From Bacteroidia bacterium (GTDB taxonomy: Bacteria; Bacteroidota; Bacteroidia; M30B66): DNA of 64,000 nt. How positions within the stretch are numbered: position 1 is the stretch's first letter; every line of letters begins with the position of its first letter. The DNA lies in the NCBI GenBank assembly GCA_965279035.1, contig OZ257142.1, positions 1,216,001 through 1,280,000 of the forward strand, given 5' to 3'. The notes below the pieces were generated by a model. The model was not told the origin of the DNA and ran no database searches. It saw only the letters and a list, made by a program, of their open reading frames with translations. The position numbers and the translations under genes were made by a program. Shown here one piece after another: positions 1-64,000 of the stretch.

Positions 1-243
1 AACGATCGTTTTATCCCTTCTGGAGTTGGAATTTCATCCGAAGGTTTCAATATGCAGATATACAATCGCTGGGGAAATGTCGTTTTCGAAACCAAGAATT
101 TAGGACAAGGTTGGGATGGTTCCTATTCCTCGAAAGAAGGGGATGCTGATGTTGCCTCAGAAGTATTTATTTGGCAAGTTTCATTAACCGATTTTACTGG
201 ACTAGTTCGTGAGTATCGAGGTTCTGTAACGCTTATCAGATAA
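1..243 (+). CDS. 3' end of a protein with a gliding-motility-associated C-terminal (T9SS type B, CHU_C) sorting domain; partial
   Basis: Frame is open from base 1: NDRFIPSG...IYNRWG.VVF.....GWDG...G.VTLIR-stop, the typical type B CTD motif set. Confidence 0.85.
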   Translation, partial: NDRFIPSGVGISSEGFNMQIYNRWGNVVFETKNLGQGWDGSYSSKEGDADVASEVFIWQVSLTDFTGLVREYRGSVTLIR

Positions 244-306
244 GAACTTATATTAACGATTGATTTTCAAATTATTTCTACATAATTTGTTTTGTATCTT
301 AGTAGC

Positions 307-531
307 ATGAAACATTATTCCGAAATAATTACAATCGATCCTCAGGTGAGATTTGGTAAACCATGTATTCGTGGAATGAGGATAACTGTTTATGATATTC
401 TTAGTTGGTTAGCATCTGGGATGTCGTTTCAAGATATTTTTGAAGATTACCCGGAAATTAATGAAGAAGATATTCTTGCTGCATTAGCTTATGCTGCAGA
501 AAAGGAGCATAAAATCCGAATAGCATCTTGA
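307..531 (+). CDS. DUF433 family antitoxin (VapB45-like)
   Basis: ITIDPQVRFGKPCIRGMRITVYDIL...YPEI..EDI.AALAYAA signature; ATG at 307; stop overlaps the start of the next gene. Confidence 0.9.
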   Translation: MKHYSEIITIDPQVRFGKPCIRGMRITVYDILSWLASGMSFQDIFEDYPEINEEDILAALAYAAEKEHKIRIAS

Positions 532-872
532 AACTTCTTTTTGATCAAAACATTTCCTTTCGAGTTGTTTCTCAAATTAAAATCTTCTTTCCTGAAGCTT
601 TCCACGTTAGAGATTTCAATCTTCAATTCGCTTCTGACAAACAAATCTGGGATTTTGCAAAAGAGAATCAGTATAATGTAGTTACGTTAGATGCTGATTT
701 TTATGACTTGGTCATTTTATTTGGCCATCCGCCTAAAATCATTTGGCTAAGGTTAGGAAATACCTCAAGTAACAAAATGGCTGCTGTCATTATCAATCAG
801 AAAGAGTTGATCCTCAATTTTCTTGAACATATGCAGTATAGCGATATTTCATGCTTGGAGATTTATGGATGA
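528..872 (+). CDS. DUF5615 PIN-like toxin (VapC45-like)
   Basis: MKLLFDQNIS, D..IW.FA, VVTLDADF and PPKIIWLRLGN motifs; TTG start coupled to the DUF433 gene. Confidence 0.88.
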   Translation: MKLLFDQNISFRVVSQIKIFFPEAFHVRDFNLQFASDKQIWDFAKENQYNVVTLDADFYDLVILFGHPPKIIWLRLGNTSSNKMAAVIINQKELILNFLEHMQYSDISCLEIYG

Positions 873-906
873 GTTGTAGGTTGATTTATCTACCAAACTT
901 ATTCAT

Positions 907-1434
907 TTACTTCTTCCCCGATTTCACAAACAAATCGTACATCACAATTCCGGCACAAACCGAAATATTAAAGGAGTGTTTAGTTCCAAATTGTGGAATC
1001 TCAACCGCTTGATCTGCCAAAGGCAAAACATCATCGGAAACACCTTCTACCTCATTCCCAAAAACCAAAGCAATTGGACCATCGGGAAGATAATCTTGTA
1101 AAGGAATACTACCCGTTGTTTGTTCAATCAGCACAATCGTAAAACCTTCTTTTTTGCAGGTTTCAACCGCTTCTTTTGTTGTTTGGAAATAAGTCCAGTC
1201 AACCGTTTCTGTTGCACCTAAAGCCGATTTATGAATTTCTCTGTTTGGAGGAACAGCCGTAATGCCACAGAGCAGAATTTTTTCAACTGCAAATGCATCC
1301 GCAGAGCGAAAAACAGAGCCTATATTATGTGCACTCCGCACATTATCAAGCACTATTCTAAATGGACGTTTTTTACTTTGACGGAAATCCTCGGGATGCT
1401 TCCGGTTTAATTCGGTAATGCTTAACTTTCGCAT
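907..1434 (-). CDS. TrmH/SpoU family RNA 2'-O-methyltransferase
   Basis: VLDNVRSAHNIGSVFR, LVFGNEVEGVS and IPQFGTKHSFNIS SPOUT motifs; start reassigned to the ATG at 1434 (MRKLS). Confidence 0.9.
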   Translation of the reverse strand: MRKLSITELNRKHPEDFRQSKKRPFRIVLDNVRSAHNIGSVFRSADAFAVEKILLCGITAVPPNREIHKSALGATETVDWTYFQTTKEAVETCKKEGFTIVLIEQTTGSIPLQDYLPDGPIALVFGNEVEGVSDDVLPLADQAVEIPQFGTKHSFNISVCAGIVMYDLFVKSGKK

Positions 1435-1469
1435 GGTTCTGAGATGGAGCCAATTTACACCAAATCCCT

Positions 1470-4100
1470 TTGAAAGCAGCAAAAACAGTCGATGCAAAAG
1501 GCGTCGTGGAGACTCCTTTGATGAAACAATACAACGAGATCAAGGCGAAATACCCAGATGCGTTGCTATTATTTCGGGTGGGAGATTTTTACGAAACCTT
1601 CGGTGAAGATGCCGTTCGTGCTGCTGGTATATTAGGAATTGTGCTTACACGTCGTGCAAATGGTGCTGCACAATACATAGAACTAGCCGGCTTTCCTCAT
1701 CATTCGCTTGATACCTATTTACCCAAACTTGTTCGTGCTGGATTACGTGTTGCCATATGTGATCAACTCGAAGATCCTAAAACCACCAAAACCATCGTTA
1801 AACGAGGTGTTACCGAATTAGTAACTCCAGGATTATCTAGCAGCGATAAACTTCTCGATTATCGCAGCAATACCTTTTTAGCAGCCGTAGTTCCAGGGAA
1901 AGAAGAAGTTGGATTGGCTTTTCTCGACCATTCCACTGGAGAGTTTATGATCGCTCAAGGCAAACCTGCCTATGCCGAAAAACTCATTCAGAATTTTCAA
2001 CCGGGCGAAGTCTTAATGCCCAAAACTGCTGCGAAAGGTTTTAAAGAAGTCCATGGAGAACGCTTTTTCTCCTATCCACTCGATGAATGGATTTTTCAAG
2101 AAACTTATTCTCGGGAATTACTTCAAAAGCAGTTTGATACCATTTCACTAAAAGGTTTTGGAGTAGAGGGAATGCCTTTGGCTATCATAGCTGCTGGTGC
2201 ATGTCTTCATTATCTCAACGAAACCAATCACGATAAAACAGCTCACATCACTGCTGTTTCGCGCATCGAAGAAGATAAGTTCATGTGGCTTGATGGTTTT
2301 ACCATTCGTAATCTGGAGCTTTTTTCTTCGGTTTACGAGCAAGCAATGACCTTGTTCGATGTCATCAATCATACGCTTACGCCCATGGGAGCGCGTATGC
2401 TAAAACGGTGGTTGGCACTACCGCTCAAAGATCTTCGTCCCATACAAGATCGCTTGCAATTAGTAGATCTCTTGCGTCATACACCTGAATTAGCTTCGCA
2501 ATTATCCGATGCACTTAAGCAAATTGGAGATCTCGAACGAATCATTGCCAAGGTTGCTGTTCAACGTGTTAACCCGCGCGAGTTGAAGCAATTGCAACGT
2601 TCTTTACATGCTATTGCAGATGTTCAACAGTATTGTGCTTCGAGCGTTGATCCACTTTTGCAGCGCATCGGTGAACAACTCAATCCTTGTTTGCTCATTC
2701 GTCAACGAATAGAAAACGAAATTTCGGATGAAGCTCCAGTTGCATTGCACAAAGGGGATGTGATGAGCGATGGAGTGGATGCAGAACTCGATGAACTGCG
2801 CGATATCAAACGTTCTGGTAAAGATTACCTGCTCAAAATTCAGCAGCGCGAAATCGAAGCAACCGGAATTACATCACTCAAAATTAGCTTCAACAACGTC
2901 TTTGGATACTACCTCGAAGTAACCAATTCGCACAAAGACAAAGTACCCGAAACTTGGATTCGTAAGCAAACTTTAGTCAATGCCGAGCGCTACATCACTC
3001 CAGAAATCAAAGTATTCGAGGAGAAAATTCTTGGTGCCGAAGATCGCATTGCTGTCATTGAATCGCGCTTGTATCAGGAACTTCTATCCGCCATTTCCGA
3101 ATACATTCAGCCTATTCAACACAATGCTTTCTTATTGGCTCAAATCGACTGTCTGCGCGGATTTGCCGATTTGGCCGAACGAAATAACTACTGCCGTCCC
3201 GAAGTAAACGATGGTTTTGCCCTTGATATCACTGACGGTCGTCATCCTGTTATTGAAAAGCAATTAGGAGTTGGTGTTGAGTACGTTTCGAATAATGTGC
3301 TTCTCGATCCTGATGGTGTTCAACTGATGATGATTACTGGTCCCAATATGTCGGGTAAATCGGCACTCTTGCGACAAACGGCATTGATCACCATCATGGC
3401 TCAAATTGGCTGTTTCGTGCCAGCATCGGCAGCAAAGATTGGTTTAGTTGATAAAATCTTCACCCGCGTTGGAGCTTCCGATAATATGAGCAGTGGCGAA
3501 TCAACCTTCATGGTGGAGATGAACGAAACTGCTTCTATCCTCAACAATCTCAGCGAACGCAGCTTGATTTTGCTCGACGAGATTGGTCGTGGAACCAGCA
3601 CTTACGATGGAATTTCCATTGCTTGGGCTATTGCTGAATTTTTACACGAGCAACCTGTCAATCGCGCCAAAACACTATTTGCAACGCATTACCACGAGCT
3701 AAACGATATGGCTGCTCGTTTTCCGCGTATTCGGAACTTCAATGTATCGGTTAAAGAAGTTAACCAGAAAGTTATTTTCCTACGAAAACTCAAAGAAGGT
3801 GGCTCCAACCATAGCTTTGGAATTCATGTGGCAAAAATGGCAGGAATGCCGCGCAAATTGGTCGATCGGGCTACCGAAATTTTACATGAACTCGAGAAGC
3901 TTCATCGTAAAGGAGAGGCGAGCGTTTCACCCAAAGTACCCGAATCGGTGCAAACGGGTATGCAGCTTAGCTTCTTCCAATTGAACGATCCTGTGCTCGA
4001 AAACATCAAAGATGAACTTGAAAAGACCGATATCAACAACCTTACACCCATGGATGCGCTTTTAAAGCTCAACGAAATCAAGCGATTGTTGGGTGGATAA
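1470..4100 (+). CDS. mutS: DNA mismatch repair protein MutS
   Basis: [17 protein letters not shown], Walker [27 protein letters not shown]. Confidence 0.98.
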
Positions 4101-4141
4101 GAAAAATCGGAGAAAATGTTTTGGGGAAAACGATTTTATTT

Positions 4142-4149
4142 TACTTTTG
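4142..4149 (+). promoter_or_regulatory. Bacteroidota -7 promoter element for tRNA-Gly
   Basis: TACTTTTG matches TAnnTTTG, 11 nt before the tRNA. Confidence 0.7.
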
Positions 4150-4160
4150 CCATCCCCTAC

Positions 4161-4236
<76 letters not shown>

Positions 4237-4267
4237 AAGCCTTCAGAATGCTGAAGGCTTTTTTTTT
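4237..4267 (+). terminator. Intrinsic terminator after tRNA-Gly
   Basis: AAGCCTTCAG-AATG-CTGAAGGCTT stem-loop followed by a T run. Confidence 0.9.
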
Positions 4268-4278
4268 ATTTCTTTTTT

Positions 4279-4383
4279 GGGCGTGCCCTCGGTAAAAACC
4301 TCGGTCATGCTGTCCATGGCTACGCTTCGCTTCGGCCCTTCGGGCATTTCGGCTTTGCCTCATCCATTCCCATCATTCACGCA
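4279..4383 (+). repeat. GC-rich structured element resembling the Bacteroidota Flavo-1/REP-like repeat
   Basis: Begins GGGCGTGCCC and ends CACGCA (GCGTG/CACGC terminal pairing); internal GCCC-TTC-GGGC hairpin; GC-rich against AT-rich flanks; family resemblance is from memory. Confidence 0.55.
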
Positions 4384-4387
4384 GCAT

Positions 4388-7300
4388 TTAGTTTCGTATC
4401 AGCTTAAAAGTAAAACCTTGATTTTCCTGTGTCGAAGTTTCTTGCTGATTAGCTATTCCAATCACTCGAAGAAAATACATTCCACTTGCTAATGAAATCG
4501 GCTCAATCCGAATAGTTCCTTGTCCATCTTGTAGTTTCTTTCCTTGAGTAATCAATCGTCCGCTTACATCTAGCAAAGCATAGTAATACTTCACTTCTTT
4601 TTCATCTAAACCACTAATAATCCATTCGCTCGCGCTACACGTTAAAGTTGGGTTGATTTGATTTTCCTTTATCCCAACAGTACCAATGGTGATGATGTTG
4701 GAAAGTTCCGATGAGCAGCCATTTGGGTCAATCCATTGTACAGTAAAACTTCCAGTTGAATTGATAACTAAGGAGTCGTTCGATTCATCTATTATCGGTT
4801 CACTATCTAAATACCAAATAAATGTGCCCGGTAAATTTCCCTGAACAATGAGCAAACCGCCATTTTGCTGAATGTTAGGTGTCGCTGGTAAACTGTTTAC
4901 TTGAATGTTCACTGTATCAATTTTACTACAACCCGCCGTATTGGTAACTGTTAACACATAATTAAGTGTTTCATTGGGTGTAGCAATCGGTTGCGGATTC
5001 GTTGGGTTATCTAAATCCGTTATAGGAAACCAAGTAAACGAATCAGAAATGAAGGCTCCTAATTGAACCGATTCACCTAAACAAATCGAAGTATCATTTC
5101 CAGCAAATGCAAGAGGTGATTCAGCAACAGCAATCGATTGAGATACATTCGTAATGACAGGATTTGCACAAGTCAAACTACTACTCACTGTTGCGGTAAT
5201 CATCGTGTTTACACTAAGCGTATCTAAACTTATTGAAGGAGATTCTAATTGAATTGGAGAACCATTGAGCGACCAAGAATAATTCGGATTTGTACCCAAG
5301 CCATAACCCGAAATACTAGCAACTACAGGATCGGAACCACAGATACTTGCAGGGTTCACTTGTAATGAAACAACAGGTGTTATGGAAGTATGAATATGAA
5401 CTGGATAACCATTATCGGGTGATGCCATTACAGGCAAAGCACATACTACACGAATTCGGTAGTTGTCACCATTGATGCCCGATGGTAAAGTACAGGTAAT
5501 AATTCCCGAAGGATCAGTTTCTGGTAATTGAACTGTATAAGAACCGATTACTGTTGGAGAACTAAAATCTCCCGAACTGCTACTCAATTCCACATTCATC
5601 ACATTGCTATTATAGAGCAAACCAGCTGCATTATAGCCAACGAAAATCCTGTTGCCAGAACAGAATATCGAATCTTGCAAATAAGTACGAAGCATTTCAG
5701 TAAGCTTCAAAGTATGTAATACATAACTTATCCCTCCAGCACAATATCCATATTGCTGGTTGGGCATATCAATCGCGTCAATTCCACCATTGTTAGCCAA
5801 ACAATAGGTCGATTGAGAACCGACAACCGTACCGCCATTGAGCGTAAAGTACTGACTATTCAATCTGGCAAAATAGCCAATGGAATCGGTGAAAAACTGC
5901 ATTTCTTCAATTTCAGCATTGGTATTATCTGCAGGAAAAACACGCCTCCAAATCTCACCGCCATCAACCGTTTTGTACATACGACCAAATGTTCCTGCTG
6001 CATAGGCAACGTTTGCACTCGTAATCCACACATCATTAAAGTCGGAAGTGCTTTGAATACTGTCATTCTTCAACTCCCAAGTCAATCCTCCATTGACCGT
6101 CTTAAAAACCGCATAATCCGAAACCGTCATTCCTGTATCGCGATTTAAGAAATGGATTCCTCTTAAAGGCAGAAGCGAATCGACAGCAACTGTACTCCAA
6201 GATAAGCCAGCATCTTGTGTCTTTATCACCATGCCATTGCTCCCTGAAGAATAGGCAACTAAAGAATCTACTGCAACCATATCGAGCAAGGGTTCTATTG
6301 TACCTGTTGGTATCGAAGTCCAGCTCCATCCCGAATTGGTCGAACGAAGTATCGTTCCACTATCCCCACAAGCAATGATAGTACTGTCGTTCATCCAGTT
6401 AACAGCCAACAAAGCATGCGTTGTATTACTGTGCATTTTGCGCACATTCAAGGCTCCATTTTGTGTAATGAAAATTCCTCCTGAGCTACTTACAAAAACT
6501 CCTTTTTGCGGATTACGAAAATCAATTCCTTTCACATGCTCACCCATACCACTATTTACATTTGTCCAGTTTTGACATCCATCCAGTGTGCGCGCAATTC
6601 TTCCTAAAGAATATGTTCCCGTAAATCCATAGTTTTCATCAAGGAAATAGGCGCAATACATGGTTTCGTTAAAATCAGTTGAGTATTGATTCCAAGTTTG
6701 ACCACCGTCGTTCGTTTTCAATAAAACACCAGAATCACCTATAATGACACCCGAATTCAGGCTGCTGAAATTCATTCTCCACCAAACTGCTCCTGATGGT
6801 GCATCATAGCTTGTCCAATTACTACCTCCATCGGTGGTTTTTAGGATTTTGTTGTTACTCAACACATATCCATTATTGACATCTGCAAACCATACTTCTT
6901 TAAAATATTCAGTTCCTGAATACACGCTGGTCCATGTAGTTCCTCCATTTGTTGTTTTTCTTATCGTTCCCGAATTCCCAACGAAATAACCTGTGTTCGC
7001 ATCAGCAAACCAAACCGAATTCAACGTAACTGTAACACCAGAGGATTGCGTAGTCCAGCTTGAACCTCCATTGGTACTTTTACGAACCAAGCCATTAGCT
7101 CCAACTACAAATCCCACGTTGGCATTGGGAAAATGGATATCGTTTAAACCTGCCCCAACTCCTGAGGATGGTATTGTCCAAGACTGTCCACCATCGGTAG
7201 TTTTTATAACGGTGCTAGATGCTCCAACAGCCCAACCAGTAAATGAATCCACGAAATGTAAACGTGTCATTGCTGCAGTAGATCCGGTGTTCATTCGAAT

Positions 7301-7513
7301 CCATGTTTCTCCTCCATCTATTGTGCGAAGTATAGAAGTACTTCCAGAACAACCTCCAACACCAGCCGCTTGTCCACAAGCAAAGCCTGTTAAGCGATTG
7401 GTGAAGAATATATCGTTTATCGCTCCATTGTATGGATTGGAGGATCGCCATTGTGCAAAGGCAGGTTGAACTAAAAGGAACAACAAAGAGGAAAGGAAGA
7501 AAAGTCTTTTCAT
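4388..7513 (-). CDS. Secreted YCF48/BNR (Asp-box) beta-propeller protein with Ig-like domains and T9SS type A sorting domain
   Basis: Signal peptide ending AFA-Q; about 13 [ST]x[DN]GGx[ST]W repeats; AGND.SIC Ig-like module; C-terminal DVSGRLI...LASGMYFLRV...FKLIRN. Confidence 0.88.
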   Translation of the reverse strand: MKRLFFLSSLLFLLVQPAFAQWRSSNPYNGAINDIFFTNRLTGFACGQAAGVGGCSGSTSILRTIDGGETWIRMNTGSTAAMTRLHFVDSFTGWAVGASSTVIKTTDGGQSWTIPSSGVGAGLNDIHFPNANVGFVVGANGLVRKSTNGGSSWTTQSSGVTVTLNSVWFADANTGYFVGNSGTIRKTTNGGTTWTSVYSGTEYFKEVWFADVNNGYVLSNNKILKTTDGGSNWTSYDAPSGAVWWRMNFSSLNSGVIIGDSGVLLKTNDGGQTWNQYSTDFNETMYCAYFLDENYGFTGTYSLGRIARTLDGCQNWTNVNSGMGEHVKGIDFRNPQKGVFVSSSGGIFITQNGALNVRKMHSNTTHALLAVNWMNDSTIIACGDSGTILRSTNSGWSWTSIPTGTIEPLLDMVAVDSLVAYSSGSNGMVIKTQDAGLSWSTVAVDSLLPLRGIHFLNRDTGMTVSDYAVFKTVNGGLTWELKNDSIQSTSDFNDVWITSANVAYAAGTFGRMYKTVDGGEIWRRVFPADNTNAEIEEMQFFTDSIGYFARLNSQYFTLNGGTVVGSQSTYCLANNGGIDAIDMPNQQYGYCAGGISYVLHTLKLTEMLRTYLQDSIFCSGNRIFVGYNAAGLLYNSNVMNVELSSSSGDFSSPTVIGSYTVQLPETDPSGIITCTLPSGINGDNYRIRVVCALPVMASPDNGYPVHIHTSITPVVSLQVNPASICGSDPVVASISGYGLGTNPNYSWSLNGSPIQLESPSISLDTLSVNTMITATVSSSLTCANPVITNVSQSIAVAESPLAFAGNDTSICLGESVQLGAFISDSFTWFPITDLDNPTNPQPIATPNETLNYVLTVTNTAGCSKIDTVNIQVNSLPATPNIQQNGGLLIVQGNLPGTFIWYLDSEPIIDESNDSLVINSTGSFTVQWIDPNGCSSELSNIITIGTVGIKENQINPTLTCSASEWIISGLDEKEVKYYYALLDVSGRLITQGKKLQDGQGTIRIEPISLASGMYFLRVIGIANQQETSTQENQGFTFKLIRN

Positions 7514-7599
7514 GTTTTTGTTTGGGATGACAAATTTAAGCAGTGCGAGTCACATTAAGCCATTTGTCTAATAATGTTCAATGTGAACGAGAGAAAATG

Positions 7600-7624
7600 A
7601 AAAAAGCCGCATATAGCGGCTTTT
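7600..7624 (-). terminator. Intrinsic terminator downstream of tRNA-Leu
   Basis: AAAAGCCGC-ATATA-GCGGCTTTT; T6 tail on the minus strand. Confidence 0.8.
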
Positions 7625-7665
7625 AGATAAAGAGCAGTGATTTACAAATCACTTTTGAAAAGTAC

Positions 7666-7746
7666 TCGGAACGAACCCCAAGATTTGTACCCGGAGCGGT
7701 TTCCGATAGCTATCGGAACGAACCCCAAGATTTGTACCCGGAGCGG
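7666..7746. repeat. 34-bp direct repeat (two copies) containing the tRNA-Leu 3' end, with an 18-bp perfect palindrome at the junction
   Basis: TCGGAACGAACCCCAAGATTTGTACCCGGAGCGG at 7666-7699 and 7713-7746; TTCCGATAGCTATCGGAA at 7701-7718. Confidence 0.92.
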
Positions 7747-7819
7747 GAATCGAACCCGCACGATCGCAATGATCACAGGATTTTAAGTCCTGCGTGTCTA
7801 CCAATTCCACCATCCGGGC
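7735..7819 (-). tRNA. tRNA-Leu(TAA), CCA not encoded
   Basis: Reverse complement reads GCCCGGATGGTGGAATTGGTAGACACG-CAGGA-CTTAAAA-TCCTG, long variable arm, GCGGGTTCGATTCCCGC-TCCGGGT-A. Confidence 0.96.
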
Positions 7820-7829
7820 AACACGGGGG

Positions 7830-7837
7830 CAAAAGTA
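7830..7837 (-). promoter_or_regulatory. -7 promoter element for tRNA-Leu
   Basis: TACTTTTG on the minus strand, 10 nt before the tRNA 5' end. Confidence 0.7.
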
Positions 7838-7957
7838 TTATTTTTTTTAATCCTTGAAAGGGAAAGATGATAATTCTTAGTAAAAACGTTTATTAGCTTG
7901 TTTATGAGAGGTGTTAACTCTTAGATCTTATAAAATTGTGATTAATGATTGAACAAT

Positions 7958-8701
7958 TCATTTCACAACTGGTTCAATTTTCCGTTTCGCCTTACGGCTC
8001 TTTTTTCGTTCTGGATCTTCGTGGAAAAAATATTTTAAGTCGGCAGATAAGTAGGCTCCATTGAGATTTCCTGAAACAGAATTCTGTACAATTCCTTTAT
8101 TAATGTAATCGATTGCTAAACCGTAGATCGGTCCAAAGGGGCGATTCAATGTTGCCCCAAAATAAAAATAACCACTTTTAGGTGTCCGATATTCAAAGCC
8201 AATATTTGCAAGTAGGCTAGGGGTGAAGCTATGTTTTCGTCCTGCATATACACCCAAGAAGGAATCTCGTTTAATATCATCTGAAGGGAAAATATTTAGG
8301 CAAGCACCCGCACCCGCATTCATATATATACGTTCGCTTAGTTTAATGAAAATGAGCTGACTAAATGGAATTTCGTACCCAATGATTCGAAGTTTATTTG
8401 TCGTTGTTTTTGGCCCATATGTGCCACTCACGTTGAGGTTTCTGGCTACGTAATTAATCCCGAATTCGATAGATAATGTCTTTGTATAACCTTGTCTAAT
8501 GATCATTCCTGCAACGTAGCCAGAACCTGGTTTTACAGAATAACTATAACTGCTATCATTAAAAGTTTGAGTTCCAGTACCGAAAAATGAACTCGAAAAA
8601 AGTGGCTTAATTTGAAAGCCAACAGTTTTAATTTTTTCCTGAGCCGACACCGTCAACACCAATAAAAATAAGACGATGAAAATCGAACAGAATTTTTTCA
8701 T
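7958..8701 (-). CDS. Hypothetical exported protein, probable small outer-membrane beta-barrel
   Basis: Signal peptide (VSA-Q); alternating aromatic/Gly strands (IEFGINY, IGFEY, LSADLKYFF); basic tail. Confidence 0.6.
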   Translation of the reverse strand: MKKFCSIFIVLFLLVLTVSAQEKIKTVGFQIKPLFSSSFFGTGTQTFNDSSYSYSVKPGSGYVAGMIIRQGYTKTLSIEFGINYVARNLNVSGTYGPKTTTNKLRIIGYEIPFSQLIFIKLSERIYMNAGAGACLNIFPSDDIKRDSFLGVYAGRKHSFTPSLLANIGFEYRTPKSGYFYFGATLNRPFGPIYGLAIDYINKGIVQNSVSGNLNGAYLSADLKYFFHEDPERKKSRKAKRKIEPVVK

Positions 8702-8706
8702 GTCAA

Positions 8707-9915
8707 TTAGTGTGGACAGATAGAGTGAAGGATCTTTTGTGTAGCTCCTGTTTTGGATTCAACAAAATTAGAACAGATGTTGGATTTTTCTTTGAGTGTT
8801 ATTGGGTTTGAAATTTCATCAAAAACTTGAAGAAACTCAGTTCGAGTAGAAATAGAAAAACCTCCGCCAGCATGTATCAATTGTTCAGCTTCTAAAAACT
8901 TAGAATATTTAGGCCCGAAAATAACAGGTAAACCACAGGCTGCAGGCTCCAAAATATTATGCAATCCTTTTCCAAAAGCACCACCAACATAGGCTATTTT
9001 TCCTAATGAATATGCCGAAAGCAACATCCCCATATTATCTAAAATCAACACATCCGATTGCCCACCTTCTTGAATCAACTGAGAATACCGTTTGCACGAC
9101 CTTTTGCAATTCGTTTCTATTTCACGAATTCTTTCTTCCGAAATTTCATGCGGAGCAACAATAAGCGCCCATTCTTCCGAAATCCAAGGAAATACAATTG
9201 AATCATCTTCTGCCCAAGTACTTCCTGCAATAAGCGCCTTTCTCCCATTTAGCCAGTTTTCAATTTCAGGAAGTTTTGCTGGATGTTTTGCATTTGAAAA
9301 AACACGATCATAACGAGAATCACCACTAACAACAGTTCTTAAATAGCCTGCTTTATGAAGTAAGCTTTCAGATTCCACATCTTGAACATGAATTTCGGTA
9401 AAGCAATCCAGTTGTTTTCGGAACCAAGATCCCCAGAATTTGAAAAAATGTTGATTCTCTCTGAAACGCGAAGAAATGAGATAAGTTGGAATTGATTTTT
9501 CCTTTAAGGCTCTTAAATATCCAAACCAAAATTCATATTTCACTATCACAGCCAACTCGGGTTGTAAATAGTTTATAAAGTGATTTACATTTTTGGGTGT
9601 ATCAAGAGGCAAATAAATTACTTGATCAACTCCTGCATAGTTTTTTCGAATCTCATAACCTGATGGAGAGAAAAAACTAAGGACAATTTTAATTTCAGGT
9701 TTTTGAATTCTAAATGCTTCTATTACTGGTCTTCCTTGCTCAAATTCTCCTAAAGATGCACAGTGAAACCAAACCCATCGTTCTCCTTTTTGACGGAAAT
9801 TCCAAGCTTGGTTTTTCCTTCCTTTCAACCACTGTTTCGCTTTTTCTGATCGCCATGAAGCAATGAAAATAGCGATGCGATAAAACTGAATACCAATCTT
9901 ATAAAGGAAAAACAT
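8707..9915 (-). CDS. waaA: 3-deoxy-D-manno-octulosonic acid (Kdo) transferase
   Basis: WFHCASLGEFEQG, YLPLDT, KYEFW, AGSTW, YVGG.FG.G.HNILEPA; start at ATG 9915. Confidence 0.93.
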   Translation of the reverse strand: MFFLYKIGIQFYRIAIFIASWRSEKAKQWLKGRKNQAWNFRQKGERWVWFHCASLGEFEQGRPVIEAFRIQKPEIKIVLSFFSPSGYEIRKNYAGVDQVIYLPLDTPKNVNHFINYLQPELAVIVKYEFWFGYLRALKEKSIPTYLISSRFRENQHFFKFWGSWFRKQLDCFTEIHVQDVESESLLHKAGYLRTVVSGDSRYDRVFSNAKHPAKLPEIENWLNGRKALIAGSTWAEDDSIVFPWISEEWALIVAPHEISEERIREIETNCKRSCKRYSQLIQEGGQSDVLILDNMGMLLSAYSLGKIAYVGGAFGKGLHNILEPAACGLPVIFGPKYSKFLEAEQLIHAGGGFSISTRTEFLQVFDEISNPITLKEKSNICSNFVESKTGATQKILHSICPH

Positions 9916-9919
9916 AGGA

Positions 9920-10678
9920 TCAATAATAAAAGAAATCGGTCGAAGGTGCTTTATAAATCGGTAAAACCCAACCAAATCGAAATCCTAATGAGCCATCGTT
10001 TCGAATAGTATTATCGTGCAATCCGGTATTGTAATTAAATGAGCGACGATTTTCGTTTCGTGCATACAGATATTCAATTTGTACAAAGAAGTTAATCGTG
10101 CGATTATTACTCAGAAATAAATAGCCCAATGCCGGATTTATGGACCATCCATTACTTAATTGATCATATCCTTTTACATATTCTTTAGTAAGTGGCGGAA
10201 CATTCGCGTTGCGTTCAGTATCAATTCGAATTTTATGTTGAAGAAAGCCCATTCCCAATGTTGCATAAACTCCACAATTTTTATTTGGTCCTCCAATGGG
10301 AAATACTTTACCAATGCGGGCGTCAAACTGAATTCCTCGCATTAAATATTTGGCTTCATACAAGGTTCCATCTGCTCCAATAACAAATCCGTCATCAACT
10401 ATTATATTACTGAGCATGTCTTTTTGCTTGACGATTCCTCCAAAGAGGAAATTCCCATTTACTCCCCAAATAAGCCCTGAGCGTTGTTTTCTTAAATAAG
10501 CTAAACCAACAGAACTAAAATCTCCAAAACGTTTGGCAAGATCAGCAGTCGGAATTTGCCATGCATAACTCACATTCACCGTTGAAAATGAAAGAAGAGA
10601 ATCTTTCACATTCACTTGAGAATATAATGAGTATGAGGAAATTAAAATTGAAAAAAGGACGAGTGAAATTCTCTTCAT
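9920..10678 (-). CDS. Hypothetical outer-membrane protein
   Basis: Signal peptide (YS-Q); amphipathic strands ending LGFRFGWVLPIY; start at ATG 10678 with TATCTTTG 6 nt upstream. Confidence 0.6.
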   Translation of the reverse strand: MKRISLVLFSILISSYSLYSQVNVKDSLLSFSTVNVSYAWQIPTADLAKRFGDFSSVGLAYLRKQRSGLIWGVNGNFLFGGIVKQKDMLSNIIVDDGFVIGADGTLYEAKYLMRGIQFDARIGKVFPIGGPNKNCGVYATLGMGFLQHKIRIDTERNANVPPLTKEYVKGYDQLSNGWSINPALGYLFLSNNRTINFFVQIEYLYARNENRRSFNYNTGLHDNTIRNDGSLGFRFGWVLPIYKAPSTDFFYY

Positions 10679-10766
10679 GTTGGGCAAAGATATCGAGATT
10701 GTGAACGTTGATGTTAAACGAAAGCTGATCTCTTAAAATATGTATCTTCGCACAAATTTTTTTAGC

Positions 10767-11900
10767 TTGGAAAAGATTCAAATGGTTGACCTGAAAGCTC
10801 AGTATCGGCGCATCAAAGCCGAGGTTGATCAAGCAATTCAGGAAGTAATCGACACGACTACATTTATCAATGGACCAGCAGTTCATGAATTTCAAAAGGA
10901 CCTTGAAAATTATTTAGGAGTAAAGCATGTGATTCCCTGTGCAAACGGAACGGATGCTCTTCAAATCGCGATGATGGCACTCGGCTTTAAACCGGGCGAT
11001 GAAGTAATTACTGCGAGTTTCACGTATGTAGCAACGGCCGAAGTCATTGCTTTACTTGGACTCAAGCCTGTTTTAGTTGATGTTGATCCTCAAACCTTCA
11101 ACATTGATCCTCAAGCACTGGAAAAAGCGATCACAAGTAAAACTGTTGCGATTGTTCCTGTTCATTTATTCGGTCAATGTGCCGATATGGACAAGATTAT
11201 GGAAATCGCTGCAAGACACAACATATATGTAATTGAAGATACAGCTCAAGCAATTGGAGCTGAATACACTTCCAAAGATGGTTCGGTAAAAAAAGCTGGA
11301 ACCATAGGAACCATCGGAGCTACATCATTTTTTCCTTCAAAAAACCTAGGATGTTATGGCGATGGTGGAGCTCTTTATACCAATGATGATAAATTGGCAG
11401 AACGCCTTCGAATGATTGCGAATCATGGTCAGCGCGTTCGTTATTATCACGATGATATTGGTGTGAATTCACGACTTGACTCCATTCAAGCTGCCATTCT
11501 TAGAGTTAAACTGCGCGAATTAGATCATTATGCTGCTGCTCGCCAGAAATTGGCTGATGCATATGATGCCGCATTTGCACAAACAGGAAAATTAATCACA
11601 CCAGTTAGAGCTACAAATTCAACTCACGTATTTCATCAATATACCTTGCAAGTGAATGGAGTTGATCGGGATAAAATGAGGGAATTCCTCGAATCGAAAG
11701 GCGTTCCAGCTATGATTTATTACCCTGTTCCATTGCATATGCAAAAAGCCTATCTCGATCCTCGTTATAAGGCGGGCGATTTTCCAGTAACAGAAAAGCT
11801 TTGCTCAACTGTGATTTCACTACCTATGCATACAGAAATGCAAAACGATCAATTGGAATTGATTATTTCTTCTGTTCTCGAATTCATCAAGTCAAACTGA
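10767..11900 (+). CDS. DegT/DnrJ/EryC1/StrS sugar aminotransferase (WbpE-like)
   Basis: ANGTDAL, VHLFGQ, IEDTAQA, SFFPSKNLGCYGDGG (PLP lysine), NSRLD; start uncertain (TTG 10767 or ATG 10782). Confidence 0.93.
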   Translation: MEKIQMVDLKAQYRRIKAEVDQAIQEVIDTTTFINGPAVHEFQKDLENYLGVKHVIPCANGTDALQIAMMALGFKPGDEVITASFTYVATAEVIALLGLKPVLVDVDPQTFNIDPQALEKAITSKTVAIVPVHLFGQCADMDKIMEIAARHNIYVIEDTAQAIGAEYTSKDGSVKKAGTIGTIGATSFFPSKNLGCYGDGGALYTNDDKLAERLRMIANHGQRVRYYHDDIGVNSRLDSIQAAILRVKLRELDHYAAARQKLADAYDAAFAQTGKLITPVRATNSTHVFHQYTLQVNGVDRDKMREFLESKGVPAMIYYPVPLHMQKAYLDPRYKAGDFPVTEKLCSTVISLPMHTEMQNDQLELIISSVLEFIKSN

Positions 11901-11901
11901 T

Positions 11902-13224
11902 ATGAAAAATATCGCTGTAATAGGTACCGGTTATGTTGGACTGGTTACTGGCACTTGTCTCGCCGAAACTGGAAACAATGTTATTTGTGTTGACATTGAT
12001 AAAGATAAAATAGCCAAACTCAAGAAAGGCACTGTTACTATTTATGAGCCTCAATTGGATGTGGTTTTTGAACGTAACTTAAAGCAAGGCCGTTTACATT
12101 TTACAACCGACTTAAAAGAAGCTATTGATGCTTCCGAATTGGTTTTTCTTGCTTTACCAACACCTCCTGGTGAAGATGGTTCTGCCGATTTATCCTATAT
12201 TCTTGGAGTTTCAGAAAATATTGGTCACCTTTTGACTGATTCCTATAAAATCATCATAGATAAAAGTACCGTTCCTGTTGGAACTGCCGAAAAAGTTCAC
12301 AAGGCTTTAGCTAAGAATGCAAAAGCAGAATTTGATGTAGTTTCAAATCCAGAATTTTTGCGTGAAGGTTTTGCGGTTGAAGATTTCATGAAACCCGATC
12401 GTGTAGTGATTGGAACTTCTTCATCGCGTGCTCGCAAAATCATGGAAGAATTATACTTGCCTTTTGTTCGTCAAGGAAATCCTATCCTTTTTATGGATGA
12501 GCGTTCGGCCGAGTTGACTAAATACGCTGCGAATTCTTTTCTCGCAACCAAAATCTCGTTCATGAATGAGATTGCCAATTTGTGCGAGTTACTCGGTGCT
12601 GATGTTGATCAAGTACGAATGGGAATTGGTTCGGATGAACGTATTGGTAAACGATTCCTTTTTCCAGGTATCGGTTACGGAGGAAGTTGTTTCCCGAAAG
12701 ATGTTCAAGCATTGGTGAAATCGGCGAGTGATGTGAATTACAATTTCAGCATTTTGCATTCGGTGATGGAAGTCAACGAAAAGCAAAAGGTGAAGTTGAT
12801 GCCTAAAATCAATAAGTTCTTCAACAATGAATTAAAAGGGAAGCGCATTGCTTTATGGGGATTGGCTTTCAAACCCGACACAGACGATATTCGCGAAGCT
12901 CCAGCACTTTATATTATTGATGATTTGCTTGCTGCAGGAGCTCAAGTGATAGCATATGATCCAGAAGCTATGGATAATGTGAAACGGCTTGGGAAAAAAA
13001 TTGAGTTTGCAAAAGGGCAATACGAAGCACTTGAAGGAGCTGATGCTTTGGTAATATGTACCGAATGGGCAGCATTTCGGACTCCCGATTTCGACAAAAT
13101 GATTTCTCTCATTAAGCATAAAGTAATTTTTGATGGGCGGAATCTCTATTCAATCGATCAAATCAAAAAATTAGGCCTAAGCTATTTCAGTATCGGTCGT
13201 AAATCTGTTCGCAAAGCAAAATGA
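11902..13224 (+). CDS. ugd: UDP-glucose 6-dehydrogenase
   Basis: [45 protein letters not shown]. Confidence 0.93.
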
Positions 13225-14207
13225 AACACGATATCAGAGGTAAACGCGTCCTAATTACAGGTGCAGCAGGATTTTTAGGTTCACATTTGTGTGATCGTTT
13301 CATGGCAGAAGGCTGTTATGTTGTTGGTATGGATAACCTGATTACAGGAAGTCTTCAAAATATCGAGCATCTCTTTAAAGAAGAACGTTTCGAATTTTAC
13401 CATCACGATATTTCCAAATTCGTTTTCGTTCCCGGAAACATCGATTATATCTTGCATTTCGCTTCACCTGCGAGTCCGATAGATTACCTTAAAATTCCCA
13501 TTCAAACTTTGAAAGTAGGTTCTTTAGGAACACACAATCTTCTTGGTTTAGCTCGTGTGAAAGGCGCTCGGATGATTATTGCATCCACTTCTGAAGTATA
13601 TGGTGATCCAACTATTCATCCTCAAACCGAAGATTATTGGGGGAATGTAAATCCCATTGGTCCACGTGGAGTTTACGATGAAGCAAAACGTTTTCAAGAA
13701 GCTATCACCATGGCTTATCATACATTTCATGGTGTAGAAACCCGAATCGTTCGTATTTTCAATACCTACGGACCACGTATGCGACTCAATGATGGACGCG
13801 CTCTTCCTGCTTTTATGGGACAGGCTTTACGTGGCGAAGATATTACCGTGTTTGGTGATGGTAGTCAAACTCGCTCGTTTTGTTATGTGGATGATTTAAT
13901 CGAAGGCATCTACCGTTTGCTTTTAAGCGATTATGCATTCCCAGTAAACATTGGTAATCCGGATGAAATTAGCATTCGTGATTTTGCTGAGGAAATTATC
14001 AAACTTACCGGTACAGATCAGAAAATAGTTTACAAACCGTTGCCTCAAGACGATCCCAAACAACGTCAACCCGATATTACAAAAGCGCGCGAAATTCTAG
14101 GTTGGGAACCAAAAGTGCCACGCAGCGAAGGAATGAAACATACTTGGGATTATTTTAAAGCGCTACCTGAGTGGATTATTACTCCACGTAGTTTTACTTC
14201 TGCTTGA
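13221..14207 (+). CDS. UDP-glucuronate decarboxylase (UDP-xylose synthase family)
   Basis: [54 protein letters not shown]. Confidence 0.92.
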
Positions 14208-14212
14208 TCTAT

Positions 14213-14791
14213 ATGGATTATTACGCTCATCCAACTGCTATTATTGATGAAGGTTGTATCATTGGAAAAGGTACTAAAATCTGGCATTTTGCTCATGTAA
14301 TGCCCAATTGTAGGTTGGGTGAAAATTGCAATCTGGGTCAAAATGTTGTGATCTCTCCACAGGTAGTCTTAGGCAATAATGTTAAAGTTCAAAATAACGT
14401 CTCAATTTATACGGGTGTTATTTGTGATGATGATGTATTTCTAGGACCATCCATGGTTTTTACAAATGTGATCAATCCTAGAAGTGCAGTGAATAGACGC
14501 GATCAATACCTTAAAACACATGTTGGTCGTGGAGCTTCCATTGGTGCAAATGCTACCATTGTTTGTGGTCACGACATCGGCGAATTTGCTTTTATTGGCG
14601 CAGGTGCCGTTGTCACAAAGACAGTTCCTGCCTACGCTTTGGTTATTGGAAATCCCGCTCGTCAAACTGGATGGATGAGCACCTATGGACATAAGCTGAA
14701 ATTCAATGAACAAGGAATTGCCATTTGTCCCGAAAGTGGTGAGAACTATAAGCTCCAAAATGGCGCTGTTACAAATCTCGGTAAACAATGA
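14213..14791 (+). CDS. Hexapeptide-repeat N-acetyltransferase (WbpD-like)
   Basis: [43 protein letters not shown]. Confidence 0.9.
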
Positions 14792-15822
14792 TTTTGAACA
14801 ATAAAGTAAAATTTGCAGTCATCGGTGCAGGTCATATTGGTAAGCGTCATGCTGAAATGATTTTGCGAAATCCAGAAGCTGAACTTGTTGCCATTTGTGA
14901 TATTCTTCCTAAAGAAAATTTAGGGCTTGATGCTTTTGATGTTCCATATTTCGATTCTGCTGAAGCGATGTTTCAAGCAGGACTTGATTTCGATGTTGTG
15001 AATGTTTGTTCTCCCAATGGTTTACATTCCAAACATGCTATTTTAGCATTGGAAAATAGAAAACACATTGTGTGTGAAAAACCAATGGGACTTTCCAAAG
15101 CGGAATGCGAAAATGTTATTTACACGGCACTTCGCGTTTCTCGTCAAGTGTTTTGTGTGATGCAAAACCGCTATTCACCACCATCTATCTGGATTAAGGA
15201 TGTTATTGAACGGCGCTTATTGGGCGAAATATTCATGGTTCAATTAAACTGCTATTGGAATCGCGACGATCGATATTATAAAAAAGGCTCTTGGAAAGGA
15301 ACACCTGATTTAGATGGCGGAACCCTCTTTACACAGTTCAGTCATTTTATCGATATCATGTTTTGGCTCTTTGGTGATATCAAAGACATTCAAGCGAAAT
15401 TCAACGACTTCAACCATCAAAATTCAACAGCATTTGAAGATTCGGGTTTTGTTACTTTCAATTTCCACAATGGTGGGATGGGAGCTATAAATTACTCTAC
15501 CTCAGTTTGGGATTCGAATCTCGAAAGCTCTATTACCATCATTGGTGAAAAAGGAAGCATTAAGATTGGCGGTCAATACATGAATGAAGTGGAGTATTGT
15601 CACATCAAAGATTACGAAATGCCTCAACTAGCTCCTGCGAATCCAGCTAACGATTACGGAGCATACAAAGGTTCGGCAGCCAATCATCATTACATAATTC
15701 AAAATGTGATTGATACACTTAAAGGACATACAAGCGCTACAACTAACGCTATGGAAGGACTTAAAGTAGTTGAAATCATTGAACGCATATACGAGTTACG
15801 CACATTAAAAAAATTACAATGA
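14788..15822 (+). CDS. Gfo/Idh/MocA oxidoreductase (WbpB-like sugar 3-dehydrogenase)
   Basis: GAGHIG, CSPNGLH, CEKPM, WNR...YY....WKG...DGG. Confidence 0.88.
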
Positions 15823-17117
15823 GTTCTATCTACCAGAATCTTATTGAGAAGAAAGATTCTCTTGCCGTTGTTGGTCTTGGTTATGTTGGTTTGCCTATTG
15901 CCCTTGAGTTTGCGCGCAATATTCAAGTAATTGGATTTGATATCAACGAATCTCGCGTTGAAAAAATGCGAAATCGAATCGATCCCAGTGAAGAATTAAG
16001 TGCTGAAGAATTCGATGGATGTGATATCACTTTTACAGCAGATTCTGAAGTTCTAAGGAAAGCACGTTTTTTCATCGTAGCAGTTCCTACTCCAATCGAT
16101 GAACACAATCTTCCGGATTTAAAACCACTTTTATCGGCAACACGTTCGGTAGCTTCGGCGTTAAAAAAAGGTGATTATGTTGTCTACGAATCAACCGTTT
16201 ATCCTGGATGTACAGAGGAAGATTGTATTCCTCTTCTTGAGCAAATCTCAGGATTGAAATTCAATGAGGATTTCAAAGTGGGTTATTCTCCCGAACGAAT
16301 CAATCCGGGCGATCGTGAACATACATTAGCTAAAATCATCAAGGTTGTTAGTGGTTGTGATGCTGAATCGCTTGATAACATTGCTAAAACCTACGAAATA
16401 GTTGTAAAAGCAGGTGTTCACCGTGCTGCATCTATTAAAGTGGCCGAAGCAGCTAAAATTATTGAAAACACGCAACGCGATTTGAACATTGCATTGATGA
16501 ACGAATTGTCCATGATTTTTGGCCAAATGGGAATCAATACATATGATGTTCTTGAAGCTGCTGGTACCAAATGGAATTTCCTTCGATTCCTTCCCGGTTT
16601 AGTTGGCGGACATTGCATTGGTGTGGATCCATATTACCTCACTTTCAAAGCGAAAGAAGTTGGTCATAATGCTCAAGTTATCCTTGCAGGTCGTTCGGTT
16701 AACGATGGAATGGGAGCTTATGTAGCCGGTAAAGTGGTGAAGAAAATGGTGGCTCAAGGTGTTGACATTGCCAAAGGTCGCGTATTGATTATGGGCGCTA
16801 CGTTCAAAGAAAATGTTTCGGATATTCGGAATTCTAAAGTAGCTGATGTAGTCAAAGAATTTATCGAGTTTGGTGTTCATGTCGATATTATTGATCCTCA
16901 TGCGAGCTCTGAAGAATTTCAACATGAATACGGATTTGAAATTGTTCAAAATGCAAATGGGATATACGATGCTATTGTTGTAGCCGTTAATCATACCGAT
17001 TACGTGGGTTTACCCGAATCTTATTTCTCAAACCTTTTAACCAAACAAGGAATCGTCGCCGACATCAAAGGTGTTTACCGCGGGAAATTAACGCAGATTA
17101 AGTATTGGAGTTTATAA
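15819..17117 (+). CDS. UDP-N-acetylhexosamine 6-dehydrogenase (WbpA/TviB-like)
   Basis: GLGYVGLP, YESTVYPG, YSPERINPGD, ENTQRD.NIA, GGHCIGVDPYY. Confidence 0.92.
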   Translation: MSSIYQNLIEKKDSLAVVGLGYVGLPIALEFARNIQVIGFDINESRVEKMRNRIDPSEELSAEEFDGCDITFTADSEVLRKARFFIVAVPTPIDEHNLPDLKPLLSATRSVASALKKGDYVVYESTVYPGCTEEDCIPLLEQISGLKFNEDFKVGYSPERINPGDREHTLAKIIKVVSGCDAESLDNIAKTYEIVVKAGVHRAASIKVAEAAKIIENTQRDLNIALMNELSMIFGQMGINTYDVLEAAGTKWNFLRFLPGLVGGHCIGVDPYYLTFKAKEVGHNAQVILAGRSVNDGMGAYVAGKVVKKMVAQGVDIAKGRVLIMGATFKENVSDIRNSKVADVVKEFIEFGVHVDIIDPHASSEEFQHEYGFEIVQNANGIYDAIVVAVNHTDYVGLPESYFSNLLTKQGIVADIKGVYRGKLTQIKYWSL

Positions 17118-17118
17118 A

Positions 17119-18153
17119 ATGAATCAAGCTTTACCATGCATACTTGTTACCGGAGGAATGGGATACATCGGATCTCATACTGTCGTTGCCTTATTTAATC
17201 AAGGGTATGATGTGGTAATTGCCGATAATCTGTGTAATTCAAATCTTTTTATTCTTGATAGAATTGAATCGATTTCTGGAAAGCGTCCCCGATATTATCA
17301 GATAGATTTATGTGATAAGCCAGCTGTATCAGACCTTTTCCAAAAAGAAACTTCGATTAAAGCAGTCATTCATTTTGCAGCCTTAAAAGCAGTAGGTGAA
17401 TCGGTAAAATTCCCCATGCTTTATTACCGCAATAATATTGGCTCATTAATCACTTTGTTAGAAGTGATGGAAGCTAACGCGGTAAAAAACATCGTGTTTT
17501 CATCTAGCTGTACAGTGTATGGAGAACCAGATTTATTGCCTGTAACTGAAAATACCCCTATTAAAGCAGCACTTTCTCCGTATGGAAATACGAAACAAAT
17601 AGGGGAAGAAATTTTAGTAGATCAAGCAAAAGCGGCCAATACACATTGCATTGCATTACGTTATTTCAATCCTGTTGGAGCTCATAGTTCAGCCTTAATA
17701 GGAGAATTTCCCAATGGAACTCCTAATAATCTAGTTCCATTTATCACGCAATCGGCCATTGGAAAACTTGGTCCTTTGAATGTTTTTGGTAACAACTACA
17801 ATACTCCCGACGGTACTTGCATTCGCGATTATATTCATGTTGAGGACGTTGCTAGTGCTCATGTTGCTGCCATGAATCGTTTACTCAAAGGCAATCAAGC
17901 AGAAAATTTCGAAGTGTTCAATATTGGGACTGGACAGGGAAATACAGTGTTGGAAGTGATTCAAGCATTTGAGAAAACTAGTGGAACAAAACTACAATAC
18001 ACGATATGTGATCGCAGGGAAGGTGACATTGAAAAAGTATTTGCCGATACAACGCGTTCAAATGAAATCCTCGGCTGGAAAGCTGAAAAAAATATCCAAG
18101 AAATGATGGCTTCGGCTTGGGCTTGGGAAAAACAATTATCGAATAATCCTTGA
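17119..18153 (+). CDS. galE: UDP-glucose 4-epimerase
   Basis: GGMGYIGSHT, HFAALKAVGES, YGNTK, LRYFNPVGAH, DGTCIRDYIHV. Confidence 0.95.
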   Translation: MNQALPCILVTGGMGYIGSHTVVALFNQGYDVVIADNLCNSNLFILDRIESISGKRPRYYQIDLCDKPAVSDLFQKETSIKAVIHFAALKAVGESVKFPMLYYRNNIGSLITLLEVMEANAVKNIVFSSSCTVYGEPDLLPVTENTPIKAALSPYGNTKQIGEEILVDQAKAANTHCIALRYFNPVGAHSSALIGEFPNGTPNNLVPFITQSAIGKLGPLNVFGNNYNTPDGTCIRDYIHVEDVASAHVAAMNRLLKGNQAENFEVFNIGTGQGNTVLEVIQAFEKTSGTKLQYTICDRREGDIEKVFADTTRSNEILGWKAEKNIQEMMASAWAWEKQLSNNP

Positions 18154-18155
18154 TT

Positions 18156-19214
18156 ATGGAACATAGAAAACTTCTGATCACTGGTGGTGCCGGCTTTATC
18201 GGTTCTCATGTTGTAAGACGCTTCGTGAAAAATTATCCTAACTACGAGATCTACAATCTCGATAAGCTCACCTATGCGGGTAATTTGATGAATCTAAAAG
18301 ACATCGAAGATTCTCCAAACTACCATTTTATTAAAGGAGATATTGTGGATGATGATTTCATTACACAGCTCTTTGAAGAACATCAATTTGATGGAGTAGT
18401 TCATCTTGCAGCCGAGTCGCACGTTGATCGCTCAATTAGCAATCCAACCGAGTTTATTCGAACCAATGTTTTAGGTACTGTGAATCTTCTCAATGCAGCA
18501 AAAAGCATCTGGAAAGGAAACATGGATGGAAAACGTTTCTATCATATTTCTACCGATGAAGTTTATGGATCTTTAGGTGAAACTGGCTTCTTTACTGAAG
18601 AAACGAAATACGATCCGCGATCACCATATTCTTCTTCTAAAGCAAGTAGCGACCATTTGGTGAGAGCCTATTTCCACACTTTCGATTTGCCTGTTGTCGT
18701 TTCGAATTGTTCCAATAATTATGGATCATTTCATTTTCCTGAAAAGCTGATTCCTCTGGCTATTAATAATATCAAACATTTGCGTCCAATTCCTGTTTAT
18801 GGTGCTGGCGACAATATCCGTGATTGGCTCTTTGTTGAAGATCACGCTCGTGCAATTGATCTTATCTTTCATCAAGGTCGTTCTGGTGAAACATACAATA
18901 TTGGTGGTAACAACGAATGGACAAACATCGATCTGATTAACAAGCTGTGTCAGATCATGGATGAGAAAATGAATAGAGATCCCGGAACTTCTGCTCGCTT
19001 GATTACATTTGTGAAAGATCGTGCAGGTCATGATCATCGTTATGCTATCGATTTTACCAAGCTAAAAAACGAACTGGGCTGGGAGCCTTCTCTTCAATTT
19101 GAAGAAGGTCTCCGTCGAACAGTAGAGTGGTATTTAACAAATGAAGAATGGCTCAATGCCGTAACTTCAGGAGATTATCAACACTATTACAATTCTCAGT
19201 ACGAAAAGCGTTAA
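18156..19214 (+). CDS. rfbB: dTDP-glucose 4,6-dehydratase
   Basis: DKLTYAGN, HLAAESHVDRSI, HISTDEVYG, PYSSSKA, DRAGHD.RYA. Confidence 0.95.
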   Translation: MEHRKLLITGGAGFIGSHVVRRFVKNYPNYEIYNLDKLTYAGNLMNLKDIEDSPNYHFIKGDIVDDDFITQLFEEHQFDGVVHLAAESHVDRSISNPTEFIRTNVLGTVNLLNAAKSIWKGNMDGKRFYHISTDEVYGSLGETGFFTEETKYDPRSPYSSSKASSDHLVRAYFHTFDLPVVVSNCSNNYGSFHFPEKLIPLAINNIKHLRPIPVYGAGDNIRDWLFVEDHARAIDLIFHQGRSGETYNIGGNNEWTNIDLINKLCQIMDEKMNRDPGTSARLITFVKDRAGHDHRYAIDFTKLKNELGWEPSLQFEEGLRRTVEWYLTNEEWLNAVTSGDYQHYYNSQYEKR

Positions 19215-19227
19215 TCCCAATCCGTTC

Positions 19228-20226
19228 ATGTATCAACATGTTCGCTTCCATTCAGATGAAGCTAATTTCCGTAACTCAGTTTTTCTCGTAACAGGAGGAG
19301 CTGGATTTATTGGCTCTCATATAGTCGATTATCTCCTCGAACACGGAGCTTTACAAGTGCGTGTTGTTGATAATCTTTCGGAAGGAAGAATTGATAATAT
19401 CAGCCATTGGTTAAATGATGATCGTTTTGTCTATTACGAAGGTGATATCTGCGATCAAGCGCTTATGGAGAAGGCCATGGCTGGAGTTCATTATGTTTCT
19501 CACCAAGCGGCTCTTGGTTCCGTACCTCGTTCCATAAAAACACCTCAATTAACAAACGAGGCCAATGTTACTGGATTTCTCTCAGTCATTGATCATGCGC
19601 GTAGAGCAGGAGTGACGCGTATGGTTTACGCAAGTTCTTCCAGTGTTTACGGTGATCACCCCGTTTTACCCAAAGTGGAAAATCAAATCGGAAATCCGCT
19701 TTCTCCATACGCTGTTACAAAACGAGTAAATGAATTGTATGCAGACGTTTTTGGTAGAACCTACGGACTTCAAATTTGTGGATTACGTTACTTCAACATC
19801 TTCGGCCCACGCCAAAAACCGGATGGACCTTATGCTGCTGTAATTCCCTTGTTTATTCAGTCCATTATGAATTCTGCTCCAGCATATATGAACGGAGATG
19901 GTGGACAAACACGCGATTTCACCTATGTAGAAAATGCTGTTCAAGCTAATGTGCGTGCCTTATTTACTGAGCATCCCGAAGCAATGGGAAAAGTGTATAA
20001 TGTAGCTGTAGGTGAACGTGTTTCGGTTCTTGAAATGTATGATATACTTCGTTCCTATGCTGGACAAGGATTAGATCCTTTTCATCGAGAAGAAAGAGAA
20101 GGGGATATTCGAGATTCTTTAGCGGATATTCAATTAGCAAAAACTTTTTTAGGTTACGATCCTTTAGTTAAAATGAAAGAAGGCCTCCAAAAAACCTTGG
20201 AAGCATTTCGAATAGAGCATTTATAA
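19228..20226 (+). CDS. UDP-GlcNAc(A) C4-epimerase (WbpP/TviC-like SDR)
   Basis: HQAALGSVPRS, YASSSSVYGD, SPYAVTK, LRYFNIFGPRQ.P.GPYAAVIP. Confidence 0.88.
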   Translation: MYQHVRFHSDEANFRNSVFLVTGGAGFIGSHIVDYLLEHGALQVRVVDNLSEGRIDNISHWLNDDRFVYYEGDICDQALMEKAMAGVHYVSHQAALGSVPRSIKTPQLTNEANVTGFLSVIDHARRAGVTRMVYASSSSVYGDHPVLPKVENQIGNPLSPYAVTKRVNELYADVFGRTYGLQICGLRYFNIFGPRQKPDGPYAAVIPLFIQSIMNSAPAYMNGDGGQTRDFTYVENAVQANVRALFTEHPEAMGKVYNVAVGERVSVLEMYDILRSYAGQGLDPFHREEREGDIRDSLADIQLAKTFLGYDPLVKMKEGLQKTLEAFRIEHL

Positions 20227-20227
20227 T

Positions 20228-20968
20228 ATGGGTTGGCTTAGTTCTATTTTCGGTTCAGGGCAGTCATTAGGCGATTTGAGTGTTTTAAAAACAGACATTC
20301 ATTCTCACCTCATTCCCGGAATTGACGATGGCTCAACCGATATAGAAGACAGCATGAACCTTGTTCGTGGACTTCATTCTCTGGGTTATTCCAAAATCAT
20401 TACTACGCCACACATCATGAGTGATTTTTATCGGAATACTCCGGAAATCATTCTCTCAGGATTGGAAAAAGTAAGAGAAGCTATTGCAAAAGAAGGGATT
20501 CCCGTTGAAATCGAAGCCGCGGCCGAATATTATTGCGATCATGCTTTTGAAAAGATGATTGACGATAAAAACCTGCTCACTTTTGGTGGAAAATATGTTC
20601 TCGTTGAATTGTCCTACCTCAATCCAACAGATAGCTTTGAAACAGTTACGTTCAAGTTGCAGATGGAAGGTTATACCGTTGTTTTAGCTCATCCAGAACG
20701 TTATCCATACTGGTATCAAAGCTTTAATAAGTACGAAGAATTACGTGATAAAGGAGTTCTACTTCAAGTGAATCTTGCGTCGCTAACTGGCCATTATGGT
20801 TCTGTTGCCAAACGCATTTCAGAACGCTTGATAGAACAAAATATGGTGAGCATGCTTGGTACAGACACGCATAAAATGAGTCACATCGAGGTGTTTCGTA
20901 AATCATTGAAAGAACCGATTCTTCGAAAACTTATTGAATCTGGATCTTTGCTGAACGATTCGCTCTAA
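20228..20968 (+). CDS. PHP-family tyrosine phosphatase (CpsB/YwqE-like)
   Basis: DIHSHLIPGIDDG, TTPH, LAHPERY, GTDTH. Confidence 0.92.
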   Translation: MGWLSSIFGSGQSLGDLSVLKTDIHSHLIPGIDDGSTDIEDSMNLVRGLHSLGYSKIITTPHIMSDFYRNTPEIILSGLEKVREAIAKEGIPVEIEAAAEYYCDHAFEKMIDDKNLLTFGGKYVLVELSYLNPTDSFETVTFKLQMEGYTVVLAHPERYPYWYQSFNKYEELRDKGVLLQVNLASLTGHYGSVAKRISERLIEQNMVSMLGTDTHKMSHIEVFRKSLKEPILRKLIESGSLLNDSL

Positions 20969-20971
20969 GAA

Positions 20972-21853
20972 TTAAGCACTTGCTGTTTCCGCCTCTGGTG
21001 CAATTTTCTTAACCAATCCTTGCAATACTTTCCCCGGTCCAACTTCAATAAATGTTGAAGCTCCATCAGCTGCCATTCTTCTAACAGATTGTGTCCAACG
21101 AACTGGTGCTGTTAGTTGAGCAATCAGGTTTTCACGAATAATTGTAGGATTATTTTCAGGGCTCGCACTTACATTTTGAACAACCGGACAAATCGGCTCG
21201 GAAAACTGCGTTGAGGCAATGGCTGCAGCTAATTCAGTTCGGGCTGGTTCCATCAAGGGAGAATGGAAAGCACCTCCAACTTGAAGTGGTAATGCTCTTT
21301 TTGCTCCTGCTGCTTTCATCGCTTCGCAGGCCATTTCAATTCCTTTTAAACTACCCGAAATAACAAGTTGTCCTGGACAATTATAATTCGCAGGAACGAC
21401 AATTTCGTTTTGAATACTAGCACATACTTCTTCAACAATTGCATCATCCAAACCTAATATGGCTGCCATTGTTCCTGGATTTTGCTCACAGGCAACCTGC
21501 ATAGCTGCGGCACGTTTGGCAACCAATCGTAATCCGTCTTCAAACGATAGAGTTCCATTGGCAACCAATGCCGAAAACTCACCAAGCGAATGTCCTGCAA
21601 CCATATCCGGATTAAATAAATTACCCATCATGCGAGCAACTGCAACAGAATGAAGAAAAATTGCTGGTTGAGTAACGTCTGTTCTTCTAAGTTCCTCATC
21701 CGTTCCCGAAAACATTAAATCAGTTATCCGGAACTTTAAAATTTCATTCGCTGATTCAAAAAGATCTCTGACCAATGTATGTTGATCGTATAAATCCTTT
21801 CCCATCCCAACAAATTGGGCACCTTGTCCAGGGAAAACAAATGCTTTCTTCAT
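20972..21853 (-). CDS. fabD: Malonyl-CoA-ACP transacylase
   Basis: FPGQGAQ, TQPA, GHSLGE, GAFHS, EVGPG. Confidence 0.97.
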   Translation of the reverse strand: MKKAFVFPGQGAQFVGMGKDLYDQHTLVRDLFESANEILKFRITDLMFSGTDEELRRTDVTQPAIFLHSVAVARMMGNLFNPDMVAGHSLGEFSALVANGTLSFEDGLRLVAKRAAAMQVACEQNPGTMAAILGLDDAIVEEVCASIQNEIVVPANYNCPGQLVISGSLKGIEMACEAMKAAGAKRALPLQVGGAFHSPLMEPARTELAAAIASTQFSEPICPVVQNVSASPENNPTIIRENLIAQLTAPVRWTQSVRRMAADGASTFIEVGPGKVLQGLVKKIAPEAETASA

Positions 21854-21862
21854 GCAAAATAA

Positions 21863-22723
21863 TTATTTGAATATTTTTTTTAGACGTGTTCTAAGTTGGA
21901 CTTTATCTCTCATTTGTTGAATCAAAGGCACTTTTCGCGCATCTTCCTGAGCTTTTATAAATGCCTGTCTTTTCGAAACCCATTCCTGTCCTTTTTGCTT
22001 GATTATCCATTCACCTAAACTCCAAAATTGATCACCGTCAACTTTATTCACGGTATCAATGAGTTTGATATAGCCCTTGGATTTGAAATATTTTTCAATG
22101 TCCTTTTTTATGGGTTGTCCTTTATACAAAGCAACAGCTTCAACCTCTAGCCAAATATTTTTGATTCGATTGAGTTGATTTCCGGCACCTTCTAAAACCA
22201 TCAATTCAGCACCTTGAACATCCATGTGCACAAAATCGATTTGAGGAATCGAATGTTCATTTAGGAAATCATCCAAGCGAATTGTTGGTACCGAAATCTT
22301 TTCTTTAAACTCAATCCATTTATAGGTATCGAGCGTTTTATCAGGTGCTAATAATGAACTGCTTTTATTTCCAAATTCCCAATCAAGCGACTTTTCTTTA
22401 AACTCATCTGGTCGTCCTGATGAAATATGAAAATCGGCATGACCATTTTTATTTGACAAACAAAGTTGAAACGGAGTAACCTGCTTTTCTTTTTCGTAAT
22501 GCGAAATATTGTCCTGAATAAATTTGAAATTACCCGGAATTGGTTCAAAAGTAAATACACGGCATTGAGGCAAAATCCGACTATATCGAATTGAACTTTC
22601 TCCTTCACAAGCTCCAATATCAAATATTACGATCTGATCATTTTTGTTAAATAGCTCAAGAATTTGTTGCTCCTGTAAATGGAGTTCGGGATTCTCAATG
22701 GCTTGTTTCCTGTCAAATTGCAT
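21863..22723 (-). CDS. FkbM family methyltransferase
   Basis: FDIGACEG, FEP, RLDD, IDFVHMDVQGAEL.VL.G; start at ATG 22723. Confidence 0.88.
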   Translation of the reverse strand: MQFDRKQAIENPELHLQEQQILELFNKNDQIVIFDIGACEGESSIRYSRILPQCRVFTFEPIPGNFKFIQDNISHYEKEKQVTPFQLCLSNKNGHADFHISSGRPDEFKEKSLDWEFGNKSSSLLAPDKTLDTYKWIEFKEKISVPTIRLDDFLNEHSIPQIDFVHMDVQGAELMVLEGAGNQLNRIKNIWLEVEAVALYKGQPIKKDIEKYFKSKGYIKLIDTVNKVDGDQFWSLGEWIIKQKGQEWVSKRQAFIKAQEDARKVPLIQQMRDKVQLRTRLKKIFK

Positions 22724-22870
22724 CGAATGGTGTTTAAAGCACAAACATACTTATTAGAATGTTGCTTATTCAAGGATTTTATAAAAATTGACTCAGACAC
22801 AATAAAAGGATTCTGATTGAATTTATAGTATTGCAAAATTGAATGGTTCTAATTTCGTTATTTAGCTTCT

Positions 22871-23917
22871 GTGAAGTACCCTTTCCTCTTTCTATTATTG
22901 ATATTCTTTTTTAAGGTCAATGTGTTTGCTCAAGTGGGTGGACAAAACATTTACTCATTTCTCAATCTTCCTAATTCTGCTCGAGTTCAGGCTTTGGGAG
23001 GAAGTGCAATTGCATTTAGAGATGATGATGTAAATCAAGCATATCAAAATCCGGGATTGATCAATTCATCCATGGCAAGTCGCGTTTCATTGACCTATGT
23101 AAATTATTTTGCTGGAATTAATTTCGGGAATGCGGCATATGCATTCAATGTAATAAAAGCCGGAACTGCTGCTTTAAGCATGCAATACATCAATTACGGA
23201 ACATTTGAAAGAGCTGATCAAACTGGACAAGTAACAGGACAATTTACTGCAGGTGAATATTGTTTAACAGCTGGATTTGGAAGGAAAATAGATTCTTTAT
23301 TCACAGTTGGTGTCAATTTAAAAACAATCATTTCTAATCTCGAATCATATTCCTCATTCGGAATGGCTGTCGATCTTGGAGCTTCATACATGAGTCCTGA
23401 TAAATTATTTGAAGCTTCTGTACTTATGAAAAATTTCGGATATCAATTCCATTCGTATGTTGATGGTAATCGGGAAACACTTCCATTTGAGCTTCAATTA
23501 GGCTTGTCGAAAAAGTTGAAGCACGTACCACTAAGGTTTTCATTTGTGGCTCATAATCTTGAGCAACCTATCATGTCGTATGAAGATCCGCTTAAACCAA
23601 CCCAATCTGTAGATCCATTAACAGGCGATACTGTGATCAATAAAATCGGTGTTGGGAATAAAATCCTACGTCATGCCATTTTAGGAACGGAGTTTAATAT
23701 TACCAAAGGACTATCATTTCGACTTGGATATAATTATCAACGTCGCCAAGAAATGAAGGTAGATGGGCGTTTGGGGACTGTTGGTCTCTCTTGGGGAATC
23801 GGTGTAAAAATTTACAAGTTTTCGCTTGCGTATGCACGATCTGCTTACCATCTTGCCGGTTCACCAAACCAGATTACGGTTTCGGCCAAAATATCTGAGT
23901 TTTACCGCAAGCAGTAA
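22871..23917 (+). CDS. porQ: Type IX secretion system protein PorQ
   Basis: Y.FLNLP.SAR..ALGG and NP FadL/PorV-like N-terminus; LPFELQLG.S.KL.H.P.RFS; RLGYNYQRR.E; sits upstream of cmk. Confidence 0.82.
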   Translation: MKYPFLFLLLIFFFKVNVFAQVGGQNIYSFLNLPNSARVQALGGSAIAFRDDDVNQAYQNPGLINSSMASRVSLTYVNYFAGINFGNAAYAFNVIKAGTAALSMQYINYGTFERADQTGQVTGQFTAGEYCLTAGFGRKIDSLFTVGVNLKTIISNLESYSSFGMAVDLGASYMSPDKLFEASVLMKNFGYQFHSYVDGNRETLPFELQLGLSKKLKHVPLRFSFVAHNLEQPIMSYEDPLKPTQSVDPLTGDTVINKIGVGNKILRHAILGTEFNITKGLSFRLGYNYQRRQEMKVDGRLGTVGLSWGIGVKIYKFSLAYARSAYHLAGSPNQITVSAKISEFYRKQ

Positions 23918-24612
23918 TGCCTCCTCGAAAGATTACAATTGCCATTGATGGCTACTCTTCCTGTGGAAAATCAACCATCGCTCGTGCTTTGGCTGCCAAA
24001 CTCCATTACAATTATGTTGATACTGGTGCGATGTACCGCGCAGTGACACTATATGCATTGCGAAACGGACTTATCAATGGTAAACAACTCGATGAAGACG
24101 GACTCATTGACGAACTAGATCAAGTCAATATTCAATTCCTTTTCAATACTGAAACTCAGGCTTCCGAAATTTTGCTAAACAATGAAAATGTAGAGCAATT
24201 CATTCGTCAAATGGATGTTAACGACTGGGTAAGCCAAGTGAGTGCAGTTGGTGAAGTTCGAAGGAAAATGGTCAAGATTCAGCAAGAACTTGGCAAAGGA
24301 AAAGGGATTGCCATGGATGGACGTGATATTGGAACCACTGTATTTCCCGATGCTGAATTGAAAATCTTTATGACAGCAGATACGGATATTCGTACTCAAC
24401 GACGAGTTGACGAAATGGAGACAAAGGGAATGGCTGCAAGTTTTGAAATAGTGAAAGACAATCTTTTACAAAGAGATTTGGAGGACATGAGCCGCATCGA
24501 AAGCCCTCTTCGGAAAGCGGATGATGCGATAGTTTTAGATAATTCAACACTAACGCGTGAAGAACAATTGAACTTTGTTTTGGATCTCGTTGATAAAATC
24601 ATCAATAAATAA
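23917..24612 (+). CDS. cmk: Cytidylate kinase
   Basis: IAIDGYSSCGKST, DTGAMYR, DGRDIGT.VFPDA.LK. Confidence 0.96.
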   Translation: MPPRKITIAIDGYSSCGKSTIARALAAKLHYNYVDTGAMYRAVTLYALRNGLINGKQLDEDGLIDELDQVNIQFLFNTETQASEILLNNENVEQFIRQMDVNDWVSQVSAVGEVRRKMVKIQQELGKGKGIAMDGRDIGTTVFPDAELKIFMTADTDIRTQRRVDEMETKGMAASFEIVKDNLLQRDLEDMSRIESPLRKADDAIVLDNSTLTREEQLNFVLDLVDKIINK

Positions 24613-24682
24613 TTCCTTCAGATTCTAATTTTAAACACTTGATTTTGAAGATTGAAGCTTTAATATTCTCTAAATTTGCCCG

Positions 24683-25561
24683 ATGAACGTTACAATCGAT
24701 GCGAATTCCGGTTTTTGTTTTGGAGTCGTTTATGCCATACAAATGGCTGAGGACGAGCTCAATGCTAATGGAGAGCTTTTTTGCTTAGGTGATATTGTTC
24801 ACAATAATATGGAGGTCGAAAGGCTCGAACGGAAAGGACTAAAGATTATAGATCACGACCAATTACGTTCTTTACACAATACCAAAGTCCTTATTCGGGC
24901 TCATGGAGAACCGCCTGAAACCTATAAAATTGCCATTGAAAACAATATTGAATTGATTGATGCTTCTTGTCCTGTTGTTTTGAAACTTCAAAATCGCATA
25001 CGAAATGGCTTTGAACATTTAGGAAATGGTCAAATTGTGGTGTATGGTAAAGAAGGTCATGCTGAAGTGAATGGACTCGTTGGACAAACAAAAGGGAATG
25101 CAATCATTGCCAATTCCATTGAAGATTTAGATCAAATAGATTATACAAGACCAATTCAATTCTTTTCTCAAACAACGCAACCTACCGAAGGTTTCAAAGG
25201 AATGAGAGATGAAATTATTCGTCGAATTCAAGCGGCTGGCAAGGATGAAAATTTATTTTTTGAATCGAATGATACGCTTTGCCGACAAGTATCCAACCGG
25301 GAACCCCAATTGATAGAATTTGCAAAGGCTCACGATGTGATCTTATTTGTAAGTGGTAAGAAAAGTTCTAATGGAAAAGTCTTATACGATGTATGTAAGG
25401 CTGTAAATCCTAATTCCTATTTTATTTCTGTTTGGGATGAAGTAGATACATCATGGCTAATCAATGCTAAAAATGTTGGAATCTGTGGCGCCACCTCAAC
25501 TCCCATGTGGCTTATGGAAGATATCGCTTCTCAAATAAATTCTCACGTTTCCTTGGTTTAA
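24683..25561 (+). CDS. ispH: 4-hydroxy-3-methylbut-2-enyl diphosphate reductase
   Basis: GFCFGV, IVHN, RAHG, DASCP, HAEV.G, DTLC, SSN, GATSTP. Confidence 0.96.
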   Translation: MNVTIDANSGFCFGVVYAIQMAEDELNANGELFCLGDIVHNNMEVERLERKGLKIIDHDQLRSLHNTKVLIRAHGEPPETYKIAIENNIELIDASCPVVLKLQNRIRNGFEHLGNGQIVVYGKEGHAEVNGLVGQTKGNAIIANSIEDLDQIDYTRPIQFFSQTTQPTEGFKGMRDEIIRRIQAAGKDENLFFESNDTLCRQVSNREPQLIEFAKAHDVILFVSGKKSSNGKVLYDVCKAVNPNSYFISVWDEVDTSWLINAKNVGICGATSTPMWLMEDIASQINSHVSLV

Positions 25562-25698
25562 TAATTCTATACTGATTCAATTTATTGATTCATTTACTAT
25601 TAGAAGAATAGGAGTATTTATTTTGAATTAAATCAAACTCCTAAGAATTGTCTGCAACATTTTATTCATAGTTGGGTATACATCTTACCCAACTCACA

Positions 25699-27099
25699 AT
25701 GAAAAATAGAATTAGAACTATCCTTCAATCTCTTAAGAAGGAATCTGTTTATTTAGAAATTCAGAATACGGAGGTATTAGAAAAACAACGTTTTGTTGTA
25801 TTTCGAATTTTTACTGTTATAGCCATTTTAGTATGTATTAGCGTTGCTTCAAAAATGTTACTTACGCTATCAACCATAAATTGGCTTCCATTCACCATAC
25901 TATTCCTTGGACTCATCATCCTAGTTAATTATTTGTTCATCCAAAAGGCCGATCAGCTTAGGATGGCTTATGTTATTATGATGATTTCTTGCTTTGGATT
26001 GCTACACCTAGTTTCTTACACATGCGGCGGTATTCGAACGGGTGGTACTTTTTTTATGTCGGCAGTTATTATCTATTCTTTCATGCTCTTAGGAAATAAG
26101 GGCGGCTGGTTGATGAGTATTGCTTGTGGAATACATATTCTCTTTTTATTTTTTATTTCAACCTATACGAATCTTACTTCATTTTCACTTTTTCAAGATC
26201 GGATTGATTTAATCAATGAAGATTTCTTAGTCAATATTCTACTTTCTTTTGCCATGATTTCGGCTCTTAGCAGCTATTTGCAGAGTGGAAGAAATGTAGT
26301 TATTCAACGTATTTTAAATTCTCAAAAAGAATTAGAATTAATAAATAACCAATTGAGATTAAATAATTTGGCTCTCGAAAAAAAGAATGCCGAATTAGAC
26401 AAATTTGCATCTGTTGCAGCGCATGATTTACGTTCTCCTTTAAGAGCAATTGGTTCATTAACCGATATGATTTTAGAAGATGATCAATCACTTTGTTTTG
26501 ATACCCACGAAAAGCTTAAAATAATTCATGGGCGTGTTCATCGAATGGATCATCTATTAAGTGCATTGCTTGAATATTCTCGCGTTGATCGTAAAATGAA
26601 CGAGATGGCCAATGTAGATCTCAATGTCTTACTTGTTGGTTTATTAGCAAAACATTCGGCATATAAAAAAGTGAAGTTTACTATTCAACAAAATTTACCA
26701 TTTATTTATACTGCCCCCATTAAACTTGAAAAAGTACTCGATATTCTCATCGAAAATGCTGTTAAATTCAATGATAAAATAGAAGCTGAAGTTTCAATAT
26801 CTGTTGAGCAAGAAAATAAAGAATGGAAAATTTCTGTTAAAGACAATGGACCTGGGATAGATCCGCTATTTCATGATAAAATATTTATCATTTTTCAGAC
26901 ATTAGAAGCACGTGATAAAATTGAAAGTTCGGGAGCAGGTTTAGCGATTGCTAAAAAATTGATAGAAGAAAATGGTGGAAAGATTGAAGTGGATTCAAAT
27001 CTAGGAAAGGGCGCAATTTTCAGCTTTCATTGGAAAGCTGATATAGAATATAAAACCAGTGTAAAAAGTCTGGTGAATGATTGGGCTAGAACTGCCTGA
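25699..27099 (+). CDS. Membrane-bound sensor histidine kinase (orphan)
   Basis: Several N-terminal TM segments, coiled coil, H-box AAHDLRSPL, ENAVKF, DNGPGI, IF.IFQTL, GAGLAIAKK; start uncertain (ATG 25699). Confidence 0.9.
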   Translation: MKNRIRTILQSLKKESVYLEIQNTEVLEKQRFVVFRIFTVIAILVCISVASKMLLTLSTINWLPFTILFLGLIILVNYLFIQKADQLRMAYVIMMISCFGLLHLVSYTCGGIRTGGTFFMSAVIIYSFMLLGNKGGWLMSIACGIHILFLFFISTYTNLTSFSLFQDRIDLINEDFLVNILLSFAMISALSSYLQSGRNVVIQRILNSQKELELINNQLRLNNLALEKKNAELDKFASVAAHDLRSPLRAIGSLTDMILEDDQSLCFDTHEKLKIIHGRVHRMDHLLSALLEYSRVDRKMNEMANVDLNVLLVGLLAKHSAYKKVKFTIQQNLPFIYTAPIKLEKVLDILIENAVKFNDKIEAEVSISVEQENKEWKISVKDNGPGIDPLFHDKIFIIFQTLEARDKIESSGAGLAIAKKLIEENGGKIEVDSNLGKGAIFSFHWKADIEYKTSVKSLVNDWARTA

Positions 27100-27164
27100 T
27101 TATAAAACTGGTTCTCCCGAAAATATTTTTCTATTTCAACTGAAAATCAAATAATTTATTTATC

Positions 27165-27240
27165 TACCTTTGCAGCCCTTCGAAAATCGAGGGTGATGCA
27201 TTGAGCATCAGTTCTTTTAACCTTTTTAATTATTGACTTA
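27165..27240 (+). promoter_or_regulatory. rpsA promoter -7 element and structured 5' leader
   Basis: TACCTTTG at 27165-27172, hairpins at 27176-27193 and 27194-27210, then a U-rich tract to the ATG. Confidence 0.6.
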
Positions 27241-29136
27241 ATGTCAGAAATCAATCAGGACACACCAGAAACTACTGCTGCTGCAGAAGTAACTGAAACG
27301 TCCAAAGCCACAAAAGCTCCAGTTGCAGCCATTTCTAATCTAGATTTCGATTGGGACTCAGTGGGTAAAAAATCAAGTAACTACAGCAAAGCCGAGCGCG
27401 AGCGCATGGAATCGTTGTACGAAAAATCACTTAGCTCTATTACAGAACATGAAGTGGTTGATGGCGTAATTGTCGCCCTTACTTCAAAAGATGCCGTTGT
27501 AAATATCGGGTACAAATCCGATGGTATCGTTGCGCTTTCAGAACTTCGTTATGATCCAGATTTTAAAATTGGAGATCATCTTGAAGTGTATATCGAATCT
27601 AAGGAAGATAAAAACGGACAGTTACTTCTTTCTCATAAAAAAGCACGTTCTCTTAAATCTTGGGATCGTGTGAATTCGGCTCTTGAAAATGATGAAATCA
27701 TCAAAGGATATGTGAAATGCCGCACAAAAGGTGGACTTATCGTTGATGTTTTTGGAATTGAAGCTTTCCTTCCAGGTTCTCAAATTGATGTGAAGCCAAT
27801 TCGTGATTACGACGTTTACGTTGGTAAATCCATGGAATTCAAAGTGGTGAAAATCAACAAAGAATTCAAAAACGTTGTCGTTTCTCACAAAGCATTGATT
27901 GAAGAAGAACTCGAAGCTCAAAAAGCAGAGATTATTTCTAAATTGGAAAAAGGTCAAGTACTTGAAGGTACTGTGAAAAACATCACTTCATACGGTGTAT
28001 TTGTTGACCTTGGTGGTGTTGATGGATTAATCCACATTACAGACTTAAGTTGGGGTCGTATCAATCATCCTGAAGAAATCGTTAAACTCGATGAGAAAAT
28101 TCAGGTTGTTATTCTTGACTTTGATGAAGGCAAAAAACGCATCGCTCTTGGCTTGAAACAATTGACTTCACATCCTTGGGATAAAGTGGATGCAAACCTC
28201 AATGTAGGTGATAAAGTAAAAGGAAAAGTTGTTGTTCTAGCTGATTATGGTGCTTTTGTAGAAATTGAACCAGGATTTGAAGGTCTAGTTCACGTTTCTG
28301 AAATGTCATGGTCACAACATTTACGTTCAGCTCAAGATTTCTTGAAAGTTGGTGATGAAGTAGAATGCATCATTTTGAGTCTTGATCGTGAAGAACGTAA
28401 AATGTCATTGGGTATTAAACAATTAATGCCTGATCCTTGGGCTGATATTGAAACGAAATATCCTGTGAATTCGAAACATTCTGCTAAAGTTCGCAATTTC
28501 ACCAACTTCGGTGTATTTGTAGAATTGGAAGAAGGTGTTGATGGATTAATTCACATTTCGGATCTAAGCTGGAGCAAGAAAATTAAGCATCCAAGTGAGT
28601 TCACTAAAATTGGTGAAGACATCGATGTAGTAGTTCTTGATACAGACAAAGAAAACCGTCGTTTAAGCCTTGGTCATAAGCAATTGGAAGAAAATCCTTG
28701 GGATGTTTTTGAAACAATCTTCACCGAAGGTTCAGTTCATCAAGGTACAATCACTGCATTGAACGATAAAGGTGGTGTAGTTTCTCTACCTTATGGTGTA
28801 GAAGGTTTTGCTCCAAACAAACACTTAACTAAAGCCGATGGAACTATTGCGAAAGCAGAAGATACACTTGACTTTAAAGTGATTGAATTCGCTAAAGACA
28901 GCAAAAAAATCATCGTTTCTCATGCTCGTACTCACGAGGAAGAAAAAGCTGCTTCACCTCATGTGAAAGAAAGCGATTCGAAAGAGAAAAGTGCAGATGA
29001 TTCTAAAAAAGCATCTCGTAAAGTGAAAGACAATGTTGAGAAATCTACGTTGGGTGATCTTGATGTTCTTGCTAATTTGAAATCTGATCTTGAACAAAGC
29101 GAGAAAAAAGCCGCTGCTAAAAAATCAAAAGGCTAA
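27241..29136 (+). CDS. rpsA: 30S ribosomal protein S1
   Basis: Six S1 repeats (AFLPGSQID, YGVFVDLGGVDGLIHITDLSW, FGVFVELEEGVDGLIHISDLSW); C-terminal TLGD. Confidence 0.98.
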   Translation: MSEINQDTPETTAAAEVTETSKATKAPVAAISNLDFDWDSVGKKSSNYSKAERERMESLYEKSLSSITEHEVVDGVIVALTSKDAVVNIGYKSDGIVALSELRYDPDFKIGDHLEVYIESKEDKNGQLLLSHKKARSLKSWDRVNSALENDEIIKGYVKCRTKGGLIVDVFGIEAFLPGSQIDVKPIRDYDVYVGKSMEFKVVKINKEFKNVVVSHKALIEEELEAQKAEIISKLEKGQVLEGTVKNITSYGVFVDLGGVDGLIHITDLSWGRINHPEEIVKLDEKIQVVILDFDEGKKRIALGLKQLTSHPWDKVDANLNVGDKVKGKVVVLADYGAFVEIEPGFEGLVHVSEMSWSQHLRSAQDFLKVGDEVECIILSLDREERKMSLGIKQLMPDPWADIETKYPVNSKHSAKVRNFTNFGVFVELEEGVDGLIHISDLSWSKKIKHPSEFTKIGEDIDVVVLDTDKENRRLSLGHKQLEENPWDVFETIFTEGSVHQGTITALNDKGGVVSLPYGVEGFAPNKHLTKADGTIAKAEDTLDFKVIEFAKDSKKIIVSHARTHEEEKAASPHVKESDSKEKSADDSKKASRKVKDNVEKSTLGDLDVLANLKSDLEQSEKKAAAKKSKG

Positions 29137-29157
29137 TTCTTAAATAATTCAACTCTT

Positions 29158-29191
29158 AAACGCCCATCTGCATAGGATGGGCGTTTTTTTT
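29158..29191 (+). terminator. Intrinsic terminator of rpsA
   Basis: AAACGCCCATC-loop-GATGGGCGTTT followed by a T run. Confidence 0.9.
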
Positions 29192-29263
29192 ATGCTTAAT
29201 CGTATTTTTTTACCCTGAATCTCCAGCTAGAATACTTATATATTTGCCTCAAGTAGTTTTTGC

Positions 29264-29800
29264 ATGCAGCCACGGATCATTTTTGATCATAATCAATTTC
29301 AGCTTACTCTCAAACGCTTGTGTTATCAGCTTATCGAGAATCACAACGACTTTGAAAATACAGTTATCGTTGGATTGCAACCACGAGGTGTCCTTCTTTC
29401 TCGATGCATTCATAATGAACTTAAACTACTTCTTGGGACTTCAATCGTTTATGGAGAATTGGATACAACCTTCTTTCGTGACGATTTTCGGATGAAACCT
29501 TTAGTACCCAATACTACTTCAATGAATTTTGATGTAGAAGGGAAAAAAGTAATATTGATTGATGATGTACTTTTTACTGGACGATCCATTCGTGCTGCTT
29601 TAGACGCACTTCAACATTTTGGTCGTCCTGCCATTGTTGAATTACTGGTATTGGTCAATCGTAGATTAAGCCGTCATGTTCCTGTTCAACCAGATTATAC
29701 TGGAATTACAGTTGATGCCATCTTCTCCGAACAGGTAGTGCTCAACTGGAGTTTGGATGATACAATTGCTGAGGTTTTATTAAAAAATAAGGAATCCTAA
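29264..29800 (+). CDS. pyrR: PyrR (pyr regulator / uracil phosphoribosyltransferase)
   Basis: LD.TFFRDD, PRPP loop ILIDDVLFTGRSIRAALDAL, P.QPDY.G; upstream of pyrB. Confidence 0.92.
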   Translation: MQPRIIFDHNQFQLTLKRLCYQLIENHNDFENTVIVGLQPRGVLLSRCIHNELKLLLGTSIVYGELDTTFFRDDFRMKPLVPNTTSMNFDVEGKKVILIDDVLFTGRSIRAALDALQHFGRPAIVELLVLVNRRLSRHVPVQPDYTGITVDAIFSEQVVLNWSLDDTIAEVLLKNKES

Positions 29801-29802
29801 TC

Positions 29803-30723
29803 ATGCTGAGTGTTCGCCATTTGCTTGGAATCAAATATCTTCAGAAGGAAGACATAGAACTTATCCTCCATACGGCAGACAATTTTCTTGATGTAATCAA
29901 TCGTCCAATAAAAAAAGTTCCCTCTTTACGCGACATCACAATTGTCAATCTATTTTTTGAAAATTCTACTAGAACACGATTGTCATTTGAATTAGCAGAA
30001 AAAAGACTTTCTGCTGATGTTATAAATTTTAGTGCATCATCCTCTTCTGTTAGCAAAGGTGAAACGCTTGTCGATACAGTCAATAACATACTTGCCATGA
30101 AAGTAGACATGGTGGTTATGCGACATCCGAAAGCAGGAGCTGCTCATTTTCTTTCTCAAAAAATTAATGCTAAAATCATTAATGCTGGTGATGGTGCCCA
30201 CGAACATCCAACACAGGCCTTGCTTGATGCATTTTCAATACGTCGAAAATTAGGATCTCTTGAAGGGAAAAAAGTTGCTATCATAGGCGATATACTCCAC
30301 TCGAGAGTAGCCTTATCTAATATTTTCTGTTTGAAAAAAATGGGTGCTGAAGTCATTGTGTGTGGCCCACCAACATTAATTCCTCGAGATATAGAATCTT
30401 TAGGTGTTCGTGTAGAAACCAATCTTAAAAAAGCGCTCGATTGGTGCGATGTAGCTAATATGCTTCGTATTCAATTAGAACGTCAGGATATCAATTATTT
30501 TCCTTCTTTGAGAGAATATGCCATGTTATATGGTTTGAATAAAGAGCTCCTAAATAACCTAAATAAAGAAATTGTTATTATGCATCCTGGTCCAATAAAT
30601 CGGGGTGTGGAAATTACATCTGAAGTCGCCGATAGTTCGCATTCCATTATTCTTCAGCAAGTTGAAAACGGTGTTGCGATCCGAATGGCGGCTCTTTATC
30701 TACTAGCAAATCGACCCGATTAA
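29803..30723 (+). CDS. pyrB: Aspartate carbamoyltransferase catalytic subunit
   Basis: FFENSTRTR, KGETL.DT, NAGDG.HEHPTQ, HSRV, MHPGPINRG. Confidence 0.97.
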   Translation: MLSVRHLLGIKYLQKEDIELILHTADNFLDVINRPIKKVPSLRDITIVNLFFENSTRTRLSFELAEKRLSADVINFSASSSSVSKGETLVDTVNNILAMKVDMVVMRHPKAGAAHFLSQKINAKIINAGDGAHEHPTQALLDAFSIRRKLGSLEGKKVAIIGDILHSRVALSNIFCLKKMGAEVIVCGPPTLIPRDIESLGVRVETNLKKALDWCDVANMLRIQLERQDINYFPSLREYAMLYGLNKELLNNLNKEIVIMHPGPINRGVEITSEVADSSHSIILQQVENGVAIRMAALYLLANRPD

Positions 30724-30809
30724 ACTTGTTTTGAATTTCATTTTTGGAATTCGATCAACCGTTGCGGCATTCAATCCTTTTACGTAGGTTTGAACAAATG
30801 TTATTGAGT

Positions 30810-31181
30810 ATGCAATTCGCTCACGAAAAGACAGAGCATTATACAATTTTGAAGGTGTTAGCTGAAAAGCTCGACAGTACTATCGCACCGGATTTGAAGT
30901 CGGAACTTCTCTTATTAAGCAAAGACGGAGTAGTAAATGTCATTTTAGATTTGACAAACACGCGTTATTGCGATTCTTCCGGACTTTCTTCTGTGCTTGT
31001 TGGTAACAGATTATGTAAAAATGAAAATGGAACATTAGTTCTTGTTGGGCTTCAGCCTTCAGTAAGAAAACTAATCACTATTTCTCAATTGGATCCAGTT
31101 TTACATATTGTTCCAACGGTAAGTGAGGCAATTGACTATCTCTTTATGGAGTCGATTGAAAAAGATTTGAATAACGAATAA
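30810..31181 (+). CDS. STAS domain anti-sigma factor antagonist
   Basis: ILDL....YCDSSGLS phospho-serine motif, ISQLD; start ATG 30798 or 30810, with TAGGTTTG at 30785-30792. Confidence 0.88.
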   Translation: MQFAHEKTEHYTILKVLAEKLDSTIAPDLKSELLLLSKDGVVNVILDLTNTRYCDSSGLSSVLVGNRLCKNENGTLVLVGLQPSVRKLITISQLDPVLHIVPTVSEAIDYLFMESIEKDLNNE

Positions 31182-31191
31182 AAAATCAATT

Positions 31192-32082
31192 ATGCTAAAA
31201 CGCTACTTCTTGGCTGCTTTTGCAGTAGTCACTTTTCAGGTAATTGCATCAGCTCAATGCACTCCTAACATAATGTATCAAGATTCATCATTTGGAATTT
31301 GGCCCGATACCGTTACCAATTTGCCTTGTGCTTTTGCCGATGAAGTTGGAGGATATAATGCGGTAATCAATATAAAAACACTTACAGATACAACTGTTAC
31401 TGTTACTGGATTTGGCAACGTAGCAGCATACATTGAAGCGTTTCGAGTGAATGGGGTTTCTGGTTTGCCTGCCGGATTTACATATATACCCAATCAAACT
31501 ACATGGACAAACCTTGGTACTGTACCTGCTTATATTTCAGTACAAGGATGTATGTCAGTTTTAGCTACCCAATCGGCTATCCAAAATATTATTTCTAATA
31601 ATCCTGCTGGCGCTGATTTTCCTTTGGTTGTTACTGTTGATGCTAAAATCAATTCGACTGACAACACCTTGGCTAATTTTGTTTTAGCTGGAAAGTGGCT
31701 ATCGGAGGTGACATCTATTCCTGGTGTTCAAGCAATTCCTGTTACTGGATATAGTATAAAAGTTCGTCCTAGCTCATCGGCTGGTTGTGTTCCATTAGCT
31801 ACAATTGAAGTCAATAATTCTTCGTTCGATATCCAAGGAAACTTTCCAAATCCATTCTCAGGGATGACCGAAATTCGCTACACTTCTGCAAATCGCAAAG
31901 AAGTTTCTTTCGAAATTAGGAATATGGTTGGAAAACAAATTTTAAATCGCACAATTAAAGCTGAACGTGGCTCTAATTCGATCACAGTGAATTCAGATCA
32001 ATTAGTTCCAGGAATTTATTTTTATACGATCACGGATGGTAAAAAATCAATGACTCGTAAAATGATTGTTTCTCAGAACTAG
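31192..32082 (+). CDS. Secreted protein with T9SS type A sorting domain
   Basis: Signal peptide (ASA-Q); NFPNPF...NMVGK...PGIYFY...TRKMIV C-terminal domain. Confidence 0.88.
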   Translation: MLKRYFLAAFAVVTFQVIASAQCTPNIMYQDSSFGIWPDTVTNLPCAFADEVGGYNAVINIKTLTDTTVTVTGFGNVAAYIEAFRVNGVSGLPAGFTYIPNQTTWTNLGTVPAYISVQGCMSVLATQSAIQNIISNNPAGADFPLVVTVDAKINSTDNTLANFVLAGKWLSEVTSIPGVQAIPVTGYSIKVRPSSSAGCVPLATIEVNNSSFDIQGNFPNPFSGMTEIRYTSANRKEVSFEIRNMVGKQILNRTIKAERGSNSITVNSDQLVPGIYFYTITDGKKSMTRKMIVSQN

Positions 32083-32103
32083 TCAATTCATAATGAAATT
32101 ATT

Positions 32104-32138
32104 AACCCTGTTAGATTCTATTTCTAACAGGGTTTTTT
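32104..32138 (+). terminator. Intrinsic terminator
   Basis: AACCCTGTTAGA-loop-TCTAACAGGGTT followed by TTTT. Confidence 0.85.
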
Positions 32139-32178
32139 CATCTTTAGAACAAGCACAATTTTCACGCGTTTATTCGCT

Positions 32179-33093
32179 ATGTCATTTGAAGTAACAATTC
32201 TAGGTTGTGGGTCTGCGACTCCTACTCTAACTCGAAATCCAACCGCACAATATGTAAGAATAAATTCTGCTGAATTTCTTATTGATTGCGGTGAAGGCAC
32301 TCAACTTCAACTACTTCGGTTTAAATGCAAAGCCAATAAATTAAAAGCCATATTTATTTCTCATTTACATGGCGACCATTTTTTTGGTTTGCCTGGATTA
32401 CTTTCTACCATGCATTTGATGGGAAGAAAAAATAAAATCACTATCTATGGCCCTGAACCTTTGAAAGGTATACTGAATCAACTGTTCGAGGCATCAGAAA
32501 CAACATTACGTTTCCCAATCGAATTTATTTCTACCCAGTCTGATAAAAAAAATCTTCTGTTAGAAACTCAAACATTTTCTGTTTACTCATTTCCTCTAAA
32601 CCACCGAATTCCTTGTACGGGCTTTATTTTTAAGGAAAAAGAGCATCCCCGAAATTTGAGAAGAGATATTATTCAAGAATTGAACATTCCGATTGCTTCG
32701 ATGAAATCAATCAAAGCTGGAAACGACTTTATACAGCCAAGTGGTGAAGTAATTTTAAATAGTGAACTTACTTACCCGCTTCAGAAATCATATAGTTATG
32801 CCTTTTGTTCTGATACAGCTCCGGATGAGCATATTGTTGAATCCTTAAAAGGAATTGATTGGTTATATCATGAAGCTACATTCCAAAAAGACTTGATTGA
32901 TCGTGCAATAGATACCTTTCATAGTACTGCAGAACAAGCAGCACAAATGGCATTGCAATGCGGAGCGAAGACCTTATTGATTGGCCATTATTCGGCTAGA
33001 TATTCTGATATTGAAGAACTAAAACACGAAGCTGAATCGATATTTCCCAACGTAATTGCCGTTGAGGATGGGATGATTTTTACGATAGCATAA
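32179..33093 (+). CDS. rnz: Ribonuclease Z
   Basis: LG.GSATP, DCGEGTQ, SHLHGDH, CSDT, YHEATF, HST, GHYSARY. Confidence 0.95.
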   Translation: MSFEVTILGCGSATPTLTRNPTAQYVRINSAEFLIDCGEGTQLQLLRFKCKANKLKAIFISHLHGDHFFGLPGLLSTMHLMGRKNKITIYGPEPLKGILNQLFEASETTLRFPIEFISTQSDKKNLLLETQTFSVYSFPLNHRIPCTGFIFKEKEHPRNLRRDIIQELNIPIASMKSIKAGNDFIQPSGEVILNSELTYPLQKSYSYAFCSDTAPDEHIVESLKGIDWLYHEATFQKDLIDRAIDTFHSTAEQAAQMALQCGAKTLLIGHYSARYSDIEELKHEAESIFPNVIAVEDGMIFTIA

Positions 33094-33162
33094 GAAAAAT
33101 GTAGTTAGAATCGTTCTTATTAAGAAAAAAATGTTAGTATCTTTATCAAAATTGCCATTCAG

Positions 33163-33915
33163 ATGACGATTACAAAAGACCGTATTCTGTTAGATATCGT
33201 AAAAGATAATCCGCTACTTGCTTCTGTAGTAGATCGTTTTGGGATATCTTATTCGAAATGGACTTTGAGTTTAGAAAAAGCATGTGAGATAGATCAGGTC
33301 AATGCAGGATTGCTTTTAGAAATGTTGAAAGCGTTTTCAGAAAATAATTATTTCCCAAAAGACGAACTTCGACAACTTCCTTTAGAATCATTGATTGAGT
33401 ATTTGATTAAAACTCACATCTATTATATTAATTCACGCTTGCCTCGTATTGAACAGTTTATTGATCTTTTAATTGATCATTATGGCAAGTTTGATATGCA
33501 GCTTTATTTACTAAAGGATTATTTTCAAGATTACAAACGCGATATGTATGCACATATTTGCATCGAAGAGCGTGAATTATTCCCATATGTTCTTAAGCTT
33601 ATTCGTAGTGTTGATGATACTGAATTAACGAATGTTGGTTTATTTAACCTACTCGAGAAAAACTCAATTACCAATTTCATCAACGAACATCATCATGTTG
33701 AAGATGATTTAGGTGAAATTCGTAGACGTTTAAATAATTATTCCGAAGCGAATAATCATAAAGTTCAAATCACAACGCTCTTCTATGAATTGCGAATATT
33801 TGAAATTGATTTATTAACGCATAGTAAAGTGGAAGATGAAATATTAATTCCACGTGCTCAAGAAATTGAAAATCTTCTCAAGAAAAAAATGCTGCATAAA
33901 GCAATCTTGAGTTAA
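33163..33915 (+). CDS. Hemerythrin-domain protein (Ric/YtfE-like)
   Basis: N-terminal FGI....SLEKAC (ScdA-like), HIYY, H...EE.ELFPY, EH, H..VEDEIL.P. Confidence 0.78.
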   Translation: MTITKDRILLDIVKDNPLLASVVDRFGISYSKWTLSLEKACEIDQVNAGLLLEMLKAFSENNYFPKDELRQLPLESLIEYLIKTHIYYINSRLPRIEQFIDLLIDHYGKFDMQLYLLKDYFQDYKRDMYAHICIEERELFPYVLKLIRSVDDTELTNVGLFNLLEKNSITNFINEHHHVEDDLGEIRRRLNNYSEANNHKVQITTLFYELRIFEIDLLTHSKVEDEILIPRAQEIENLLKKKMLHKAILS

Positions 33916-33924
33916 TTCAGTCAC

Positions 33925-34827
33925 TTAGTTTCTTAAATAGTTGCGAATAATTTCGTTTTCATCGCTTAGGGGATGAACCCAGTTTGCTTTTATTTTATTA
34001 TTGATCCAAGTAATTTGTCTTTTAGCATAACGTCGTGTATTCTGACGGATTAATTCTATAGCTTTTTCATAAGGAATATCTCCATCGATGTAACTAAATA
34101 GCTCCTTATAACCAACTGTTTGCAGGGCATTTAGTTTTCGAAATGGAACTAAAGACTTAGTTTCATCTAGCCAACCTTTGTCAAGCATTACCTGCGTTCG
34201 TTTATTGATATTACTATATAATTCTTCTCTGGGTAGATCAGTTGCCAAGTAAATTGTATCAAAAGAGCGCTCTGGATTTTTTCTTTGTCGAAGCGAAGTA
34301 TACGTTTTCCCGCTACTACGAATAAGTTCTAGTGCTCTAATTAAACGTTGAGGGTTTTGAAGATCTACCTGTGAAGCATACTCTGGATCTTTCTCGATAA
34401 GTTCTTTCTGAAGCAACTCTATCCCAGAAAATTGAAGTTGTTCCTCGATTTCTTCTCTAATTCCAGCTTGAATTTCTGGAAGTTCATCCAAACCATTGAT
34501 TAAAGCATCGATGTATAAACCTGTGCCACCACAAACAATTTGAACTGGATTTTCACAGAAAAGGGTTTCAAGGATTTTGAGTGATTCCTTCTCGAAAATT
34601 CCTGCATTGAACGGTTCATAAATATGCTTGTTCCCAATAAAATAATGGGGTGCCAAATTCAATTGATCTTCATCTGGCGCAGCACTTCCAATCTTTAGTT
34701 CCTTAAATACTTGCCTCGAATCGGCCGATATGATAGAACATTTTAATTGACGAGCAAGTCGAATACTTAAATCCGTTTTGCCTGATCCTGTTGGACCAGT
34801 TACAACCAGTATGACCGGTTTTTTCAT
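33925..34827 (-). CDS. miaA: tRNA dimethylallyltransferase
   Basis: GPTGSGKT, SADSRQ, GGTGLY, TVGYKE, TRRYAKRQITW. Confidence 0.97.
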   Translation of the reverse strand: MKKPVILVVTGPTGSGKTDLSIRLARQLKCSIISADSRQVFKELKIGSAAPDEDQLNLAPHYFIGNKHIYEPFNAGIFEKESLKILETLFCENPVQIVCGGTGLYIDALINGLDELPEIQAGIREEIEEQLQFSGIELLQKELIEKDPEYASQVDLQNPQRLIRALELIRSSGKTYTSLRQRKNPERSFDTIYLATDLPREELYSNINKRTQVMLDKGWLDETKSLVPFRKLNALQTVGYKELFSYIDGDIPYEKAIELIRQNTRRYAKRQITWINNKIKANWVHPLSDENEIIRNYLRN

Positions 34828-34831
34828 TTAA

Positions 34832-35605
34832 TCATTCATCGAAATCTCCACCACCGCCACCATATCCGCCACCGCTTCCATATTCATCTTCTTCACCACC
34901 TTCAGATCCAAATTCATCTTCATCATCTCCTCCACCAAAAGCATCTGCTTGACTATCGTTTTCATCAACCTCCGTTGTATTATTAAACTCTTCAGCAAGC
35001 TTAGCAATCTCATTATCGGTTTCTAAATCTTCTTCACTTAAGCCTATTTCTTCGGATTCAATTTCATCTGGTTCTTCTTCATCATCAACAGCTCCAGCTA
35101 AGGCCATCAACAATAAATCATCATCCTCTTCATCCACTTTCACTTTAGGTTTCCTGCCTCTTCCATCTTCTAATGGACGCTCTCTGGTTGGAATGATTAG
35201 AGTTTCCTTGTATTGAACTGGTGGAACTCCTACTGTACTTGCAACTTTAGGATAAACTGCTTTGTATTCTGGAGAACTCATAATCTTGATCAATTCAATA
35301 TTGAACGACCATTTAACTTCTTTGTCATAAACAAAAAGGAACTTTTGATGTGGATCATCAATATGATCAACTAAATCCACTTTTTTCATCAAAGTCATTT
35401 CAGATCCGCTGATAGTTCCTATCGACTCTCCTTTTCGCCAATTATGATCTGCTAGAAAAAATTCACCTTCATGAATAGTATCAAAACCAATCGACTTCAA
35501 TATCTCCAAAAAGAAATCAGCAAAACTGTGATCTACTTGTAAATCAATATCACGGTGGATGTCATCATAATCATCAAATGTGACGCGGAAACGGAGTATG
35601 CTCAT
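34832..35605 (-). CDS. pRiA4b ORF-3 / IS1096-passenger TnpR-like domain protein with a long acidic tail
   Basis: LRFRV.FD....RDI, F.FVYD....W.F.IEL, YP; the last ~100 aa are D/E- and Gly-rich. Confidence 0.7.
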   Translation of the reverse strand: MSILRFRVTFDDYDDIHRDIDLQVDHSFADFFLEILKSIGFDTIHEGEFFLADHNWRKGESIGTISGSEMTLMKKVDLVDHIDDPHQKFLFVYDKEVKWSFNIELIKIMSSPEYKAVYPKVASTVGVPPVQYKETLIIPTRERPLEDGRGRKPKVKVDEEDDDLLLMALAGAVDDEEEPDEIESEEIGLSEEDLETDNEIAKLAEEFNNTTEVDENDSQADAFGGGDDEDEFGSEGGEEDEYGSGGGYGGGGGDFDE

Positions 35606-35611
35606 ACGTAT

Positions 35612-37051
35612 TTATTCAATTTCAGAGATAGATTTTTTGAGAAGCGTTTTGGGTGTTAAGCCGAGTTTCGCTCCTTCATTCAACATAAACTGGTAAGCAT
35701 CTGCAAATCTATTTTGAATTTCTCCTTCTAAAACAGCTTCTCTTATTGCATTTTTAATTTGTCCAATTGCAATACCAGGGCTTATTCCAAAGGTTTCCAT
35801 AATATCTTTTCCGCTTACGGGTGGCTGCCAATTTCGAAGTCGGTCTTTTTCTTCTATCTCAAGGAGTTTTTGCTTGACGATTTCAAAGTTAGCCAAATAC
35901 CGCTTCACCTTCTCTTTGTTCTTGGATGTTATATCGGCTTGACAAAGAATCATCAAATCATCAATCTCATCACCCGCTTCAAATAAAAGTCGACGAACAG
36001 CCGAGTCGGTTACAGTTTCTTTGCTCAGTACGATGGGGCGTAAATGAAGTTGCACCAGTTTCTGAACATATTTCATTTTTTCATTCTGAGGAAGTTTCAG
36101 ATTCTTGAAAATATGAGGAACCATTCGGGCACCTTTATCTTCATGTCCATGAAACGTCCAACCATGTTCAGGTTCAAATCGTTTGGTAGCAGGTTTTGCA
36201 ATATCATGCAAGATAGCCGACCAGCGTAACCATAAATTTTCAGTGTGTAAACTGATATTATCTAATACCTGAAGTGTATGGTAAAAATTGTCCTTATGCG
36301 CTTTCCCTTTAATAACATCCACACCATAAAGTGCCGACATTTCAGGGAAAATAATGGATAATAAACCTGTGTCGAATAAATGTTTAAAGCCAATTGAGGG
36401 CACAGGTGATAAAACAATTTTATTAAGCTCTTCGGAGATACGTTCCTTTGAAACAATTCGAATTCGTTCTTTATTTCGGGCTATAGACGCAAGAGATTCT
36501 GCCTCAATTTGAAATCCCAATTGAGACGAAAATCGAATGGCTCTCATCATCCTTAATGGATCGTCGCTATACGTTTGATCAGGTGCTAAAGGCGTTCTTA
36601 AGATTCCATTCCGAAGATCGTCTAAGCCATGAAATGGATCAATCACTTCATTGCTATTCGAATGAAGTGCTATTGCCAATGCATTGATTGTAAAATCGCG
36701 ACGTTCCTGATCTTCTCCAATTGTCCCATCTTCAACAACGGGTTTTCTGGAATCTTTTCGGTAAGATTCTTTACGAGCCCCAACAAACTCCAACTCCAAA
36801 TCATCCAAATGGATCATTGCGGTACCGAAGTTTTTATAGATGTTCACATGAGCGCCTTTTCCAATTTTGGATGCAACTTTCTTGGCTAGTTCAATCCCAC
36901 TTCCTTCAACTACAATATCAATGTCTTTACATGGACGCCCTAATAATTCATCTCTCACAAATCCACCAATGACAAATGCACGAACATTTAATTCCGCAAC
37001 CGAATTTCGGAGCAATTCAAACACAGGGCCGGTAAGGTCTATTGTCGCCAA
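35612..37051 (-). CDS. cca: CCA-adding tRNA nucleotidyltransferase with HD domain
   Basis: GGFVRD, DIDIV, ARKESY, RRDFTINA, DDPLRMMRA.RF, LHDIAK. Confidence 0.9.
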   Translation of the reverse strand: MATIDLTGPVFELLRNSVAELNVRAFVIGGFVRDELLGRPCKDIDIVVEGSGIELAKKVASKIGKGAHVNIYKNFGTAMIHLDDLELEFVGARKESYRKDSRKPVVEDGTIGEDQERRDFTINALAIALHSNSNEVIDPFHGLDDLRNGILRTPLAPDQTYSDDPLRMMRAIRFSSQLGFQIEAESLASIARNKERIRIVSKERISEELNKIVLSPVPSIGFKHLFDTGLLSIIFPEMSALYGVDVIKGKAHKDNFYHTLQVLDNISLHTENLWLRWSAILHDIAKPATKRFEPEHGWTFHGHEDKGARMVPHIFKNLKLPQNEKMKYVQKLVQLHLRPIVLSKETVTDSAVRRLLFEAGDEIDDLMILCQADITSKNKEKVKRYLANFEIVKQKLLEIEEKDRLRNWQPPVSGKDIMETFGISPGIAIGQIKNAIREAVLEGEIQNRFADAYQFMLNEGAKLGLTPKTLLKKSISEIE

Positions 37052-37090
37052 AGCGGGCGCAAATTAGGATTTTTATCCCGTTTCTCTTGC

Positions 37091-38056
37091 TCAGTTTCCA
37101 AGCACTTTTACGGAAAGTATCCCCTCGGCACATTTAAAATGACCTTTCGGACATGCTTTAAATCCATGCAATCCACATGGTCGGCATGGGAGATTTTCTT
37201 CTGTTTGAATAATAGTAGAATCGGTCGATAAAGGACCAAAGCCAAACGATAGTACTGTGCTACAGAATATTACAGTTACTGGTGCATCAACTGCAGAACA
37301 GATATGCATTGGAGCAGAATCATTCACATAATTCATTTTTGCCCCTTTCATGAATGCAGCCGATTCGAGCAGACCGAATTTGCCACATACATTGTAAATG
37401 TTTGTTCGATTTATCTTTTCAAGAATCCGATCACATAATTCGACATCACCTGGACCACCAATCAAATAAATAGCAGTTTCTTTTGGTAGTAAATGGATCA
37501 ACTCAACCCATTTATGTTCTGGCCATTGTTTCGTAAACCAAACCGATGCAGGAGCAATGCATACATACGGTTTCTCAGATTGAAAATCGAGTGGAGGAGG
37601 ATAAAGTTTAGGCTTTGGAATGCCTTGAATATTCAAATGTTCAATCAATTTTAAATTTCGTTCGCATTCGTGTAAACCATTGCTAATGGCATGCTTCACT
37701 TTATATTTAAAAAGAAAAGCAAAAGGGTTTTTATCAAATCCAACGGTCGATTTAGCACCTGAAAATCCAGTAAGAAATCCTGATGCAGCAAAGCGTTGAC
37801 AATTAATTACCAAGTCGTATTTCTGTCTTCGAATAGCAATTAAAAGCAGCAATAAGTTTTTGTATTTACTTCCTACTTTGTCCCAAACAAAAACGGTTTT
37901 TAAAAATGGATGTCGGTTGAAAAGTGCTTGATTTCCTTTTCGAACAACCATATCCAATCGAGCATCAGGATATGTAGCATGCAATGCTTCCAGAATTGGA
38001 GTTGCTAATATCACATCACCAATAAAAGCCGTTTGAATTATGAGGATCTTTTTCAA
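37091..38056 (-). CDS. Glycosyltransferase family 9 (heptosyltransferase-like)
   Basis: IQTAFIGDVIL.TP, TKQWP, NDSAPMH, CRPC..HG...CP.GHFKC. Confidence 0.9.
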   Translation of the reverse strand: MKKILIIQTAFIGDVILATPILEALHATYPDARLDMVVRKGNQALFNRHPFLKTVFVWDKVGSKYKNLLLLLIAIRRQKYDLVINCQRFAASGFLTGFSGAKSTVGFDKNPFAFLFKYKVKHAISNGLHECERNLKLIEHLNIQGIPKPKLYPPPLDFQSEKPYVCIAPASVWFTKQWPEHKWVELIHLLPKETAIYLIGGPGDVELCDRILEKINRTNIYNVCGKFGLLESAAFMKGAKMNYVNDSAPMHICSAVDAPVTVIFCSTVLSFGFGPLSTDSTIIQTEENLPCRPCGLHGFKACPKGHFKCAEGILSVKVLGN

Positions 38057-38068
38057 TCGAAAATAAAA

Positions 38069-38875
38069 TTAAACAGCTATATGATGTTCTCTTAATGCAT
38101 CATTCAATGAAGTCTTTAAGTCGGTTGAAGCTTTTCTTTTTCCAATAATTAAAGCACAAGGAACTTGAAATTCACCTGCAGGAAATTGTTTGGTATACGA
38201 TCCCGGAATGACTACTGAACGAGCAGGTACTTTTCCTTTATATTCGATCGGTTTATCACCCGAAACATCAATGATTTTAGTGCTTTGAGTTATGACAACG
38301 TTAGCACCTAAAACGGCTTCTTTTTCAACGTGAACACCTTCAACCACAATACAACGAGAGCCAATAAAACAACCATCTTCAATGATTACTGGACTAGCTT
38401 GAACCGGTTCTAAAACACCTCCAATTCCAACGCCTCCACTAAGATGGACATGCTTTCCAATTTGAGCACAAGAACCAACAGTTGCCCAAGTATCGACCAT
38501 CGTTCCTTCATCTACATAAGCACCTATATTTACATACGAAGGCATGAGTATCGTTCCTGAAGCCAAATAACTTCCGTATCGCGCAACAGCATGAGGAACA
38601 ACACGAACACCCAAAGCAGCATATCCAGTTTTGAGTTGCATTTTATCGTGAAATTCAAATGGACCGAGTTCAATGGTTTTCATTTGTTGAATTGGGAAAT
38701 ACAAAATCACCGCTTTCTTAACCCATTCATTCACAATCCAAGTTTCCCCATTCGGTTCAGCAACACGAATTCTTCCTTTATCAATTTCTTCGATCACTTG
38801 ACGGATCACTTTCTGAACCGATGTGTCTTTTAATAATTCCCTGTTTCCCCAGGCTTCTTCTATGATTGCTTGCAT
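38069..38875 (-). CDS. dapD: Tetrahydrodipicolinate N-succinyltransferase
   Basis: WVKKAVILYF, MPSYVNIGAYV, MVDTWATVGSCAQIG, GGVLEP, KTSLN..LR. Confidence 0.97.
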   Translation of the reverse strand: MQAIIEEAWGNRELLKDTSVQKVIRQVIEEIDKGRIRVAEPNGETWIVNEWVKKAVILYFPIQQMKTIELGPFEFHDKMQLKTGYAALGVRVVPHAVARYGSYLASGTILMPSYVNIGAYVDEGTMVDTWATVGSCAQIGKHVHLSGGVGIGGVLEPVQASPVIIEDGCFIGSRCIVVEGVHVEKEAVLGANVVITQSTKIIDVSGDKPIEYKGKVPARSVVIPGSYTKQFPAGEFQVPCALIIGKRKASTDLKTSLNDALREHHIAV

Positions 38876-39010
38876 AACGCGGCTAAGATACTCGATTGAA
38901 TCTACCTCGATTTAGTGCTCAATGAAATTTGTTAAAATTTTTCTGAATTGAACATTTTATCCATTACTCGATTTTCTTTCTTGCTCAAGAACATCCGCTA
39001 TATTCGCCCC

Positions 39011-40249
39011 ATGATTCACTATTCACGCTTTACTCTAAAAAATGGATTGAAAGTCATTGTGCATGAAGATGCTTCTACACCTTTGGCTTGTATTAATATT
39101 TTGTATGATGTTGGTGCACGAGATGAAAATCCTGAACAGACAGGCTTTGCGCATCTTTTTGAACATTTGATGTTTGGTGGCTCGATCAATATTCCAAGTT
39201 ACGATACACCTTTACAAGAGGCCGGAGGCGAAAACAATGCATTCACCAATAATGATATCACAAATTATTATTTAACACTTCCTGCTCAAAACCTCGAAAC
39301 TGGCTTTTGGTTGGAATCAGATCGTATGCTCAGTTTGGCATTTTCCGATAAAAGTTTGGAAGTGCAGCGAAGTGTCGTTATTGAAGAATTCAAACAACGT
39401 TATTTGAATCAACCCTATGGGGATGAATGGTTGTTGATTCGTCCGCTTGCCTATCATGTTCATCCGTATCGTTGGGCAACAATTGGTAAGGAAATAAAGC
39501 ACATCGAAGATGCTAAAATGGAAGATGTTCGGGCATTTTTCAATCGTTTCTATTTGCCTTCCAATGCCATTATGGTGGTAGCTGGTGATGTAAAATATGA
39601 TGATGTAAAACGACTTGCTGAAAAATGGTTTGAACCAATTCCTTCAGGCCAAAAGCCCATACGTTTAATTCCTGCCGAACCCAAACAAAGTTCTCCTCGA
39701 AGAGAAACTGTATACAGAGATGTGCCTTCTGATTCGATTCACAAAGTGTATCATATGGCAGCTCGCATGGATCCAGAATATCATGCACAAGACTTACTTT
39801 CGGATGTGCTTGGACGTGGACAATCATCTCGTTTATTTAATGCATTGGTAAAGGATCGTCAATTATTCACCGAAATTTCGGCGCATGTAAGTGGCAGTTT
39901 CGATAAAGGACTTTTCGTTATCAATGGACGATTACGAAATGGCGTTTCTCCCGAAGAAGCAGAATCAGGAATTCAACAAGAAATTGATCGAATTCTAATA
40001 GAAGGAATCTCGGAAAATGAACTCACCAAAGTGAAAAACAAAGCAGAAAGCACTCATGTTTTTGGTGAAGTAAGTGTGCTCAATAAAGCCATGAATTTAG
40101 CTTTTGGTGAATTGTTGGGTGATATTGAAATGATCAATACTGAAATTTCAAAATTGCAAGCAGTTACTTCCGAAGCTGTTTTGAATGAAGCTAAAAAAAT
40201 CCTTACCGAAGAAAATTGTTCTACACTTTACTACCTGCGAAATCAATGA
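39011..40249 (+). CDS. M16 family zinc peptidase, catalytic subunit
   Basis: Inverted zincin HLFEH, NAFT, LESDRM; start at ATG 39011. Confidence 0.92.
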   Translation: MIHYSRFTLKNGLKVIVHEDASTPLACINILYDVGARDENPEQTGFAHLFEHLMFGGSINIPSYDTPLQEAGGENNAFTNNDITNYYLTLPAQNLETGFWLESDRMLSLAFSDKSLEVQRSVVIEEFKQRYLNQPYGDEWLLIRPLAYHVHPYRWATIGKEIKHIEDAKMEDVRAFFNRFYLPSNAIMVVAGDVKYDDVKRLAEKWFEPIPSGQKPIRLIPAEPKQSSPRRETVYRDVPSDSIHKVYHMAARMDPEYHAQDLLSDVLGRGQSSRLFNALVKDRQLFTEISAHVSGSFDKGLFVINGRLRNGVSPEEAESGIQQEIDRILIEGISENELTKVKNKAESTHVFGEVSVLNKAMNLAFGELLGDIEMINTEISKLQAVTSEAVLNEAKKILTEENCSTLYYLRNQ

Positions 40250-41529
40250 ATCAACTAGATCGTCAAACAGCACCTGCTATTTTCCCTGTTGATTCTGTGA
40301 ATCCGCAAATGCCTGAGCAATTCACGCTTTCCAATGGGATTGAAGTATATAGTCTTTCCGCTGGATCGCAGGAAGTGATCAAAGTGGAACTCGTTTTTTC
40401 TGCAGGAACTTCTCGTCACGAAAATCCACTTCTACCTTCGTTTACAACCTCCATGTTGCAAGAAGGAACTTCGAAACGTTCTGCTTCACAAATTGCCTCT
40501 GCGATTGATGATTACGGTGCATTTTTAGAACTCGATATCGACAAGGATTTTTCGGGTATCACCTTATATTCCTTGAACAAATACCTCGGACAAACACTTC
40601 CTGTAATTCAAGATTTGCTTATCGATGCACAGTTTCCAGAAAATGAATGGGAAATTTTGAGAGCCAATCGATTGCAGAAATACTCTGTAAATCTTGGCAA
40701 AGTGGGTTTTGTTGCTGGTAAACGATTTCAAGAATTATTATTCAATGGAACAGCGTATGGGACTTCATTCGATGAAGAAACGTATAAAGCATTAAAGAAA
40801 GAAGACTTACAGCGATTCTATCAATTGCATTATGCTCCTAAAGCAGCCAAACTATTTCTCAGTGGAAAGATTGAAGAAAATGTTAAATCACTGATCGAAT
40901 CTACATTTGGGAATTTACCTGGAAATGGGAATTTTCAACAGGCTTTAAGCATTGAAAAAAGTCATCGTTTAGAAGATCAGAAACAATTTATTTATAAGGA
41001 AGACGCAATACAATCAGCCATTCGAATTGGACGAAGATTATTTGCTAAAAATCATCCCGATTATTTCGGAATGAAGGTTCTTTCAACCATTCTTGGTGGA
41101 TATTTTGGATCACGATTGATGACGAACATTCGTGAAGATAAGGGCTATACCTATGGCATTGGTGCTGGTTCGGTAGCTTATCGATCGGATGGATATTTTT
41201 ACATCAGTACCGAAGTTGGAGCCGATGTTTGTGCCGATGCTTTGATAGAAATATACAAGGAAATTGACATTTTGAGGAATGAACTGGTTTCTACAGAGGA
41301 ATTGGAATTAGTGAAAAGTTATTTGCTTGGTTCGTTATTGAAGAGTTTCGAAGGACCTTTTGAACGAATGGATCGTTTTAAAAACGTATTTCTATTTGAT
41401 GGTGGCGATCTCTATTTTCAACGTTATACTGAAGAAATTCGTGGTATAACACCAGAGCGATTACTACAATTAGCACAAACTTGGCTTCGAGAAGAAGATT
41501 TAATTGAACTGGTTGTTGGAAAGAAATGA
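40246..41529 (+). CDS. M16 family peptidase, non-catalytic partner subunit
   Basis: No HxxEH; has LGG.F.SRL..NIREDKGYTY; ATGA overlap with the upstream M16 gene. Confidence 0.9.
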   Translation: MNQLDRQTAPAIFPVDSVNPQMPEQFTLSNGIEVYSLSAGSQEVIKVELVFSAGTSRHENPLLPSFTTSMLQEGTSKRSASQIASAIDDYGAFLELDIDKDFSGITLYSLNKYLGQTLPVIQDLLIDAQFPENEWEILRANRLQKYSVNLGKVGFVAGKRFQELLFNGTAYGTSFDEETYKALKKEDLQRFYQLHYAPKAAKLFLSGKIEENVKSLIESTFGNLPGNGNFQQALSIEKSHRLEDQKQFIYKEDAIQSAIRIGRRLFAKNHPDYFGMKVLSTILGGYFGSRLMTNIREDKGYTYGIGAGSVAYRSDGYFYISTEVGADVCADALIEIYKEIDILRNELVSTEELELVKSYLLGSLLKSFEGPFERMDRFKNVFLFDGGDLYFQRYTEEIRGITPERLLQLAQTWLREEDLIELVVGKK

Positions 41530-41628
41530 ATTCTAGAGCAAGCGATCGATTTAATTTCAAGTTGAAACCATCTTCTTGAATGGAAAAAATCTGCTCAAGA
41601 ATCCCATTTAATCAACTCTAAAAATTCC

Positions 41629-41673
41629 TACATTTGCGCGCAATTCGGGACTAAGCCCGTATACCCGGTTGCC
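41629..41673 (+). promoter_or_regulatory. guaB -7 element and short structured leader
   Basis: TACATTTG at 41629-41636; possible stem 41640-41649 with 41664-41672. Confidence 0.5.
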
Positions 41674-43137
41674 ATGGAACATCATTCAAAATTCGCGGAA
41701 GGCTTAACATACGACGACGTTCTTCTTATCCCAGATTATTCTGAAGTACTTCCCCGCGAAACTGACATTAGCACCCATTTTACACGTAAAATCCGACTCA
41801 ACGTTCCCATTGTTTCTGCGGCAATGGATACTGTTACCGAATCGGCTTTGGCTATTGCTATTGCTCAAGAAGGTGGAATTGGAGTTTTGCATAAAAACAT
41901 GAGCATAGCTCAGCAAGCTGCCGAGGTTAAAAAAGTGAAACGTTCCGAAAGCGGAATGATCATCGATCCCGTTGTGTTACATGAAAATGCCGTTGTTGCT
42001 GATGCGCTTCAACTCATGAAAGAAAATAAAATTGGCGGTATTCCTGTAGTTGACGACAATCGTAAACTGGTAGGTATTATCACCAATCGTGATCTTCGTT
42101 TCGAAAAGCGTTTTGATAAACCGGTGCGCGAAGTGATGACGAAGGAAAATCTAATCACTACAACACAAACAAATCTAGCTAAAGCAGAAATACTTCTTCA
42201 AGATTATAAAATAGAAAAGCTTCCTGTCGTTGATCAAGATTATAAACTCGTTGGGCTCATTACCTACAAAGACATCATCAAAAATCGCTTGCGTCCCAAT
42301 GCTTGCAAAGATGATTTTGGTCGATTACGTGTAGCTGCTGCAGTTGGCGTAACAGCCGACACTATTGAACGTGTTACTGCTTTGGTAAAAGCTGGAGCGG
42401 ATGCAGTTATCATTGATACTGCTCATGGACATTCCAAAGGTGTTATTGAAAAATTAAAGGAAGTAAAAGCAGCTTTTCCCGATCTTCAAGTGGTTGTAGG
42501 AAATATCGCTACTGCTTCGGCAGCTCGCATGCTAGTTGAAGCTGGTGCCGATGCAGTGAAAGTGGGAATTGGACCAGGTTCAATTTGTACAACACGTGTC
42601 ATTGCTGGAGTTGGTGTGCCTCAATTAACTGCTGTAATGGATGTGGCAAGAGAACTTCAAGGTTCGGGAGTTCCTGTGATAGCAGATGGAGGAATTCGTT
42701 TTTCGGGTGATATTGTAAAAGCCATAGCAGCTGGTGGTTCAACGATTATGGCAGGTTCGCTCTTTGCCGGTGTGGAAGAATCTCCGGGTGAAACAATCAT
42801 TTTTGAAGGAAGAAAATTCAAGTCATATCGTGGAATGGGTTCGATCGAAGCCATGCAAACAGGATCTAAAGACCGCTATTTTCAAGATGCCGAAGACGAT
42901 ATTAAAAAATTAGTTCCTGAAGGGATTGTTGGACAAGTTCCTTTTAAAGGCACACTGTCGGAAGTGCTTTATCAAATGATTGGTGGGCTTCGTGCCGGAA
43001 TGGGATATTGCGGAGCTCCTAATATTGAATCACTTCAAACGAAGAAATTAATTCGAATTACTGCTGCAGGAGTAAGAGAATCACATCCTCATGATGTAAA
43101 TATTACGCGTGAAGCTCCCAATTATTCTAGTAGATAG
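41674..43137 (+). CDS. guaB: IMP dehydrogenase
   Basis: [11 protein letters not shown] pair, [23 protein letters not shown]. Confidence 0.98.
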
Positions 43138-43139
43138 TT

Positions 43140-44027
43140 TTAAAACTTAATCCCATTATTCAATAGGATTTTCATCAAAATGAGCGTCGATGCAAGAATG
43201 ATTAGAAATTTATTTTCAATCATACCACTTTCTGGTAATCGGTAAATCATAATCATTCTGTTTTTCATTGCATTGATAAATATCGAAACAACAATAACGA
43301 ACATGGTGAATACCAAGCCTAAGTTCAAAATAAATGATCCGTCAGAAAAATAGATAAGCGAAACTCCTGAACAAATCAAATAGGGCAGAAGGACGGTTTG
43401 AAAAAGATAGATTAATCTACTTTCATTTTTAAAAACATGTTGAGTGCTGTTTGTTATTTGAATGAAAGGCTTTGCCGCTATTGCTCCAATGAAAATCAAC
43501 ACAAGTGTTGCGATAATAGATGCAATTAGTTTTGCAAAATCTTCCCAATACATATAATCAGCTACAATGCCTAAATAACTGGCATTTATACCTTGAGACC
43601 CAGTATTCTTAATGGGCATTAATACAAGTTCGGTACAGAAGAAATTTAAATAATGAATTCCTAGCCATAACCAAAAAGTCTTTAAAATCCCTGGTCGTTT
43701 TCTATAAAGTTTTTGAATTAAGAGTGCTATTATTCCTGCAATAAGGCAGAATGTTGGACCCGAAATAAATGTTTTTAATACTGATTCAATAGTCCATAAA
43801 TCGTAATTCGACGTGAATTCAACTTTGAAGAAGAATAGTTTGTAAAACAAATGAAATCGTTTAGCAAAAAGAGCTGTTACAACGTTAAAACTAACGTACG
43901 AAATCGCAAAAGCAGCCATATAAGCAACTGCCGAATTAATAATTCGATTGTTACGCTCTTGTTCAATTGACCCTTCTCTGCCTGGAAGTTTCTCAGTAAA
44001 ATCAAGTACTCTGTCTTTTGAATCCAC
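43140..44027 (-). CDS. Hypothetical polytopic membrane protein
   Basis: About 7 hydrophobic segments; GTG start with TATATTTG at 44050-44057 on the minus strand. Confidence 0.7.
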   Translation of the reverse strand: MDSKDRVLDFTEKLPGREGSIEQERNNRIINSAVAYMAAFAISYVSFNVVTALFAKRFHLFYKLFFFKVEFTSNYDLWTIESVLKTFISGPTFCLIAGIIALLIQKLYRKRPGILKTFWLWLGIHYLNFFCTELVLMPIKNTGSQGINASYLGIVADYMYWEDFAKLIASIIATLVLIFIGAIAAKPFIQITNSTQHVFKNESRLIYLFQTVLLPYLICSGVSLIYFSDGSFILNLGLVFTMFVIVVSIFINAMKNRMIMIYRLPESGMIENKFLIILASTLILMKILLNNGIKF

Positions 44028-44157
44028 GATTTTATAATCCCATTTCTTGCAAATATATCTTAAAATCTGAAGGTTTTTTAAATGAATACATTCTACAAAT
44101 GTATCCTTTGATATATCTGATCATTCAACTATTTTCGCACGCTCTATTTAATGTAAA

Positions 44158-46194
44158 ATGAAAATGCTGAGAAACAAGATTTTAATTGCTGCTTGTATAC
44201 TATCAAGCACTATTGCTTTCGGTCAAACTACTGTAAAGAAAAAGCTTCCTTCAACTGCTCCTAAAGAAACGGTTGCTCCTCCCGCAATTCCAGTTGTTGA
44301 AGATCCTGTATTGCTTATTGTTGGTGGAGATCCCGTAACTCGAGGTGAATTCGAAAGTATTTATCGTAAGAACAATTCGAAAGAAACTTCTACCGATAGA
44401 AAAGCCTTAGAAGAATATCTTCAACTGTTCATCAATTTTAAATTAAAAGTAAAAGCGGCTAAAGTTGCTGGAAAAGATACTGCTACTTCTTTTCAAAATG
44501 AATTGAAAGGTTATCGCCGTCAGCTTGCTACACCTTATCTCACCGATAAAAACGTAAACGATAAATTGATCCAAGAGGCCTATGATCGAATGAAAAAAGA
44601 CATTCGCGCAAGCCATATATTAATCTCTTTGCCTGCTGATCCTCTTCCAAAAGATACATTGGCTGCTTATAACAAAGCAATGGCGATTCGTGCACGAATT
44701 CTTAAAGGAGAAGATTTTGCAACACTTGCTGGTCAAAATTCTGAAGATCCTTCTGCAAAACAAAATGGTGGTGATCTTGGCTATTTTACTTCAATGATGA
44801 TGGTTTATCCATTTGAAACAACAGCTTATACAACTCCTGTTGGTGAAGTTTCAATGCCAGTTCGTACAAAATTCGGGTACCATATTTTAAAAGTAACCAG
44901 TGTCCGCGATGCTCAAGGACAAGTTCATATTGCACATATCATGGTAAAGAATCCCGAAAACGCAAAGGATTCAGTGATTGCTGCGAATAAAAAGAAAATT
45001 GATGAGATCTATGAAAAAATTAAAAAAGGAGAAGATTTTGGGCAATTAGCTTCTCAATTTTCTGACGATAGAACTTCAGGGAAAAATGGTGGTCAGCTAC
45101 CTTGGTTTGGAACTGGTAAAATGGTTCCAGAATTCGAAAAAGTGGCGTTTGATTTAAAAGCCGACAATGAAGTAAGTGAACCATTTCGTACTCAATATGG
45201 ATGGCACATTGCAAAACGTCTAGAACGAAAAGGCATTCAAACATTTGATGAAGTAAAAGGTGAATTAAAACAAAAAATCTCTAAAGATTCTCGTTCTCAA
45301 GTAAGCCGTGATGCAGTCATTCAACGTGTAAAAAAAGAAAGTGGTTTTACTGAAGATCCAAAAGCGCTCAATGAATTAATTCTCAAAGTAGATACTTCTT
45401 TATTAAGTGCTCATTGGAAAGCAGAAGTAACAAATGGAATGGTAAAACCATTATTTAAAATAGGAGCTGAATCCTATACTCAAAACGATTTTGCTCAGTT
45501 CTTAGCACAAAATCAAAGTCGTCAACCAAAAGAATCTGTGGTAGAAGCTTTAGTTCGTAAGTCGTATGATTACTATCGGAACGAAAAAATAATTGGGTAT
45601 GAAGATGCTCGTTTAGAACAGAAATATCCTGAATTTAGAATGTTGATGCAGGAATATCGTGATGGAATATTATTGTTCGAGATCACCGATGAAAATGTTT
45701 GGTCTAAAGCATTGAAAGACACAGTTGGATTGGAGAAATTCCATGAGCAAAACAAAGGCAAATACATGTGGCCTGAGCGTGTTGACGTTGTTGTTTATAA
45801 AGCAAAAGATGTAGCAACTGCTAAAGCTGCAAGGAAGCTCGTTGAGAAAAGAGCGAAAAAAGGGACTTCATTAGATGAGATACGTACTAAAATCAACAAA
45901 TCCTCACAATTAAATCTTCAAACTGAAACAGGTGTGTTTTCTAAAGGGGATAATGAAATCGTTGATGCCGTAAATTGGACTGTAGGAATATCTCCTGATA
46001 AGATTAATGCTGATGGTTCAGTGACTTTTGTAGAAATAATTAAACTTCTCGAACCAAGCCCTAAAACACTTCTTGAGGCGCGTGGATTAATCACTGCTGA
46101 TTATCAAACATTCTTAGAACAAGAATGGATAAAAGAATTAAAGAGTAAGTACAATGTCGAAGTAAAACGCGATGTTTTTGATACGATAAAATAA
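44158..46194 (+). CDS. Periplasmic peptidylprolyl isomerase with two parvulin domains (SurA/PpiD-like)
   Basis: Signal peptide; ASHIL..GEDF..LA..S.D....GGDLG...FE...RT.FGYHI pattern occurs twice. Confidence 0.9.
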   Translation: MKMLRNKILIAACILSSTIAFGQTTVKKKLPSTAPKETVAPPAIPVVEDPVLLIVGGDPVTRGEFESIYRKNNSKETSTDRKALEEYLQLFINFKLKVKAAKVAGKDTATSFQNELKGYRRQLATPYLTDKNVNDKLIQEAYDRMKKDIRASHILISLPADPLPKDTLAAYNKAMAIRARILKGEDFATLAGQNSEDPSAKQNGGDLGYFTSMMMVYPFETTAYTTPVGEVSMPVRTKFGYHILKVTSVRDAQGQVHIAHIMVKNPENAKDSVIAANKKKIDEIYEKIKKGEDFGQLASQFSDDRTSGKNGGQLPWFGTGKMVPEFEKVAFDLKADNEVSEPFRTQYGWHIAKRLERKGIQTFDEVKGELKQKISKDSRSQVSRDAVIQRVKKESGFTEDPKALNELILKVDTSLLSAHWKAEVTNGMVKPLFKIGAESYTQNDFAQFLAQNQSRQPKESVVEALVRKSYDYYRNEKIIGYEDARLEQKYPEFRMLMQEYRDGILLFEITDENVWSKALKDTVGLEKFHEQNKGKYMWPERVDVVVYKAKDVATAKAARKLVEKRAKKGTSLDEIRTKINKSSQLNLQTETGVFSKGDNEIVDAVNWTVGISPDKINADGSVTFVEIIKLLEPSPKTLLEARGLITADYQTFLEQEWIKELKSKYNVEVKRDVFDTIK

Positions 46195-46208
46195 ATTGAA
46201 TAAAATTC

Positions 46209-46257
46209 AGCGGCCCGTTTTGGTTAATAACGTACCGGAACGGGCCGTTTGGTTTTT
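46209..46257 (+). terminator. Strong intra-operon hairpin / probable terminator
   Basis: CGGCCCGTT(TTGGT)...(ACCGG)AACGGGCCG followed by TTTGGTTTTT. Confidence 0.6.
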
Positions 46258-46285
46258 AAACATTCTTTTTTTCAATTGCAATCCA

Positions 46286-47146
46286 GTGATTAGCATTTTT
46301 AAACATTTCATTTATTTAATTTTTCTATTTCCAATTCTATCCTGTGGGGACGGGACTGGTGAAAAGGAAATAATTGCACGTGTTTATGATAAAGAATTAT
46401 CAAAGACTGAATTAGCTCAATCATTACCTTATGGACTGTCGAAGCAAGATAGTGCCGCATTTGCTAATGATTTCATTGATCAATGGATAAAGAAAAATGT
46501 AGTACTTCGAAGAGCTGAAAGCAACTTAACTGAGAGTCAAAAAGATGTAAAACAGCAACTAGAAGATTACAGATCTTCTTTAATAATATTTGCCTATGAA
46601 CGCGAGCTTATTCGACAGAAATTAGACACTGTTGTTTCAAATGCTGAAATCGAAAATTACTATAAAGAAAATGCAGCAAATTTTGAGCTTAGAAGTAACA
46701 TTATTCGGTTAAGATATCTCAAGCTGCCAATTAAAACTCCCAATGCGGATAAGGCCAAAAAATGGTTTTTATCTTCGAATCAAGTCGACAAAAATAAATT
46801 GGAGCAATTTGCAAAACTATATGCCGTTAATTTTCTGCTCGATGATAGCAATTGGTTATTGTTGGATGATGTGATAAAGGAAATTCCAATGAATACCTAT
46901 TCAATGAATGACTTTAATGCGAATAAGCGACTTTTAGAACTCGATGATAAAGAATACCATTACCTTGTAGCCATTACTGGATTTATGGTAAAAGACAGCA
47001 ATGCTCCTTTGAGTTTTGAAAGAGAAAATATCCGGAATATTATTCTGAACAAGCGTAAAATTGTGCTGATTGAACAAATGCAACAAGACGCTTACAATGA
47101 TGCAATGAATGAAAAAAATATTGAACGACCTGGTTCAGGTAAATAA
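46286..47146 (+). CDS. Lipoprotein of the PPIase/SurA cluster
   Basis: GTG start at 46286 gives a hydrophobic signal with an ILSC lipobox; IARVYD..L and F.....IRNIILNKRK SurA-N-like features. Confidence 0.7.
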   Translation: MISIFKHFIYLIFLFPILSCGDGTGEKEIIARVYDKELSKTELAQSLPYGLSKQDSAAFANDFIDQWIKKNVVLRRAESNLTESQKDVKQQLEDYRSSLIIFAYERELIRQKLDTVVSNAEIENYYKENAANFELRSNIIRLRYLKLPIKTPNADKAKKWFLSSNQVDKNKLEQFAKLYAVNFLLDDSNWLLLDDVIKEIPMNTYSMNDFNANKRLLELDDKEYHYLVAITGFMVKDSNAPLSFERENIRNIILNKRKIVLIEQMQQDAYNDAMNEKNIERPGSGK

Positions 47147-48476
47147 GCTTTTAGGAACGATTTCACTTTTGTTTGTTGTTTTCGGGTTGTCAGCTCAACC
47201 TGTAAGCATCGATAAAATTGTTGCTGTAGTTGGAGATAAAGCCATTTTATTTTCAGATGTAGAAGCACAAGCAATGCAAGCAGAACAACAAGCAGGCACT
47301 AAAAATCCTGATTTACGTTGCAATGTTTTAGAAGATATGATTATTCAGAAACTCCTTTTAAATCAAGCAGAAAAGGATAGTGTAGTTGTTTCTGATGCAC
47401 AAGTTGATGGAGAGTTAAACAAGAAAATACGCTATTTCATTGGTCAAATAGGTTCAGTCGAAAAACTCGAAGCTTATCTCGGAAAATCAATTGTTCAGAT
47501 TAAAGATGATTTCAGAGAGCGTATACGGGATCAACTCATAGTTCAGCAAATGCAAGGTAAAATTGCGGGCGATGTTAAGGTTTCACCTGCCGAAGTGAAA
47601 GCATATTATGAGTCAATTCCTAAAGACAGCATTCCTTTTATTGAGAGTGAAATTCAAGTAGCACAAATCCTTAAAAAACCTCCAGTAAATCAATCGGAGC
47701 GTGAACGTGTGCGCAAAGAACTTCAAGATATTCGCCAGAAAATTCTTGATGGACGATCCTTCGCTTCAATGGCTGCTTTTTATTCCGAAGATGTTGTTTC
47801 AGCTGCTAAAGGTGGTGAATTGGGATTTATGAATCGTGGTGATTTAGTTCCCGAATTCGAAGCTGTTGCATTTTCTCTTAAAGGAAAAGAGATATCAGAG
47901 ATTGTTGAATCCAGTTTCGGTTTTCACATCATTCAATTAATCGAAAGAAGAGGGGAGACCATAAACGTACGTCACATTCTTATCTCTCCTAAAGCATCTT
48001 CATCCGATTTAGATTTAGCGCGTGTAAAATTGGATAGCATCTCCCAAGCCATCCGTTTAGGTAGAATTACTTTTGAAGAAGCAGCTTTGAAATATTCAGA
48101 TGATTCCGATACAAAAAACAATGGTGGAATATTGATAAATCCGAATTCAGGATCCACTTGGTTTGAAGTTTCACAAATGGATCAAAGCCTGTTTTTTGTC
48201 ATCGATAAAATGAAAATAGGAGAGCTATCTGATCCTGTTCCAGTTCGTGTTGGAGAGAAAAAAGAATCATATCGAATTGTTACAATGAAAGCTAGAACAG
48301 AGCCTCATCGAGCGAATCTAAAGGATGATTATCAAAAAATAATGCAAGCTGCCGAAGCAGAAAAAAAACAAAAACTTGTTAGTGAATGGATACAGCGTAA
48401 ACGCCAGTCTTTTTTTATCAAAATTGATCAGGAGTTCGTAAACTGTCCATTTCAAAATTCATGGAATAATCAATAA
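47109..48476 (+). CDS. SurA-like chaperone / peptidylprolyl isomerase
   Basis: IDKIVAVVG..IL.SD N-domain; parvulin motifs GGELG...PEFE, FGFHIIQL, VRHIL. Confidence 0.9.
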   Translation: MKKILNDLVQVNKLLGTISLLFVVFGLSAQPVSIDKIVAVVGDKAILFSDVEAQAMQAEQQAGTKNPDLRCNVLEDMIIQKLLLNQAEKDSVVVSDAQVDGELNKKIRYFIGQIGSVEKLEAYLGKSIVQIKDDFRERIRDQLIVQQMQGKIAGDVKVSPAEVKAYYESIPKDSIPFIESEIQVAQILKKPPVNQSERERVRKELQDIRQKILDGRSFASMAAFYSEDVVSAAKGGELGFMNRGDLVPEFEAVAFSLKGKEISEIVESSFGFHIIQLIERRGETINVRHILISPKASSSDLDLARVKLDSISQAIRLGRITFEEAALKYSDDSDTKNNGGILINPNSGSTWFEVSQMDQSLFFVIDKMKIGELSDPVPVRVGEKKESYRIVTMKARTEPHRANLKDDYQKIMQAAEAEKKQKLVSEWIQRKRQSFFIKIDQEFVNCPFQNSWNNQ

Positions 48477-48490
48477 TTCAGTTGAGAAAT

Positions 48491-49459
48491 ATGCAAACGT
48501 TTAAATCCGATGTTGAAGCGATTGATAGCCTCCGAGATGCATATTTGCGCCTTGATGCGGAAATAGGAAAAGTTGTTATTGGTCAAGAAGATGTTGTTAA
48601 AGATGTAATCATTTCAATTTTTAGCCGAGGACATTGCCTATTAGTTGGTGTTCCTGGATTAGCTAAAACACTTCTTGTTACAACTATTTCAAGAGTTCTT
48701 GGCTTGGATTACAATCGTATTCAGTTTACTCCCGATTTGATGCCCTCCGACATTGTTGGTACTGAAATTTTAGATGAGGATCGTCATTTCCGTTTCATTA
48801 AAGGCCCCTTGTTCGCCAATATTATTTTAGCTGATGAGATCAATAGAACTCCACCTAAAACCCAAGCGGCTTTACTCGAAGCAATGCAGGAAAAAGCAAT
48901 TACTGCTGCAGGGAAACGATATGAATTAGGACAACCCTTTTTCGTTTTAGCAACACAAAATCCAATTGAACAAGAAGGAACATATCCATTACCTGAAGCA
49001 CAATTAGACAGATTCATGTTCAATATTTGGGTGGATTATCCTAAATATGAAGATGAGTTACTCGTTGTAAAAAGCACAACTTCCGATAATAAAATAGAAT
49101 TGAAGTCAATTCTATCAGCCGAAGAAATTTTATTCTATCAAGACTTAGTTCGTCGTGTCCCAGTTACAGATAAAGTATTGGAATACGCTGTAAAATTGGC
49201 AGTTAAAACCCGTCCAAATTCTGAACATGCTCCTGATATTGTGAAGAAATACCTTGCTTGGGGAGCTGGTCCACGTGCATCTCAATTTCTTGTTTTAGGT
49301 GCAAAATGTCATGCAGCTATTCGTGGTCGTTATTCGCCCGATATTGAAGATGTTAATGCAGTTGCTACTGCAATACTTCGCCATAGAATAATTCGGAATT
49401 ACAAGGCGGAAGCTGAAGGTCTCAGTGTTGAATCGATAATCAAACAGATAATGAATTAA
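48491..49459 (+). CDS. MoxR family AAA+ ATPase
   Basis: GVPGLAKT, RIQFTPDLMPSD, LADEINRTPPKTQ, ATQNPIEQEGTYPLPEAQLDRF. Confidence 0.96.
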   Translation: MQTFKSDVEAIDSLRDAYLRLDAEIGKVVIGQEDVVKDVIISIFSRGHCLLVGVPGLAKTLLVTTISRVLGLDYNRIQFTPDLMPSDIVGTEILDEDRHFRFIKGPLFANIILADEINRTPPKTQAALLEAMQEKAITAAGKRYELGQPFFVLATQNPIEQEGTYPLPEAQLDRFMFNIWVDYPKYEDELLVVKSTTSDNKIELKSILSAEEILFYQDLVRRVPVTDKVLEYAVKLAVKTRPNSEHAPDIVKKYLAWGAGPRASQFLVLGAKCHAAIRGRYSPDIEDVNAVATAILRHRIIRNYKAEAEGLSVESIIKQIMN

Positions 49460-49461
49460 TT

Positions 49462-49491
49462 AAAAAAGCCGGATACTAACTCCGGCTTTTT
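49462..49491. terminator. Bidirectional terminator between moxR and gap
   Basis: AAAAAAGCCGGA-TACTAAC-TCCGGCTTTTT between convergent genes. Confidence 0.88.
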
Positions 49492-49537
49492 CATTTCAAC
49501 TTAATCCTTTGATAGGATTTTTAAGAATTATAGATTC

Positions 49538-51004
49538 TCAATAATAGGTCAATCGAATAACATCAGCAATGTGTTTTGCATAACGTATTACCTGACGTGT
49601 GTAGCCATATTCGTTATCGTACCAAACATACAATACAATGTTGCGTTTATCATTAGCTACGATAGTTGCAGGGCTATCTACAATGGATGCACATGGATTC
49701 CCAATCAAATCGCTTGATACCAATTCATTCGAAATCGAATATTGAATTTGTTCTACTAGATCTCCTTTTAAAGCAGCATTTCTTAAAACGCTGTTTACAT
49801 CATCTTTACTTGTATCAGTTTCAACTGTGAGTTTTAAAATCGCTAATGAAACATCGGGTGTTGGTACTCTCACAGAATTGGAAGTCAATTTACCTGCTAA
49901 TTCTGGAATTACCTTCGTTACAGCACTTCCTGCACCTGTTTCTGTAATAACCATATTCAATGCAGCAGAACGACCTCTACGGTATTTCTTATGGAAATTA
50001 TCCAATAAATTCTGATCGTTTGTATAAGAGTGAATAGTTTCGATATGACCAGTTGAAATTCCTAGATTTTTCTGAATCACTTTTAGAATTGGAACAATCG
50101 CATTGGTCGTACATGAAGCAGCTGAAAATATAGTTTCAGTTGTATGGTCGCATGATGCATGATTTACCCCATGAACAATATTAGGAATATCTCCTTTTCC
50201 TGGAGCAGTTAACAATACTTTACCAATCCCTTTCGCTTTTAAATGCTCGCTTAATCCTTCACGATCACGAGATGATCCTGTGTTGTCGATTAACAATGCA
50301 TCATGAATCCCAAATGAACTATAATCAATTTCTGCTGGATTACTTCCTGCAATCATTTTGACTGTATGTCCATTTATGATTAGTGCTTTATTTTCAAAAT
50401 CTTCGATCACAGTTCCTGGAAATGGACCATGCACTGAATCTGTTCTTAATAAAGCAGCTCTTTTACTAATATCTTCATTCGAATTGCTTCGTGTAACAAT
50501 AGCTCTTAATCGTAGTTGTTCACCTTTTCCAGCTTGTATAATTAACTCTCTTGCTGCAATTCTACCAATTCTACCAAAACCATATAAAACGATGTCTTTG
50601 GGTTTTAAAACGCGTTTGTCTTTACCTAAAAAAGAACTTAATTTATCTGAAATAAAAACAGAAGCAGATTCATAAGCTGCTTTTTCATTTAGCCATTCTG
50701 TTGCTAATCGTCCAATATCTAATCTTGCAGGTGCAATTTCAGCTGAAAGAATTTCTTTCGCTAGCAATAATGTATCTTGAATAGTAATCGGTTTTCCAAC
50801 CATATTCAACGCATAATTATGCAATTGAAGAATCTCACTCGCACTTCTATCAACTAATTGATTCCGAAAAATTACTAATTCAATACTGCGATCAAACCAT
50901 AATTCTCCAATAATATGGATGAGTTCAATTGCTGCTTTTTCATCCCTGATCCACTCATTCAGTTCGGTTTCATAGGCTGTAGCAGAACCATTTTCCTTTG
51001 ACAT
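49538..51004 (-). CDS. Glyceraldehyde-3-phosphate dehydrogenase, long form with ~130-aa N-terminal extension
   Basis: GFGRIG, SAASCTTN, HSYTNDQ, RVPT, WYDNEYGY. Confidence 0.93.
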   Translation of the reverse strand: MSKENGSATAYETELNEWIRDEKAAIELIHIIGELWFDRSIELVIFRNQLVDRSASEILQLHNYALNMVGKPITIQDTLLLAKEILSAEIAPARLDIGRLATEWLNEKAAYESASVFISDKLSSFLGKDKRVLKPKDIVLYGFGRIGRIAARELIIQAGKGEQLRLRAIVTRSNSNEDISKRAALLRTDSVHGPFPGTVIEDFENKALIINGHTVKMIAGSNPAEIDYSSFGIHDALLIDNTGSSRDREGLSEHLKAKGIGKVLLTAPGKGDIPNIVHGVNHASCDHTTETIFSAASCTTNAIVPILKVIQKNLGISTGHIETIHSYTNDQNLLDNFHKKYRRGRSAALNMVITETGAGSAVTKVIPELAGKLTSNSVRVPTPDVSLAILKLTVETDTSKDDVNSVLRNAALKGDLVEQIQYSISNELVSSDLIGNPCASIVDSPATIVANDKRNIVLYVWYDNEYGYTRQVIRYAKHIADVIRLTYY

Positions 51005-51094
51005 AGTGTTATTGTTTGAGATTTGCGACGCGAAATTATGAATTTCTACATCCTAATCACGAAAGAGTTCATCCTTTTATCAAATACCAAATAC

Positions 51095-51131
51095 AAAAAA
51101 AGCCCGTCTTTTATTATAAAGACGGGCTTTT
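51095..51131 (-). terminator. Intrinsic terminator of degP
   Basis: GCCCGTCTTT-loop-AAAGACGGGC with T7 on the minus strand. Confidence 0.88.
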
Positions 51132-51147
51132 CTATTCGCAGATATTT

Positions 51148-52590
51148 TTAAATACCCAAACCGTAATATGCTCTTGCCCCATTTGGATATAATCCTTCAA
51201 TTAGGAGGCCTTTTCTTTCGGATTTTAAAGCTTCAGTCAGGTCTTCAATCGAGTTTACAGCCTTTTCACCAATGTTGGTTATAATAAAACCTTCTCGAAT
51301 GCCGATGTTTCTTAATCTTCCTTCTCGGATATTTTGGACTCGAAGTCCATTTTGGATTTTCAGAGCACTTTTCTCATTTGAATTAATTGGAGTGAATTCA
51401 GCACCTAATTCTTCTTTTATCGACTCAGTATACCGTACTAGACGAGTATCTCCATTTTTATTTTTAAGCACAACTGAAATCTCTTTTTCACTTCCGCCTC
51501 TGTTAATGGTTAATTGAACCTTGTCTCCTGGTCTGTATCGACCTATTTGTTCTTGTAATTCAGGAACATTATTAACAGTCACATCTTGAATCTTCAAAAT
51601 AATATCTCCTTCTTTTACACCACTTTCTTCGGCGGCTCCACCTGCATTTAAACCTGAAACATACACACCTTTTAATTCAGAAATATCTTTTCTTTTACCT
51701 AAATCGGCGTTCAAGTCTTCTAAGACTACGCCTATAAATGCTCTTTGTACTTCTCCAAATTCCAAAAGATCAGCAACAACCTTTCGAACAATATTGACTG
51801 GAACTGCGAAAGAATATCCTGAATAAGATCCTGTATTAGAAGCAATAGCTGAATTTATTCCGATAAGCTCCCCATTGGCGTTTACTAATGCTCCTCCGCT
51901 ATTTCCTGGATTCACTGCGGCATCTGTTTGAATAAAGGATTCTATCGCAAATTTCTCATTTAAAATATTGATGTTTCGTCCTTTAGCACTGATGATTCCG
52001 GCTGTTACTGTAGATGTTAAACTAAAGGGATTTCCAACGGCAAGAGCCCATTCACCTACTTTTACTTGATCAGAATTTCCGTAATAAATGAATGGGAGAT
52101 TTTTAGCATCTACTTTCAACAAAGCTAAATCGGTGCTTGGATCTCGCCCAATAACTTCTGCATTATATTCACGTTTGTCATTTAAAACGATTTCAACTTT
52201 ATCTGCATTTTGAATCACATGGTTATTTGTTACGATATAACCATCTTCCGATATAATAACACCTGAACCAGATGCCATCGCTTTTTGAGCTGGTGCATCC
52301 CGGTAAGGGTTTCCAAAAAAGAAATCATAAAAAGGATCATAGCTAGCAGCTCTTCTATTATTTGTGACTGTTTTTACATGGACAACTCCATGTACTGATT
52401 GTTCTGCAGCTTGAGTTAAATCTGGGGCATTTGATAAATTGCTTCCATGAACGGATGTTTGTTGTACCGGTAAACGTTCACTTGTCAATCTTTCAAATCC
52501 ATCTGGTGATGAATAGAAAAAGTGACTGAAGCTCAATGCTGCTAAGCCCCCCACACAAGCAATTCCGAGGGTTGAAAGAAACTTTTTCAT
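51148..52590 (-). CDS. DegP/HtrA (Do family) serine protease with two PDZ domains
   Basis: GSGVII, TNNHV, DLAL, QTDAAVNPGNSGG. Confidence 0.95.
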   Translation of the reverse strand: MKKFLSTLGIACVGGLAALSFSHFFYSSPDGFERLTSERLPVQQTSVHGSNLSNAPDLTQAAEQSVHGVVHVKTVTNNRRAASYDPFYDFFFGNPYRDAPAQKAMASGSGVIISEDGYIVTNNHVIQNADKVEIVLNDKREYNAEVIGRDPSTDLALLKVDAKNLPFIYYGNSDQVKVGEWALAVGNPFSLTSTVTAGIISAKGRNINILNEKFAIESFIQTDAAVNPGNSGGALVNANGELIGINSAIASNTGSYSGYSFAVPVNIVRKVVADLLEFGEVQRAFIGVVLEDLNADLGKRKDISELKGVYVSGLNAGGAAEESGVKEGDIILKIQDVTVNNVPELQEQIGRYRPGDKVQLTINRGGSEKEISVVLKNKNGDTRLVRYTESIKEELGAEFTPINSNEKSALKIQNGLRVQNIREGRLRNIGIREGFIITNIGEKAVNSIEDLTEALKSERKGLLIEGLYPNGARAYYGLGI

Positions 52591-52795
52591 AGTAAAATTT
52601 TAGTGTTTTTTAAAATTCGCCCTCAAAAATAATGCCTTCAGATAAGTAAAACAACAATGAACATTTTGCTGTTTATCATTCATTTTGAAAGCAATTCGTT
52701 TAAGGTCTGTTTTCATTTAGGTTTGCACATGAACGGTTGAAACGAAATTCTGTTGTTTCTATTTCTAGTTTTAACCTTTATTTTGAATTGATTGA

Positions 52796-53467
52796 ATGAA
52801 AAATCAAGGTGGTAAAACAATTTTCTTTCTCAGCGGAATCTTAATTGGGATTCTTGCCGGGCTTGGATTGGTATTTATTCTCCTCAACGATATTAATCCT
52901 TTTGCAATATTTAAATCATCTGGAAATAATTCGTATGACACACTTGTCGACAAAACACAAAAAAATGAAACGACTTTAGTGAGGTCTCCAAAAAATCGTC
53001 TCGAAAAAAATACTCAACAAAATACTGAGTTCATTGATACTTCAAACTCAACTGTTCCTTTTGATTCAAATTCAAATTTAACAGATGAGCAATTGAATTC
53101 GGATGATATTATTGTCCAAAGGGATAAACTCATTGAAACGCGTGAATTGAAATTAATTCAGATTGAAAAGAATGGATCTAAAGGAAAATCCGATTCTTTA
53201 CTGAAAGTCTTTCAAGGATCTTCTTCGAATTCAATTGAATTTAGAATTGAATTCTGGAATTCTCCAATCAATTACAAAGGATATAAATTTGTCAGAAATG
53301 TTATTGTGGCTTTTGGTTTAGATACCCAAGATCCAAGCAAATTATTTCTTTTCGAAGACAAATATTATCTCAAACACGGAGCTTCGGTTTTTAAAATAAT
53401 GAATACCGAAAAATTCGAACCGTATTATAAAGTCACTGACGAGAACTTGATAAAACAATTACGTTGA
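52796..53467 (+). CDS. Hypothetical protein with N-terminal membrane anchor
   Basis: One N-terminal TM helix, polar linker, aromatic-rich C-terminal domain (EFWNSPINYKGYK); overlaps the dapF start. Confidence 0.65.
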   Translation: MKNQGGKTIFFLSGILIGILAGLGLVFILLNDINPFAIFKSSGNNSYDTLVDKTQKNETTLVRSPKNRLEKNTQQNTEFIDTSNSTVPFDSNSNLTDEQLNSDDIIVQRDKLIETRELKLIQIEKNGSKGKSDSLLKVFQGSSSNSIEFRIEFWNSPINYKGYKFVRNVIVAFGLDTQDPSKLFLFEDKYYLKHGASVFKIMNTEKFEPYYKVTDENLIKQLR

Positions 53468-54261
53468 TGCGTATTAAATTTCAAAAATACCAAGCAGCAG
53501 GAAACGATTTCATTTTAATTGATGATCGAGATCGAAAATTTGATGTTAAGAATAGCAGTCTAATTCAGACTTTGTGTCATCGCAGATTTGGAATTGGAGC
53601 CGATGGATTGATTTTATTTCGTACCGATCCTACTGTCGACTTTAGAATGATTTATTTTAATTCTGATGGATATGAAGGTTCGATGTGCGGAAATGGTGGA
53701 CGTTGTGCAGCTGCATTTGGGGCGCAGTTCTTCCCCGAAAAACATCAGTTTAGTTTTAATGCTTTTGATGGATTGCATACTGCCGAATTATTGTCCTCTA
53801 AAGGAGATGGATTTATTGTTCGACTTCAAATGCAACAAGTAGCACTACCAGAAATTATTGGAGAAGATCTCTTATTAAATACAGGTTCTCCTCACTACGT
53901 TCATTTTGTAGAAGACGCTGGAGCCATTGACGTACCAACTGAAGGTCGGACAATTCGAAATTCAACACGATTTTTACGTGAAGGAGTGAATGTTAATTTT
54001 GTTGAAGTTCATCGAGATTCACTTACTGTTAGGACCTATGAAAGAGGTGTTGAAGAAGAAACACTTTCCTGCGGAACAGGAGTAACGGCATCAGTAATTG
54101 CCGCATTTGTTCGTGGTAAAATTAGCAATCAACCGGTTCAGGTTTTTACTCGTGGAGGTGAAATGAAAGTATCTTTTAATCCTTCTCCAGAAGGCGATTT
54201 TAACGATGTCTTCCTCACTGGAGAAGCAATGCCAGTTTTTATGGGCGAGATAGAATTATGA
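53467..54261 (+). CDS. dapF: Diaminopimelate epimerase
   Basis: KY.AAGNDF, GIGADG, MCGNGGRC, GSPH, NVNF, TYERGVE.ET.SCGTG. Confidence 0.97.
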   Translation: MRIKFQKYQAAGNDFILIDDRDRKFDVKNSSLIQTLCHRRFGIGADGLILFRTDPTVDFRMIYFNSDGYEGSMCGNGGRCAAAFGAQFFPEKHQFSFNAFDGLHTAELLSSKGDGFIVRLQMQQVALPEIIGEDLLLNTGSPHYVHFVEDAGAIDVPTEGRTIRNSTRFLREGVNVNFVEVHRDSLTVRTYERGVEEETLSCGTGVTASVIAAFVRGKISNQPVQVFTRGGEMKVSFNPSPEGDFNDVFLTGEAMPVFMGEIEL

Positions 54262-54797
54262 GTTTTTCATATCCACTGAAAAATATTGTTCCTTTAGAAT
54301 TACCTCTAGATAATCATCCACATATCTTAATTCTCCATGCGGACAAACAACCTGTTCATGTTGCTTTCGTTTGGAATGAACTCTATTATTCCCTTACTTA
54401 CAAAGGTCCCGAAACAGCTATTCCTCTCTCTACTCGACTTAAATTAATTCGAATTCGTCGAATTCCTTGTCTGTGGTTAAAACTAAATCTCCCCTTAATT
54501 TCAATAAATAAAGAAAGAATTAATTCAATTTTTAATCAATATCCTCCTTTAAATAGTAGCGAAACTTGCTTAACTCCCATTTGGGATTTTCTTCAAATAG
54601 CTTATTCTATCCCCTCAGGAAAGCCACTTATTTTTGGCTTGCTTGATTCAATTGCAGAACATAAACTCTTATTACAAATTGCCTCTTTTCAATTAGATAA
54701 TATTGTTAATGGAGAATTTTCTCTGCCTTATTATTCCTCTGAAAGCGTTGAAAATAGAATCACTTTATTAGCATCTACTTTGAAAAAGAAATTCTGA
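54258..54797 (+). CDS. Hypothetical protein (possible permuted papain-like fold)
   Basis: ATGA-coupled to dapF; His in PVHVAF precedes Cys in ETCL. Confidence 0.55.
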   Translation: MSFSYPLKNIVPLELPLDNHPHILILHADKQPVHVAFVWNELYYSLTYKGPETAIPLSTRLKLIRIRRIPCLWLKLNLPLISINKERINSIFNQYPPLNSSETCLTPIWDFLQIAYSIPSGKPLIFGLLDSIAEHKLLLQIASFQLDNIVNGEFSLPYYSSESVENRITLLASTLKKKF

Positions 54798-54846
54798 TGT
54801 AACTTTTGCATCTTTATTTTACTCAAAGTTTCCCAATCCTATTTCT

Positions 54847-57800
54847 ATGAAGTTATTCTATACGTTTCTTACTTTATTCTTTTTATCAATCAGTTCAATA
54901 AATCTTAAAGCTCAAGAGGATAAATTAATTCCTCCAATAGCTCCTCGTTCATTTTGGTCAGATACCATTCATGGAGACATTCGTTTGGATGAATATCATT
55001 GGATGAGGCAGAAAACAGAACCTCAAACAATCAATCATCTCTATGCCGAAAATGGGTATTCCGACAGAGTAATGGCTGGTTCTTCATTATTAATGAAGAA
55101 AATGTTTGAAGAATTAAAAAGCCGAATTCCAGACAAAACTGAATCCTTACCATCTCGATTAAAAAAGTACCTCTATTATTCTCGATATGAATCGGGAATG
55201 GATTATCCAGTCTATTATAGAAAAGCCGATTCTTTAAATTCAACAGAGAAACTATTAATCGACTTTAATGAAATCGCAAAATCTTATAATTATTTCAATA
55301 TCGCAGCACTAGGAATTAGCCCTGACAATCAGAAAATGTATTATGGAGTTGATGGAAAAGGAGATCGAATCTTCAATCTGTATTTTAAAAATTTACAAAC
55401 TGATGCGTATTTGTCTGATACATTGAAAGGAATAAATGGTGTTTGTTGGTTAGGCAATGATGCTGTATTATATACTGTTCCAGAAGCAAATACAAAACGT
55501 TCTTTTAAAGTAATTAAACATGTTTTAGGTAGACCTTTAACCGAAGACATTCTTTTATTCGAAGAGAAGGACGTAACGTTTAATATTGGCTTATCACGTT
55601 CAGATTCAGAACGTTTTATCTTCCTTGTTAGTTCTCAAACACTTTCGGATGAAGTTTGGATTATGGACGTCCAAAACAGTGAAGCTGGATTTCGAATCAT
55701 TGAACCGCGAAGAAAAAATCATTTATATAGTTTAGAGCATTATGAAGGTGATCAATTTTACATTTTATCTGATGATAATGCTCCGAATCAAAAAATACTC
55801 ACCTGTCCAATAAATACTCCTCAACAGAAATATTGGAAAGAATTAATTCCTCATCGAAGTGATGTATTGATTGCTGGTTTTCAAATATCCAACGGGAAAA
55901 TAATTCTAACAGAACAATTCGATGCACGTCAACGTGTTGCAGTAATTGATCCTAAAGATTTATCAAAAACATATTTACCAATTCCAGAAGAACCAGCATC
56001 GGTTGGAGTAAGCGGCTATTACGAATTTAATGAACCTAAAATTCGCTATTCATTTTCCAGCAATCGATTTCCAACTGAAGTTTGGGATTATGATTTAAAT
56101 TCTGGTGAAAGAGTATTAATTCGAAGAGATACTGTGAAAGGAGGATACAATCCAGATAATTATATTTCTGAACGTATTTATGCGACTGCTTCTGATAGCA
56201 CCCAAATCCCAATAACATTAATCTATAAAAAAGGACTAAAAAAAGACGGAAATAATCCTACTTGGTTAAGCGCCTATGGTTCATATGGCAATCCTTCACT
56301 TCCAGGATTTTCAACAGGAAATTTAGCCTTATTAGATAGAGGTTTCGTGGTTGCTGAAGCTCATATTCGTGGTGGAAATGATTGTGGTCGACTTTGGTAC
56401 GAAAACGGAAAACTCCTAAAAAAGAAAAATACGTTTACTGATTTTATAGCCTGTGCAGAGAAACTAATTTCAGATGCATATACAAACCCTAAAAAATTAG
56501 CTATACAAGGCGGTAGTGCAGGAGGATTATTAATGGGAGCAGTAGTTAATATGCGTCCTGATTTATTTGCAGCTGTTGTTGCAAATGTTCCTTTTGTTGA
56601 TGTTGTAAACACAATGCTAGACCCAACATTGCCCTTAACAACCTTTGAATACGATGAATGGGGAAATCCGAATGATCCCGTTTATTATAATTACATAAAA
56701 TCCTATGCTCCTTATGAAAATGTAAAATCCCAGAATTATCCTTCGATGTTGGTTACTGGTGGTTACAATGATTCTCAAGTACCTTATTGGGAGCCAGCAA
56801 AATGGGTTGCTCGTTTAAGAGCACTTAAAACGGATTCAAACCTATTACTTCTAAAAATAAATATGGATGCCGGTCATGGCGGTAGTTCTGGGCGCTTTGG
56901 TGGACTTAAAGACCGATCATTTGAAATGGCTTTTGTTCTTCGTGCTTTAGGTGTGAAAGAGGATTATCTCACCATTAAAGGTCGTACAACCGATACGCAA
57001 GGGAACGAACTTCCTTTTGTCAATGTCTTTATTGAAGGTTCAACCATAGGAACTGCATCTAATGAAAATGGACAGTTTAGCCTTGATCTTCGGCAAAAAA
57101 ATTCTCAAAACATCGTTTTCTCATCGATTGGATTTAAAAAGAAAGTGGTCCCGATCACCTTAAAAACGGATATCAATAATTTAAAAGTAGCCCTTGAACC
57201 CGAGAATTATCAAATTAAAACGTTTGAAGTAAAAGCCAATGCAAAAGATCCTGCTTATGCGGTGATGAAAAATGCAATCAGAATGCGCAAAAGCCATCTT
57301 GAACAAGTAGATGCTTACTCTTCTGATATTTATATAAAGGGAAGCGTTCGCTTGAATGAAATCCCTAAGAAAATGCCATTCTTTATTTCGAAAGAATCTA
57401 TGCCCGATTCAAATGATTTGGGTTTAGTTTATTTATCTGAATCGGTTGCAAGATATCATGTTCGTCAACCTTCGGATTACAAAGAAGAAATGATTGCATC
57501 CAAAATAGCCGGTATGAAACAAGGCTTTAGTTGGAATCGAGTTTCTGATGTACTCTTGAATTTTTACGAAAATCTTGTTGATTTCGATTATTATGCAGAT
57601 CGTGGTTTTGTTTCTCCTGTCTCTGAATCAGCCATGTTTTATTACAAATTTAAAATGATCGGAACGTTCATAGAAAATGGGAAAACAATCAATCGAATTG
57701 CTCTAGAACCTAAACGAAAATCCGATCCATGCTTTCGTGGTGAAATCTTTATTGTGGATGATTCATGGCATATTCACAGTGTGGATATGATGCTTACAAA

Positions 57801-59394
57801 AGATGCCCAAATTCAATATGTGGATACGCTATATATCAAGCAGGAATATGTTCCTATGGAAGATAGCCTTTGGATGCCTCTATCCATGCAGCTGAAAAGT
57901 CACATTAAATTTTTTGGTTTTGGTGCAACAGATAAATCAATAGGTGTTTTTTCAAATTATAAACTTCATCCCGTATATCCGAAAAACTTTTTTGGAAATG
58001 AGGTCTTTAAAGTGGAAGATAAAGCCAATAAAAAAGACACAGTTTATTGGATTGAAACACGCCCAATGACTTTAACTCCCGAAGAAGAGCGAAACTACCG
58101 CAAAGCCGATAGCACCGAAGCTGTTCAAACGACAAAACCCTACATGGATTCTTTAGATAGAATCAACAATAAAATAAGCATTAGCAAAATGCTCATCTCT
58201 GGTCTCTCATTTCGAGATTCCTATAATAAATCAGGATTAAATATCAATCCACTCATTGCCATGGTCTCTTTTAATGCTACCGAAGGTTTGGTTTTTAAGC
58301 CTGTTGTTCAATATTATAAAGCCTATGAAGACAACCATTCCTGGTTTGTAGATGCAGAAGGTCGATATGGAGTTTCAGATAATCGATTCAAAGGTGGACT
58401 GCGTTATTGGACCATGACCAATCGGAAGAAATTTAATTGGTGGCATTTGGAAGCAGGGCGATTTGTTACTCAGTTAAACGGATCAAACCCAATTTCACCT
58501 TTAGTGAATGCAGCATATAGTTTAATCGATAAACAAAATCTAATTCGTCTTTATGATAAAACTGGTGCAACCGTCACATGGAATCGTGAAGTTGTAAATG
58601 GAATTATGCTTCAAGCTGCAGCAACATGGCAGGATCGTAAAAGTTATTCAAATAGAACAGACTACAGTTGGAGCAATAAAACACTTCAACCGTATGCATC
58701 AAACTACTCAGTAGGTTCTGATTCAATCGGAAATCAAACAAATTCTCAATTGGCTGAGATTTCAATCAAAGCGCGGTTTCGAATCAATCAGAAATATGAA
58801 TCCCGTGAGAATTTAAAAATCATCAAAGATTCTAAATGGCCTTCATTTTTTGTCGAATTATCGCAAGCCATCCCTAAAATTGCAGGTTCCGACATTCAAT
58901 ACACGCATCTTGAAGGAGCTATTGGAGATGAACTCAAATTTGGATTATTGGGAGATAGCAAATACAAAATTATTGCTGGTTGCTTTTTAGGAACATCAGG
59001 TATGCAATTCGTCGATAATCAACATTTCAATGGGAATGAGACATTTCTATTAAGAAATTTCAATTCCACCTTGCCGTTCGATTTCTTTCAGTCTTCGCTT
59101 CGTCGATTTAACGCCCTGCATTATTACTCAAACAGTACAAATAACTCTTACCTTGAAATTCATTATGAGCACCAGTTCTATAATTGGTTAACGAATAAAG
59201 TTCCATTGTTGAGAAAAACATTATTTGGAACTGTTGCTGGAGCTAATATTCTTTGGGTAGATCATCACCCATTATACTCCGAACTTTATGTAGGAGTTGA
59301 TAATATTTTGAAAGTTCTTCGGATTGATTTTGTTAGTCAATATACTCCTGGGCAAGCTTTAAAACCCTTGATACGATTTGGGTTGAAACTATAA
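54847..59394 (+). CDS. Exported fusion: oligopeptidase B (S9A) + CarboxypepD_reg-like domain + DUF5686-type outer-membrane domain
   Basis: Signal peptide; D.Y.WMR, HIRGG, GGSAGG, DSQV.YWEPAKW, AGHGG; then IKG..TD..G..LPFVNV.....GT..NENGQF...FSSIGF; then DPAY.VMK.AI, YLSES, FVSP, C-terminal RIDF...RFGLKL. Confidence 0.85.
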   Translation: MKLFYTFLTLFFLSISSINLKAQEDKLIPPIAPRSFWSDTIHGDIRLDEYHWMRQKTEPQTINHLYAENGYSDRVMAGSSLLMKKMFEELKSRIPDKTESLPSRLKKYLYYSRYESGMDYPVYYRKADSLNSTEKLLIDFNEIAKSYNYFNIAALGISPDNQKMYYGVDGKGDRIFNLYFKNLQTDAYLSDTLKGINGVCWLGNDAVLYTVPEANTKRSFKVIKHVLGRPLTEDILLFEEKDVTFNIGLSRSDSERFIFLVSSQTLSDEVWIMDVQNSEAGFRIIEPRRKNHLYSLEHYEGDQFYILSDDNAPNQKILTCPINTPQQKYWKELIPHRSDVLIAGFQISNGKIILTEQFDARQRVAVIDPKDLSKTYLPIPEEPASVGVSGYYEFNEPKIRYSFSSNRFPTEVWDYDLNSGERVLIRRDTVKGGYNPDNYISERIYATASDSTQIPITLIYKKGLKKDGNNPTWLSAYGSYGNPSLPGFSTGNLALLDRGFVVAEAHIRGGNDCGRLWYENGKLLKKKNTFTDFIACAEKLISDAYTNPKKLAIQGGSAGGLLMGAVVNMRPDLFAAVVANVPFVDVVNTMLDPTLPLTTFEYDEWGNPNDPVYYNYIKSYAPYENVKSQNYPSMLVTGGYNDSQVPYWEPAKWVARLRALKTDSNLLLLKINMDAGHGGSSGRFGGLKDRSFEMAFVLRALGVKEDYLTIKGRTTDTQGNELPFVNVFIEGSTIGTASNENGQFSLDLRQKNSQNIVFSSIGFKKKVVPITLKTDINNLKVALEPENYQIKTFEVKANAKDPAYAVMKNAIRMRKSHLEQVDAYSSDIYIKGSVRLNEIPKKMPFFISKESMPDSNDLGLVYLSESVARYHVRQPSDYKEEMIASKIAGMKQGFSWNRVSDVLLNFYENLVDFDYYADRGFVSPVSESAMFYYKFKMIGTFIENGKTINRIALEPKRKSDPCFRGEIFIVDDSWHIHSVDMMLTKDAQIQYVDTLYIKQEYVPMEDSLWMPLSMQLKSHIKFFGFGATDKSIGVFSNYKLHPVYPKNFFGNEVFKVEDKANKKDTVYWIETRPMTLTPEEERNYRKADSTEAVQTTKPYMDSLDRINNKISISKMLISGLSFRDSYNKSGLNINPLIAMVSFNATEGLVFKPVVQYYKAYEDNHSWFVDAEGRYGVSDNRFKGGLRYWTMTNRKKFNWWHLEAGRFVTQLNGSNPISPLVNAAYSLIDKQNLIRLYDKTGATVTWNREVVNGIMLQAAATWQDRKSYSNRTDYSWSNKTLQPYASNYSVGSDSIGNQTNSQLAEISIKARFRINQKYESRENLKIIKDSKWPSFFVELSQAIPKIAGSDIQYTHLEGAIGDELKFGLLGDSKYKIIAGCFLGTSGMQFVDNQHFNGNETFLLRNFNSTLPFDFFQSSLRRFNALHYYSNSTNNSYLEIHYEHQFYNWLTNKVPLLRKTLFGTVAGANILWVDHHPLYSELYVGVDNILKVLRIDFVSQYTPGQALKPLIRFGLKL

Positions 59395-59399
59395 TATGC

Positions 59400-60785
59400 T
59401 CAACGCATAAACCATTTTGCTAGTTTCAATTTCCATTTGAAAGGAGCATACCGAACAGGAATATCTGGGAAAAATCCTGTCCGCATAATGGCTTTGCGAT
59501 GAGAAAAAGTTTCGAAGCCAGCATGTCCATGGTAATTCCCCATTCCGCTCGTTCCAACTCCGCCAAATGGAAGTTCTGGATTTGTTAAATGAATAAGCAA
59601 TATGTTTACACCACCTCCTCCGAAACGAATGTTGGATAAATAAAATTCTTCGGTTTTACGGCTTTTTGTAAATATATAACACGAAAGTGGATAGGGATTT
59701 AAGCCAACTTGAGCGATAACTTCTTCCTTTTTTCGATACGGTATGATTGGTAAAATAGGTCCAAAAATTTCTTCACGCATACACATCGAATCTGCTGATA
59801 AATCAGTGATCAATGTTGGTTCGATATACAATTGACTTGCGTCTGTTTTGCCGCCATAAAGAATCTTTCCTTGCTCCAAATAAGAACTTAATACATCAAA
59901 TCGCTTTTGATTGATAATTCGTCCATACGAGCTGCTTTTTGAGGCATCATCTCCATAGAATTCTTTCACCCAATGAATATACTGCGCAACAAATTCATCA
60001 AACACATCCTCATGAACTAGTGCGTAATCAGGACCAATACACGTTTGTCCTGCATTCCAAAGTTTTCCCCAGGCAATTCGTTTTGCTGAAATAGAGATAT
60101 TGGCATCTTCAGCAATAATTACCGGACTCTTTCCACCTAATTCTAATGTAACAGGACTTAAATGTTCTGCCGCCATTTTCATCACGTCTTTTCCAACTTG
60201 GGCGCTGCCTGTAAAAAAGATATGATCAAATCGGTACTTTTTAATCAATTCAGTTCCAATCAAAGCGCCAGGACCTTGAATAACACAAACAAAGTTGCTC
60301 GGGAAAATTTCTGTGATTAGCTTTTCAACAATTTGTGCAGTTGTGGGAGCTTGATTTGAAGGTTTGATAAATGCACAATTTCCAGCGGCGATGGCACTAA
60401 TTAGAGGAGCCATCAATAACATAAATGGATAATTCCAAGGTCCAATAATTAGAACTACTCCAAGCGGATCTTTCAAAATAAAACTGGTCGAAGGAAAATG
60501 CACAAATGGTGTTGAGACATATTCTGTTTTGCTCCATTCATCTAAAGAACGGAGTGTATGACTGATCTCCATTTTTACGGTTCCAACTTCGCTCGAATAT
60601 GCTTCGTAGGCATGCTTTCCTAAATCAGCATTTAATGCTGCTAGAATTTCAGTTTCATAGGTTCCTAAAGCGGTGTATAAGGAGGAAAGCATCTCCTTTC
60701 GAAATGATATAGCTCTAGTTTTTCCGCTAAGAAAAAAGGATTGCTGAGACTTAAAAAGGGATTCGATTTGTTCGGATGAACTCAT
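59400..60785 (-). CDS. Aldehyde dehydrogenase (ALDH3-like)
   Basis: IGPWNYP, FTGS, LELGGKSP, NAGQTCI, EEIFGPIL, PFGGVG.SG.G.YHG. Confidence 0.95.
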   Translation of the reverse strand: MSSSEQIESLFKSQQSFFLSGKTRAISFRKEMLSSLYTALGTYETEILAALNADLGKHAYEAYSSEVGTVKMEISHTLRSLDEWSKTEYVSTPFVHFPSTSFILKDPLGVVLIIGPWNYPFMLLMAPLISAIAAGNCAFIKPSNQAPTTAQIVEKLITEIFPSNFVCVIQGPGALIGTELIKKYRFDHIFFTGSAQVGKDVMKMAAEHLSPVTLELGGKSPVIIAEDANISISAKRIAWGKLWNAGQTCIGPDYALVHEDVFDEFVAQYIHWVKEFYGDDASKSSSYGRIINQKRFDVLSSYLEQGKILYGGKTDASQLYIEPTLITDLSADSMCMREEIFGPILPIIPYRKKEEVIAQVGLNPYPLSCYIFTKSRKTEEFYLSNIRFGGGGVNILLIHLTNPELPFGGVGTSGMGNYHGHAGFETFSHRKAIMRTGFFPDIPVRYAPFKWKLKLAKWFMR

Positions 60786-60817
60786 GATGTAAATATGGAA
60801 CGAATCTCTTTAATTAT

Positions 60818-62377
60818 CTATTTTTTTAAATAACGAGCAACAGCTTCAGCACAATTTTGACCATCCATAGCCGCAGAAACAATTCCTCCAGCATATCCAG
60901 CACCTTCGCCACATGGGAAAAAACCTTGCATTTGAATATGCTGTAAAGTTTCTGCATCACGAGGAATTCTGACAGGTGTTGAGGTTCTTGATTCTACTGC
61001 GTGCAATAAAGCCTCGTTCGTAAAATATCCTTTCATCTTTTTCCCAAATGCAGGAAAAGCAGCCTGAAGTCTACTTGCTATGGCATGTGGTAAAACCTGA
61101 TTTAAATTCACCGATTTAATTCCCGGTTGATAGGAAGAATCGGGTAAACTAACACTGATTTTATTTTGGACAAAATCGACCATGCGTTGAGCAGGAGCAA
61201 CTTGAGTATTTCCTCCTGCAATACAAGATGCTTGTTCTATTGCTTGTTGAAATTTCATGCCTGCTAAAGCGCCAAATGCTTCATAAGGTTGCAAATCTTC
61301 GGGTTTAATTTCTACTACAATCCCTGAATTTGCAAATGGATTATTCCGTTTAGATGGCGACCAACCATTTGTAACTACTTCACCCGGAGAAGTAGCACAG
61401 GGAGCAATAATTCCTCCCGGACACATGCAAAATGAATATACACCTCGACCATTTACTTGATCAACGAGCGAGTAGGAGGAAGGCGGTAAATATTCTCCTC
61501 GTGAATCACAATGATACTGGATAGAATCAATTAGAGATTGTGGATGTTCGGCTCTAACCCCAATAGCAAATGGTTTAAATTCTAAATGAACTCCAGCTTG
61601 ATAGAGGATTTCATAAATATCTCTAGCCGAATGTCCCGTTGCAAGTATAATTGCTTGTGCTTGAACTGAACTTCCTGTTTGAGTTTTAATTCCTGTAAAG
61701 ACCTGATTCTTGAAATCAAAATCGCAAATCCGTGTATCAAAATGGATTTCTCCACCATGATTGAGAATGGTTTCTCGCATGGCAACAATAATCCCCGGTA
61801 ATTTATTTGTCCCAATATGAGGATGAGTATCAATCAGGATTTCTTCAACAGCACCATGAACAAAAAACGTATCTAGTACTGCCTTTATATTTCCTCGTTT
61901 GTTTGATCTCGTATAGAGTTTACCATCCGAATAAGTTCCTGCTCCACCTTCGCCAAAACAATAATTTGAGTCCGGATTAACTACATGGTTTTTATTTATA
62001 GCAGCTAAATCTCTTCTTCGATCTTTCACATTTTTTCCTCGTTCAAGAAGAATGGGTTTATACCCCAATTCAATCAAACGTAAAGCTGCAAAAAGCCCAG
62101 CTGGACCAGCACCTGCAATGATCACAGTTGGTGCATTCTTTACGTTTTTATAACTTGGAATTTGAATCGAACTTGAAGGAATTTCTTCATTTACATAAAC
62201 AGCTACTTTTAAATTGACAATAACTGTTCTGCTTCGCGCATCAATGGAACGACGCAATGGAATAACAAACAAGCGATCTGTTTGTGATAATTTCAATAAT
62301 GTTCGAAGATGTACTTTAAGAAGTTCTGGATCAAAACCCAGTTCAGGGCTCAGTGTTAACTGGAGTTCCTGATGCAT
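60818..62377 (-). CDS. FAD-dependent oxidoreductase
   Basis: GAGPAG, FGEGGAGTYSDGKL, HIGT, FCMCPGG, GEGAGYAGGIVSAAMDG. Confidence 0.9.
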   Translation of the reverse strand: MHQELQLTLSPELGFDPELLKVHLRTLLKLSQTDRLFVIPLRRSIDARSRTVIVNLKVAVYVNEEIPSSSIQIPSYKNVKNAPTVIIAGAGPAGLFAALRLIELGYKPILLERGKNVKDRRRDLAAINKNHVVNPDSNYCFGEGGAGTYSDGKLYTRSNKRGNIKAVLDTFFVHGAVEEILIDTHPHIGTNKLPGIIVAMRETILNHGGEIHFDTRICDFDFKNQVFTGIKTQTGSSVQAQAIILATGHSARDIYEILYQAGVHLEFKPFAIGVRAEHPQSLIDSIQYHCDSRGEYLPPSSYSLVDQVNGRGVYSFCMCPGGIIAPCATSPGEVVTNGWSPSKRNNPFANSGIVVEIKPEDLQPYEAFGALAGMKFQQAIEQASCIAGGNTQVAPAQRMVDFVQNKISVSLPDSSYQPGIKSVNLNQVLPHAIASRLQAAFPAFGKKMKGYFTNEALLHAVESRTSTPVRIPRDAETLQHIQMQGFFPCGEGAGYAGGIVSAAMDGQNCAEAVARYLKK

Positions 62378-62380
62378 AAT

Positions 62381-63121
62381 TTATTCAAATGTGATCGAAA
62401 AATAAATGGCTTTTGAATGCAAACTATTTAACCCAAGTGTATAGAGGTTATTATCTTGAACCAATAGGTTTTTCAAGCCATACGACATTTTAATTTCGGG
62501 AGTAAATTTGAAATATTGGGAATAGAAATCAAAACCAAAACCGATTTCATAATTAAAATCATTCCTTTTTAGCTTCAGAATTTTCTCACCCTTATCATCT
62601 ACCTTATCCTGTGAAGCAAGGTCAATAACTGGTTTGAAGCCTCCAATGATATAAGCTCTTCCATTATTTAATCGTGCTGATTTAAATTTCAAAAGAAGTG
62701 GAAATTCAAGGAATGTTGATTCAACACGCTTTGTTCTTGAAATAACAGAATCTTGTGAGACAAGCCGAATTTTATAATCCAAACGTTTTTCTCCAAAGGA
62801 CAGGGTTGGTAAAAAGCGAAGGTCAAAATTATCTCCAATGTGAAGATTTGAAATGATTCCTAATGTGAAACCAGCTGCGGCACCAGGTTCAATGGTTAAA
62901 ACAGAATCGATGTTTCTTAAATCCTTGATTGGTGTTGGGATAAAATTAAACGAGTTAGTTCCCAACAAAAAACCAAAGTGTATGGTTTGCTTATCGTAGT
63001 TAGGTAAATTCAATACTTTTCGCTTTTGAGCAGAAAGTGTTGAGGCAGAAAATCCTGTCAGCAAGAGCATCAACAGGAGGATTCGATTAGAGAACACTAT
63101 TTTGGTAATAGGTAGTTTCAA
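62381..63121 (-). CDS. porT: Type IX secretion / gliding motility protein PorT (SprT)
   Basis: NLPNYD...HFGFLLG, LRFLP.LSF, P.LLKFKS.R.NN, GFG.DFY..YFKF.PE.K; downstream of ubiE/menG. Confidence 0.85.
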   Translation of the reverse strand: MKLPITKIVFSNRILLLMLLLTGFSASTLSAQKRKVLNLPNYDKQTIHFGFLLGTNSFNFIPTPIKDLRNIDSVLTIEPGAAAGFTLGIISNLHIGDNFDLRFLPTLSFGEKRLDYKIRLVSQDSVISRTKRVESTFLEFPLLLKFKSARLNNGRAYIIGGFKPVIDLASQDKVDDKGEKILKLKRNDFNYEIGFGFDFYSQYFKFTPEIKMSYGLKNLLVQDNNLYTLGLNSLHSKAIYFSITFE

Positions 63122-63137
63122 CGCAAAACCGTGTAAA

Positions 63138-63860
63138 TTATTTTATTCCTGTGTACAGACTTACGATTCCGAAAGTTACACGCTTTGCTTGCAATCCTTT
63201 GAAACCACTATTCTTAGCAATGGAAAGAAATTGATCTCCTTCGGGAAATGCATTAACCGATTCGTATAAATAACGATAGGCTGCATTGTCTTTCGAAACC
63301 ACTTTCCCCCACCAAGGGCAAAAGTACCTGAAATAGAAATCATAAAGTTGCCTAATTGGAAAAATTCTTGGACGAGAAAATTCAAGAATCACCACTTTAC
63401 CTCCTGGTTTCATTACGCGTTGCATTTCGTCCAATCCTTTACTTAATGTTTCAAAATTTCGAACACCAAATGCAACGGTAATAACATCAAACGTATTCGA
63501 TTCAAAGGGTAGGTTTTCTGAATCTCCTTGCTGCAATTGAATTAATTCCTCTAAACCATTCTTCTTCACTTTAATTCTTCCAACAGCCAACATCCCTTCC
63601 GAAATATCTACTCCAACAATTGCTTTAGGTTTTAGTTTACTTGCTGCGATCGCAACATCTGCTGTACCTGTTGCAATATCTAAAAGCTTTTCAATGTGAA
63701 GTCCTTTTAATTCCTTCATCATTTTCTTTCTCCACCAAATATCAATACCAAAGGAAAGTGATCGATTTAAAAAGTCATACTTGGAAGAAATGTTATCAAA
63801 CATCTGTTCCACTTGTTTTTTCTTTGTCTCTGATGAGCCTTCGTATGGGGTAACTTTCAT
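63138..63860 (-). CDS. ubiE: Demethylmenaquinone methyltransferase (UbiE/MenG)
   Basis: MFD.I...YD.LN..LSFG.D.WWR, LDIATGT, AFGVRN, ILEFS, Y.YL.ES; start at ATG 63860. Confidence 0.95.
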   Translation of the reverse strand: MKVTPYEGSSETKKKQVEQMFDNISSKYDFLNRSLSFGIDIWWRKKMMKELKGLHIEKLLDIATGTADVAIAASKLKPKAIVGVDISEGMLAVGRIKVKKNGLEELIQLQQGDSENLPFESNTFDVITVAFGVRNFETLSKGLDEMQRVMKPGGKVVILEFSRPRIFPIRQLYDFYFRYFCPWWGKVVSKDNAAYRYLYESVNAFPEGDQFLSIAKNSGFKGLQAKRVTFGIVSLYTGIK

Positions 63861-63905
63861 GGTGAAGTGAAACATCGCCGGAGCGTGCTTTGTTCTTTGA
63901 AATTC

Positions 63906-64000
63906 TTATTCCGGGATTTTCTTTAATTCGACCAATGCTTCGGAAAATAGTGAAGCCGCATCAACTGGAACAACGCCAGGTTTTTCGCATACACTTCCTC
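63906..64000 (-). CDS. 3' end of a probable PfkB-family heptose-7-phosphate kinase (RfaE/HldE domain I); partial
   Basis: Minus-strand frame reads GSVCEKPGVVPVDAASLFSEALVELKKIPE-stop; only 30 codons are visible. Confidence 0.5.
   Translation of the reverse strand, partial: GSVCEKPGVVPVDAASLFSEALVELKKIPE

Follow-up and report, generated by a model that had tools for sequence, protein, structure and literature searches.

A single gene in the window (the whole 64,000-nucleotide stretch of DNA analysed here) encodes an oligopeptidase B (OpB) joined to a complete CarbopepD_reg and DUF5686 outer-membrane module, and this fusion is confirmed as one real gene that is kept across homologues. The product is probably (at about 0.62) an exported, outer-membrane-tethered periplasmic peptidase, of which we infer the topology and activity, to which the DUF5686 module owes an accessory activity. 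It would be exported as one polypeptide whose last ~400 residues build a barrel of 16 strands in the outer membrane, with OpB, an NTE domain bearing a TonB-box-like strand, a LolA-like domain and a helical linker all hanging in the periplasm. OpB would be catalytically competent, and the fusion would keep it at the periplasmic side of the outer membrane, a role that in many standalone OpBs a lipid anchor appears to play. The peptidase may have been gained once in one DUF5686 branch and then lost several times, and would lie outside the core mechanism of DUF5686 proteins. Candidate substrates are nutrient peptides that the cell imports, or cationic antimicrobial peptides; any function ascribed to the DUF5686 module itself would likewise be inferred.

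The fusion gene and its peptidase half

The gene occupies 54847..59394 of the forward strand (1515 codons plus stop, with an ATG start; all features below lie on this strand). Its frame is unbroken, as a sequence-only reading of the window had held, and the single overlapping alternative frame of at least 80 amino acids inside it reaches 83. That reading also described a linker of only a few residues between the halves, which proves to be 8–9 residues long: the OpB alignment stops at residue 699 and CarbopepD_reg starts at 709–710. The junction (residues 700–708; 56944..56970) aligns as a gap-free block with a conserved LG[VI]KENYI-like pattern in 42/42 fused homologues. In a junction-region search, PF00326 and PF18939 occur together in 110 of the 120 top-ranked database clusters; 104 of these are at least 1449 amino acids long, and identity at the junction goes down to about 45%. 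Stop-free fused frames of 1517–1620 amino acids occur in four other genomes, and a fifth has a 1262-amino-acid fused frame ended by the contig end. Coverage of the junction (nt 56900–57000), which had been raised as a check, is provided by Logan contigs of four runs that cross 56000–58000 with 0 differences (word depth 112–679), though these represent one sample, possibly the source itself. An assembly or sequencing error that fused two neighbouring genes is refuted because the comparative data contradict it: the two-half clusters come from independent sources (JGI, ENA, NCBI and Logan), and the fused frames of the other genomes and the ungapped junction reduce its probability to practically nil, with the four exactly matching run assemblies adding what a single sample can; nothing was found that speaks for such an error. 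The architecture is already common in sequence databases, where fused proteins carry the automatic names 'oligopeptidase B' or 'DUF5686 family protein'; no paper characterising it was found in the literature searched.

The protein begins with a signal peptide (residues 1–22; 54847..54912), read by eye, with likely cleavage between LKA and QED. Of the 42 fused homologues, 38 start with a similar hydrophobic stretch, in most cases with A/S-Q after it, and the other four look truncated, again by eye; on the same kind of inspection there is one signal peptide and no second. OpB (MEROPS S9A; PtrB/OpdB) follows at residues 23–703 (54913..56955), as defined by Pfam, NCBIfam and alignment to PDB 7ywp. 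Pfam resolves the whole protein into Peptidase_S9_N (the propeller; residues 38–426, 3.1e-87), Peptidase_S9 (the catalytic domain; 488–702, 1.1e-66), CarbopepD_reg_2 and full-length DUF5686. Residues 28–699 match chain residues 2–673 of 676 of the Serratia proteamaculans OpB 7ywp (E 7e-171), whereas the best prolyl endopeptidase match is weaker (1.8e-72). The catalytic residues, assigned by alignment to 7ywp, are Ser557 in GGSAGG (56515..56517; the motif lies at nt 56509–56526, where it had been placed before), Asp642 in NDSQV (56770..56772) and His677 in AGHGG (56875..56877). Each is invariant in 42/42 fused homologues, so the earlier description of a complete S9A peptidase with an intact triad stands, as does that of the acidic TTFEYDEW motif, which pairs with the corresponding motif of solved OpB. 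Propeller, alpha/beta-hydrolase body, triad and acidic motif by the S1 site are therefore all shared with OpB, from which the fusion differs in its added signal peptide and about 810 residues of outer-membrane module, in an OpB lineage distinct from that of the 50 standalone enzymes sampled, and in its NCBIfam oligopeptidase B score, which at 556.7 bits does not reach the 1313 set for equivalogs.

Judged from its full-length alignment with solved OpB and these residues, the peptidase looks active, with a predicted specificity that is probably for Arg/Lys oligopeptides. The propeller and hydrolase might instead serve as a binding platform and not as an enzyme, in the way that an Omp85 protein can carry a propeller of the BamB type; fusions of WD40-like propellers to Omp85 proteins are read as BamA-BamB-like by Heinz and Lithgow (PMC4104836). 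This is very improbable: Glu604 and the three triad residues are invariant in 42/42 fused homologues at about 37–75% overall identity, which indicates selection on catalysis.

Composition of the DUF5686 module

DUF5686 spans residues 806–1484 and covers profile positions 1–669 of 669 (3.8e-200; Pfam). Modelling reveals the make-up of a DUF5686 protein for the first time: in the models the half divides into a SusC-type NTE, an open barrel resembling LolA/LolB, a linker of helices and a 16-strand barrel (AF2 model of residues 705–1515, pLDDT 92.9, pTM 0.89). The sequence-only reading had described ~720 residues of beta-rich sequence ending in a barrel-type last strand. A barrel is modelled for the last ~400 residues only, with an Omp85-like fold, and the preceding ~410 are modelled as NTE, LolA-like domain and helices.

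The CarbopepD_reg or SusC-type NTE domain (residues 709–791; 56971..57219) is supported by Pfam (CarbopepD_reg_2, 710–791, 1.1e-15), by alignment of the family profile to 9gbc (E 1.4e-19) and SusC 8aa4 (E 9.7e-15) and by a Foldseek match of its model to 9hfj (TMt 0.90). Directly after it lies a TonB-box-like strand (residues 790–797; 57214..57237), located by profile alignment and column counts: the L-x-E-V-V-V consensus of the family aligns with NEVVV/DEVVV in 9gbc and 8aa4, the position of the TonB box in SusC Bt1763 being taken from PMC7782687. This protein and its clade have a degenerate form of the strand, with Glu at 792 in 14/42. The fusion protein shares the NTE and subsequent strand with SusC/RagA-type TonB-dependent transporters, yet has neither their plug nor their 22-strand TonB_dep_Rec barrel.

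The first half of Pfam DUF5686 is predicted to form a LolA/LolB-like open beta-barrel (residues ~801–1056; 57247..58014). An AF2 model of residues 800–1125 has a pLDDT of 95.1, and the best Foldseek matches of this middle domain are LolA-superfamily proteins. In VIA-align, its leading matches are Vibrio parahaemolyticus 3bk5 (Z 10.1), Porphyromonas gingivalis LolA3 9tp6 (Z 9.8) and 4z48 (Z 9.7); the likeness is moderate (Z 8.4–10.1), the best having an rmsd of 5.0 Å over 184 residues and six chains only reaching a Z of at least 8. The modelled open antiparallel barrel and N-terminal helix resemble those of LolA and LolB (including P. gingivalis LolB 9tpm), but sequence similarity to them was not detected. 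LolA and LolB are soluble or lipid-anchored, whereas this domain is covalently attached to a barrel through a conserved helical linker (residues ~1065–1118; 58039..58200; DSSP of the models), in which W1068, R1072, L1076, E1080, Y1084 and D1088 are invariant or nearly so.

AF2 modelling, Foldseek and VIA-align agree that the C-terminal region (residues ~1120–1515; 58204..59391) is a beta-barrel and that its fold is Omp85-like. Top Foldseek matches are BamA, Toc75, TamA and Sam50, and VIA-align ranks 1–18 are Omp85-family throughout (Z 13.9–18.2, against at most 13.5 for non-Omp85 barrels), among them Toc75 7vcf (18.2), Sam50 7btw (18.1), TamA 9xdc (17.7), BamA 8xnb (16.7), FhaC 4ql0 (15.0) and CdiB (14.6). 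The modelled barrel further resembles Omp85/TpsB proteins in its about 16 strands, in having periplasmic modules ahead of it and in a long, highly conserved loop that sits where Omp85 proteins have loop L6 (residues 1382–1434; 58990..59148). This loop lies between model strands 666–677 and 731–741 (beta11/beta12 counted from the C-terminus) and has near-invariant D1390, H1393, F1394, G1396, N1397, Y1426, Y1427 and S1430. Near the C-terminus all homologues keep Arg1510 and almost all keep Gly1512; the last residue is Leu, versus an aromatic in most homologues. The fusion protein differs from Omp85/TpsB proteins in that its periplasmic part is NTE plus LolA-like domain without POTRA, VRG[FY] is absent from its whole sequence, and an Omp85 or ShlB signature is missing: Pfam returns neither for the barrel at E up to 10, its Omp85 model matches none of the DUF5686 genes in five genomes, and hhalign, with a small alignment of Omp85 barrels as target, assigns a probability of 1.6%. 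The Omp85 assignment is accordingly a structural one, drawn from the models, and the sequence tests lend homology no support.

Topology and the place of the peptidase

Because the OpB-to-NTE linker is 8–9 residues and fixed in length, the membrane should not come between the two domains. Periplasmic tethering, as previously proposed, is the best-supported topology by analogy with SusC and Omp85 proteins: in SusC-type receptors and Oar, the NTE/TonB-box region is periplasmic according to PMC7782687 and PMC6434023. A DUF5686 plus CarbopepD_reg protein is tabulated as outer membrane in a Tannerella forsythia vesicle proteome (PMC10682907). Anchoring appears to be the norm among standalone OpBs of these phyla, many with an apparent lipid anchor: among 27 N-termini judged by eye, 17 have a lipobox-like Cys, 8 look signal-peptidase-I-like and 2 are unclear. 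The generalisation that PtrB is normally stand-alone and soluble thus fails for relatives in this phylum, where 25/27 look exported.

In a type Vd style, the barrel might alternatively carry OpB to the cell surface along with the NTE, and the LolA-like domain might go with them; there the enzyme would degrade extracellular basic peptides. An N-terminal enzyme ahead of a C-terminal Omp85-like 16-strand barrel is the order of PlpD, which Heinz and Lithgow (2014; PMC4104836) place with 'Metallo' and WD40-like proteins among Omp85 members bearing an N-terminal enzyme or propeller, and whose patatin domain they describe as translocated and released. The match to the TpsB transporters FhaC and CdiB points the same way, and about 55 helix residues ahead of the barrel could in principle cross the lumen. 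Such surface display is nevertheless improbable, as the OpB-NTE linker is too short to span the membrane and the NTE would need export too, against the periplasmic location of the homologous cassette in SusC and Oar. POTRA domains are absent (Pfam), most family members lack the passenger (10 of the 150 best representatives are of fused length), and a folded 680-residue propeller-hydrolase would be poor cargo for a 16-strand pore. A further alternative to an accessory peptidase is dedicated coupling, whereby the enzyme processes a client of a DUF5686 machine, for example by trimming basic segments of an acylated protein or peptide on the LolA-like domain or clearing peptides that pass the barrel, and the fusion reports on DUF5686 function. 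The invariant triad is in keeping with it, and a linker that keeps its length unchanged and its sequence conserved in 42/42 homologues could reflect a fixed docking geometry tighter than 'accessory' implies.

Phylogeny bears on this coupling from both sides. Fused OpB parts (n=42), together with four reversed-order proteins, are split from the 50 standalone OpBs by a 100* branch, forming a lineage of their own. In these four (P0115 and P0118–P0120), a signal peptide, CarbopepD_reg and ~370 residues precede an OpB that clusters with the fused OpBs, so that the enzyme is kept by the same N-terminal module; however, the ~370-residue region of P0115 has no detectable DUF5686 similarity beyond the NTE and first helix. 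All 27 fused DUF5686 modules share a clade of 43 rows with 16 standalone proteins bearing their own signal peptides, and a tree that keeps the fused modules monophyletic is rejected (p-AU 4.8e-5, for a test group defined after an earlier tree had been seen). Standalone proteins nested among fused ones imply that the module works without the peptidase and, as the seed genome is the only one of 401 Bacteroidota genomes sampled to carry the fusion, that the peptidase is an accessory. A conserved partner gene beside the fusion is absent outside close relatives. Dedicated coupling is consequently unlikely, if a reading of some substance, and the fusion is at best a weak Rosetta-stone clue, contrary to the suggestion of the sequence-only reading.

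Standalone CarbopepD_reg plus DUF5686 proteins of Bacteroidota (~820 residues; for example the T. forsythia vesicle protein in PMC10682907) possess the same full-length module. They carry their own signal peptide directly ahead of CarbopepD_reg, whereas in the fusion a 680-residue peptidase is inserted between the two. The nearest standalone representatives share 37–43% identity with the fused module and belong to the same clade. In keeping with an accessory role, each of the 5 fusion-bearing genomes searched also has DUF5686 paralogues and S9A genes that stand alone.

The fusion gene and its peptidase half

The gene at window 54847-59394 (forward strand) consists of one ORF of 1515 codons that starts with ATG, uninterrupted as the sequence-only reading had described it, and the only other ORF of at least 80 aa within this interval is an 83-aa antisense frame. 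Pfam divides the protein into four successive, non-overlapping modules, which supplies the domain boundaries that the earlier reading had left to a profile search: Peptidase_S9_N (PF02897; residues 38-426; E 3.1e-87), Peptidase_S9 (PF00326; residues 488-702; E 1.1e-66), CarbopepD_reg_2 (PF13715; residues 710-791; E 1.1e-15) and DUF5686 (PF18939; residues 806-1484; profile positions 1-669 of 669; E 3.8e-200). The PF18939 match is full-length, scores 667 bits against a cut-off of 39.2 and is preceded by the CarbopepD_reg-like domain, into which the peptidase runs directly, as had been proposed, through a linker of 8-9 residues. By eye, a signal peptide occupies residues 1-22 (cleavage between LKA and QED) and a second one is lacking, in agreement with the earlier reading.

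The fusion is real, conserved and phylogenetically narrow. With residues 600-900, which span the junction, as query, 204 proteins were retrieved at E ≤0.001 among 1998 candidates, and Peptidase_S9 and DUF5686 occur together in 110 of the best 120, which were examined. These fused clusters, the count of which had been called for, are drawn from JGI, ENA, NCBI and Logan, among other sources; 104 of them (the window's own protein included) are 1449-1547 aa in length and six are shorter fragments, and names, where any are given, are 'oligopeptidase B', 'DUF5686 family protein' or 'prolyl oligopeptidase family serine peptidase'. The other ten matches comprise six standalone DUF5686-type proteins and four of another architecture. 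Aligned with one another, 42 fused proteins (36-75% identical to the window protein) show a junction block that is gap-free throughout and a conserved linker. Among species-representative genomes, the best 80 tblastn matches represent 78 loci, eight of which (L001-L008) reach the DUF5686 part, all in metagenome-assembled Bacteroidota labelled Flavobacteriales, Bacteroidia or Chitinophagales; the remaining 70 stop short of it and are nearly all standalone oligopeptidases B (OpBs). Separate genes divided by a stop at the junction, the arrangement that would have spoken against the fusion, are not what these relatives carry, as stop-free fused frames are present in five of the genomes behind these loci; four of the frames measure 1517-1620 aa, and the other, which runs to a contig end, 1262 aa. 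The junction is also crossed in assembled reads: Logan contigs of four runs traverse window 56000-58000 with no differences, no gap and a word depth of 112-679, though these runs derive from one sample of one study, possibly the source of the window DNA, and therefore rule out a local assembly error rather than providing independent evidence. Among the runs listed as containing this stretch, there was no RNA data set. An assembly artefact is rejected by the fused clusters, the gap-free junction, the frames in other genomes and the Logan contigs.

The peptidase half has the OpB architecture, with an N-terminal β-propeller and a C-terminal α/β-hydrolase catalytic domain (Pfam; alignment to 7ywp, the OpB of Serratia proteamaculans). 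Residues 28-699 align to residues 2-673 of the 676 in 7ywp with no large gaps (E 7e-171), followed by the trypanosomatid OpBs 4bp8 (E 6.8e-133) and 2xe4 (E 2.5e-126), and the best prolyl endopeptidase is far weaker (E 1.8e-72). By these alignments, OpB rather than prolyl oligopeptidase is the nearer relative of the peptidase half. The NCBIfam OpB model NF007511 matches over its whole length at 556.7 bits, short of its equivalog cut-off of 1313, and the enzyme is thus best described as OpB-like but, by the NCBI threshold, not an equivalog.

The end-to-end alignment substantiates the claim of a complete S9A peptidase with an intact triad. Ser557, within the GGSAGG motif located exactly at window 56509-56526, Asp642 (NDSQV) and His677 (AGHGG) align to their counterparts in the solved OpB and are invariant in 42/42 fused proteins. 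The acidic OpB motif, too, has its counterpart in the solved enzyme: in the FEYDEW stretch, Glu601, Asp603 and Glu604 align to E-Y-D-E of 7ywp. Glu604 is found in all 42 fused proteins and Glu601 in 37, with His in the other five. From the mutagenesis literature on Salmonella OpB, we take the acidic pair at this stretch to be the determinant of Arg/Lys specificity. The five proteins with His601 (P0057, P0066, P0078, P0084 and P0106; alignment residues 594-610) keep the triad but have WGNP replaced by I/V-GNP, with further differences immediately ahead of the motif; they probably form a subgroup with altered substrate specificity.

Domain make-up of the DUF5686 half

The first domain of the DUF5686 half is an N-terminal extension (NTE) of the type found in SusC. 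The family profile matches 9gbc at E 1.4e-19, the SusC structure 8aa4 at E 9.7e-15 and the isolated NTE 9hfj at E 9e-12, and Foldseek superposes the domain on 9hfj with a TMt of 0.90. The profile alignments extend beyond the NTE, placing the consensus L-x-E-V-V-V on the NEVVV/DEVVV of SusC-type receptors, which is where Gray et al. place the TonB box of SusC Bt1763 (PMC7782687). The TonB-box-like strand lies at window 57214-57237 (columns of alignment A2, model residues 86-93). Across 115 rows, mostly standalone proteins, its columns hold Leu in 93, Glu in 74, Val/Ile in 91 and 108 and Ala in 69; the strand is weaker in the 42 fused proteins, only 14 of which have the Glu, and the window protein carries a degenerate form. 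No Pfam match in the fusion protein was obtained to the plug (PF07715) or the 22-strand TonB_dep_Rec barrel (PF00593), and TIGR04056 is matched only at its positions 2-79. The TonB-box-like strand suggests that DUF5686 proteins may be TonB-dependent, despite having neither plug nor 22-strand barrel.

The whole of this half was modelled with AlphaFold2 (residues 705-1515, on an alignment with 114 standalone relatives; mean pLDDT 92.9, pTM 0.89). The model begins with an Ig-like domain (705-785), continues with a long helix and a domain of long antiparallel strands (~802-1056) and then four helices (1065-1118), and ends in a barrel (~1120-1515). The β-rich C-terminal half ending in a barrel that had been expected is thus recovered in part: a barrel is predicted, but only from residue ~1120 onwards, with other domains ahead of it. 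PDB sequence searches with the DUF5686 half returned NTE-type matches only and nothing past the N-terminal domain.

Modelled alone, residues 800-1125 give a pLDDT of 95.1 and a pTM of 0.90, and the best structural matches of this middle domain are LolA-superfamily proteins. These include 3bk5, a 'lipoprotein-sorting protein domain' of V. parahaemolyticus (Z 10.1, 184 residues aligned), P. gingivalis LolA3 (9tp6; Z 9.8), a DUF1329 protein (4z48; Z 9.7), NE2245 (3buu; Z 8.5) and P. gingivalis LolB (9tpm; Z 8.4). Comparable scores are obtained for the lipid-binding barrels of ApoB and lipovitellin, and only six chains reach Z ≥8. Foldseek assigns a probability of 1.00 to the LolA-superfamily matches with TM scores of 0.3-0.44, and searches for sequence similarity between the middle domain and the LolA/LolB superfamily found none. 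As a candidate for the open, antiparallel β-barrel with a helix that typifies the LolA/LolB superfamily, the predicted match is consistent but moderate.

For the barrel, BamA, Toc75, TamA and Sam50 lead the Foldseek results against the PDB (best E 9.4e-8). VIA-align, which is independent of Foldseek, places Omp85-family chains at all of ranks 1-18 (Z 13.9-18.2), among them Toc75 (7vcf; Z 18.2), Sam50 (7btw; Z 18.1), TamA (9xdc; Z 17.7), BamA (8xnb; Z 16.7), FhaC (4ql0; Z 15.0) and CdiB (6wil; Z 14.6), with MOMP, VDAC, Tom40 and porins ranking below (Z ≤13.5). By ESM features, the nearest clusters once DUF5686 clusters are excluded are labelled ShlB/Omp85 (0.93), which serves as a lead only. 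The strand count, 16, comes from DSSP of the model only. Omp85 loop L6 is characterized by a VRG[FY] motif. In the model, the long and most conserved loop (residues 1382-1434), between strands 11 and 12 of the 16 counted from the C-terminus, would stand where Omp85 proteins have L6, but the motif is missing from it.

Sequence-level tests for Omp85 homology were all negative. Pfam searches of the barrel at E up to 10 matched neither Omp85 (PF01103) nor ShlB (PF03865), and in a PF01103 search of five fusion-bearing genomes the DUF5686 genes were not among the matches. An hhalign comparison with an Omp85 barrel alignment, itself small and heterogeneous (12 loci from five genomes), returned a probability of 1.6%. 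Pfam also detects no POTRA family in the fusion protein, and the pre-barrel part, which consists of POTRA domains in Omp85 proteins, is here composed of the NTE, the LolA-like domain and helices. Because these tests failed and POTRA domains are lacking, the modelled barrel is described as Omp85-like in fold and is not placed in the Omp85 superfamily. Overall, the models suggest that DUF5686 proteins combine a SusC-type NTE bearing a TonB-box-like strand with a LolA-like domain and an Omp85-like barrel.

Topology and function

The linker from the last OpB helix to the first NTE strand is constant in length across the 42 fused proteins and, with a bulky domain at either end, too short to span a membrane; the NTE must therefore lie on the same side as OpB. 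Modules ahead of Omp85 barrels are periplasmic, and the LolA-like domain begins ~5 residues past the TonB-box-like strand. The NTE/TonB-box cassette is placed in the periplasm in articles on SusC-type (PMC7782687) and Oar-type (PMC6434023) receptors. In addition, a protein with DUF5686 and CarbopepD_reg is labelled outer membrane in a table of the Tannerella forsythia vesicle proteome, as an entry that carries no characterization there (PMC10682907). The short linker, the NTE cassette and the analogy with Omp85 pre-barrel modules together make a periplasmic tether the best-supported topology, which would fit the earlier proposal that the peptidase is held at the periplasmic face of the outer membrane.

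The baseline against which that proposal was set requires revision. PtrB of enterobacteria is cytoplasmic and soluble, and the sequence-only reading had taken a standalone soluble enzyme as the norm. By-eye inspection of 27 standalone OpB N-termini from Bacteroidota and neighbouring phyla (loci L011-L061 contain the genes) indicates instead that 25 look exported: 17 are lipobox-like, with a Cys right after the hydrophobic core, and eight are signal-peptidase-I-like, the other two being ambiguous. Cytoplasmic PtrB is an unsuitable baseline because OpB in these lineages is normally exported and often looks membrane-anchored. These N-termini suggest that lipid-anchored OpBs are present in Bacteroidota and neighbouring phyla, and the fusion exchanges a lipid anchor for a protein anchor.

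The most likely function of the fusion, to which we assign a probability of roughly 60%, is that of a periplasmic Arg/Lys oligopeptidase tethered to the outer membrane. Its main rival, a dedicated coupling of the peptidase to a client of DUF5686, is considerably less probable. A second OpB architecture bears on what the peptidase might be coupled to: in four proteins of ~1175 aa with a reversed domain order (P0115 and P0118-P0120), a signal peptide is followed by CarbopepD_reg (~25-112), a region of ~370 aa with no assigned family, and a complete OpB (~480-1150), with no barrel. Their OpB groups with the fused lineage in the peptidase tree, and their domain order keeps alive the possibility of a functional tie between OpB and an NTE-led periplasmic module rather than the barrel. 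When the ~370-aa region of P0115 was compared with the DUF5686 LolA-like domain by hhalign, only the NTE and first helix aligned; Atlas places the region among unnamed Bacteroidota clusters and one with 14% DUF5686 labels (at 0.89), again a lead only. Surface display of the peptidase ranks after dedicated coupling and is improbable. The fusion shares the enzyme-first, barrel-last order of PlpD-like type Vd systems, but Pfam detects no POTRA domain such as theirs, and between the passenger and the next domain the linker of fixed length takes the place of a membrane-spanning segment. Enzyme or propeller domains occur N-terminal to Omp85 barrels in PlpD (an exported patatin; type Vd) and in 'Metallo' and WD40-like proteins (PMC4104836), and the covalent attachment of an enzyme to an Omp85-like outer-membrane barrel is thus already precedented.

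For DUF5686 itself, the predicted composition of NTE, LolA-like domain and Omp85-like barrel points to a role at the outer membrane in dealing with acylated cargo. In its fullest form, DUF5686 would be an outer-membrane machine in which an Omp85-like barrel has a LolA/LolB-like acyl-binding domain for POTRA and is wired to TonB via the NTE, with the attached OpB, in the fused lineage, processing the machine's acylated peptide or lipoprotein cargo; this reading is speculative and held to be quite unlikely, yet if true it would make DUF5686 proteins an unrecognized class of Bacteroidota outer-membrane machine. A LolA-like protein encoded beside an Omp85-family protein in Borrelia has been put forward as a lipoprotein export system (PMC13078400). 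The candidate role of missing surface-lipoprotein exporter was rejected for DUF5686, as surface-lipoprotein export in Bacteroidota is already assigned to an expanded LptD translocon in a preprint whose text does not contain the words Omp85, LolA, carboxypeptidase or NTE (10.64898/2026.10.03.756453). Bacteroides LolB is in turn identified as a DUF4292 lipoprotein in another study (PMC12889592). With the two most obvious lipoprotein roles assigned elsewhere, a lipoprotein or lipid role for DUF5686 is kept at low probability. Literature searches outside supplementary files and subscription journals found no description of an OpB-DUF5686 fusion or of the domain make-up of DUF5686, a name that appears in only two papers of the literature covered.

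Exported peptidases decide the peptide diet of Bacteroidota and which cationic peptides reach the inner membrane, and when a peptidase is welded to an outer-membrane protein, its activity is localized in a defined manner that is readily put to the test. The larger gain concerns DUF5686, for which a testable domain model is a more interesting by-product than the fusion. The model provides targets for mutation in the TonB-box strand, the LolA-like cavity, the loop at the L6 position and Ser557.

Distribution, ancestry and gene neighbourhood

The DUF5686 family extends far beyond the fusion. Among 50%-identity representatives, relatives of the DUF5686 half number 4719 at E ≤0.001 and 1015 at E ≤1e-30, and the family is also present in the control genome of Bacteroides thetaiotaomicron. 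Of the best 150 representatives, 10 are of fused length (≥1482 aa) and the rest are 573-921 aa. The junction query finds matches in 289 of 401 evenly drawn Bacteroidota genomes; in the matches listed, which are the strongest (339 weaker ones lie outside the list), only the seed genome spans the junction and the others cover the OpB side or the DUF5686 side. All five fusion-bearing genomes searched additionally encode standalone DUF5686 paralogues, the intact ones with frames of 787-853 aa, as well as standalone S9A genes with frames of 705-743 aa.

A FastTree phylogeny of 27 fused and 129 standalone DUF5686 modules gathers every fused row into a single 43-row clade (support 100). This clade also contains 16 standalone proteins, each with its own signal peptide, and at least four state changes are required. 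A quick IQ-TREE analysis (LG+G4) of this clade with eight outgroups gives five state changes, and a single fused clade is rejected by the AU test (p 4.8e-5, delta lnL 181), for which the group was chosen after the first tree had been seen. In the peptidase tree, a fully supported branch separates the 42 fused OpB parts and the four reversed-order proteins from 50 standalone OpBs; 55 of the 70 non-fused loci were entered, five of which were dropped for internal stops, and the 15 left out were mostly partial matches. These trees are most simply read as a single fusion with several later losses or rearrangements, which would make the peptidase dispensable for the DUF5686 module.

The fusion gene follows MoxR, GAPDH-like and DegQ-like genes, a 223-aa ORF, DapF and a 179-aa ORF, and precedes genes for an aldehyde dehydrogenase, an FAD protein, an OMP barrel and UbiE. 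The same order is found in L001 and L003-L005 and partly in L002 and L006, all close relatives, but not in L007 or L008. With synteny confined to close relatives, no informative partner gene emerged; the neighbours are housekeeping genes and more conserved than the fusion.

Several smaller observations concern these loci. Across window 48482-63875, comparison with L001, L004 and L005 indicates that sequence change has been more rapid in the fusion protein than in its housekeeping neighbours: between the window and L001, the fusion proteins share 76% identity, whereas the MoxR-like, GAPDH-like and DegQ-like proteins share 91-96%. The 223-aa ORF (window 52796-53467, forward strand), which has an N-terminal hydrophobic helix, and the 179-aa ORF (window 54258-54797, forward strand) lie on either side of dapF upstream of the fusion, the latter overlapping the dapF stop and ending 49 nt ahead of the fusion start. 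Searches of Pfam and NCBIfam matched neither to a family. The two ORFs keep their positions in L001, L004 and L005, yet their sequences change rapidly, with 26-56% identity versus 66-81% for DapF. The metagenome-assembled record containing L003 is labelled Chitinophaga pinensis, and its fusion and four neighbours are syntenic with those of the window and 72-87% identical to them; this label looks doubtful, the synteny being as in L001 and L002, which are labelled Flavobacteriales. Lastly, in L075, a locus labelled Gammaproteobacteria, the region matching query residues 42-704 extends over 4.8 kb (4834-9617), which could reflect OpB-like genes in tandem or a more extensive fusion.
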